From positions 13,082,001 to 13,146,000 of the forward strand of contig OZ059894.1 in the NCBI GenBank assembly GCA_964057225.1: DNA of 64,000 nt, in the 5' to 3' direction. This DNA is from Auanema rhodensis. Lineage: Eukaryota > Animalia > Nematoda. Both the position numbers and the translations under genes were made by a program. Shown here one piece after another: positions 1 through 64,000 of the stretch. Positions within the stretch are counted from its first letter, which is position 1. Each line of letters opens with the position of its first letter. A model generated the notes under the pieces. That model was given only the letters and a program-made list of their open reading frames with translations, was not told the DNA's origin and searched no databases.

Positions 1-3000
1 AAAAAATAAAACATGGAAATATTTTATAATTTTCCAATTCATTTTACTCCATTTTCTACATTTAATCACGTATTTTGAAACAATCTCAAATTTTTACAAT
101 AGTTTTGAAACAATTCATTCGTTCATTAAGATTTTAAACAGTGAAAAAAAAAAGTTTGAATATTTTGAAACTCAAGAAATAAAACATGAAAATATTTTAT
201 AATTTTCCAATTCATTTTACTCCATTTCCTTCATTTAATCACGTATTTTGAAACAATCTCATATTTTTACAATAGTTTTGAAACAATTCATTCGTTCATT
301 AAGATTTTAAACAGTGAAAAAAAAAAGTTTGAATATTTTGATACTCAAGAAATAAAACATGAAAATATTTTATAATATTCCAATTCATTTTACTCTATTT
401 TCTTCATTTAATCACGTATTTTGAAACAATCTCATATTTTTACAATAGTTTTGAAACAATTTATTCGTTCATTAAGATTTGAAACATTGAAAACGATCTT
501 AATTTGAATTTTCTGATACTAAGAAAATAAAACATGGAAATATTTTATAATTTTCCAATTCATTTTACTCCATTTTCTTCATTTAATCACGTATTTTGAA
601 ACAATCTCAAATTTTTACAATAGTTTTGTAACAATTCATTCGTTCTGTAAGATTTTAAACAGTGAAAAAAAAAAGTTTAAATATTTTGATACTCAAGAAA
701 TAAAACATGAAAATATTTTATAATTTTCCAATTCATTTTACTCCATTTTCTTCATTTAATCACGTATTTTGAAACAATCTCATATTTTTACAATAGTTTT
801 GAAACAATTCATTCGTTCATTAAGATTTTAAACAGTGAAAAAAAAAAGTTTGAATATTTTGAAACTCAAGAAATAAAACATGAAAATATTTTATAATTTT
901 CCAATTCATTTTACTCCATTTTCTTCATTTAATCACGTATTTTGAAACAATCTCATATTTTTACAATAGTTTTGAAACAATTCATTCGTTCATTAAGATT
1001 TTAAACAGTGAAAAAAAAAAGTTTGAATATTTTGAAACTCAAGAAATAAAACATGAAAATATTTTATAATTTTCCAATTCATTTTACTCCATTTTCTTCA
1101 TTTAATCACGTATTTTGAAACAATCTCATATTTTTACAATAGTTTTGAAACAATTCATTCGTTCATTAAGATTTGAAACATTAAAAACGATCTTAATTTG
1201 AATTTTCTGATACTAAGAAAATAAAACATGGAAATATTTTAAAATTTTCCAATTCATTTTACTCTATTTTCTTCATTTAATCATGTGTCTTGAAACAATC
1301 TCAAATTTTTACAATAGTTTTGAAACAATTCATTCGTTCATTAAGATTTTAAACAGTGAAAAAAAAAGTTTGAATATTTTGATACTCAAGAAATAAAACA
1401 TGAAAATATTTTAAAATTTTCCAATTCATTTTACTCTATTTTCTTCATTTAATTATGTTTCTTGGAACAATTTTAAATTTTACAATAATTTCGAAATAAA
1501 TAATCCAGTTAATAATGTTTTTAACAGTAAAGTAGATATAATTTTAATTTATTTGATACTCAAAAAATGAAACATGAAAATATTTTATAATTTTCCAATT
1601 CATTTTACTCTTTTTTCTTCATTTAATCACGTATTTTGAAACATACTCATATTTTTACAATAATTTCGAAACAAATCATCCAGTTAATAATGTTTTTAAC
1701 AGTAAAGAAGTTATAATTTCAAATATTTTGATACTCAAAAAATAAAACATGAAAATATTTTATAATTTTCCAATTCATTTTACTCTATTTTCTTCATTTG
1801 ATCACGTATTTTGAAACAATCTCATATTTTTACAATAGTTTTGAAACAATTCATTCGTTCATTGAGATTTGAAACATTAAAAACGATCTTAATTTGAATT
1901 TTCTGATACTAAGAAAATAAAACATGGAAATATTTTATAATTTTCCAATTCATTTTACTCCATTTTCTTCATTTAATCACGTATTTTGAAACAATCTCAT
2001 ATTTTTACAATAGTTTTGAAACAATTCATTCGTTCATTAAGATTTGAAACATTAAAAACGATCTTAATTTGAATTTTCTGATACTAAGAAAATAAAACAT
2101 GGAAATATTTTAAAATTTTCCAATTCATTTTACTCTATTTTCTTCATTTAATTATGTTTCTTGGAACAATTTTAAATTTTACAATAATTTCGAAATAAAT
2201 AATCCAGTTAATAATGTTTTTAACAGTAAAGTAGATATAATTTTAATTATTTTGATACTCAAAAAATAAAACATGAAAATATTTTATGATTTTCCAATTC
2301 ATTTTACTCTATTTTCTTCATTTAATCACGTATTTTGAAACAATCTCAAATTTTTACAATAGTTTTGAAACAATTCATTCGTTCATTAAGATTTTAAACA
2401 GTGAAAAAAAAAAGTTTGAATATTTTGAAACTCAAGAAATAAAACATGAAAATATTTTATATTTTTCCAATTCATTTTACTCCATTTTCTTCATTTAATC
2501 ATGTTTCTTGGAACAATTTTAAATTTTACAATAATTTCGAAACAAATCATCCAGTTAATAATGTTTTTAACAGTAAAGTAGATATAATTTTAATTATTTT
2601 GATACTCAAAAAATAAAACATGAAAATATTTTATAATTTTCCAATTCATTTTACTCTATTTTCTTCATTTAATCATGTTTCTTGGAACAATTTTAAATTT
2701 TTACAATAATTTCGAAACAAATCATCCAGTTAATAATGTTTTTAACAGTAAAGAAGTTATAATTTCAAATATTTTGATACTCAAAAAAAAAAACATGAAA
2801 ATATTTTATAATTTTTCAATTCATTTTACTCTATTTTCTTCATTAAATCACGTATTTTGAAACAATCTCAAATTTTTACAATAGTTTTGAAACAATTCAT
2901 TCGTTCATTAAGATTTTAAACAGTGAAAAAAAAAAGTTTGAATATTTTGAAACTCAAGAAATAAAACATGAAAATATTTTATAATTTTCCAATTCATTTT

Positions 3001-6000
3001 ACTCCATTTTCTTCATTTAATCACGTATTTTGAAACAATCTCATATTTTTACAATAGTTTTGAAACAATTCATTCGTTCATTGAGATTTGAAACATTAAA
3101 AACGATCTTAAGTTGAATTTTCTGATACTAAAAAAATAAAACATGGAAATATTTTATAATTTTCCAATTCATTTTACTCCATTTTCTTCATTTAATCACG
3201 TATTTTGAAACAATCTCATATTTTTACAATAGTTTTGAAACAATTCATTCGTTCATTGAGATTTGAAACATTAAAAACGATCTTAATTTGAATTTTCTGA
3301 TACTAAGAAAATAAAACATGGAAATATTTTATAATTTTCCAATTCATTTTATTCCATTTTCTTCATTTAATCACGTATTTTGAAACAATCTCAAATTTTT
3401 ACAATAGTTTTGAAACAATTCATTCGTTCATTAAGATTTTAAACAGTGAAAAAAAAAGTTTGAATATTTTGATACTCAAAAAATAAAACATGAAAATATT
3501 TTAAAATTTTCCAATTCATTTTACTCTATTTTCTTCATTTAATCATGTTTCTTGGAACAATTTTAAATTTTACAATAATTTCGAAACAAATCATCCAGTT
3601 AATAATGTTTTTAACAGTAAAGTAGATATAATTTTAATTATTTTGATACTCAAAAAATAAAACATGAAAATATTTTATAATTTTCCAATTCATTTTACTC
3701 TATTTTCTTCATTTAATCATGTTTCTTGGAACAATTTTAAATTTTTACAATAATTTCGAAACAAATCATCCAGTTAATAATGTTTTTAACAGTAAAGAAG
3801 TTATAATTTCAAATATTTTGATACTCAAAAAAAAAAACATGAAAATATTTTATAATTTTTCAATTCATTTTACTCTATTTTCTTCATTAAATCACGTATT
3901 TTGAAACAATCTCAAATTTTTACAATAGTTTTGAAACAATTCATTCGTTCATTAAGATTTTAAACAGTGAAAAAAAAAAGTTTGAATATTTTGAAACTCA
4001 AGAAATAAAACATGAAAATATTTTATAATTTTCCAATTCATTTTACTCCATTTTCTTCATTTAATCACGTATTTTGAAACAATCTCATATTTTTACAATA
4101 GTTTTGAAACAATTCATTCGTTCATTGAGATTTGAAACATTAAAAACGATCTTAAGTTGAATTTTCTGATACTAAAAAAATAAAACATGGAAATATTTTA
4201 TAATTTTCCAATTCATTTTACTCCATTTTCTACATTTAATCACGTATTTTGAAACAATCTCAAATTTTTACAATAGTTTTGAAACAATTCATTCGTTCAT
4301 TAAGATTTTAAACAGTGAAAAAAAAAAGTTTGAATATTTTGAAACTCAAGAAATAAAACATGAAAATATTTTATAATTTTCCAATTCATTTTACTCCATT
4401 TCCTTCATTTAATCACGTATTTTGAAACAATCTCATATTTTTACAATAGTTTTGAAACAATTCATTCGTTCATTAAGATTTTAAACAGTGAAAAAAAAAA
4501 GTTTGAATATTTTGATACTCAAGAAATAAAACATGAAAATATTTTATAATATTCCAATTCATTTTACTCTATTTTCTTCATTTAATCACGTATTTTGAAA
4601 CAATCTCATATTTTTACAATAGTTTTGAAACAATTTATTCGTTCATTAAGATTTGAAACATTGAAAACGATCTTAATTTGAATTTTCTGATACTAAGAAA
4701 ATAAAACATGGAAATATTTTATAATTTTCCAATTCATTTTACTCCATTTTCTTCATTTAATCACGTATTTTGAAACAATCTCAAATTTTTACAATAGTTT
4801 TGTAACAATTCATTCGTTCTGTAAGATTTTAAACAGTGAAAAAAAAAAGTTTAAATATTTTGATACTCAAGAAATAAAACATGAAAATATTTTATAATTT
4901 TCCAATTCATTTTACTCCATTTTCTTCATTTAATCACGTATTTTGAAACAATCTCATATTTTTACAATAGTTTTGAAACAATTCATTCGTTCATTAAGAT
5001 TTTAAACAGTGAAAAAAAAAAGTTTGAATATTTTGAAACTCAAGAAATAAAACATGAAAATATTTTATAATTTTCCAATTCATTTTACTCCATTTTCTTC
5101 ATTTAATCACGTATTTTGAAACAATCTCATATTTTTACAATAGTTTTGAAACAATTCATTCGTTCATTAAGATTTTAAACAGTGAAAAAAAAAAGTTTGA
5201 ATATTTTGAAACTCAAGAAATAAAACATGAAAATATTTTATAATTTTCCAATTCATTTTACTCCATTTTCTTCATTTAATCACGTATTTTGAAACAATCT
5301 CATATTTTTACAATAGTTTTGAAACAATTCATTCGTTCATTAAGATTTGAAACATTAAAAACGATCTTAATTTGAATTTTCTGATACTAAGAAAATAAAA
5401 CATGGAAATATTTTAAAATTTTCCAATTCATTTTACTCTATTTTCTTCATTTAATCATGTGTCTTGAAACAATCTCAAATTTTTACAATAGTTTTGAAAC
5501 AATTCATTCGTTCATTAAGATTTTAAACAGTGAAAAAAAAAGTTTGAATATTTTGATACTCAAGAAATAAAACATGAAAATATTTTAAAATTTTCCAATT
5601 CATTTTACTCTATTTTCTTCATTTAATTATGTTTCTTGGAACAATTTTAAATTTTACAATAATTTCGAAATAAATAATCCAGTTAATAATGTTTTTAACA
5701 GTAAAGTAGATATAATTTTAATTTATTTGATACTCAAAAAATGAAACATGAAAATATTTTATAATTTTCCAATTCATTTTACTCTTTTTTCTTCATTTAA
5801 TCACGTATTTTGAAACATACTCATATTTTTACAATAATTTCGAAACAAATCATCCAGTTAATAATGTTTTTAACAGTAAAGAAGTTATAATTTCAAATAT
5901 TTTGATACTCAAAAAATAAAACATGAAAATATTTTATAATTTTCCAATTCATTTTACTCTATTTTCTTCATTTGATCACGTATTTTGAAACAATCTCATA

Positions 6001-9000
6001 TTTTTACAATAGTTTTGAAACAATTCATTCGTTCATTGAGATTTGAAACATTAAAAACGATCTTAATTTGAATTTTCTGATACTAAGAAAATAAAACATG
6101 GAAATATTTTATAATTTTCCAATTCATTTTACTCCATTTTCTTCATTTAATCACGTATTTTGAAACAATCTCATATTTTTACAATAGTTTTGAAACAATT
6201 CATTCGTTCATTAAGATTTGAAACATTAAAAACGATCTTAATTTGAATTTTCTGATACTAAGAAAATAAAACATGGAAATATTTTAAAATTTTCCAATTC
6301 ATTTTACTCTATTTTCTTCATTTAATTATGTTTCTTGGAACAATTTTAAATTTTACAATAATTTCGAAATAAATAATCCAGTTAATAATGTTTTTAACAG
6401 TAAAGTAGATATAATTTTAATTTATTTGATACTCAAAAAATGAAACATGAAAATATTTTATAATTTTCCAATTCATTTTACTCTATTTTCTTCATTTAAT
6501 CACGTATTTTGAAACAATCTCATATTTTTACAATAATTTCGAAACAAATCATCCAGTTAATAATGTTTTTAACAGTAAAGAAGTTATAATTTCAAATATT
6601 TTGATACTCAAAAAATAAAACATGAAAATATTTTATAATTTTCCAATTCATTTTACTCTATTTTCTTCATTTGATCACGTATTTTGAAACAATCTCATAT
6701 TTTTACAATAGTTTTGAAACAATTCATTCGTTCATTGAGATTTGAAACATTAAAAACGATCTTAATTTGAATTTTCTGATACTAAAAAAATAAAACATGG
6801 AAATATTTTATAATTTTCCAATTCATTTTACTCCATTTTCTTCATTTAATCACGTATTTTGAAACAATCTCATATTTTTACAATAGTTTTGAAACAGTTC
6901 ATTCGTTCATTAAGATTTTAAACAGTGAAAAAAAAAAGTTTGAATATTTTGAAACTCAAGAAATAAAACATGAAAATATTTTATAATTTTCCAATTCATT
7001 TTACTCCATTTCCTTCATTTAATCACGTATTTTGAAACAATCTCAAATTTTTACAATAGTTTTGAAACAATTCATTCGTTCATTAAGATTTGAAACATTA
7101 AAAACGATCTTAATTTGAATTTTCTGATACTAAGAAAATAAAACATGGAAATATTTTATAATTTTCCAATTCATTTTACTCCATTTTCTTCATTTAATCA
7201 CGTATTTTGAAACAATCTCATATTTTTACAATAATTTCGAAACAAATCATCCAGTTAATAATGTTTTTAACAGTAAAGAAGTTATAATTTCAAATATTTT
7301 GATACTCAAAAAATAAAACAGGAAAATATTTTATAATTTTCCAATTCATTTTACTCCATTTTCTTCATTTAATCACGTATTTTGAAACAATCTCATATTT
7401 TTACAATAATTTCCAAACAAATCATCCAGTTAATAATGTTTTTAACAGTAAAGAAGTTATAATTTCAAATATTTTGATACTCAAAAAAAAAAACATGAAA
7501 ATATTTTATAATTTTTCAATTCATTTTACTCTATTCTCTTCATTAAATCACGTATTTTGAAACAATCTCAAATTTTTACAATAGTTTTGAAACAATTCAT
7601 TCGTTCATTAAGATTTTAAACAGTGAAAAAAAAAAGTTTGAATATTTTGAAACTCAAGAAATAAAACATGAAAATATTTTATAATTTTCCAATTCATTTT
7701 ACTCCATTTTCTTCATTTAATCACGTATTTTGAAACAATCTCATATTTTTACAATAGTTTTGAAACAATTCATTCGTTAATTAAGATTTTAAACAGTGAA
7801 AAAAAAAAGTTTGAATATTTTGAAACTCAAGAAATAAAACATGAAAATATTTTATAATTTTCCAATTCATTTTATTCCATTTTCTTCATTTAATCACGTA
7901 TTTTGAAACAATCTCAAATTTTTACAATAGTTTTGAAACAATTCATTCGTTCATTAAGATTTTAAACAGTGAAAAAAAAAGTTTGAATATTTTGATACTC
8001 AAAAAATAAAACATGAAAATATTTTGAAATTTTCCAATTCATTTTACTCTATTTTCTTCATTTAATCATGTTTCTTGGAACAATTTTAAATTTTACAATA
8101 ATTTCGAAACAAATCATCCAGTTAATAATGTTTTTAACAGTAAAGTAGATATAATTTTAATTATTTTGATACTCAAAAAATAAAACATGAAAATATTTTA
8201 TAATTTTCCAATTCATTTTACTCTATTTTCTTCATTTATCATGTTTCTTGGAACAATTTTAAATTTTTACAATAATTTCGAAACAAATCATCCAGTTAAT
8301 AATGTTTTTAACAGTAAAGAAGTTATAATTTCAAATATTTTGATACTCAAAAAAAAAACATGAAAATATTTTATAATTTTTCAATTCATTTTACTCTATT
8401 TTCTTCATTAAATCACGTATTTTGAAACAATCTCAAATTTTTACAATAGTTTTGAAACAATTCATTCGTTCATTAAGATTTTAAACAGTGAAAAAAAAAA
8501 GTTTGAATATTTTGAAACTCAAGAAATAAAACATGAAAATATTTTATAATTTTCCAATTCATTTTACTCCATTTTCTTCATTTAATCACGTATTTTGAAA
8601 CAATCTCATATTTTTACAATAGTTTTGAAACAATTCATTCGTTCATTGAGATTTGAAACATTAAAAACGATCTTAAGTTGAATTTTCTGATACTAAAAAA
8701 ATAAAACATGGAAATATTTTATAATTTTCCAATTCATTTTACTCCATTTTCTACATTTAATCACGTATTTTGAAACAATCTCAAATTTTTACAATAGTTT
8801 TGAAACAATTCATTCGTTCATTAAGATTTTAAACAGTGAAAAAAAAAAGTTTGAATATTTTGAAACTCAAGAAATAAAACATGAAAATATTTTATAATTT
8901 TCCAATTCATTTTACTCCATTTCCTTCATTTAATCACGTATTTTGAAACAATCTCATATTTTTACAATAGTTTTGAAACAATTCATTCGTTCATTAAGAT

Positions 9001-12000
9001 TTTAAACAGTGAAAAAAAAAAGTTTGAATATTTTGATACTCAAGAAATAAAACATGAAAATATTTTATAATATTCCAATTCATTTTACTCTATTTTCTTC
9101 ATTTAATCACGTATTTTGAAACAATCTCATATTTTTACAATAGTTTTGAAACAATTTATTCGTTCATTAAGATTTGAAACATTGAAAACGATCTTAATTT
9201 GAATTTTCTGATACTAAGAAAATAAAACATGGAAATATTTTATAATTTTCCAATTCATTTTACTCCATTTTCTTCATTTAATCACGTATTTTGAAACAAT
9301 CTCAAATTTTTACAATAGTTTTGAAACAATTCATTCGTTCTGTAAGATTTTAAACAGTGAAAAAAAAAAGTTTAAATATTTTGATACTCAAGAAATAAAA
9401 CATGAAAATATTTTATAATTTTCCAATTCATTTTACTCCATTTTCTTCATTTAATCACGTATTTTGAAACAATCTCATATTTTTACAATAGTTTTGAAAC
9501 AATTCATTCGTTCATTAAGATTTTAAACAGTGAAAAAAAAAAGTTTGAATATTTTGAAACTCAAGAAATAAAACATGAAAATATTTTATAATTTTCCAAT
9601 TCATTTTACTCCATTTTCTTCATTTAATCACGTATTTTGAAACAATCTCATATTTTTACAATAGTTTTGAAACAATTCATTCGTTCATTAAGATTTTAAA
9701 CAGTGAAAAAAAAAAGTTTGAATATTTTGAAACTCAAGAAATAAAACATGAAAATATTTTATAATTTTCCAATTCATTTTACTCCATTTTCTTCATTTAA
9801 TCACGTATTTTGAAACAATCTCATATTTTTACAATAGTTTTGAAACAATTCATTCGTTCATTAAGATTTGAAACATTAAAAACGATCTTAATTTGAATTT
9901 TCTGATACTAAGAAAATAAAACATGGAAATATTTTAAAATTTTCCAATTCATTTTACTCTATTTTCTTCATTTAATCATGTGTCTTGAAACAATCTCAAA
10001 TTTTTACAATAGTTTTGAAACAATTCATTCGTTCATTAAGATTTTAAACAGTGAAAAAAAAAGTTTGAATATTTTGATACTCAAGAAATAAAACATGAAA
10101 ATATTTTAAAATTTTCCAATTCATTTTACTCTATTTTCTTCATTTAATTATGTTTCTTGGAACAATTTTAAATTTTACAATAATTTCGAAATAAATAATC
10201 CAGTTAATAATGTTTTTAACAGTAAAGTAGATATAATTTTAATTTATTTGATACTCAAAAAATGAAACATGAAAATATTTTATAATTTTCCAATTCATTT
10301 TACTCCATTTTCTTCATTTAATCACGTATTTTGAAACAATCTCATATTTTTACAATAGTTTTGAAACAATTCATTCGTTCATTGAGATTTGAAACATTAA
10401 AAACGATCTTAAGTTGAATTTTCTGATACTAAAAAAATAAAACATGGAAATATTTTATAATTTTCCAATTCATTTTACTCCATTTTCTACATTTAATCAC
10501 GTATTTTGAAACAATCTCAAATTTTTACAATAGTTTTGAAACAATTCATTCGTTCATTAAGATTTTAAACAGTGAAAAAAAAAAGTTTGAATATTTTGAA
10601 ACTCAAGAAATAAAACATGAAAATATTTTATAATTTTCCAATTCATTTTACTCCATTTCCTTCATTTAATCACGTATTTTGAAACAATCTCATATTTTTA
10701 CAATAGTTTTGAAACAATTCATTCGTTCATTAAGATTTTAAACAGTGAAAAAAAAAAGTTTGAATATTTTGATACTCAAGAAATAAAACATGAAAATATT
10801 TTATAATATTCCAATTCATTTTACTCTATTTTCTTCATTTAATCACGTATTTTGAAACAATCTCATATTTTTACAATAGTTTTGAAACAATTTATTCGTT
10901 CATTAAGATTTGAAACATTGAAAACGATCTTAATTTGAATTTTCTGATACTAAGAAAATAAAACATGGAAATATTTTATAATTTTCCAATTCATTTTACT
11001 CCATTTTCTTCATTTAATCACGTATTTTGAAACAATCTCAAATTTTTACAATAGTTTTGAAACAATTCATTCGTTCTGTAAGATTTTAAACAGTGAAAAA
11101 AAAAAGTTTAAATATTTTGATACTCAAGAAATAAAACATGAAAATATTTTATAATTTTCCAATTCATTTTACTCCATTTTCTTCATTTAATCACGTATTT
11201 TGAAACAATCTCATATTTTTACAATAGTTTTGAAACAATTCATTCGTTCATTAAGATTTTAAACAGTGAAAAAAAAAAGTTTGAATATTTTGAAACTCAA
11301 GAAATAAAACATGAAAATATTTTATAATTTTCCAATTCATTTTACTCCATTTTCTTCATTTAATCACGTATTTTGAAACAATCTCATATTTTTACAATAG
11401 TTTTGAAACAATTCATTCGTTCATTAAGATTTTAAACAGTGAAAAAAAAAAGTTTGAATATTTTGAAACTCAAGAAATAAAACATGAAAATATTTTATAA
11501 TTTTCCAATTCATTTTACTCCATTTTCTTCATTTAATCACGTATTTTGAAACAATCTCATATTTTTACAATAGTTTTGAAACAATTCATTCGTTCATTAA
11601 GATTTGAAACATTAAAAACGATCTTAATTTGAATTTTCTGATACTAAGAAAATAAAACATGGAAATATTTTAAAATTTTCCAATTCATTTTACTCTATTT
11701 TCTTCATTTAATCATGTGTCTTGAAACAATCTCAAATTTTTACAATAGTTTTGAAACAATTCATTCGTTCATTAAGATTTTAAACAGTGAAAAAAAAAGT
11801 TTGAATATTTTGATACTCAAGAAATAAAACATGAAAATATTTTAAAATTTTCCAATTCATTTTACTCTATTTTCTTCATTTAATTATGTTTCTTGGAACA
11901 ATTTTAAATTTTACAATAATTTCGAAATAAATAATCCAGTTAATAATGTTTTTAACAGTAAAGTAGATATAATTTTAATTTATTTGATACTCAAAAAATG

Positions 12001-15000
12001 AAACATGAAAATATTTTATAATTTTCCAATTCATTTTACTCTTTTTTCTTCATTTAATCACGTATTTTGAAACATACTCATATTTTTACAATAATTTCGA
12101 AACAAATCATCCAGTTAATAATGTTTTTAACAGTAAAGAAGTTATAATTTCAAATATTTTGATACTCAAAAAATAAAACATGAAAATATTTTATAATTTT
12201 CCAATTCATTTTACTCTATTTTCTTCATTTGATCACGTATTTTGAAACAATCTCATATTTTTACAATAGTTTTGAAACAATTCATTCGTTCATTGAGATT
12301 TGAAACATTAAAAACGATCTTAATTTGAATTTTCTGATACTAAGAAAATAAAACATGGAAATATTTTATAATTTTCCAATTCATTTTACTCCATTTTCTT
12401 CATTTAATCACGTATTTTGAAACAATCTCAAATTTTTACAATAGTTTTGAAACAATTCATTCGTTCATTGAGATTTGAAACATTAAAAACGATCTTAATT
12501 TGAATTTTCTGATACTAAGAAAATAAAACATGGAAATATTTTATAATTTTCCAATTCATTTTACTCCATTTTCTTCATTTAATCACGTATTTTGAAACAA
12601 TCTCATATTTTTACAATAGTTTTGAAACAATTCATTCGTTCATTAAGATTTGAAACATTAAAAACGATCTTAATTTGAATTTTCTGATACTAAGAAAATA
12701 AAACATGGAAATATTTTAAAATTTTCCAATTCATTTTACTCTATTTTCTTCATTTAATTATGTTTCTTGGAACAATTTTAAATTTTACAATAATTTCGAA
12801 ATAAATAATCCAGTTAATAATGTTTTTAACAGTAAAGTAGATATAATTTTAATTTATTTGATACTCAAAAAATGAAACATGAAAATATTTTATAATTTTC
12901 CAATTCATTTTACTCTATTTTCTTCATTTAATCACGTATTTTGAAACAATCTCATATTTTTACAATAATTTCGAAACAAATCATCCAGTTAATAATGTTT
13001 TTAACAGTAAAGAAGTTATAATTTCAAATATTTTGATACTCAAAAAATAAAACATGAAAATATTTTATAATTTTCCAATTCATTTTACTCTATTTTCTTC
13101 ATTTGATCACGTATTTTGAAACAATCTCATATTTTTACAATAGTTTTGAAACAATTCATTCGTTCATTGAGATTTGAAACATTAAAAACGATCTTAATTT
13201 GAATTTTCTGATACTAAAAAAATAAAACATGGAAATATTTTATAATTTTCCAATTCATTTTACTCCATTTTCTTCATTTAATCACGTATTTTGAAACAAT
13301 CTCATATTTTTACAATAGTTTTGAAACAGTTCATTCGTTCATTAAGATTTTAAACAGTGAAAAAAAAAAGTTTGAATATTTTGAAACTCAAGAAATAAAA
13401 CATGAAAATATTTTATAATTTTCCAATTCATTTTACTCCATTTCCTTCATTTAATCACGTATTTTGAAACAATCTCAAATTTTTACAATAGTTTTGAAAC
13501 AATTCATTCGTTCATTAAGATTTGAAACATTAAAAACGATCTTAATTTGAATTTTCTGATACTAAGAAAATAAAACATGGAAATATTTTATAATTTTCCA
13601 ATTCATTTTACTCCATTTTCTTCATTTAATCACGTATTTTGAAACAATCTCATATTTTTACAATAATTTCGAAACAAATCATCCAGTTAATAATGTTTTT
13701 AACAGTAAAGAAGTTATAATTTCAAATATTTTGATACTCAAAAAATAAAACAGGAAAATATTTTATAATTTTCCAATTCATTTTACTCCATTTTCTTCAT
13801 TTAATCACGTATTTTGAAACAATCTCATATTTTTACAATAATTTCCAAACAAATCATCCAGTTAATAATGTTTTTAACAGTAAAGAAGTTATAATTTCAA
13901 ATATTTTGATACTCAAAAAAAAAAACATGAAAATATTTTATAATTTTTCAATTCATTTTACTCTATTCTCTTCATTAAATCACGTATTTTGAAACAATCT
14001 CAAATTTTTACAATAGTTTTGAAACAATTCATTCGTTCATTAAGATTTTAAACAGTGAAAAAAAAAAGTTTGAATATTTTGAAACTCAAGAAATAAAACA
14101 TGAAAATATTTTATAATTTTCCAATTCATTTTACTCCATTTTCTTCATTTAATCACGTATTTTGAAACAATCTCATATTTTTACAATAGTTTTGAAACAA
14201 TTCATTCGTTAATTAAGATTTTAAACAGTGAAAAAAAAAAGTTTGAATATTTTGAAACTCAAGAAATAAAACATGAAAATATTTTATAATTTTCCAATTC
14301 ATTTTATTCCATTTTCTTCATTTAATCACGTATTTTGAAACAATCTCAAATTTTTACAATAGTTTTGAAACAATTCATTCGTTCATTAAGATTTTAAACA
14401 GTGAAAAAAAAAGTTTGAATATTTTGATACTCAAAAAATAAAACATGAAAATATTTTGAAATTTTCCAATTCATTTTACTCAATTTTCTTCATTTAATCA
14501 TGTTTCTTGGAACAATTTTAAATTTTACAATAATTTCGAAACAAATCATCCAGTTAATAATGTTTTTAACAGTAAAGTAGATATAATTTTAATTATTTTG
14601 ATACTCAAAAAATAAAACATGAAAATATTTTATAATTTTCCAATTCATTTTACTCTATTTTCTTCATTTAATCATGTTTCTTGGAACAATTTTAAATTTT
14701 TACAATAATTTCGAAACAAATCATCCAGTTAATAATGTTTTTAACAGTAAAGAAGTTATAATTTCAAATATTTTGATACTCAAAAAAAAAACATGAAAAT
14801 ATTTTATAATTTTTCAATTCATTTTACTCTATTTTCTTCATTAAATCACGTATTTTGAAACAATCTCAAATTTTTACAATAGTTTTGAAACAATTCATTC
14901 GTTCATTAAGATTTTAAACAGTGAAAAAAAAAAGTTTGAATATTTTGAAACTCAAGAAATAAAACATGAAAATATTTTATAATTTTCCAATTCATTTTAC

Positions 15001-18000
15001 TCCATTTTCTTCATTTAATCACGTATTTTGAAACAATCTCATATTTTTACAATAGTTTTGAAACAATTCATTCGTTCATTGAGATTTGAAACATTAAAAA
15101 CGATCTTAAGTTGAATTTTCTGATACTAAAAAAATAAAACATGGAAATATTTTATAATTTTCCAATTCATTTTACTCCATTTTCTACATTTAATCACGTA
15201 TTTTGAAACAATCTCAAATTTTTACAATAGTTTTGAAACAATTCATTCGTTCATTAAGATTTTAAACAGTGAAAAAAAAAAGTTTGAATATTTTGAAACT
15301 CAAGAAATAAAACATGAAAATATTTTATAATTTTCCAATTCATTTTACTCCATTTCCTTCATTTAATCACGTATTTTGAAACAATCTCATATTTTTACAA
15401 TAGTTTTGAAACAATTCATTCGTTCATTAAGATTTTAAACAGTGAAAAAAAAAAGTTTGAATATTTTGATACTCAAGAAATAAAACATGAAAATATTTTA
15501 TAATATTCCAATTCATTTTACTCTATTTTCTTCATTTAATCACGTATTTTGAAACAATCTCATATTTTTACAATAGTTTTGAAACAATTTATTCGTTCAT
15601 TAAGATTTGAAACATTGAAAACGATCTTAATTTGAATTTTCTGATACTAAGAAAATAAAACATGGAAATATTTTATAATTTTCCAATTCATTTTACTCCA
15701 TTTTCTTCATTTAATCACGTATTTTGAAACAATCTCAAATTTTTACAATAGTTTTGAAACAATTCATTCGTTCTGTAAGATTTTAAACAGTGAAAAAAAA
15801 AAGTTTAAATATTTTGATACTCAAGAAATAAAACATGAAAATATTTTATAATTTTCCAATTCATTTTACTCCATTTTCTTCATTTAATCACGTATTTTGA
15901 AACAATCTCATATTTTTACAATAGTTTTGAAACAATTCATTCGTTCATTAAGATTTTAAACAGTGAAAAAAAAAAGTTTGAATATTTTGAAACTCAAGAA
16001 ATAAAACATGAAAATATTTTATAATTTTCCAATTCATTTTACTCCATTTTCTTCATTTAATCACGTATTTTGAAACAATCTCATATTTTTACAATAGTTT
16101 TGAAACAATTCATTCGTTCATTAAGATTTTAAACAGTGAAAAAAAAAAGTTTGAATATTTTGAAACTCAAGAAATAAAACATGAAAATATTTTATAATTT
16201 TCCAATTCATTTTACTCCATTTTCTTCATTTAATCACGTATTTTGAATTAATCTCATATTTTTACAATAGTTTTGAAACAATTCATTCGTTCATTAAGAT
16301 TTTAAACAGTGAAAAAAAAAAGTTTGAATATTTTGAAACTCAAGAAATAAAACATGAAAATATTTTATAATTTTCCAATTCATTTTACTCCATTTCCTTC
16401 ATTTAATCACGTATTTTGAAACAATCTCATATTTTTACAATAGTTTTGAAACAGTTCATTCGTTCATTAAGATTTTAAACAGTGAAAAAAAAAAGTTTGA
16501 ATATTTTGAAACTCAAGAAATAAAACATGAAAATATTTTATAATTTTCCAATTCATTTTACTCCATTTCCTTCATTTAATCACGTATTTTGAAACAATCT
16601 CAAATTTTTACAATAGTTTTGAAACAATTCATTCGTTCATTAAGATTTGAAACATTAAAAACGATCTTAATTTAAATTTTCTGATACTAAGAAAATAAAA
16701 CATGGAAATATTTTATAATTTTCCAATTCATTTTACTCCATTTTCTTCATTTAATCACGTATTTTGAAACAATCTCATATTTTTACAATAATTTCGAAAC
16801 AAATCATCCAGTTAATAATGTTTTTAACAGTAAAGAAGTTATAATTTCAAATATTTTGATACTCAAAAAATAAAACAGGAAAATATTTTATAATTTTCCA
16901 ATTCATTTTACTCCATTTTCTTCATTTAATCACGTATTTTGAATTAATCTCATTTTTTTACAATAGTTTTGAAACAATTCATTCGTTCATTAAGATTTTA
17001 AACAGTGAAAAAAAAAAGTTTGAATATTTTGAAACTCAAGAAATAAAACATGAAAATATTTTATAATTTTCCAATTCATTTTACTCCATTTCCTTCATTT
17101 AATCACGTATTTTGAAACAATCTCATATTTTTACAATAGTTTTGAAACAGTTCATTCGTTCATTAAGATTTTAAACAGTGAAAAAAAAAAGTTTGAATAT
17201 TTTGAAACTCAAGAAATAAAACATGAAAATATTTTATAATTTTCCAATTCATTTTACTCCATTTCCTTCATTTAATCACGTATTTTGAAACAATCTCAAA
17301 TTTTTACAATAGTTTTGAAACAATTCATTCGTTCATTAAGATTTGAAACATTAAAAACGATCTTAATTTGAATTTTCTGATACTAAGAAAATAAAACATG
17401 GAAATATTTTATAATTTTCCAATTCATTTTACTCCATTTTCTTCATTTAATCACGTATTTTGAAACAATCTCATATTTTTACAATAATTTCGAAACAAAT
17501 CATCCAGTTAATAATGTTTTTAACAGTAAAGAAGTTATAATTTCAAATATTTTGATACTCAAAAAATAAAACAGGAAAATATTTTATAATTTTCCAATTC
17601 ATTTTACTCCATTTTCTTCATTTAATCACGTATTTTGAAACAATCTCATATTTTTACAATAATTTCCAAACAAATCATCCAGTTAATAATGTTTTTAACA
17701 GTAAAAAAGATATAATTTTGAATATTTTGATACTCAAGAAATAAAACATGAAAATATTTTATAATTTTCCAATTCATTTTACTCCATTTTCTTCATTTAA
17801 TCACGTATTTTGAAACAATCTCATATTTTTACAATAGTTTTGAAACAATTCATTCGTTCATTAAGATTTGAAACATTAAAAACGATCTTAATTTGAATTT
17901 TCTGATACTAAGAAAATAAAACATGGAAATATTTTAAAATTTTCCAATTCATTTTACTCTATTTTCTTCATTTAATCATGTGTCTTGAAACAATCTCAAA

Positions 18001-21000
18001 TTTTTACAATAGTTTTGAAACAATTCATTCGTTCATTAAGATTTTAAACAGTGAAAAAAAAAGTTTGAATATTTTGATACTCAAGAAATAAAACATGAAA
18101 ATATTTTAAAATTTTCCAATTCATTTTACTCTATTTTCTTCATTTAATTATGTTTCTTGGAACAATTTTAAATTTTACAATAATTTCGAAATAAATAATC
18201 CAGTTAATAATGTTTTTAACAGTAAAGTAGATATAATTTTAATTTATTTGATACTCAAAAAATGAAACATGAAAATATTTTTTAATTTTCCAATTCATTT
18301 TACTCTTTTTTCTTCATTTAATCACGTATTTTGAAACATACTCATATTTTTACAATAATTTCGAAACAAATCATCCAGTTAATAATGTTTTTAACAGTAA
18401 AGAAGTTATAATTTCAAATATTTTGATACTCAAAAAATAAAACATGAAAATATTTTATAATTTTCCAATTCATTTTACTCTATTTTCTTCATTTGATCAC
18501 GTATTTTGAAACAATCTCATATTTTTACAATAGTTTTGAAACAATTCATTCGTTCATTGAGATTTGAAACATTAAAAACGATCTTAATTTGAATTTTCTG
18601 ATACTAAGAAAATAAAACATGGAAATATTTTATAATTTTCCAATTCATTTTACTCCATTTTCTTCATTTAATCACGTATTTTGAAACAATCTCATATTTT
18701 TACAATAGTTTTGAAACAATTCATTCGTTCATTAAGATTTGAAACATTAAAAACGATCTTAATTTGAATTTTCTGATACTAAGAAAATAAAACATGGAAA
18801 TATTTTAAAATTTTCCAATTCATTTTACTCTATTTTCTTCATTTAATTATGTTTCTTGGAACAATTTTAAATTTTACAATAATTTCGAAATAAATAATCC
18901 AGTTAATAATGTTTTTAACAGTAAAGTAGATATAATTTTAATTTATTTGATACTCAAAAAATGAAACATAAAAATATTTTATAATTTTCCAATTCATTTT
19001 ACTCTATTTTCTTCATTTAATCACGTATTTTGAAACAATCTCATATTTTTACAATAATTTCGAAACAAATCATCCAGTTAATAATGTTTTTAACAGTAAA
19101 GAAGTTATAATTTCAAATATTTTGATACTCAAAAAATAAAACATGAAAATATTTTATAATTTTCCAATTCATTTTACTCTATTTTCTTCATTTGATCACG
19201 TATTTTGAAACAATCTCATATTTTTACAATAGTTTTGAAACAATTCATTCGTTCATTGAGATTTGAAACATTAAAAACGATCTTAATTTGAATTTTCTGA
19301 TACTCAAAAAATAAAACATGAAAATATTTTATAATTTTCCAATTCATTTTACTCTATTTTCTTCATTTGATCACGTATTTTGAAACAATCTCATATTTTT
19401 ACAATAGTTTTGAAACAATTCATTCGTTCATTGAGATTTGAAACATTAAAAACGATCTTAATTTGAATTTTCTGATACTAAAAAAATAAAACATGGAAAT
19501 ATTTTATAGTTTTCCAATTCATTTTACTCCATTTTCTTCATTTAATCACGTATTTTGAAACAATCTCATATTTTTACAATAGTTTTGAAACAGTTCATTC
19601 GTTCATTAAGATTTTAAACAGTGAAAAAAAAAAGTTTGAATATTTTGAAACTCAAGAAATAAAACATGAAAATATTTTATAATTTTCCAATTCATTTTAC
19701 TCCATTTCCTTCATTTAATCACGTATTTTGAAACAATCTCAAATTTTTACAATAGTTTTGAAACAATTCATTCGTTCATTAAGATTTGAAACATTAAAAA
19801 CGATCTTAATTTGAATTTTCTGATACTAAGAAAATAAAACATGGAAATATTTTATAATTTTCCAATTCATTTTACTCCATTTTCTTCATTTAATCACGTA
19901 TTTTGAAACAATCTCATATTTTTACAATAATTTCGAAACAAATCATCCAGTTAATAATGTTTTTAACAGTAAAGAAGTTATAATTTCAAATATTTTGATA
20001 CTCAAAAAATAAAACAGGAAAATATTTTATAATTTTCCAATTCATTTTACTCCATTTTCTTCATTTAATCACGTATTTTGAAACAATCTCATATTTTTAC
20101 AATAATTTCCAAACAAATCATCCAGTTAATAATGTTTTTAACAGTAAAGAAGTTATAATTTCAAATATTTTGATACTCAAAAAAAAAAACATGAAAATAT
20201 TTTATAATTTTTCAATTCATTTTACTCTATTCTCTTCATTAAATCACGTATTTTGAAACAATCTCAAATTTTTACAATAGTTTTGAAACAATTCATTCGT
20301 TCATTAAGATTTTAAACAGTGAAAAAAAAAAGTTTGAATATTTTGAAACTCAAGAAATAAAACATGAAAATATTTTATAATTTTCCAATTCATTTTACTC
20401 CATTTTCTTCATTTAATCACGTATTTTGAAACAATCTCATATTTTTACAATAGTTTTGAAACAATTCATTCGTTCATTGAGATTTGAAACATTAAAAACG
20501 ATCTTAATTTGAATTTTCTGATACTAAGAAAATAAAACATGGAAATATTTTATAATTTTCCAATTCATTTTATTCCATTTTCTTCATTTAATCACGTATT
20601 TTGAAACAATCTCAAATTTTTACAATAGTTTTGAAACAATTCATTCGTTCATTAAGATTTTAAACAGTGAAAAAAAAAGTTTGAATATTTTGATACTCAA
20701 AAAATAAAACATGAAAATATTTTAAAATTTTCCAATTCATTTTACTCTATTTTCTTCATTTAATCATGTTTCTTGGAACAATTTTAAATTTTACAATAAT
20801 TTCGAAACAAATCATCCAGTTAATAATGTTTTTAACAGTAAAGTAGATATAATTTTAATTATTTTGATACTCAAAAAATAAAACATGAAAATATTTTATA
20901 ATTTTCCAATTCATTTTACTCTATTTTCTTCATTTAATCATGTTTCTTGGAACAATTTTAAATTTTTACAATAATTTCGAAACAAATCATCCAGTTAATA

Positions 21001-24000
21001 ATGTTTTTAACAGTAAAGAAGTTATAATTTCAAATATTTTGATACTCAAAAAAAAAAACATGAAAATATTTTATAATTTTTCAATTCATTTTACTCTATT
21101 TTCTTCATTAAATCACGTATTTTGAAACAATCTCAAATTTTTACAATAGTTTTGAAACAATTCATTCGTTCATTAAGATTTTAAACAGTGAAAAAAAAAA
21201 GTTTGAATATTTTGAAACTCAAGAAATAAAACATGAAAATATTTTATAATTTTCCAATTCATTTTACTCCATTTTCTTCATTTAATCACGTATTTTGAAA
21301 CAATCTCATATTTTTACAATAGTTTTGAAACAATTCATTCGTTCATTAAGATTTTAAACAGTGAAAAAAAAAAGTTTGAATATTTTGAAACTCAAGAAAT
21401 AAAACATGAAAATATTTTATAATTTTCCAATTCATTTTACTCCATTTTCTTCATTTAATCACGTATTTTGAAACAATCTCATATTTTTACAATAGTTTTG
21501 AAACAATTCATTCGTTCATTAAGATTTTAAACAGTGAAAAAAAAAAGTTTGAATATTTTGAAACTCAAGAAATAAAACATGAAAATATTTTATAATTTTC
21601 CAATTCATTTTACTCCATTTTCTTCATTTAATCACGTATTTTGAATTAATCTCATATTTTTACAATAGTTTTGAAACAATTCATTCGTTCATTAAGATTT
21701 TAAACAGTGAAAAAAAAAAGTTTGAATATTTTGAAACTCAAGAAATAAAACATGAAAATATTTTATAATTTTCCAATTCATTTTACTCCATTTCCTTCAT
21801 TTAATCACGTATTTTGAAACAATCTCATATTTTTACAATAGTTTTGAAACAGTTCATTCGTTCATTAAGATTTTAAACAGTGAAAAAAAAAAGTTTGAAT
21901 ATTTTGAAACTCAAGAAATAAAACATGAAAATATTTTATAATTTTCCAATTCATTTTACTCCATTTCCTTCATTTAATCACGTATTTTGAAACAATCTCA
22001 AATTTTTACAATAGTTTTGAAACAATTCATTCGTTCATTAAGATTTGAAACATTAAAAACGATCTTAATTTGAATTTTCTGATACTAAGAAAATAAAACA
22101 TGGAAATATTTTATAATTTTCCAATTCATTTTACTCCATTTTCTTCATTTAATCACGTATTTTGAAACAATCTCATATTTTTACAATAATTTCGAAACAA
22201 ATCATCCAGTTAATAATGTTTTTAACAGTAAAGAAGTTATAATTTCAAATATTTTGATACTCAAAAAATAAAACAGGAAAATATTTTATAATTTTCCAAT
22301 TCATTTTACTCCATTTTCTTCATTTAATCACGTATTTTGAAACAATCTCATATTTTTACAATAATTTCCAAACAAATCATCCAGTTAATAATGTTTTTAA
22401 CAGTAAAAAAGATATAATTTTGAATATTTTGATACTCAAGAAATAAAACATGAAAATATTTTATAATTTTCCAATTCATTTTACTCCATTTTCTTCATTT
22501 AATCACGTATTTTGAAACAATCTCATATTTTTACAATAGTTTTGAAACAATTCATTCGTTCATTAAGATTTGAAACATTAAAAACGATCTTAATTTGAAT
22601 TTTCTGATACTAAGAAAATAAAACATGGAAATATTTTAAAATTTTCCAATTCATTTTACTCTATTTTCTTCATTTAATCATGTGTCTTGAAACAATCTCA
22701 AATTTTTACAATAGTTTTGAAACAATTCATTCGTTCATTAAGATTTTAAACAGTGAAAAAAAAGTTTGAATATTTTGATACTCAAGAAATAAAACATGAA
22801 AATATTTTAAAATTTTCCAATTCATTTTACTCTATTTTCTTCATTTAATTATGTTTCTTGGAACAATTTTAAATTTTACAATAATTTCGAAATAAATAAT
22901 CCAGTTAATAATGTTTTTAACAGTAAAGTAGATATAATTTTAATTTATTTGATACTCAAAAAATGAAACATGAAAATATTTTATAATTTTCCAATTCATT
23001 TTACTCTTTTTTCTTCATTTAATCACGTATTTTGAAACATACTCATATTTTTACAATAATTTCGAAACAAATCATCCAGTTAATAATGTTTTTAACAGTA
23101 AAGAAGTTATAATTTCAAATATTTTGATACTCAAAAAATAAAACATGAAAATATTTTATAATTTTCCAATTCATTTTACTCTATTTTCTTCATTTGATCA
23201 CGTATTTTGAAACAATCTCATATTTTTACAATAGTTTTGAAACAATTCATTCGTTCATTGAGATTTGAAACATTAAAAACGATCTTAATTTGAATTTTCT
23301 GATACTAAGAAAATAAAACATGGAAATATTTTATAATTTTCCAATTCATTTTACTCCATTTTCTTCATTTAATCACGTATTTTGAAACAATCTCATATTT
23401 TTACAATAGTTTTGAAACAATTCATTCGTTCATTAAGATTTGAAACATTAAAAACGATCTTAATTTGAATTTTCTGATACTAAGAAAATAAAACATGGAA
23501 ATATTTTAAAATTTTCCAATTCATTTTACTCTATTTTCTTCATTTAATTATGTTTCTTGGAACAATTTTAAATTTTACAATAATTTCGAAATAAATAATC
23601 CAGTTAATAATGTTTTTAACAGTAAAGTAGATATAATTTTAATTTATTTGATACTCAAAAAATGAAACATGAAAATATTTTATAATTTTCCAATTCATTT
23701 TACTCTATTTTCTTCATTTAATCACGTATTTTGAAACAATCTCATATTTTTACAATAATTTCGAAACAAATCATCCAGTTAATAATGTTTTTAACAGTAA
23801 AGAAGTTATAATTTCAAATATTTTGATACTCAAAAAATAAAACATGAAAATATTTTATAATTTTCCAATTCATTTTACTCTATTTTCTTCATTTGATCAC
23901 GTATTTTGAAACAATCTCATATTTTTACAATAGTTTTGAAACAATTCATTCGTTCATTGAGATTTGAAACATTAAAAACGATCTTAATTTGAATTTTCTG

Positions 24001-24599
24001 ATACTAAGAAAATAAAACATGGAAATATTTTATAATTTTCCAATTCATTTTACTCCATTTTCTTCATTTAATCACGTATTTTGAAACAATCTCATATTTT
24101 TACAATAGTTTTGAAACAGTTCATTCGTTCATTAAGATTTTAAACAGTGAAAAAAAAAAGTTTGAATATTTTGAAACTCAAGAAATAAAACATGAAAATA
24201 TTTTATAATTTTCCAATTCATTTTACTCCATTTCCTTCATTTAATCACGTATTTTGAAACAATCTCATATTTTTACAATAATTTCGAAACAAATCATCCA
24301 GTTAATAATGTTTTTAACAGTAAAGAAGTTATAATTTCAAATATTTTGATACTCAAAAAATAAAACAGGAAAATATTTTATAATTTTCCAATTCATTTTA
24401 CTCCATTTCCTTCATTTAATCACGTATTTTGAAACAATCTCATATTTTTACAATAATTTCGAAACAAATCATCCAGTTAATAATGTTTTTAACAGTAAAG
24501 AAGTTATAATTTCAAATATTTTGATACTCAAAAAATAAAACATGAAAATATTTTATAATTTTCCAATTCATTTTACTCTATTTTCTTCATTTGATCACG

Positions 24600-25000
24600 T
24601 ATTTTGAAACAATCTCATATTTTTACAATAGTTTTGAAACAATTCATTCGTTCATTGAGATATTTTAAAATTTTCCAATTCATTTTACTCCATTTTCTTC
24701 ATTTAATCACGTATTTTGAAACAATCTCATATTTTTACAATAGTTTTGAAACAATTCATTCGTTCTGTAAGATTTTAAACAGTGAAAAAAAAAAGTTTGA
24801 ATATTTTGAAACTCAAGAAATAAAACATGAAAATATTTTAAAATTTTCCAATTCATTTTACTCCATTTTCTTCATTTAATCACGTATTTTGAAACAATCT
24901 CATATTTTACAAAAAACAATCTCATATTTTTACAATAGTTTTGAAACAATTCATTCGTTCATTGAGATATTTTAAAATTTTCCAATTCATTTTACTCCAT
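24600..25000 (+). repeat. Rearranged satellite junction: two ~60-bp-deleted monomers and a short duplication
   Basis: CATTGAGA|TATTTTAAAATTTTCC occurs at ~24660 and ~24967 (the monomer's second half is missing). CATATTTTACAAAAAACAATCTCATATTTTTAC at 24901-24933 restarts the monomer. Confidence 0.85.
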
Positions 25001-25754
25001 TTTCTTCATTTAATCACGTATTTTGAAACAATCTCATATTTTTACAATAGTTTTGAAACAATTCATTCGTTCATTAAGATTTTAAACAGTGAAAAAAAAA
25101 AGTTTGAATATTTTGAAACTCAAGAAATAAAACACGAAAATATTTTATAATTTTCCAATTCATTTTACTCCATTTTCTTCATTTAATCACGTATTTTGAA
25201 ACAATCTCAATTTTTTACAATAGTTTTGAAACAATTCATTCGTTCATTAAGATTTTAAACAGTGAAAAAAAAAAGTTTGAATATTTTGATACTAAAAAAA
25301 TAAAACATGAAAATATTTTAAAATTTTCCAATTCATTTTACTCTATTTTCTTCATTTAATCACGTATTTTGAAACAATCTCAAATTTTTACAATAGTTTT
25401 GAAACAATTCATTCGTTCATTGAGATTTTAAACAGTGAAAAAAAAAGTTTGAATATTTTGATACTCAAGAAATAAAACATGAAAATTTTTTATAATTTTC
25501 CAATTCATTTTACTCTATTTTCTTCATTTAATCATGTTTCTTGGAACAATTTTAAATTTTTACAATAATTTCGAAACAAATCATTCATTTAATAATGTTT
25601 TTAACAGTAAAGAAGATATAATTTTAAATATTTTGATACTCAAAAAATAAAACATGAAAATATTTTAAAATTTTCCAATTCATTTTACTCTATTTTCTTC
25701 ATTTAATCATGTTTCTTGGAATAATTTTAAATTTTACAATAATTTCAAAACAAA

Positions 25755-25758
25755 TCAT
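25755..25758. other. Target-site duplication TCAT, left copy
   Basis: ...CAAATCAT|TG... and ...CA|TCATCCAG... The empty site CAAATCATCCAG is seen in sister monomers (e.g. 33222-33233). Confidence 0.88.
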
Positions 25759-26166
25759 TGTGATGGTTTTGGCGTACTGCGAATGTAATTTTGAAAGTTT
25801 GACTTTAGAAAAGCCCTTTATTAAAAGAAGAAACTCAAAAAATTAAACAGAACCAATACAAATATTAAAACTAAATGCTGTAACTCAATAATGAGCTATT
25901 ATAAGAAAAAAAAAGTGTGTGTGTATTACGACCCCTAGTTATAACTTGTAAAATAATAAAAAGAAGAAAAGGAACAAAAAGAATAGGTTTCCTTTAAAGC
26001 AACGACGATTCGGACCTTCAGAGAGCAGTCACAGTCTAGATAACTGACTATAGAGCTACAGGCATCCCTTATATAGTATAGAAAGAGCGGGAAAACACCT
26101 GGTCAACGAGATCAAATATATATAAAAAGTGGAATCGATATACTAGTCGTATATTTAACTACAACA
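25759..26166 (-). repeat. 3' LTR (408 bp)
   Basis: Direct repeat of 31949-32356 (offset 6190 bp). It begins 11 nt after the ORF stop codon. Confidence 0.96.
25817..25822 (-). terminator. Putative polyadenylation signal AATAAA in the 3' LTR
   Basis: TTTATT on + equals AATAAA on the sense strand, ~58 nt before the LTR end and downstream of the TATA/Inr. This fits U3-R-U5 order. Confidence 0.6.
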
Positions 26167-26176
26167 TGGGGGGGGG
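26167..26176 (-). other. C9-A tract occupying the position of the polypurine tract
   Basis: The sense strand reads TAA-A-CCCCCCCCC-A|TGTTGTAG (+ strand TGGGGGGGGG at 26167-26176). The sequence is certain; its function is unknown. Confidence 0.6.
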
Positions 26177-26177
26177 T

Positions 26178-29100
26178 TTACATATGAAGGCGTCCCTGTC
26201 TTCTCGTTTTGGCCATTTCTTGACGTGATGAAAAATTGCGTTTTCGAGTCTTCGGAGACGGTTCCTCAGCTGACTTCCTTTCGATTGTGATATGGTAAGA
26301 ACTGTCCACCAGCTTCACAAGGTGTATAGATAGTGTCCATAGGAAAATCTCGGCTTCTTCTGCGTTCAAATAGGTCTTCTTTACCAGCCCCAGGCATCCC
26401 TGCACATCGAGTAAACGAATCGCTCCCAAGTCTAGATCCCCGATGGTGTCGATCTTAGCCTCAACGCTATCGGCTTCAAGCCACATTTTTAGAACCCGAA
26501 CCTCCTGTTCGATCTCCTCTACGACTTCCTCGTAGCCCACCGTTGTAACGGGCGGGTATACCACCACTATCCTTCTGGTGTGATGTTTTTCAGTAAATTC
26601 TCGTAACATCTTAACCGGTAGCCAATTTTTGATATCGGCTCGAACCATCTTTGGTAAGGCGATAACTAGGTTTGGGACATCTCCCCAATCTTCTCCTAAA
26701 GCGTCTGAGACACCTCTACGTACATTTCCTATCCGTACCGCTCCACCTTTGATGTGAAAAACTCCAGGCTCCTTTACTATCATCATTGAAGGAGGCAGGA
26801 TAAGTAAATTATCTTTCTTTGCCGACAACTTCTCAACCGACTTTACATTTCCTCGTATCCTGTTTAACAACCGTTCTTGTAGCATACTTTCAGTTGCACT
26901 GAAATGAGTTGAGTTAACATATACTTGTGACACAACCGCATTTGCGTCTTTACGAGGCCTTCCTCTCGTACGTCTGCCTTTCCCTATACACTTAGGCTCA
27001 CCCATACTCTTATCTACAGGTATTAATAGGTCATGCTGCACGCGCATCTCATTCCTATTTCGACTCTCTTGTATTGTAGCCGAAGTAGCCCCCGCATCTA
27101 CGACGGTACATGGACCTTTCATATTATGCATTAATTTACGATGGGGATCTGCATTATTTCCTAACTTCAGATACACCGTATCTCCCGTTTTTGGTAGTTT
27201 GTCCATATTGACTTTTTTTACCGTGTCATATCTCTTTTTCATTCTTTCTGCTTGCTTTACAAGGTTATCCTTAGCTAAACCTTGTGCATAAGCGAGTACT
27301 TCTCTTAACTCACTTATATAATCTTCATACTGTGTCAAATGTGACATAGGCTCATACTTTCCCATAATCTCGGGTGGAGCTCTACCGTACACTAACTCAT
27401 AAGGTGTAAACCCAGTACTTTCATGACTGGATGTATTGTATGCGAATACAACGAAAGGCAGAAGCCTATCCCACTCTGCTGGGGTGACTGTCTGCTTTTT
27501 TAACATCCTCTGTAGTGTTTGTTGCGCTCTTTCAACACTTCCGTTCATGCGCGAGTTATACCCCTTGGTCTTGGCTAGTTCAATATCGAACTGCCTACTT
27601 AACTCTTCCAATAGCGAGTTGTCAAATTCCGTACCTTGATCTGACAAGATTTTCCTAGGCCACCATCCACACCTGGCTACCCATTCATATGCTATAACGT
27701 CGCATACTTCTCTTGCGGATTTAGTCTTTAGCGCATATGCACCCATCCACTTGGAAAAGTGATCTACTATCGTTAGAACATACTCATGTCCTCTCGTAGT
27801 CTTTCCTAACTCTAACAGGTCTATCGCTATTAATTCAAATGGCGAACTTGTTAAAATTGGCTTTAGTGGCGGAACTTGACTACCTTTCATATTTGTTAGC
27901 TTGCATTCTATGCATTTTTTGTGATACTCTCTCACATCTTTCTCTAACCCTTTCCACCAATAGTGTTCTTTCAATCTTTTTACAGTACGTGGAATACCGA
28001 AATGTCCTGCCCACTTCCCCCCGTGATATTGTTCTACGAGTTTGGGTCTTACGGTGGTTGGCGCCACTTTACGCGTATTACCGTAATCATCAATACGGTA
28101 CAAAAACTCGTTGACAATTTCATAATTAGGAATATTCCTACCACTACGAATGTCATCGATTATTTCTTTCATTTCACTGTCCGTTTCAAGCTCTTGTAAC
28201 CATTTCTCTTTTTCTATGATCTGTGCTATTACGGTTTCATTTATAATATGTGATAGTTCTATGCCATCAGCATCTTGCACTGGCCCTCTCGATAAAGCGT
28301 CTGCTATCTTGTTAGTGGTACCTTTAACATATTCTATGCGTATTCTATACCCTCGCAGTTCGATGGCCCACCTCATTACTCTAGCGGACGTATTTGTCCC
28401 TGAGAATAGTGCTAACAAGGGCTGGTGGTCAGTCCTTACCACACATTCACACCCGTATATAATAGGATGGAATCTTTTGACTGCGTGTATTACTCCTAGA
28501 CCTTCCAGGTCTGTTACTGTGTAATTTCGCTCATGTTTCGATAAACTTTTCGATGCAAATGCAATCGGATGTAGAAAACCGTCCTTTGCTTTTTGCGTTA
28601 ACACAGCGCCTGTTCCTATTCTGGAAGCATCGCTATAAATTATGAATGGCGCTTCACCATTCTTCGCCTTTTCTATATCAGGCTGTGCTAGTACTGGCGA
28701 TTTGGCTATGCTATCTCTCAAAAATTGAAAAGCCTCTTTTTCTTTTATTTCCCATACCCATGGTACTGTTTCTTTCGTTAATTCGTATAGTGGTCTAGCC
28801 TTACTGGCAAAACCTGCTACAAACTTTCTATAGAACGTGCACATACCTATAAATGTGCGCAGCTCATCTCTATTTTTTGGCACTGGGAAATCGGTGACTG
28901 CTCTAGTTTTCTCGGGGTTCACTCGAAGTCCCTCTCCATCAACTATATAACCTAAGTATTCTACACTAGGTTGCAGCAATCTGCATTTTTGCGGTTTTAA
29001 TCGCAATCCTGCTTTTTTAAGTACCTCCAGTACACAACGCAAGACTTCTATATGTCTTTCTGCGCTTTCAGTGGCGATCAGTATGTCATCTAGATATACT

Positions 29101-31775
29101 TGTATCTCTGAACCCACCAAACCTGTCGGTTCTAAGACCGCGTCCATAACCCGCTGAAATATAGCCGGGGAATTAATCATGCCAAACGGCAATACGCAAA
29201 ATTGATAAGCGCCCTTGCTCGTGGAAAATGCCGTTTTTTCTCTATCTTTCTGATTTAAGGCTATTTGATAAAATCCGCTCGCGAGATCTAGCGACGAAAA
29301 TATCTTTTTCCCTGCTAAAGCCTGTAAGGCTTGCTCCATGCTGGGCAAGGGGTAAGCGTCTACCTTTGTAAGCTTGTTCAACTCACGAAAATCGACACAC
29401 ATGCGAATGGTGCCATCTTTCTTTTTCACTAACACTAATGGACTGCTCCAAGCAGAGGATGATCTTTCAATTACCCCATGCTTCTCAAGTCCTGTGATCA
29501 ACTCATCTAGCTCTTTACGTAACCCTAATGGTACCGTACGCATTCGTTGTTTTACGGGTTTCGCACTACCGGTGTCTATAAATGCACACCCTTCTGCACT
29601 TGGCTTAAGCTCTGCTTCGGATACTGCAAACGCGTCCGAAAATTCCTCAACAAGGGAGCTCAATTCCTGCTCTTGTTGGCTTTCTACCTTAGACTCTGTT
29701 ATCATGTTTTTCAACATTCCAAGTCTTTCATGCTCTGGTATTTCACTAATACCTCCTGATTCCAATAACGCCTTATATGCTGTAACGTTTGCTATTGTCC
29801 CTACAGCTACGCTATCTTTATCAATCCAAGTACCTACTTGGGTTCCCCGTGGCCAAACTAATGGTACTGGGGTTCTGTTTGTAACTGGGACAGTCCAACT
29901 GTCCTGTTCAAATTCTGTCACTGATGGTATATATGGGTTAGAAGCCCACAATACTACTTGACTATGCCTAGGTTTGCTGATTTCAATCAGTTTAGTCTCC
30001 CCTGGCAACACCAGTGTTCTATGAATCAATTTCACAGCGTTTTCACTAGGTGGCTCAACCTGTATACTCAAACCTAAGGGTTCCCAGATGTTGCGACCTA
30101 ACAGCATCTTACACCCTAGATGTTGGACTATTATTACTCTTGCATCCGTGCTGCGCCCGTTTTTCTTGAGCGTAATATGAGCATCTATCTGGCCCACTAC
30201 TTTCATACGCTCTTGCGATGCAGTCACTAGCTCTGTGGTGCATGGTTCTATCTTTCGCATGATATCGGTGAATGCTGAGCTTTTTACACTAGCTTCCTTC
30301 AGCAATTCCACGTTGATTAAGGTGACCATTGCACCAGAATCCACTAATGCGGACGTGTCAAGCCCAAAAACCACTACTTGCTCGTGGGGTTGGTCTCCTA
30401 ACACGATCCCACTTTTCTGAGCCACTACTTTGTTGACTTTTTTTGGGCAAGCGGACTTAAAATGTCCTGCCTCTCCACACTGAAAGCATTTCCGCTCCAC
30501 TTGCTTAGGCTTTTCAACCTCTAAGTTGGGTTTGCTGTTTCTACCGGCATTCCGGGGTCTATCTATGTGGCGCGATCTACTATCACCCACACCTCTCTTC
30601 CCTGCCTTTTTGTGCTCAGCCTCAATCACTTCGGCCATGTCTCTGGCTTCAATATATGTCCTTCCAGGCGTAGCGCGATTCATGGCTCTACGAACCATAC
30701 CTGAGTTTGGCCAGCGATCTATCACTCGACATAACTCATTCGCCTTAATTTGGGCTAGCTGTAGCCGCGAAAAATCAGGATACGCTCTGGGTACCCACTG
30801 ATCTAAGACCTCACATATGGCGCTTATGCTCATATAAGAAGTTAACCTGGCCAGTTCATCCTGGGCCTTATTTTTCACACTCTCGGAGCCTCCCTCCAGC
30901 TCGCTTCTCATGATTACGATTGTTCCCTCATAATCCTCACTTCTAACACATTCATCTACACTCTCCCATACAGAAAGCGCTCTATGTTCTAAGTGTTCCG
31001 GCAGCAACGCTGCACGTTGTTTATTATTAAGTATTGCGGATGGGAAGCGTGCCTCGAAAGATTTCACGAAACGCGAAAAATGGTCCCCTGACCCACTATA
31101 TGGCTTTAGCTTCGGCATTACTTGGCTTGTAATCCAATTGGAAAACAAGCCCTCACTCATACGTCCATGAGTTAATTCAGACGCACCTATGGTCAGTCCG
31201 TTTGCCTGCCGCCTCTCTTGCTGCTGTTGTCCTGCTCTGTTCATTTGTTCCTGAACAACATAAGGGTAACTGGGATTTTCCCAAGCGTTTCTACCTGGCT
31301 CAACCGTCGGACCGCTTGTACATGACCCTACACCTGCCTCAACATGCGGTGTCGTACTTCTACCCTGAACAAGATTTGGGTTAGTGCTCGAGAACTGAAC
31401 CCGACGCGCCTCCTCCAGCTCAACCTCGAGCCTTTTAGCCTTCTCCAAGGCATTCCAGAGATCTTTCAACGAACTACACCCAAAAGCCGTGAGGACTGGG
31501 CGCATGTCTTCGGGGGTTGAGGTCTGTACCATCCAACACTCCCGAATCCGGCGTATGCTTTCGTCCATAGCCTTCGTGACGTCACTCGGCGGAATGTACG
31601 TATTCTTACGCGCCTTGCATGCACACTCTGCATATCTGGCTAGCTCGGCCTTCATGCCGGTGAAGAGGCGGTCGAGCATATCGAACCTACTAACCTCCAG
31701 TACCACATCGTCTTCTTCGATGCCCTCTTCAACGAGGTCTTCGTACTGCTTGTTCATCACGTCTTCTCCTGACAT
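26178..31775 (-). CDS. gag-pol: Gag-Pol polyprotein, 1865 aa, single uninterrupted frame
   Basis: Motifs in order: capsid-like LKPYSGSGDHFSRFVKSFE; zinc knuckle CFQCGEAGHFKSAC (30447-30488); aspartic protease LVDSGA (DSG 30333-30341); RT SSPLVLVKKKDGTIRMCVDFRELN, LPFG, YLDD (29085-29096); RNase H YSDAS...DLE...TDH...ADALSR; integrase H-x6-H...CIEC, AIDL, SDQG, VER; GPY/F-like KGPC (GPC 27108-27116); then a ~260-aa extension. Confidence 0.97.
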   Translation of the reverse strand: MSGEDVMNKQYEDLVEEGIEEDDVVLEVSRFDMLDRLFTGMKAELARYAECACKARKNTYIPPSDVTKAMDESIRRIRECWMVQTSTPEDMRPVLTAFGCSSLKDLWNALEKAKRLEVELEEARRVQFSSTNPNLVQGRSTTPHVEAGVGSCTSGPTVEPGRNAWENPSYPYVVQEQMNRAGQQQQERRQANGLTIGASELTHGRMSEGLFSNWITSQVMPKLKPYSGSGDHFSRFVKSFEARFPSAILNNKQRAALLPEHLEHRALSVWESVDECVRSEDYEGTIVIMRSELEGGSESVKNKAQDELARLTSYMSISAICEVLDQWVPRAYPDFSRLQLAQIKANELCRVIDRWPNSGMVRRAMNRATPGRTYIEARDMAEVIEAEHKKAGKRGVGDSRSRHIDRPRNAGRNSKPNLEVEKPKQVERKCFQCGEAGHFKSACPKKVNKVVAQKSGIVLGDQPHEQVVVFGLDTSALVDSGAMVTLINVELLKEASVKSSAFTDIMRKIEPCTTELVTASQERMKVVGQIDAHITLKKNGRSTDARVIIVQHLGCKMLLGRNIWEPLGLSIQVEPPSENAVKLIHRTLVLPGETKLIEISKPRHSQVVLWASNPYIPSVTEFEQDSWTVPVTNRTPVPLVWPRGTQVGTWIDKDSVAVGTIANVTAYKALLESGGISEIPEHERLGMLKNMITESKVESQQEQELSSLVEEFSDAFAVSEAELKPSAEGCAFIDTGSAKPVKQRMRTVPLGLRKELDELITGLEKHGVIERSSSAWSSPLVLVKKKDGTIRMCVDFRELNKLTKVDAYPLPSMEQALQALAGKKIFSSLDLASGFYQIALNQKDREKTAFSTSKGAYQFCVLPFGMINSPAIFQRVMDAVLEPTGLVGSEIQVYLDDILIATESAERHIEVLRCVLEVLKKAGLRLKPQKCRLLQPSVEYLGYIVDGEGLRVNPEKTRAVTDFPVPKNRDELRTFIGMCTFYRKFVAGFASKARPLYELTKETVPWVWEIKEKEAFQFLRDSIAKSPVLAQPDIEKAKNGEAPFIIYSDASRIGTGAVLTQKAKDGFLHPIAFASKSLSKHERNYTVTDLEGLGVIHAVKRFHPIIYGCECVVRTDHQPLLALFSGTNTSARVMRWAIELRGYRIRIEYVKGTTNKIADALSRGPVQDADGIELSHIINETVIAQIIEKEKWLQELETDSEMKEIIDDIRSGRNIPNYEIVNEFLYRIDDYGNTRKVAPTTVRPKLVEQYHGGKWAGHFGIPRTVKRLKEHYWWKGLEKDVREYHKKCIECKLTNMKGSQVPPLKPILTSSPFELIAIDLLELGKTTRGHEYVLTIVDHFSKWMGAYALKTKSAREVCDVIAYEWVARCGWWPRKILSDQGTEFDNSLLEELSRQFDIELAKTKGYNSRMNGSVERAQQTLQRMLKKQTVTPAEWDRLLPFVVFAYNTSSHESTGFTPYELVYGRAPPEIMGKYEPMSHLTQYEDYISELREVLAYAQGLAKDNLVKQAERMKKRYDTVKKVNMDKLPKTGDTVYLKLGNNADPHRKLMHNMKGPCTVVDAGATSATIQESRNRNEMRVQHDLLIPVDKSMGEPKCIGKGRRTRGRPRKDANAVVSQVYVNSTHFSATESMLQERLLNRIRGNVKSVEKLSAKKDNLLILPPSMMIVKEPGVFHIKGGAVRIGNVRRGVSDALGEDWGDVPNLVIALPKMVRADIKNWLPVKMLREFTEKHHTRRIVVVYPPVTTVGYEEVVEEIEQEVRVLKMWLEADSVEAKIDTIGDLDLGAIRLLDVQGCLGLVKKTYLNAEEAEIFLWTLSIHLVKLVDSSYHITIERKSAEEPSPKTRKRNFSSRQEMAKTRRQGRLHM

Positions 31776-31935
31776 GGTATCTCTCTGGACTACGGTCTAC
31801 AATAGGTACCGTAACAAAATTCCAAGAAAAAAAATTTGAAATGATTCAAAGAGAACAAGAGAACACAATAGTAACAAGATAACTATAGGGTATAAACTTC
31901 GTAACTTTCACTATATCTTTTTTTTTTTTTAGTTA

Positions 31936-31948
31936 GGCTCGGCCCCCA
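31936..31948 (-). other. Primer-binding site TGGGGGCCGAGCC, likely tRNA-Pro
   Basis: Starts with TGG directly after the 5' LTR terminal CA. It is complementary to a tRNA ending ...GGCUCGGCCCCCA; TGGGGGC is the typical tRNA-Pro PBS start. Confidence 0.82.
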
Positions 31949-32356
31949 TGTGATGGTTTTGGCGTACTGCGAATGTAATTTTGAAAGTTTGACTTTAGAA
32001 AAGCCCTTTATTAAAAGAAGAAACTCAAAAAATTAAACAGAACCAATACAAATATTAAAACTAAATGCTGTAACTCAATAATGAGCTATTATAAGAAAAA
32101 AAAAGTGTGTGTGTATTACGACCCCTAGTTATAACTTGTAAAATAATAAAAAGAAGAAAAGGAACAAAAAGAATAGGTTTCCTTTAAAGCAACGACGATT
32201 CGGACCTTCAGAGAGCAGTCACAGTCTAGATAACTGACTATAGAGCTACAGGCATCCCTTATATAGTATAGAAAGAGCGGGAAAACACCTGGTCAACGAG
32301 ATCAAATATATATAAAAAGTGGAATCGATATACTAGTCGTATATTTAACTACAACA
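31949..32356 (-). repeat. 5' LTR (408 bp)
   Basis: On + it runs TGTGATGGTT...AACTACAACA with an imperfect terminal inverted repeat (7/10). It matches 25759-26166 block for block by eye, lies upstream of the minus-strand ORF and abuts the PBS. Confidence 0.96.
32232..32284 (-). promoter_or_regulatory. Putative LTR core promoter: E2F-like TTTCCCGC, TATA box TATATAAG, initiator TCAGTT
   Basis: On the minus strand: TTTCCCGC (32284-32277), TATATAAG (32265-32258) and TCAGTT (32237-32232). The Inr A at 32235 is 30 nt from the first T of the TATA box, which is canonical spacing. Confidence 0.65.
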
Positions 32357-32360
32357 TCAT
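32357..32360. other. Target-site duplication TCAT, right copy
   Basis: Follows the terminal CA directly and duplicates 25755-25758. Confidence 0.88.
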
Positions 32361-35300
32361 CCAGTTAATAATGTTTTTAACAGTAAAGTAGATATAATTT
32401 TAATTATTTTGATACTCAAAAAATAAAACATGAAAATATTTTATAATTTTCCAATTCATTTTACTCTATTTTCTTCATTTAATCATGTTTCTTGGAACAA
32501 TTTTAAATTTTTACAATAAATTCGAAACAAATCATCCAGTTAATGATGTTTTTAACAGTAAAGAAGTTATAATTTCAAATATTTTGATACTCAAAAAATA
32601 AAACATGAAAATATTTTATAATTTTCCAATTCATTTTACTCTATTTTCTTCATTTAATCACGTATTTTGAAACAATCTCAATTTTTTACAATAGTTTTGA
32701 AACAATTCATTCGTTCATTAAGATTTTAAACAGTGAAAAAAAAAAGTTTGAATATTTTGATACTAAAAAAATAAAACATGAAAATATTTTAAAATTTTCC
32801 AATTCATTTTACTCTATTTTCTTCATTTAATCACGTATTTTGAAACAATCTCAAATTTTTACAATAGTTTTGAAACAATTCATTCGTTCATTGAGATTTT
32901 AAACAGTGAAAAAAAAAGTTTGAATATTTTGATACTCAAGAAATAAAACATGAAAATTTTTTATAATTTTCCAATTCATTTTACTCTATTTTCTTCATTT
33001 AATCATGTTTCTTGGAACAATTTTAAATTTTTACAATAATTTCGAAACAAATCATTCATTTAATAATGTTTTTAACAGTAAAGAAGATATAATTTTAAAT
33101 ATTTTGATACTCAAAAAATAAAACATGAAAATATTTTAAAATTTTCCAATTCATTTTACTCTATTTTCTTCATTTAATCATGTTTCTTGGAATAATTTTA
33201 AATTTTACAATAATTTCAAAACAAATCATCCAGTTAATAATGTTTTTAACAGTAAAGTAGATATAATTTTAATTATTTTGATACTCAAAAAATAAAACAT
33301 GAAAATATTTTATAATTTTCCAATTCATTTTACTCTATTTTCTTCATTTAATCATGTTTCTTGGAACAATTTTAAATTTTTACAATAATTTCGAAACAAA
33401 TCATCCAGTTAATAATGTTTTTAACAGTAAAGAAGTAATAATTTCAAATATTTTGATACTCAAAAAATAAAACATGAAAATATTTTATAATTTTCCAATT
33501 CATTTTACTCTATTTTCTTCATTCAATCACGTATTTTGAAGCAATCTCAAATTTTTACAATAGTTTTGAAACAATTCATTCGTTCATTAAGATTTTAAAC
33601 AGTGAAAAAAAAAAGTTTGAATATTTTGAAACTCAAGAAATAAAACATGAAAATATTTTATAATTTTCCAATTCATTTTACTCCATTTTCTTCATTTAAT
33701 CACGTATTTTGAAACAATCTCATATTTTTACAATAGTTTTGAAACAATTCATTCGTTCATTGAAATTTGAAACATTAAAAACGATCTTAATTTGAATTTT
33801 CTGATACTAAAAAAATAAAACATGGAAATATTTCATAATTTTCCAATTCATTTTACTCCATTTTCTTCATTTAATCACGTATTTTGAAACAATCTCATAT
33901 TTTTACAATAGTTTTGAAACAATTCATTCGTTCTGTAAGATTTTAAACAGTGAAAAAAATAAGTTTAAATATTTTGATACTCAAGAAATAAAACATGAAA
34001 ATATTTTATAATTTTCCAATTCATTTTACTCCATTTTCTTCATTTAATCACGTATTTTGAAACAATCTCAAATTTTTACAATAGTTTTGAAACAATTCAT
34101 TCGTTCATTAAGATTTTAAACAGTGAAAAAAAAAAGTTTGAATATTTTGATACTAAAAAAATAAAACATGAAAATTTTTTATAATTTTCCATTTCATTTT
34201 ACTCCATTTTCTTCATTTAATCACGTATTTTGAAACAATCTCAAATTTTTACAATAGTTTTGAAACAATTCATTCGTTCTGTAAGATTTTAAACAGTGAA
34301 AAAAATAAGTTTAAATATTTTGATACTCAAGAAATAAAACATGAAAATATTTTAAAATTTTCCATTTCATTTTACTCTATTTTCTTCATTTAATCATGTT
34401 TCTTGGAACAATTTTAAATTTTTACAATAATTTCGAAACAAATCATTCGTTTAATAATGTTTTTAACAGTAAAGAAGATATAATTTTAAATATTTTGATA
34501 CTCAAAAAATAAAACATGAAAATATTTTAAAATTTTCCAATTCATTTTACTCTATTTTCTTCATTTAATCATGTTTCTTGGAACAATTTTAAATTTTACA
34601 ATAATTTCAAAACAAATCATCCAGTTAATAATGTTTTTAACAGTGAAGTAGATATAATTTTAATTATTTTGATACTCAAAAAATAAAACATGAAAATATT
34701 TTATAATTTTCCAATTCATTTTACTCTATTTTCTTCATTTAATCATGTTTCTTGGAACAATTTTAAATTTTTACAATAATTTCGAAACAAATCATCCAGT
34801 TAATAATGTTTTTAACAGTAAAGAAGTAATAATTTCAAATATTTTGATACTCAAAAAATAAAACATGAAAATTTTTTATAATTTTCCAATTCATTTTACT
34901 CTATTTTCTTCATTTAATCATGTTTCTTGGAACAATTTTAAATTTTTACAATAATTTCGAAACAAATCATTCATTTAATAATGTTTTTAACAGTAAAGAA
35001 GATATAATTTTAAATATTTTGATACTCAAAAAATAAAACATGAAAATATTTTAAAATTTTCCAATTCATTTTACTCTATTTTCTTCATTTAATCATGTTT
35101 CTTGGAATAATTTTAAATTTTACAATAATTTCAAAACAAATCATCCAGTTAATAATGTTTTTAACAGTAAAGTAGATATAATTTTAATTATTTTGATACT
35201 CAAAAAATAAAACATGAAAATATTTTATAATTTTCCAATTCATTTTACTCTATTTTCTTCATTTAATCATGTTTCTTGGAACAATTTTAAATTTTTACAA

Positions 35301-38300
35301 TAATTTCGAAACAAATCATCCAGTTAATAATGTTTTTAACAGTAAAGAAGTAATAATTTCAAATATTTTGATACTCAAAAAATAAAACATGAAAATATTT
35401 TATAATTTTCCAATTCATTTTACTCTATTTTCTTCATTTAATCACGTATTTTGAAGCAATCTCAAATTTTTACAATAGTTTTGAAACAATTCATTCGTTC
35501 ATTAAGATTTTAAACAGTGAAAAAAAAAAGTTTGAATATTTTGAAACTCAAGAAATAAAACATGAAAATATTTTATAATTTTCCAATTCATTTTACTCCA
35601 TTTTCTTCATTTAATCACGTATTTTGAAACAATCTCATATTTTTACAATAGTTTTGAAACAATTCATTCGTTCATTGAAATTTGAAACATTAAAAACGAT
35701 CTTAATTTGAATTTTCTGATACTAAAAAAATAAAACATGGAAATATTTCATAATTTTCCAATTCATTTTACTCCATTTTCTTCATTTAATCACGTATTTT
35801 GAAACAATCTCATATTTTTACAATAGTTTTGAAACAATTCATTCGTTCTGTAAGATTTTAAACAGTGAAAAAAATAAGTTTAAATATTTTGATACTCAAG
35901 AAATAAAACATGAAAATATTTTATAATTTTCCAATTCATTTTACTCCATTTTCTTCATTTAATCACGTATTTTGAAACAATCTCAAATTTTTACAATAGT
36001 TTTGAAACAATTCATTCGTTCATTAAGATTTTAAACAGTGAAAAAAAAAAGTTTGAATATTTTGATACTAAAAAAATAAAACATGAAAATTTTTTATAAT
36101 TTTCCATTTCATTTTACTCCATTTTCTTCATTTAATCACGTATTTTGAAACAATCTCAAATTTTTACAATAGTTTTGAAACAATTCATTCGTTCTGTAAG
36201 ATTTTAAACAGTGAAAAAAATAAGTTTAAATATTTTGATACTCAAGAAATAAAACATGAAAATATTTTAAAATTTTCCATTTCATTTTACTCTATTTTCT
36301 TCATTTAATCACGTATTTTGAAACAATCTCATATTTTTACAATAGTTTTGAAACAATTCATTCGTTCATTAAGATTTTAAACAGTGAAAAAAAAAGTTTG
36401 AATATTTTGATACTCAAGAAATAAAACATGAAAATTTTTTATAATTTTCCAATTCATTTTACTCTATTTTCTTCATTTAATCATGTTTCTTGGAACAATT
36501 TTAAATTTTTACAATAATTTCGAAACAAATCATTCATTTAATAATGTTTTTAACAGTAAAGAAGATATAATTTTAAATATTTTGATACTCAAAAAATAAA
36601 ACATGAAAATATTTTAAAATTTTCCAATTCATTTTACTCTATTTTCTTCATTTAATCATGTTTCTTGGAACAATTTTAAATTTTACAATAATTTCAAAAC
36701 AAATCATCCAGTTAATAATGTTTTTAACAGTGAAGTAGATATAATTTTAATTATTTTGATACTCAAAAAATAAAACATGAAAATATTTTATAATTTTCCA
36801 ATTCATTTTACTCTATTTTCTTCATTTAATCATGTTTCTTGGAACAATTTTAAATTTTTACAATAATTTCGAAACAAATCATCCAGTTAATAATGTTTTT
36901 AACAGTAAAGAAGTTATAATTTCAAATATTTTGATACTCAAAAAATAAAACATGAAAATATTTTATAATTTTCCAATTCATTTTACTCTATTTTCTTCAT
37001 TTAATCACGTATTTTGAAACAATCTCAAATTTTTACAATAGTTTTGAAACAATTCATTCGTTCATTAAGATTTTAAACAGTGAAAAAAAAAAGTTTGAAT
37101 ATTTTGAAACTCAAGAAATAAAACATGAAAATATTTTATAATTTTCCAATTCATTTTACTCCATTTTCTTCATTTAATCACGTATTTTGAAACAATCTCA
37201 TATTTTTACAATAGTTTTGAAACAATTCATTCGTTCATTGAGATTTGAAACATTAAAAACGATCTTAATTTGAATTTTCTGATACTAAAAAAATAAAACA
37301 CGAAAATATTTTATAATTTTCCATTTCATTTTACTCCATTTTCTTCATTTAATCACGTATTTTGAAACAATCTCAAATTTTTACAATAGTTTTGAAACAA
37401 TTCATTCGTTCTGTAAGATTTTAAACAGTGAAAAAAATAAGTTTAAATATTTTGATACTCAAGAAATAAAACATGAAAATATTTTAAAATTTTCCATTTC
37501 ATTTTACTCTATTTTCTTCATTTAATCACGTATTTTGAAACAATCTCATATTTTTACAATAGTTTTGAAACAATTCATTCGTTCATTAAGATTTTAAACA
37601 GTGAAAAAAAAAGTTTGAATATTTTGATACTCAAGAAATAAAACATGAAAATTTTTTATAATTTTCCAATTCATTTTACTCTATTTTCTTCATTTAATCA
37701 TGTTTCTTGGAACAATCTTAAATTTTTACAATAATTTCGAAACAAATCATTCATTTAATAATGTTTTTAACAGTAAAGAAGATATAATTTTAAATATTTT
37801 GATACTCAAAAAATAAAACATGAAAATATTTTAAAATTTTCCAATTCATTTTACTCTATTTTCTTCATTTAATCATGTTTCTTGGAACAATTTTAAATTT
37901 TGCAATAATTTCAAAACAAATCATCCAGTTAATAATGTTTTTAACAGTGAAGTAGATATAATTTTAATTATTTTGATACTCAAAAAATAAAACATGAAAA
38001 TATTTTATAATTTTCCAATTCATTTTACTCTATTTTCTTCATTTAATCATGTTTCTTGGAACAATTTTAAATTTTTACAATAATTTCGAAACAAATCATC
38101 CAGTTAATAATGTTTTTAACAGTAAAGAAGTTATAATTTCAAATATTTTGATACTCAAAAAATAAAACATGAAAATATTTTATAATTTTCCAATTCATTT
38201 TACTCTATTTTCTTCATTTAATCACGTATTTTGAAACAATCTCAAATTTTTACAATAGTTTTGAAACAATTCATTCGTTCATTAAGATTTTAAACAGTGA

Positions 38301-41300
38301 AAAAAAAAAGTTTGAATATTTTGAAACTCAAGAAATAAAACATGAAAATATTTTATAATTTTCCAATTCATTTTACTCCATTTTCTTCATTTAATCACGT
38401 ATTTTGAAACAATCTCATATTTTTACAATAGTTTTGAAACAATTCATTCGTTCATTGAGATTTGAAACATTAAAAACGATCTTAATTTGAATTTTCTGAT
38501 ACTAAAAAAATAAAACACGAAAATATTTTATAATTTTCCAATTCATTTTACTCCATTTTCTTCATTTAATCACGTATTTTGGAACAATCTCAAATTTTTA
38601 CAATAGTTTTGAAACAATTCATTCGTTCATTAAGATTTTAAACAGTGAAAAAAAAAAGTTTGAATATTTTGAAACTCAAGAAATAAAACATGAAAATATT
38701 TTATAATTTTCCAATTTATTTTACTCCATTTTCTTCATTTAATCACGTATTTTGAAACAATCTCATATTTTTACAATAGTTTTGAAACAATTCATTCGTT
38801 CTGTAAGATTTTAAACAGTGAAAAAAATAAGTTTAAATATTTTGATACTCAAGAAATAAAACACGAAAATATTTTATAATTTTCCAATTCATTTTACTCC
38901 ATTTTCTTCATTTTATCACGTATTTTGAAACAATCTCATATTTTTACAATAGTTTTGAAACAATTCATTCGTTCTGTAAGATTTTAAACAGTAAAAAAAA
39001 TAAGTTTAAATATTTTGATACTCAAGAAATAAAACACGAAAATATTTTAAAATTTTCCAATTCATTTTACTCCATTTTCTTCATTTAATCACGTATTTTG
39101 AAACAATCTCAATTTTTTACAATAGTTTTGAAACAATTCATTCGTTCATTAAGATTTTAAACAGTGAAAAAAAAAAGTTTGAACATTTTGATACTAAAAA
39201 AATAAAACATGAAAATATTTTAAAATTTTCCAATTCATTTTACTCTATTTTCTTCATTTAATCACGTATTTTGAAACAATCTCAAATTTTTACAATAGTT
39301 TTGAAACAATTCATTCGTTCATTGAGATTTTAAACAGTGAAAAAAAAAGTTTGAATATTTTGATACTCAAGAAATAAAACATGAAAATTTTTTATAATTT
39401 TCCAATTCATTTTACTCTATTTTCTTCATTTAATCATGTTTCTTGGAACAATTTTAAATTTTTACAATAATTTCGAAACAAATCATTCATTTAATAATGT
39501 TTTTAACAGTAAAGTAGATATAATTTTAATTATTTTGATACTCAAAAAATAAAACATGAAAATATTTTATAATTTTCCAATTCATTTTACTCTATTTTCT
39601 TCATTTAATCATGTTTCTTGGAACAATTTTAAATTTTTACAATAATTTCGAAACAAATCATCCAGTTAATAATGTTTTTAACAGTAAAGAAGTTATAATT
39701 TCAAATATTTTGATACTCAAAAAATAAAACATGAAAATATTTTATAATTTTCCAATTCATTTTACTCTATTTTCTTCATTTAATCACGTATTTTGAAGCA
39801 ATCTCAAATTTTTACAATAGTTTTGAAACAATTCATTCGTTCATTAAGATTTTAAACAGTGAAAAAAAAAAGTTTGAATATTTTGAAACTCAAGAAATAA
39901 AACATGAAAATATTTTATAATTTTCCAATTCATTTTACTCCATTTTCTTCATTTAATCACGTATTTTGAAACAATCTCATATTTTTACAATAGTTTTGAA
40001 ACAATTCATTCGTTCATTGAAATTTGAAACATTAAAAACGATCTTAATTTGAATTTTCTGATACTAAAAAAATAAAACATGGAAATATTTCATAATTTTC
40101 CAATTCATTTTACTCCATTTTCTTCATTTAATCACGTATTTTGGAACAATCTCATATTTTTACAATAGTTTTGAAACAATTCATTCGTTCTGTAAGATTT
40201 TAAACAGTGAAAAAAATAAGTTTAAATATTTTGATACTCAAGAAATAAAACATGAAAATATTTTATAATTTTCCAATTCATTTTACTCCATTTTCTTCAT
40301 TTAATCACGTATTTTGAAACAATCTCAAATTTTTACAATAGTTTTAAAACAATTCATTCGTTCATTAAGATTTTAAACAGTGAAAAAAAAAAGTTTGAAT
40401 ATTTTGATACTAAAAAAATAAAACATGAAAATTTTTTATAATTTTCCATTTCATTTTACTCCATTTTCTTCATTTAATCACGTATTTTGAAACAATCTCA
40501 AATTTTTACAATAGTTTTGAAACAATTCATTCGTTCTGTAAGATTTTAAACAGTGAAAAAAATAAGTTTAAATATTTTGATACTCAAGAAATAAAACACG
40601 AAAATATTTTATAATTTTCCAATTCATTTTACTCCATTTTCTTCATTTAATCACGTATTTTGAAACAATCTCAATTTTTTACAATAGTTTTGAAACAATT
40701 CATTCGTTCATTAAGATTTTAAACAGTGAAAAAAAAAAGTTTGAATATTTTGATACTAAAAAAATAAAACATGAAAATATTTTAAAATTTTCCAATTCAT
40801 TTTACTCTATTTTCTTCATTTAATCACGTATTTTGAAACAATCTCAAATTTTTACAATAGTTTTGAAACAATTCATTCGTTCATTGAGATTTTAAACAGT
40901 GAAAAAAAAAGTTTGAATATTTTGATACTCAAGAAAAAAAACATGAAAATTTTTTATAATTTTCCAATTCATTTTACTCTATTTTCTTCATTTAATCATG
41001 TTTCTTGGAACAATTTTAAATTTTTACAATAATTTCGAAACAAATCATTCATTTAATAATGTTTTTAACAGTAAAGTAGATATAATTTTAATTATTTTGA
41101 TACTCAAAAAATAAAACATGAAAATATTTTATAATTTTCCAATTCATTTTACTCTATTTTCTTCATTTAATCATGTTTCTTGGAACAATTTTAAATTTTT
41201 ACAATAATTTCGAAACAAATCATCCAGTTAATAATGTTTTTAACAGTAAAGAAGTTATAATTTCAAATATTTTGATACTCAAAAAATAAAACATGAAAAT

Positions 41301-44300
41301 ATTTTATAATTTTCCAATTCATTTTACTCTATTTTCTTCATTTAATCACGTATTTTGAAGCAATCTCAAATTTTTACAATAGTTTTGAAACAATTCATTC
41401 GTTCATTAAGATTTTAAACAGTGAAAAAAAAAAGTTTGAATATTTTGAAACTCAAGAAATAAAACATGAAAATATTTTATAATTTTCCAATTCATTTTAC
41501 TCCATTTTCTTCATTTAATCACGTATTTTGAAACAATCTCATATTTTTACAATAGTTTTGAAACAATTCATTCGTTCATTGAAATTTGAAACATTAAAAA
41601 CGATCTTAATTTGAATTTTCTGATACTAAAAAAATAAAACATGGAAATATTTCATAATTTTCCAATTCATTTTACTCCATTTTCTTCATTTAATCACGTA
41701 TTTTGGAACAATCTCATATTTTTACAATAGTTTTGAAACAATTCATTCGTTCTGTAAGATTTTAAACAGTGAAAAAAATAAGTTTAAATATTTTGATACT
41801 CAAGAAATAAAACATGAAAATATTTTATAATTTTCCAATTCATTTTACTCCATTTTCTTCATTTAATCACGTATTTTGAAACAATCTCAAATTTTTACAA
41901 TAGTTTTAAAACAATTCATTCGTTCATTAAGATTTTAAACAGTGAAAAAAAAAAGTTTGAATATTTTGATACTAAAAAAATAAAACATGAAAATTTTTTA
42001 TAATTTTCCATTTCATTTTACTCCATTTTCTTCATTTAATCACGTATTTTGAAACAATCTCAAATTTTTACAATAGTTTTGAAACAATTCATTCGTTCTG
42101 TAAGATTTTAAACAGTGAAAAAAATAAGTTTAAATATTTTGATACTCAAGAAATAAAACACGAAAATATTTTATAATTTTCCAATTCATTTTACTCCATT
42201 TTCTTCATTTAATCACGTATTTTGAAACAATCTCAATTTTTTACAATAGTTTTGAAACAATTCATTCGTTCATTAAGATTTTAAACAGTGAAAAAAAAAA
42301 GTTTGAATATTTTGATACTAAAAAAATAAAACATGAAAATATTTTAAAATTTTCCAATTCATTTTACTCTATTTTCTTCATTTAATCACGTATTTTGAAA
42401 CAATCTCAAATTTTTACAATAGTTTTGAAACAATTCATTCGTTCATTGAGATTTTAAACAGTGAAAAAAAAAGTTTGAATATTTTGATACTCAAGAAATA
42501 AAACATGAAAATTTTTTATAATTTTCCAATTCATTTTACTCTATTTTCTTCATTTAATCATGTTTCTTGGAACAATTTTAAATTTTTACAATAATTTCGA
42601 AACAAATCATTCATTTAATAATGTTTTTAACAGTAAAGTAGATATAATTTTAATTATTTTGATACTCAAAAAATAAAACATGAAAATATTTTATAATTTT
42701 CCAATTCATTTTACTCTATTTTCTTCATTTAATCATGTTTCTTGGAACAATTTTAAATTTTTACAATAATTTCGAAACAAATCATCCAGTTAATAATGTT
42801 TTTAACAGTAAAGAAGTTATAATTTCAAATATTTTGATACTCAAAAAATAAAACATGAAAATATTTTATAATTTTCCAATTCATTTTACTCTATTTTCTT
42901 CATTTAATCACGTATTTTGAAGCAATCTCAAATTTTTACAATAGTTTTGAAACAATTCATTCGTTCATTAAGATTTTAAACAGTGAAAAAAAAAAGTTTG
43001 AATATTTTGAAACTCAAGAAATAAAACATGAAAATATTTTATAATTTTCCAATTCATTTTACTCCATTTTCTTCATTTAATCACGTATTTTGAAACAATC
43101 TCATATTTTTACAATAGTTTTGAAACAATTCATTCGTTCATTGAAATTTGAAACATTAAAAACGATCTTAATTTGAATTTTCTGATACTAAAAAAATAAA
43201 ACATGAAAATATTTTATAATTTTCCAATTCATTTTACTCTATTTTCTTCATTTAATCACGTATTTTGAAGCAATCTCAAATTTTTACAATAGTTTTGAAA
43301 CAATTCATTCGTTCATTAAGATTTTAAACAGTGAAAAAAAAAAGTTTGAATATTTTGAAACTCAAGAAATAAAACATGAAAATATTTTATAATTTTCCAA
43401 TTCATTTTACTCTATTTTCTTCATTTAATCACGTATTTTGAAGCAATCTCAAATTTTTACAATAGTTTTGAAACAATTCATTCGTTCATTAAGATTTTAA
43501 ACAGTGAAAAAAAAAAGTTTGAATATTTTGAAACTCAAGAAATAAAACATGAAAATATTTTATAATTTTCCAATTCATTTTACTCCATTTTCTTCATTTA
43601 ATCACGTATTTTGAAACAATCTCATATTTTTACAATAGTTTTGAAACAATTCATTCGTTCATTGAAATTTGAAACATTAAAAACGATCTTAATTTGAATT
43701 TTCTGATACTAAAAAAATAAAACATGGAAATATTTCATAATTTTCCAATTCATTTTACTCCATTTTCTTCATTTAATCACGTATTTTGGAACAATCTCAT
43801 ATTTTTACAATAGTTTTGAAACAATTCATTCGTTCTGTAAGATTTTAAACAGTGAAAAAAATAAGTTTAAATATTTTGATACTCAAGAAATAAAACATGA
43901 AAATATTTTATAATTTTCCAATTCATTTTACTCCATTTTCTTCATTTAATCACGTATTTTGAAACAATCTCAAATTTTTACAATAGTTTTGAAACAATTC
44001 ATTCGTTCATTAAGATTTTAAACAGTGAAAAAAAAAAGTTTGAATATTTTGATACTCAAAAAATAAAACATGAAAATATTTTATAATTTTCCAATTCATT
44101 TTACTCTATTTTCTTCATTTAATCACGTATTTTGAAACAATCTCAATTTTTACAATAGTTTTGAAACAATTCATTCGTTCATTAAGATTTTAAACAGTGA
44201 AAAAAAAAAGTTTGAATATTTTGATACTAAAAAAATAAAACATGAAAATATTTTAAAATTTTCCAATTCATTTTACTCTATTTTCTTCATTTAATCACGT

Positions 44301-47300
44301 ATTTTGAAACAATCTCAAATTTTTACAATAGTTTTGAAACAATTCATTCGTTCATTGAGATTTTAAACAGTGAAAAAAAAAGTTTGAATATTTTGATACT
44401 CAAGAAATAAAACATGAAAATTTTTTATAATTTTCCAATTCATTTTACTCTATTTTCTTCATTTAATCATGTTTCTTGGAACAATTTTAAATTTTTACAA
44501 TAATTTCGAAACAAATCATTCATTTAATAATGTTTTTAACAGTAAAGAAGATATAATTTTAAATATTTTGATACTCAAAAAATAAAACATGAAAATATTT
44601 TATAATTTTCCAATTCATTTTACTCTATTTTCTTCATTTAATCACGTATTTTGAAACAATCTCAATTTTTTACAATAGTTTTGAAACAATTCATTCGTTC
44701 ATTAAGATTTTAAACAGTGAAAAAAAAAAGTTTGAATATTTTGATACTCAAAAAATAAAACATGAAAATATTTTATAATTTTCCAATTCATTTTACTCTA
44801 TTTTCTTCATTTAATCATGTTTCTTGGAACAATTTTAAATTTTTACAATAATTTCGAAACAAATCATCCAGTTAATAATGTTTTTAACAGTAAAGAAGTA
44901 ATAATTTCAAATATTTTGATACTCAAAAAATAAAACATGAAAATATTTTATAATTTTCCAATTCATTTTACTCTATTTTCTTCATTTAATCACGTATTTT
45001 GAAGCAATCTCAAATTTTTACAATAGTTTTGAAACAATTCATTCGTTCATTAAGATTTTAAACAGTGAAAAAAAAAAGTTTGAATATTTTGAAACTCAAG
45101 AAATAAAACATGAAAATATTTTATAATTTTCCAATTCATTTTACTCCATTTTCTTCATTTAATCACGTATTTTGAAACAATCTCATATTTTTACAATAGT
45201 TTTGAAACAATTCATTCGTTCATTGAAATTTGAAACATTAAAAACGATCTTAATTTGAATTTTCTGATACTAAAAAAATAAAACATGGAAATATTTCATA
45301 ATTTTCCAATTCATTTTACTCCATTTTCTTCATTTAATCACGTATTTTGAAACAATCTCATATTTTTACAATAGTTTTGAAACAATTCATTCGTTCTGTA
45401 AGATTTTAAACAGTGAAAAAAATAAGTTCAAATATTTTGATACTCAAGAAATAAAACATGAAAATATTTTATAATTTTCCAATTCATTTTACTCCATTTT
45501 CTTCATTTAATCACGTATTTTGAAACAATCTCAAATTTTTACAATAGTTTTGAAACAATTCATTCGTTCATTAAGATTTTAAACAGTGAAAAAAAAAAGT
45601 TTGAATATTTTGATACTAAAAAAATAAAACATGAAAATTTTTTATAATTTTCCATTTCATTTTACTCTATTTTCTTCATTTAATCATGTTTCTTGGAACA
45701 ATTTTAAATTTTTACAATAATTTCGAAACAAATCATCCAGTTAATAATGTTTTTAACAGTAAAGAAGTTATAATTTCAAATATTTTGATACTCAAAAAAT
45801 AAAACATGAAAATATTTTATAATTTTCCAATTCATTTTACTCTATTTTCTTCATTTAATCATGTTTCTTGGAACAATTTTAAATTTTTACAATAATTTCG
45901 AAACAAATCATCCAGTTAATAATGTTTTTAACAGTAAAGAAGTTATAATTTCAAATATTTTGATACTCAAAAAATAAAACATGAAAATATTTTATAATTT
46001 TCCAATTCATTTTACTCTATTTTCTTCATTTAATCACGTATTTTGAAACAATCTCAAATTTTTACAATAGTTTTGAAACAATTCATTCGTTCATTAAGAT
46101 TTTAAACAGTGAAAAAAAAAAGTTTGAATATTTTGAAACTCAAGAAATAAAACATGAAAATATTTTATAATTTTCCAATTCATTTTACTCCATTTTCTTC
46201 ATTTAATCACGTATTTTGAAACAATCTCATATTTTTACAATAGTTTTGAAACAATTCATTCGTTCTGTAAGATTTTAAACAGTGAAAAAAAAAAGTTTGA
46301 ATATTTTGAAACTCAAGAAATAAAACATGAAAATATTTTATAATTTTCCAATTCATTTTACTCCATTTTCTTCATTTAATCACGTATTTTGAAACAATCT
46401 CATATTTTTACAATAGTTTTGAAACAATTCATTCGTTCATTGAGATTTGAAACATTAAAAACGATCTTAATTTGAATTTTCTGATACTAAAAAAATAAAA
46501 CACGAAAATATTTTATAATTTTCCATTTCATTTTACTCCATTTTCCTCATTTAATCACGTATTTTGAAACAATCTCAAATTTTTACAATAGTTTTGAAAC
46601 AATTCATTCGTTCTGTAAGATTTTAAACAGTGAAAAAAATAAGTTTAAATATTTTGATACTCAAGAAATAAAACATGAAAATATTTTAAAATTTTCCATT
46701 TCATTTTACTCTATTTTCTTCATTTAATCACGTATTTTGAAACAATCTCATATTTTTACAATAGTTTTGAAACAATTCATTCGTTCATTAAGATTTTAAA
46801 CAGTGAAAAAAAAAGTTTGAATATTTTGATACTCAAGAAATAAAACATGAAAATTTTTTATAATTTTCCAATTCATTTTACTCTATTTTCTTCATTTAAT
46901 CATGTTTCTTGGAACAATTTTAAATTTTTACAATAATTTCGAAACAAATCATTCATTTAATAATGTTTTTAACAGTAAAGAAGATATAATTTTAAATATT
47001 TTGATACTCAAAAAATAAAACATGAAAATATTTTATAATTTTCCAATTCATTTTACTCTATTTTCTTCATTTAATCATGTTTCTTGGAACCATTTTAAAT
47101 TTTTACAATAATTTCGAAACAAATCATCCAGTTAATAATGTTTTTAACAGTAAAGAAGTTATAATTTCAAATATTTTGATACTCAAAAAATAAAACATGA
47201 AAATATTTTATAATTTTCCAATTCATTTTACTCTATTTTCTTCATTTAATCACGTATTTTGAAACAATCTCAAATTTTTACAATAGTTTTGAAACAATTC

Positions 47301-50300
47301 ATTCGTTCATTAAGATTTTAAACAGTGAAAAAAAAAAGTTTGAATATTTTGAAACTCAAGAAATAAAACATGAAAATATTTTATAATTTTCCAATTCATT
47401 TTACTCCATTTTCTTCATTTAATCACGTATTTTGTAACAATCTCATATTTTTACAATAGTTTTGAAACAATTCATTCGTTCATTGAGATTTGAAACATTA
47501 AAAACGATCTTAATTTGAATTTTCTGATACTAAAAAAATAAAACACGAAAATATTTTATAATTTTCCAATTCATTTTACTCCATTTTCTTCATTTAATCA
47601 CGTATTTTGGAACAATCTCAAATTTTTACAATAGTTTTGAAACAATTCATTCGTTCATTAAGATTTTAAACAGTGAAAAAAAAAAGTTTGAATATTTTGA
47701 AACTCAAGAAATAAAACATGAAATATTTTATAATTTTCCAATTCATTTTACTCCATTTTCTTCATTTAATCACGTATTTTGAAACAATCTCATATTTTTA
47801 CAATAGTTTTGAAACAATTCATTTGTTCTGTAAGATTTTAAACAGTGAAAAAAATAAGTTTAAATATTTTGATACTCAAGAAATAAAACACGAAAATATT
47901 TTATAATTTTCCAATTCATTTTACTCCATTTTCTTCATTTAATCACGTATTTTGAAACAATCTCATATTTTTACAATAGTTTTGAAACAATTCATTCGTT
48001 CTGTAAGATTTTAAACAGTGAAAAAAATAAGTTTAAATATTTTGATACTCAAGAAATAAAACACGAAAATATTTTATAATTTTCCAATTCATTTTACTCC
48101 ATTTTCTTCATTTAATCACGTATTTTGAAACAATCTCAATTTTTTACAATAGTTTTGAAACAATTCATTCGTTCATTAAGATTTTAAACAGTGAAAAAAA
48201 AAAGTTTGAATATTTTGATACTAAAAAAATAAAACATGAAAATATTTTAAAATTTTCCAATTCATTTTACTCTATTTTCTTCATTTAATCACGTATTTTG
48301 AAACAATCTCAAATTTTTACAATAGTTTTGAAACAATTCATTCGTTCATTGAGATTTTAAACAGTGAAAAAAAAAGTTTGAATATTTTGATACTCAAGAA
48401 ATAAAACATGAAAATTTTTTATAATTTTCCAATTCATTTTACTCTATTTTCTTCATTTAATCATGTTTCTTGGAACAATTTTAAATTTTTACAATAATTT
48501 CGAAACAAATCATTCATTTAATAATGTTTTTAACAGTAAAGTAGATATAATTTTAATTATTTTGATACTCAAAAAATAAAACATGAAAATATTTTATAAT
48601 TTTCCAATTCATTTTACTCTATTTTCTTCATTTAATCATGTTTCTTGGAACAATTTTAAATTTTTACAATAATTTCGAAACAAATCATCCAGTTAATAAT
48701 GTTTTTAACAGTAAAGAAGTTATAATTTCAAATATTTTGATACTCAAAAAATAAAACATGAAAATATTTTATAATTTTCCAATTCATTTTACTCTATTTT
48801 CTTCATTTAATCACGTATTTTGAAGCAATCTCAAATTTTTACAATAGTTTTGAAACAATTCATTCGTTCATTAAGATTTTAAACAGTGAAAAAAAAAAGT
48901 TTGAATATTTTGAAACTCAAGAAATAAAACATGAAAATATTTTATAATTTTCCAATTCATTTTACTCCATTTTCTTCATTTAATCACGTATTTTGAAACA
49001 ATCTCATATTTTTACAATAGTTTTGAAACAATTCATTCGTTCATTGAAATTTGAAACATTAAAAACGATCTTAATTTGAATTTTCTGATACTAAAAAAAT
49101 AAAACATGGAAATATTTCATAATTTTCCAATTCATTTTACTCCATTTTCTTCATTTAATCACGTATTTTGGAACAATCTCATATTTTTACAATAGTTTTG
49201 AAACAATTCATTCGTTCTGTAAGATTTTAAACAGTGAAAAAAATAAGTTTAAATATTTTGATACTCAAGAAATAAAACATGAAAATATTTTATAATTTTC
49301 CAATTCATTTTACTCCATTTTCTTCATTTAATCACGTATTTTGAAACAATCTCATATTTTTACAATAGTTTTGAAACAATTCATTCGTTCATTGAAATTT
49401 GAAACATTAAAAACGATCTTAATTTGAATTTTCTGATACTAAAAAAATAAAACATGGAAATATTTCATAATTTTCCAATTCATTTTACTCCATTTTCTTC
49501 ATTTAATCACGTATTTTGGAACAATCTCATATTTTTACAATAGTTTTGAAACAATTCATTCGTTCTGTAAGATTTTAAACAGTGAAAAAAATAAGTTTAA
49601 ATATTTTGATACTCAAGAAATAAAACATGAAAATATTTTATAATTTTCCAATTCATTTTACTCCATTTTCTTCATTTATTCACGTATTTTGAAACAATCT
49701 CAAATTTTTACAATAGTTTTAAAACAATTCATTCGTTCATTAAGATTTTAAACAGTGAAAAAAAAAAGTTTGAATATTTTGATACTAAAAAAATAAAACA
49801 TGAAAATTTTTTATAATTTTCCATTTCATTTTACTCCATTTTCTTCATTTAATCACGTATTTTGAAACAATCTCAAATTTTTACAATAGTTTTGAAACAA
49901 TTCATTCGTTCTGTAAGATTTTAAACAGTGAAAAAAATAAGTTTAAATATTTTGATACTCAAGAAATAAAACACGAAAATATTTTATAATTTTCCAATTC
50001 ATTTTACTCCATTTTCTTCATTTAATCACGTATTTTGAAACAATCTCAATTTTTTACAATAGTTTTGAAACAATTCATTCGTTCATTAAGATTTTAAACA
50101 GTGAAAAAAAAAAGTTTGAATATTTTGATACTAAAAAAATAAAACATGAAAATATTTTAAAATTTTCCAATTCATTTTACTCTATTTTCTTCATTTAATC
50201 ACGTATTTTGAAACAATCTCAAATTTTTACAATAGTTTTGAAACAATTCATTCGTTCATTGAGATTTTAAACAGTGAAAAAAAAAGTTTGAATATTTTGA

Positions 50301-53300
50301 TACTCAAGAAATAAAACATGAAAATTTTTTATAATTTTCCAATTCATTTTACTCTATTTTCTTCATTTAATCATGTTTCTTGGAACAATTTTAAATTTTT
50401 ACAATAATTTCGAAACAAATCATTCATTTAATAATGTTTTTAACAGTAAAGTAGATATAATTTTAATTATTTTGATACTCAAAAAATAAAACATGAAAAT
50501 ATTTTATAATTTTCCAATTCATTTTACTCTATTTTCTTCATTTAATCATGTTTCTTGGAACAATTTTAAATTTTTACAATAATTTCGAAACAAATCATCC
50601 AGTTAATAATGTTTTTAACAGTAAAGAAGTTATAATTTCAAATATTTTGATACTCAAAAAATAAAACATGAAAATATTTTATAATTTTCCAATTCATTTT
50701 ACTCTATTTTCTTCATTTAATCACGTATTTTGAAGCAATCTCAAATTTTTACAATAGTTTTGAAACAATTCATTCGTTCATTAAGATTTTAAACAGTGAA
50801 AAAAAAAAGTTTGAATATTTTGAAACTCAAGAAATAAAACATGAAAATATTTTATAATTTTCCAATTCATTTTACTCCATTTTCTTCATTTAATCACGTA
50901 TTTTGAAACAATCTCATATTTTTACAATAGTTTTGAAACAATTCATTCGTTCATTGAAATTTGAAACATTAAAAACGATCTTAATTTGAATTTTCTGATA
51001 CTAAAAAAATAAAACATGGAAATATTTCATAATTTTCCAATTCATTTTACTCCATTTTCTTCATTTAATCACGTATTTTGGAACAATCTCATATTTTTAC
51101 AATAGTTTTGAAACAATTCATTCGTTCTGTAAGATTTTAAACAGTGAAAAAAATAAGTTTAAATATTTTGATACTCAAGAAATAAAACATGAAAATATTT
51201 TATAATTTTCCAATTCATTTTACTCCATTTTCTTCATTTAATCACGTATTTTGAAACAATCTCAAATTTTTACAATAGTTTTGAAACAATTCATTCGTTC
51301 ATTAAGATTTTAAACAGTGAAAAAAAAAAGTTTGAATATTTTGATACTAAAAAAATAAAACATGAAAATTTTTTATAATTTTCCATTTCATTTTACTCCA
51401 TTTTCTTCATTTAATCACGTATTTTGAAACAATCTCAAATTTTTACAATAGTTTTGAAACAATTCATTCGTTCTGTAAGATTTTAAACAGTGAAAAAAAT
51501 AAGTTTAAATATTTTGATACTCAAGAAATAAAACATGAAAATATTTTAAAATTTTCCATTTCATTTTACTCTATTTTCTTCATTTAATCACGTATTTTGA
51601 AACAATCTCATATTTTTACAATAGTTTTGAAACAATTCATTCGTTCATTAAGATTTTAAACAGTGAAAAAAAAAGTTTGAATATTTTGATACTCAAGAAA
51701 TAAAACATGAAAATTTTTTATAATTTTCCAATTCATTTTACTCTATTTTCTTCATTTAATCATGTTTCTTGGAACAATTTTAAATTTTTACAATAATTTC
51801 GAAACAAATCATTCATTTAATAATGTTTTTAACAGTAAAGAAGATATAATTTTAAATATTTTGATACTCAAAAAATAAAACATGAAAATATTTTAAAATT
51901 TTCCAATTCATTTTACTCTATTTTCTTCATTTAATCATGTTTCTTGGAACAATTTTAAATTTTACAATAATTTCAAAACAAATCATCCAGTTAATAATGT
52001 TTTTAACAGTGAAGTAGATATAATTTTAATTATTTTGATACTCAAAAAATAAAACATGAAAATATTTTATAATTTTCCAATTCATTTTACTCTATTTTCT
52101 TCATTTAATCATGTTTCTTGGAACAATTTTAAATTTTTACAATAATTTCGAAACAAATCATCCAGTTAATAATGTTTTTAACAGTAAAGAAGTTATAATT
52201 TCAAATATTTTGATACTCAAAAAATAAAACATGAAAATATTTTATAATTTTCCAATTCATTTTACTCTATTTTCTTCATTTAATCACGTATTTTGAAACA
52301 ATCTCAAATTTTTACAATAGTTTTGAAACAATTCATTCGTTCATTAAGATTTTAAACAGTGAAAAAAAAAAGTTTGAATATTTTGAAACTCAAGAAATAA
52401 AACATGAAAATATTTTATAATTTTCCAATTCATTTTACTCCATTTTCTTCATTTAATCACGTATTTTGAAACAATCTCATATTTTTACAATAGTTTTGAA
52501 ACAATTCATTCGTTCTGTAAGATTTTAAACAGTGAAAAAAAAAAGTTTGAATATTTTGAAACTCAAGAAATAAAACATGAAAATATTTTATAATTTTCCA
52601 ATTCATTTTACTCCATTTTCTTCATTTAATCACGTATTTTGAAACAATCTCATATTTTTACAATAGTTTTGAAACAATTCATTCGTTCATTGAAATTTGA
52701 AACATTAAAAACGATCTTAATTTGAATTTTCTGATACTAAAAAAATAAAACATGGAAATATTTCATAATTTTCCAATTCATTTTACTCCATTTTCTTCAT
52801 TTAATCACGTATTTTGGAACAATCTCATATTTTTACAATAGTTTTGAAACAATTCATTCGTTCTGTAAGATTTTAAACAGTGAAAAAAATAAGTTTAAAT
52901 ATTTTGATACTCAAGAAATAAAACATGAAAATATTTTATAATTTTCCAATTCATTTTACTCCATTTTCTTCATTTAATCACGTATTTTGAAACAATCTCA
53001 AATTTTTACAATAGTTTTGAAACAATTCATTCGTTCATTAAGATTTTAAACAGTGAAAAAAAAAAGTTTGAATATTTTGATACTAAAAAAATAAAACATG
53101 AAAATTTTTTATAATTTTCCATTTCATTTTACTCCATTTTCTTCATTTAATCACGTATTTTGAAACAATCTCAAATTTTTACAATAGTTTTGAAACAATT
53201 CATTCGTTCTGTAAGATTTTAAACAGTGAAAAAAATAAGTTTAAATATTTTGATACTCAAGAAATAAAACATGAAAATATTTTAAAGTTTTCCATTTCAT

Positions 53301-56300
53301 TTTACTCTATTTTCTTCATTTAATCACGTATTTTGAAACAATCTCATATTTTTACAATAGTTTTGAAACAATTCATTCGTTCATTAAGATTTTAAACAGT
53401 GAAAAAAAAAGTTTGAATATTTTGATACTCAAGAAATAAAACATGAAAATTTTTTATAATTTTCCAATTCATTTTACTCTATTTTCTTCATTTAATCATG
53501 TTTCTTGGAACAATTTTAAATTTTTACAATAATTTCGAAACAAATCATTCATTTAATAATGTTTTTAACAGTAAAGAAGATATAATTTTAAATATTTTGA
53601 TACTCAAAAAATAAAACATGAAAATATTTTAAAATTTTCCAATTCATTTTACTCTATTTTCTTCATTTAATCATGTTTCTTGGAACAATTTTAAATTTTA
53701 CAATAATTTCAAAACAAATCATCCAGTTAATAATGTTTTTAACAGTGAAGTAGATATAATTTTAATTATTTTGATACTCAAAAAATAAAACATGAAAATA
53801 TTTTATAATTTTCCAATTCATTTTACTCTATTTTCTTCATTTAATCATGTTTCTTGGAACAATTTTAAATTTTTACAATAATTTCGAAACAAATCATCCA
53901 GTTAATAATGTTTTTAACAGTAAAGAAGTTATAATTTCAAATATTTTGATACTCAAAAAATAAAACATGAAAATATTTTATAATTTTCCAATTCATTTTA
54001 CTCTATTTTCTTCATTTAATCACGTATTTTGAAACAATCTCAAATTTTTACAATAGTTTTGAAACAATTCATTCGTTCATTAAGATTTTAAACAGTGAAA
54101 AAAAAAAGTTTGAATATTTTGAAACTCAAGAAATAAAACATGAAAATATTTTATAATTTTCCATTTCATTTTACTCCATTTTCTTCATTTAATCACGTAT
54201 TTTGAAACAATCTCAAATTTTTACAATAGTTTTGAAACAATTCATTCGTTCTGTAAGATTTTAAACAGTGAAAAAAATAAGTTTAAATATTTTGATACTC
54301 AAGAAATAAAACATGAAAATATTTTAAAATTTTCCATTTCATTTTACTCTATTTTCTTCATTTAATCACGTATTTTGAAACAATCTCATATTTTTACAAT
54401 AGTTTTGAAACAATTCATTCGTTCATTAAGATTTTAAACAGTGAAAAAAAAAGTTTGAATATTTTGATACTCAAGAAAGAAAACATGAAAATTTTTTATA
54501 ATTTTCCAATTCATTTTACTCTATTTTCTTCATTTAATCATGTTTCTTGGAACAATTTTAAATTTTTACAATAATTTCGAAACAAATCATTCATTTAATA
54601 ATGTTTTTAACAGTAAAGAAGATATAATTTTAAATATTTTGATACTCAAAAAATAAAACATGAAAATATTTTAAAATTTTCCAATTCATTTTACTCTATT
54701 TTCTTCATTTAATCATGTTTCTTGGAACAATTTTAAATTTTACAATAATTTCAAAACAAATCATCCAGTTAATAATGTTTTTAACAGTGAAGTAGATATA
54801 ATTTTAATTATTTTGATACTCAAAAAATAAAACATGAAAATATTTTATAATTTTCCAATTCATTTTACTCTATTTTCTTCATTTAATCATGTTTCTTGGA
54901 ACAATTTTAAATTTTTACAATAATTTCGAAACAAATCATCCAGTTAATAATGTTTTTAACAGTAAAGAAGTTATAATTTCAAATATTTTGATACTCAAAA
55001 AATAAAACATGAAAATATTTTATAATTTTCCAATTCATTTTACTCTATTTTCTTCATTTAATCACGTATTTTGAAACAATCTCAAATTTTTACAATAGTT
55101 TTGAAACAATTCATTCGTTCATTAAGATTTTAAACAGTGAAAAAAAAAAGTTTGAATATTTTGAAACTCAAGAAATAAAACATGAAAATATTTTATAATT
55201 TTCCAATTCATTTTACTCCATTTTCTTCATTTAATCACGTATTTTGAAACAATCTCATATTTTTACAATAGTTTTGAAACAATTCATTCGTTCTGTAAGA
55301 TTTTAAACAGTGAAAAAAAAAAGTTTGAATATTTTGAAACTCAAGAAATAAAACATGAAAATATTTTATAATTTTCCAATTCATTTTACTCCATTTTCTT
55401 CATTTAATCACGTATTTTGAAACAATCTCATATTTTTACAATAGTTTTGAAACAATTCATTCGTTCATTGAAATTTGAAACATTAAAAACGATCTTAATT
55501 TGAATTTTCTGATACTAAAAAAATAAAACATGGAAATATTTCATAATTTTCCAATTCATTTTACTCCATTTTCTTCATTTAATCACGTATTTTGGAACAA
55601 TCTCATATTTTTACAATAGTTTTGAAACAATTCATTCGTTCTGTAAGATTTTAAACAGTGAAAAAAATAAGTTTAAATATTTTGATACTCAAGAAATAAA
55701 ACATGAAAATATTTTATAATTTTCCAATTCATTTTACTCCATTTTCTTCATTTAATCACGTATTTTGAAACAATCTCAAATTTTTACAATAGTTTTGAAA
55801 CAATTCATTCGTTCATTAAGATTTTAAACAGTGAAAAAAAAAAGTTTGAATATTTTGATACTAAAAAAATAAAACATGAAAATTTTTTATAATTTTCCAT
55901 TTCATTTTACTCCATTTTCTTCATTTAATCACGTATTTTGAAACAATCTCAAATTTTTACAATAGTTTTGAAACAATTCATTCGTTCTGTAAGATTTTAA
56001 ACAGTGAAAAAAATAAGTTTAAATATTTTGATACTCAAGAAATAAAACATGAAAATATTTTAAAATTTTCCATTTCATTTTACTCTATTTTCTTCATTTT
56101 ATCACGTATTTTGAAACAATCTCATATTTTTACAATAGTTTTGAAACAATTCATTCGTTCATTAAGATTTTAAACAGTGAAAAAAAAAGTTTGAATATTT
56201 TGATACTCAAGAAATAAAACATGAAAATTTTTTATAATTTTCCAATTCATTTTACTCTATTTTCTTCATTTAATCATGTTTCTTGGAACAATTTTAAATT

Positions 56301-59300
56301 TTTACAATAATTTCGAAACAAATCATTCATTTAATAATGTTTTTAACAGTAAAGAAGATATAATTTTAAATATTTTGATACTCAAAAAATAAAACATGAA
56401 AATATTCTAAAATTTTCCAATTCATTTTACTCTATTTTCTTCATTTAATCATGTTTCTTGGAACAATTTTAAATTTTACAATAATTTCAAAACAAATCAT
56501 CCAGTTAATAATGTTTTTAACAGTGAAGTAGATATAATTTTAATTATTTTGATACTCAAAAAATAAAACATGAAAATATTTTATAATTTTCCAATTCATT
56601 TTACTCTATTTTCTTCATTTAATCATGTTTCTTGGAACAATTTTAAATTTTTACAATAATTTCGAAACAAATCATCCAGTTAATAATGTTTTTAACAGTA
56701 AAGAAGTTATAATTTCAAATATTTTGATACTCAAAAAATAAAACATGAAAATATTTTATAATTTTCCAATTCATTTTACTCTATTTTCTTCATTTAATCA
56801 CGTATTTTGAAACAATCTCAAATTTTTACAATAGTTTTGAAACAATTCATTCGTTCATTAAGATTTTAAACAGTGAAAAAAAAAAGTTTGAATATTTTGA
56901 AACTCAAGAAATAAAACATGAAAATATTTTATAATTTTCCAATTCATTTTACTCCATTTTCTTCATTTAATCACGTATTTTGAAACAATCTCATATTTTT
57001 ACAATAGTTTTGAAACAATTCATTCGTTCTGTAAGATTTTAAACAGTGAAAAAAAAAAGTTTGAATATTTTGAAACTCAAGAAATAAAACATGAAAATAT
57101 TTTATAATTTTCCAATTCATTTTACTCCATTTTCTTCATTTAATCACGTATTTTGAAACAATCTCATATTTTTACAATAGTTTTGAAACAATTCATTCGT
57201 TCATTGAGATTTGAAACATTAAAAACGATCTTAATTTGAATTTTCTGATACTAAAAAAATAAAACACGAAAATATTTTATAATTTTCCATTTCATTTTAC
57301 TCCATTTTCTTCATTTAATTATGTTTCTTGGAACAATTTTAAATTTTACAATAATTTCGAAATAAATAATCCAGTTAATAATGTTTTTAACAGTAAAGTA
57401 GATATAATTTTAATTTATTTGATACTCAAAAAATGAAACATGAAAATATTTTAAAATTTTCCATTTCATTTTACTCTATTTTCTTCATTTAATCACGTAT
57501 TTTGAAACAATCTCAAATTTTTACAATAGTTTTGAAACAATTCATTCGTTCATTAAGATTTTAAACAGTGAAAAAAAAAGTTTGAATATTTTGATACTCA
57601 AGAAATAAAACATGAAAATTTTTTATAATTTTCCAATTCATTTTACTCTATTTTCTTCATTTAATCATGTTTCTTGGAACAATTTTAAATTTTTACAATA
57701 ATTTCGAAACAAATCATTCATTTAATAATGTTTTTAACAGTAAAGAAGATATAATTTTAAATATTTTGATACTCAAAAAATAAAACATGAAAATATTTTA
57801 AAATTTTCCAATTCATTTTACTCTATTTTCTTCATTTAATCATGTTTCTTGGAACAATTTTAAATTTTACAATAATTTCAAAACAAATCATCCAGTTAAT
57901 AATGTTTTTAACAGTGAAGTAGATATAATTTTAATTATTTTGATACTCAAAAAATAAAACATGAAAATATTTTATAATTTTCCAATTCATTTTACTCTAT
58001 TTTCTTCATTTAATCACGTATTTTGAAACAATCTCATATTTTTACAATAGTTTTGAAACAATTCATTTGTTCATTGAGATTTGAAACATTAAAAACGATC
58101 TTAATTTGAATTTTCTGATACTAAAAAAATAAAACACGAAAATATTTTATAATTTTCCAATTCATTTTACTCCATTTTCTTCATTTAATCACGTATTTTG
58201 GAACAATCTCAAATTTTTACAATAGTTTTGAAACAATTCATTCGTTCATTAAGATTTTAAACAGTGAAAAAAAAAAGTTTGAATATTTTGAAACTCAAGA
58301 AATAAAACATGAAAATATTTTATAATTTTCCAATTCATTTTACTCCATTTTCTTCATTTAATCACGTATTTTGAAACAATCTCATATTTTTACAATAGTT
58401 TTGAAACAATTCATTCGTTCTGTAAGATTTTAAACAGTGAAAAAAATAAGTTTAAATATTTTGATACTCAAGAAATAAAACACGAAAATATTTTATAATT
58501 TTCCAATTCATTTTACTCCATTTTCTTCATTTAATCACGTATTTTGAAACAATCTCATATTTTTACAATAGTTTTGAAACAATTCATTCGTTCTGTAAGA
58601 TTTTAAACAGTGAAAAAAATAAGTTTAAATATTTTGATACTCAAGAAATAAAACACGAAAATATTTTATAATTTTCCAATTCATTTTACTCCATTTTCTT
58701 CATTTAATCACGTATTTTGAAACAATCTCAAATTTTTACAATAGTTTTGAAACAATTCATTCGTTCATTAAGATTTTAAACAGTGAAAAAAAAAAGTTTG
58801 AATATTTTGATACTAAAAAAATAAAAAATGAAAATATTTTAAAATTTTCCAATTCATTTTACTCTATTTTCTTCATTTAATCACGTATTTTGAAACAATC
58901 TCAAATTTTTACAATAGTTTTGAAACAATTCATTCGTTCATTGAGATTTTAAACAGTGAAAAAAAAAGTTTGAATATTTTGATACTCAAGAAATAAAACA
59001 TGAAAATTTTTTATAATTTTCCAATTCATTTTACTCTATTTTCTTCATTTAATCATGTTTCTTGGAACAATTTTAAATTTTTACAATAATTTCGAAACAA
59101 ATCATTCATTTAATAATGTTTTTAACAGTAAAGAAGATATAATTTTAAATATTTTGATACTCAAAAAATAAAACATGAAAATATTTTAAAATTTTCCAAT
59201 TCATTTTACTCTATTTTCTTCATTTAATCATGTTTCTTGGAATAATTTTAAATTTTACAATAATTTCAAAACAAATCATCCAGTTAATAATGTTTTTAAC

Positions 59301-62300
59301 AGTAAAGTAGATATAATTTTAATTATTTTGATACTCAAAAAATAAAACATGAAAATATTTTATAATTTTCCAATTCATTTTACTCTATTTTCTTCATTTA
59401 ATCATGTTTCTTGGAACAATTTTAAATTTTTACAATAATTTCGAAACAAATCATCCAGTTAATAATGTTTTTAACAGTAAAGAAGTTATAATTTTGAATA
59501 TTTTGATACTCAAGAAATAAAACATGAAAATATTTTATAATTTTCCAATTCATTTTACTCTATTTTCTTCATTTAATCACGTATTTTGAAACAATCTCAA
59601 ATTTTTACAATAGTTTTGAAACAATTCATTCGTTCATTAAGATTTTAAACAGTGAAAAAAAAAAGTTTGAATATTTTGAAACTCAAGAAATAAAACATGA
59701 AAATATTTTATAATTTTCCAATTCATTTTACTCCATTTTCTTCATTTAATCACGTATTTTGAAACAATCTCATATTTTTACAATAGTTTTGAAACAATTC
59801 ATTCGTTCATTGAGATTTGAAACATTAAAAACGATCTTAATTTGAATTTTCTGATACTAAAAAAATAAAACATGGAAATATTTTATAATTTTCCAATTCA
59901 TTTTACTCCATTTTCTTCATTTAATCACGTATTTTGAAACAATCTCAAATTTTTACAATAGTTTGGAAACAATTCATTCGTTCATTAAGATTTTAAACAA
60001 TGAAAAAAAAAATTTGAATATTTTGAAACTCAAGAAATAAAACATGAAAATATTTCATAATTTTCCAATTCATTTTACTCCATTTTCTTCATTTAATCAC
60101 GTATTTTGAAACAATCTCATATTTTTACAATAGTTTTGAAACAATTCATTCGTTCTGTAAGATTTTAAACAGTGAAAAAAATAAGTTTAAATATTTTGAT
60201 ACTCAAGAAATAAAACACGAAAATATTTTATAATTTTCCAATTCATTTTACTCCATTTTCTTCATTTAATCACGTATTTTGAAACAATCTCAAATTTTTA
60301 CAATAGTTTTGAAACAATTCATTCGTTCATTAAGATTTTAAACAGTGAAAAAAAAAAGTTTGAATATTTTGAAACTCAAGAAATAAAACATGAAAATATT
60401 TTATAATTTTCCAATTCATTTTACTCCATTTTCTTCATTTAATCACGTATTTTGAAACAATCTCATATTTTTACAATAGTTTTGAAACAATTCATTCGTT
60501 CATTGAGATTTGAAACATTAAAAACGATCTTAATTTGAATTTTCTGATACTAAAAAAATAAAACATGGAAATATTTTATAATTTTCCAATTCATTTTACT
60601 CCATTTTCTTCATTTAATCACGTATTTTGAAACAATCTCAAATTTTTACAATAGTTTGGAAACAATTCATTCGTTCATTAAGATTTTAAACAATGAAAAA
60701 AAAAAGTTTGAATATTTTGAAACTCAAGAAATAAAACATGAAAATATTTCATAATTTTCCAATTCATTTTACTCCATTTTCTTCATTTAATCACGTATTT
60801 TGAAACAATCTCATATTTTTACAATAGTTTTGAAACAATTCATTCGTTCTGTAAGATTTTAAACAGTGAAAAAAATAAGTTTAAATATTTTGATACTCAA
60901 GAAATAAAACACGAAAATATTTTATAATTTTCCAATTCATTTTACTCCATTTTCTTCATTTAATCACGTATTTTGAAACAATCTCAAATTTTTACAATAG
61001 TTTTGAAACAATTCATTCGTTCATTAAGATTTTAAACAGTGAAAAAAAAAGTTTGAATATTTTGATACTAAAAAAATAAAACATGAAAATATTTTAAAAT
61101 TTTCCAATTCATTTTACTCTATTTTCTTCATTTAATCACGTATTTTGAAACAATCTCAAATTTTTACAATAGTTTTGAAACAATTCATTCGTTCATTGAG
61201 ATTTTAAACAGTGAAAAAAAAAGTTTGAATATTTTGATACTCAAGAAATAAAACATGAAAATTTTTTATAATTTTCCAATTCATTTTACTCTATTTTCTT
61301 CATTTAATCATGTTTCTTGGAACAATTTTAAATTTTTACAATAATTTCGAAACAAATCATTCATTTAATAATGTTTTTAACAGTAAAAAAGATATAATTT
61401 TAAATATTTTGATACTCAAAAAATAAAACATGAAAATATTTTAAAATTTTCCAATTCATTTTACTCTATTTTCTTCATTTAATCATGTTTCTTGGAATAA
61501 TTTTAAATTTTACAATAATTTCAAAACAAATCATCCAGTTAATAATGTTTTTAACAGTAAAGTAGATATAATTTTAATTATTTTGATACTCAAAAAATAA
61601 AACATGAAAATATTTTATAATTTTCCAATTCATTTTACTCTATTTTCTTTATTTAATCATGTTTCTTGGAACAATTTTAAATTTTTACAATAATTTCGAA
61701 ACAAATCATCCAGTTAATAATGTTTTTAACAGTAAAGAAGTTATAATTTCAAATATTTTGATACTCAAAAAATAAAACATGAAAATATTTTATAATTTTC
61801 CAATTCATTTTACTCTATTTTCTTCATTTAATCACGTATTTTGAAACAATCTCAAATTTTTACAATAGTTTTGAAACAATTCATTCGTTCATTAAGATTT
61901 TAAACAGTGAAAAAAAAAAGTTTGAATATTTTGAAACTCAAGAAATAAAACATGAAAATATTTTATAATTTTCCAATTCATTTTACTCCATTTTCTTCAT
62001 TTAATCACGTATTTTGAAACAATCTCAAATTTTTACAATAGTTTTGAAACAATTCATTCGTTCATTAAGATTTTAAACAATGAAAAAAAAAAGTTTGAAT
62101 ATTTTGAAACTCAAGAAATAAAACATGAAAATATTTCATAATTTTCCAATTCATTTTACTCCATTTTCTTCATTTAATCACGTATTTTGAAACAATCTCA
62201 TATTTTTACAATAGTTTTGAAAAAATTCATTCGTTCTGTAAGATTTTAAACAGTGAAAAAAATAAGTTTAAATATTTTGATACTCAAGAAATAAAACACG

Positions 62301-64000
62301 AAAATATTTTATAATTTTCCAATTCATTTTACTCCATTTTCTTCATTTAATCACGTATTTTGAAACAATCTCAAATTTTTACAATAGTTTTGAAACAATT
62401 CATTCGTTCATTAAGATTTTAAACAGTGAAAAAAAAAGTTTGAATATTTTGATACTAAAAAAATAAAACATGAAAATATTTTAAAATTTTCCAATTCATT
62501 TTACTCTATTTTCTTCATTTAATCACGTATTTTGAAACAATCTCAAATTTTTACAATAGTTTTGAAACAATTCATTCGTTCATTGAGATTTTAAACAGTG
62601 AAAAAAAAAGTTTGAATATTTTGATACTCAAGAAATAAAACATGAAAATTTTTTATAATTTTTCAATTCATTTTACTCTATTTTCTTCATTTAATCATGT
62701 TTCTTGGAACAATTTTAAATTTTTACAATAATTTCGAAACAAATCATTCATTTAATAATGTTTTTAACAGTAAAAAAGATATAATTTTAAATATTTTGAT
62801 ACTCAAAAAATAAAACATGAAAATATTTTAAAATTTTCCAATTCATTTTACTCTATTTTCTTCATTTAATCATGTTTCTTGGAATAATTTTAAATTTTAC
62901 AATAATTTCAAAACAAATCATCCAGTTAATAATGTTTTTAACAGTAAAGTAGATATAATTTTAATTATTTTGATACTCAAAAAATAAAACATGAAAATAT
63001 TTTATAATTTTCCAATTCATTTTACTCTATTTTCTTCATTTAATCATGTTTCTTGGAACAATTTTAAATTTTTACAATAATTTCGAAACAAATCATCCAG
63101 TTAATAATGTTTTTAACAGTAAAGAAGTTATAATTTCAAATATTTTGATACTCAAAAAATAAAACATGAAAATATTTTATAATTTTCCAATTCATTTTAC
63201 TCTATTTTCTTCATTTAATCACGTATTTTGAAACAATCTCAAATTTTTACAATAGTTTTGAAACAATTCATTCGTTCATTAAGATTTTAAACAGTGAAAA
63301 AAAAAAGTTTGAATATTTTGAAACTCAAGAAATAAAACATGAAAATATTTTATAATTTTCCAATTCATTTTACTCCATTTTCTTCATTTAATCACGTATT
63401 TTGAAACAATCTCATATTTTTACAATAGTTTTGAAACAATTCATTCGTTCATTGAGATTTGAAACATTAAAAACGATCTTAATTTGAATTTTCTGATACT
63501 AAAAAAAGAAAACATGGAAATATTTTATAATTTTCCAATTCATTTTTTTCCATTTTCTTCATTTAATCACGTATTTTGAAACAATCTCAAATTTTTACAA
63601 TAGTTTGGAAACAATTCATTCGTTCATTAAGATTTTAAACAATGAAAAAAAAAAGTTTGAATATTTTGAAACTCAAGAAATAAAACATGAAAATATTTCA
63701 TAATTTTCCAATTCATTTTACTCCATTTTCTTCATTTAATCACGTATTTTGAAACAATCTCATATTTTTACAATAATTTTGAAACAATTCATTCGTTCTG
63801 TAAGATTTTAATTAGTGAAAAAAATAAGTTTAAATATTTTGATACTCAAGAAATAAAACACGAAAATATTTTATAATTTTCCAATTCATTTTACTCCATT
63901 TTCTTCATTTAATCACGTATTTTGAAACAATCTCAAATTTTTACAATAGTTTTGAAACAATTCATTCGTTCATTAAGATTTTAAACAGTGAAAAAAAAAA
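32357..64000 (+). repeat. AT-rich tandem satellite array, ~174-bp monomer (right arm; continues beyond window end)
   Basis: Same monomer family and orientation as the left arm. It resumes in register (TCATCCAGTTAATAATG) right after the element. Confidence 0.98.

What the first reader, a model, noticed from the sequence alone, without database searches (positions are those of the whole stretch)
26167..26180. No polypurine tract: a C9-A tract mirrors the PBS, suggesting non-canonical (possibly tRNA-primed) plus-strand synthesis
Seen: where LTR retroelements have a sense-strand purine run next to U3, this intact element has CCCCCCCCCA|TG. The internal region is therefore bounded by an inverted TGGGGG...CCCCCA, each copy abutting an LTR with no spacer. 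Established: plus-strand DNA is normally primed by an RNase H-resistant PPT whose 3' end defines the LTR edge. Inference: the minus-strand cDNA here reads 5'-CA|TGGGGG, which could bind the same tRNA-Pro 3' end (...CCCCCA) used at the PBS and start synthesis exactly at the LTR TG. Alternatives are a C-rich RNA primer, or intramolecular pairing of C9-A with the PBS. Identical LTRs, an open ORF and a clean TSD argue that the element replicated recently with this sequence. Only 6 bp would pair with the tRNA, so the mechanism is speculative.
Basis: partly seen in the sequence, partly recalled or inferred. Interest (0 to 1): 0.85.

Follow-up and report, generated by a model that had tools for sequence, protein, structure and literature searches.

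The report
Young retrotransposon without a polypurine tract
A freshly inserted, intact Cer1-type retrotransposon has a run of nine C's where all seven relatives examined carry the G-rich purine tract that primes second-strand DNA synthesis; with only one copy available, I cannot tell whether this is a working alternative or a one-off defect.

Summary
The window is a ~174-bp AT-rich satellite array interrupted once, at 25759-32356 (minus strand), by a 6,598-bp Ty3/gypsy element. It has two 408-bp LTRs with no differences, a 4-bp target duplication, and one open 1,865-aa gag-pol frame with all catalytic motifs. The primer binding site abuts the 5' LTR and is the tRNA-Pro site that two papers call characteristic of the Cer1 family.

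The 12 bases before the 3' LTR are AA-C9-A, 3 purines of 12. Seven relatives from Caenorhabditis, Ancylostoma, Haemonchus, Meloidogyne and one unnamed sample have 9-12 purines of 12 there, with G runs of up to 13. So the C tract is not standard for this lineage.

No sister copy turned up in any collection I could search, so I cannot tell an inherited tract from a private one.

It rests on 6 base pairs, and the bases upstream of those are more C, not tRNA-like sequence.

Estimates:
- inherited tract with non-canonical priming: about 0.45, of which tRNA priming is about 0.15
- change private to this copy: about 0.3
- sequence or assembly error: about 0.1

Interest is moderate to high but unresolved.

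The parts
25759..32356 (-). Complete LTR retrotransposon, 6,598 bp, the only interruption of the satellite array
31949..32356 (-). 5' LTR, 408 bp, TG...CA ends
   Evidence: 0 mismatches to the 3' LTR
25759..26166 (-). 3' LTR, 408 bp
32357..32360 (-). Target-site duplication, upstream copy (4 bp)
   Evidence: compared with uninterrupted monomers
25755..25758 (-). Target-site duplication, downstream copy (4 bp)
31936..31948 (-). Primer binding site; 13 nt shared with the Ancylostoma relative L002. The first 9 nt are the motif published as the Cer1-family tRNA-Pro PBS.
31918..31930 (-). A13 run 5 nt downstream of the PBS
26178..31775 (-). Single gag-pol ORF, 1,865 aa plus stop; no stops or frameshifts
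30441..30494 (-). Gag zinc knuckle (CCHC)
30090..30365 (-). Aspartic protease region (DSG present)
28941..29429 (-). Reverse transcriptase (YLDD present)
28347..28754 (-). RNase H
27576..28061 (-). Integrase: zinc-binding HHCC plus catalytic core with D, D-35-E
26181..27575 (-). 465-aa C-terminal tail with no Pfam domain; one AT-hook-like motif at 26940-26972
26193..26210 (-). Purine-rich stretch (16 of 18) inside the coding region, ending 26 nt before the LTR
26167..26176 (-). C9-A tract in the position of the polypurine tract, abutting the 3' LTR
1..25758 (+). Satellite array, ~173-175-bp units, left of the element
32357..64000 (+). Satellite array, right of the element

Best explanation
What it is (shown): an intact, very recently inserted member of the Cer1 family of Ty3/gypsy LTR retrotransposons, probably in a nematode genome. 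The site next to its 3' LTR, where relatives keep a short G-rich purine tract, holds a C9-A tract instead. How it most likely works (inferred): the tract was already in the genomic RNA from which this copy was made, so this lineage completes plus-strand synthesis without a purine tract. Two primers are conceivable, and I cannot rank them with confidence. (a) A second packaged tRNA-Pro anneals by its last 6 nt to the T-G run on minus-strand DNA and is extended from the first LTR base. It is then removed by RNase H in the same way as the minus-strand primer. (b) RNase H spares a C-rich RNA oligomer in the rC:dG hybrid, and reverse transcriptase extends it.
For: Anatomy and youth. Cer1-family membership: protein matches; published PBS criterion. 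The tract sits exactly where 7 of 7 relatives have their purine run, and it keeps the same CA|TG junction as the three strongylid relatives. A complex multi-base difference is much more likely to be seen if inherited than if it arose in the short history of this one copy, which has 0 differences in 816 LTR bases (inference). For (a): CCCCCA and TGGGGG are each unique in the element and sit at the two LTR edges. Every step uses an activity the element already needs (established knowledge of retroviral replication). The duplex estimate is -15.9 kcal/mol, against -31 at the true PBS (RNA parameters, approximate).
Against: Only one copy was seen, and no sister copy was found anywhere, so inheritance is not shown. 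No published case of a pyrimidine tract serving as plus-strand primer turned up; the review found allows only single pyrimidines within a purine tract (PMC3185511). Six base pairs is shorter than any primer site I know of (own knowledge). Upstream of the 6 nt there is only more C, not tRNA-like sequence. The same complementarity would let the finished minus strand's own 3' end fold back on this site, which would be unproductive (inference).
Confidence: 0.45

Rival explanations
1. Private change. The parent had an ordinary G-rich tract like its relatives. The C run arose in this copy alone, either in the reverse-transcription cycle that made it or after insertion. The copy looks intact but has lost its plus-strand primer site.
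For: All 7 relatives are purine-rich at this position, and one has a G13 run, so the ordinary state in the clade is clear. The run length (9) is within the range of the relatives' G runs. The purine-tract rule is otherwise near-universal (PMC3185511). A first-stage scan picks out oddities, so rare one-off events are enriched among its findings (inference).
Against: It needs a rare multi-base event confined to one homopolymer, in a copy so young that its LTRs show 0 differences in 816 bases and its 5.6-kb frame is unbroken. I know of no ordinary replication or reverse-transcription error that produces it (own knowledge).
Confidence: 0.3
2. Sequence or assembly error at a homopolymer inside a long satellite array.
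For: The region is a repeat-rich, long-read-type assembly context, and homopolymers are error-prone (own knowledge).
Against: Known homopolymer errors change the length of a run, not its base (own knowledge). The flanking sequence, frame, stop codon and LTR edge are all coherent.
Confidence: 0.1
3. Plus strands start at the purine-rich stretch 26193-26210, and the extra bases are trimmed before or during integration.
For: The stretch has 16 purines of 18 and loosely resembles the relatives' tracts.
Against: The 5' LTR carries none of the intervening bases. The purine richness is explained by Lys/Arg/Glu codons of the protein tail. Similar or longer purine runs occur 18 times in the element. 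Integrases normally remove about 2 nt (own knowledge).
Confidence: 0.07

Closest known systems
Cer1 family of Caenorhabditis (Ty3/gypsy, Metaviridae)
   Same: Same domain order. Protein match to the C. elegans entry Q17329, which I take for Cer1 gag-pol, at E=1e-187. Single long gag-pol frame with a long tail after integrase. The published tRNA-Pro PBS motif sits directly next to the 5' LTR. 4-bp TSDs in the Caenorhabditis relatives L001 and L008.
   Different: Only 32-35% protein identity. L001 and L008 have G7-A and a 13-nt all-purine run at the 3' LTR edge, against C9-A here. I did not fetch the Cer1 locus itself (see referred steps).
Unnamed Cer1-like elements of strongylid nematodes (L002 and L012 from Ancylostoma duodenale, L011 from Haemonchus contortus)
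   Same: The closest pol proteins, at 44-47% identity. Same PBS start, the same or a similar LTR start (TGT...), a CA|TG junction and 4-bp TSDs.
   Different: Their last 12 nt before the LTR have 9-11 purines, with G4 to G13 runs; the window has 3 of 12 and a C9 run.
Purine tracts with a single pyrimidine (HIV-2, Mason-Pfizer monkey virus), as cited in the review PMC3185511
   Same: They show that the all-purine rule is 'not inviolable'.
   Different: They have one pyrimidine within a purine run, not a tract made of pyrimidines. I know these only from the review and fetched no sequence.
Self-priming LTR elements of the Tf1 type (own knowledge)
   Same: They use an unusual primer based on complementarity within the element.
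   Different: That mechanism concerns the minus strand and needs a copy of the PBS complement near the 5' end of the transcript. Here the LTR holds no such copy: CCCCCA occurs only at the 3' junction.

Membership tests
Ty3/gypsy LTR retrotransposon | Two LTRs in direct orientation with TG...CA ends, flanked by a short target duplication | tested here: met
   408-bp LTRs with 0 mismatches and a 4-bp TSD
Ty3/gypsy LTR retrotransposon | Domain order gag (CCHC) - protease - RT - RNase H - integrase | tested here: met
   Pfam matches in that order; catalytic motifs present
Ty3/gypsy LTR retrotransposon | Purine-rich tract directly upstream of the 3' LTR | tested here: not met
   3 purines in the last 12 nt and a C9 run; 9-12 of 12 in 7 relatives
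Cer1 family (criteria of PMC10309623) | Significant similarity to the Cer1 POL domain | tested here: met
   The C. elegans entry Q17329 (P0011) was returned at E=1.1e-187; the best hits are nematode
Cer1 family (criteria of PMC10309623) | Flanked by direct repeats longer than 100 bp | tested here: met
   408-bp LTRs
Cer1 family (criteria of PMC10309623) | [quoted passage not shown] | tested here: met
   The motif starts at 31948, directly after the LTR's CA. The host's tRNA-Pro gene itself could not be examined: no tRNA gene is in the window or the loci
Tf1-type self-priming elements | A stretch near the transcript's 5' end complementary to the PBS | tested here: not met
   No match of 6 nt or more to the PBS complement anywhere in the LTR
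Known structured RNA families (Rfam) | Match at the gathering score anywhere in the element | tested here: not met
   0 matches in 25600-32500

The most novel reading that the evidence does not exclude
One host tRNA primes both DNA strands. In a family whose PBS begins with T-G5, a C run ending in A next to the 3' LTR makes a 6-nt mini-PBS on minus-strand DNA. A second tRNA-Pro could then start the plus strand at the first LTR base, and both LTR edges would be set by removal of the same primer. That would make a polypurine tract dispensable.
Probability: 0.15. Interest if true: 0.85.

Novelty: new variant of a known kind. Interest (0 to 1): 0.55.

Why it matters
Plus-strand priming from an RNase H-resistant purine tract is treated as a near-universal rule for retroviruses and LTR retrotransposons, and annotation tools rely on it. 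A lineage that spreads with a pyrimidine tract at that site would show the rule can be bypassed and would point to a second way of setting the LTR edge. If the tract is instead private to this copy, the case is a caution: identical LTRs, an open frame and a clean duplication do not prove that every cis-acting site of a copy is functional.

Tried and rejected
**Sister copies: none found.**
- Exact-protein look-up found nothing.
- Full-length protein search: best 44% identity.
- Pol-only search: best 47-51%.
- The 465-aa tail against 1.84 billion representatives: best 36%.
- A 24-nt LTR-start pattern was absent from the metagenome and genome contigs.
- A protein-guided metagenome scan gave only 33% relatives with a different PBS (L005-L007), which I dropped.

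**Look-ups that led nowhere.**
- P0001 and P0121 are not on record.
- L009 and L010 come from an unidentified assembly with 208-Mb and 72-Mb chromosomes. Their gene models are chimeric and they lack the Cer1 PBS motif. I do not take them for human and dropped them after one check.

**Literature.**
- Searches for pyrimidine-tract primers or missing purine tracts found nothing relevant.
- Ganko 2001 and Britten 1995 are not held.

**Other checks.**
- No tRNA genes are in the window or the loci, so the tRNA 3' end was inferred as the complement of the PBS.
- No Rfam family matches.
- RNA pairing between the two junctions is -19.2 kcal/mol, and 12 of 500 shuffles did as well. This is suggestive only, and part of it is forced by the inverted LTR ends.
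- Fold-back self-priming by the minus strand's own 3' end was rejected because its product would not match the integrated structure (inference).

Full report
**1. What is in the window**

Almost all 64 kb is one satellite with units of about 173-175 bp, in one orientation, at 22% G+C. The only interruption is 25759-32356. It holds two 408-bp direct repeats with no mismatch and TG...CA ends. A 4-bp duplication flanks them, and 79 uninterrupted monomers carry that tetramer only once at the same spot. Between the repeats, on the minus strand, runs one open frame of 1,865 aa.

Pfam places a zinc knuckle, protease, reverse transcriptase, RNase H and integrase along it in the Ty3/gypsy order. The CCHC, DSG, YLDD, HHCC and D,D-35-E motifs are all present, and there are no stops or frameshifts.

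**2. The observation**

Read on the minus strand, the frame stops at 26180-26178. Then come one A, nine C (26176-26168) and one A (26167), and the 3' LTR begins with TG at 26166. At the other end the 5' LTR's CA is followed directly by T-G5.

The C run is the only G or C homopolymer of 7 or more in the window. CCCCCA and TGGGGG each occur once in the element, at the two LTR edges, against 0.42 expected.

**3. Which family**

The best protein matches are nematode:
- Ancylostoma ceylanicum and A. duodenale, Caenorhabditis species and Meloidogyne.
- The C. elegans entry Q17329, which I take for Cer1 gag-pol.
- With pol alone, A. duodenale and Haemonchus contortus at 47%.

Two papers state that the 9-nt motif found here next to the 5' LTR is complementary to the 3' end of tRNA-Pro and is characteristic of the Cer1 family (PMC3315495; PMC10309623). 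All three membership criteria of the second paper are met.

**4. Relatives at the same junction**

I fetched seven full relatives with both LTRs and 4-bp duplications and tabulated them as they stand.

| Element | Source | Purines in last 12 nt before the 3' LTR | G or purine run |
|---|---|---|---|
| L001 | Caenorhabditis sp. 36 | 9 | G7 then A |
| L002 | A. duodenale | 9 | two short G runs, then CA |
| L003 | unnamed ENA sample | 9 | G3 |
| L004 | M. enterolobii | 11 | G3 |
| L008 | C. brenneri | 12 | all-purine, no long G run |
| L011 | H. contortus | 11 | two G runs (G4, G3), then CA |
| L012 | A. duodenale, second family | 11 | G13 then CA |
| Window | this element | 3 | C9 |

The window keeps the CA|TG junction of the three strongylid relatives. 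So a purine tract is the norm in this clade, and the C tract is an exception at the same position.

**5. Inherited or private**

This is the crux, and I could not settle it. No sister copy exists in any collection I could search. The host genome seems absent from them.

The tract in a new copy is copied from the parent's RNA (established knowledge). So identical LTRs and an open frame make inheritance likely, unless a rare multi-base event struck this one young copy. I know of no ordinary error that changes the base of a whole homopolymer, and that weighs against both a private change and an assembly error. Against inheritance stands the near-universality of purine tracts; the review found concedes only single pyrimidines (PMC3185511).

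**6. Mechanism, if inherited**

The tRNA model fits the geometry. On minus-strand DNA the site reads T followed by G9. The last 6 nt of the inferred tRNA pair there, and extension would begin at the first LTR base. The estimated duplex energy is about half that at the true PBS.

There are three weaknesses:
- The pairing is only six base pairs.
- There is no tRNA-like sequence further upstream.
- It may compete with unproductive fold-back of the minus strand's own 3' end.

An RNase H-spared C-rich RNA primer is equally open. Priming from the purine-rich stretch at 26193-26210 is unlikely, because the 5' LTR carries none of the intervening bases and that purine richness follows from Lys/Arg codons.

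**7. Verdict**

The anomaly is real and stands out against seven relatives, but it rests on a single copy. My estimates:
- inherited tract with non-canonical priming: 0.45, of which tRNA priming is 0.15
- private change: 0.3
- error: 0.1
- upstream priming: 0.07

If inherited, it is a new variant of a known kind.

**8. Conduct**

Slips:
- I have not repeated it here, and nothing was deleted.

Noticed in passing
window 1-25758 and 32357-64000: More than 57 kb of one AT-rich (22% G+C) satellite with ~173-175-bp units, all in one orientation. Some monomers are 97-100% identical at regular distances, which suggests a higher-order repeat.
   Followed up: partly
window 26940-26972 (minus), inside the tail 26181-27575: The 465-aa tail after integrase has no Pfam domain. 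It contains one AT-hook-like core with basic flanks (Pfam AT_hook E=0.2, below cut-off). It might tether integration to the AT-rich satellite.
   Followed up: partly
window 31918-31930 (minus); L001 about 6776-6784: An A13 run lies 5 nt after the PBS. The Caenorhabditis relative L001 has a T9 run right after its PBS. The meaning is unknown and it may be chance.
   Followed up: no
window 26165-26168; L002, L011 and L012 3' junctions: The window and the three strongylid relatives all read CA|TG at the internal/3' LTR junction. This suggests a shared two-base terminal overhang on the unintegrated DNA (an inference).
   Followed up: partly
L012 about 11362-11374: A second Ancylostoma duodenale family has a G13 homopolymer as its purine tract, the longest in the set.
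   Followed up: yes
L004 5001-11693: The Meloidogyne enterolobii relative is about 14.9 kb long, and its product carries a Monjiviricetes fusion-protein domain (PF24664). Several Aphelenchoides avenae hits are named 'gagpol and env'. This hints at envelope-like captures in the clade.
   Followed up: no
all eight elements: Every element examined has a 4-bp target duplication.
   Followed up: yes
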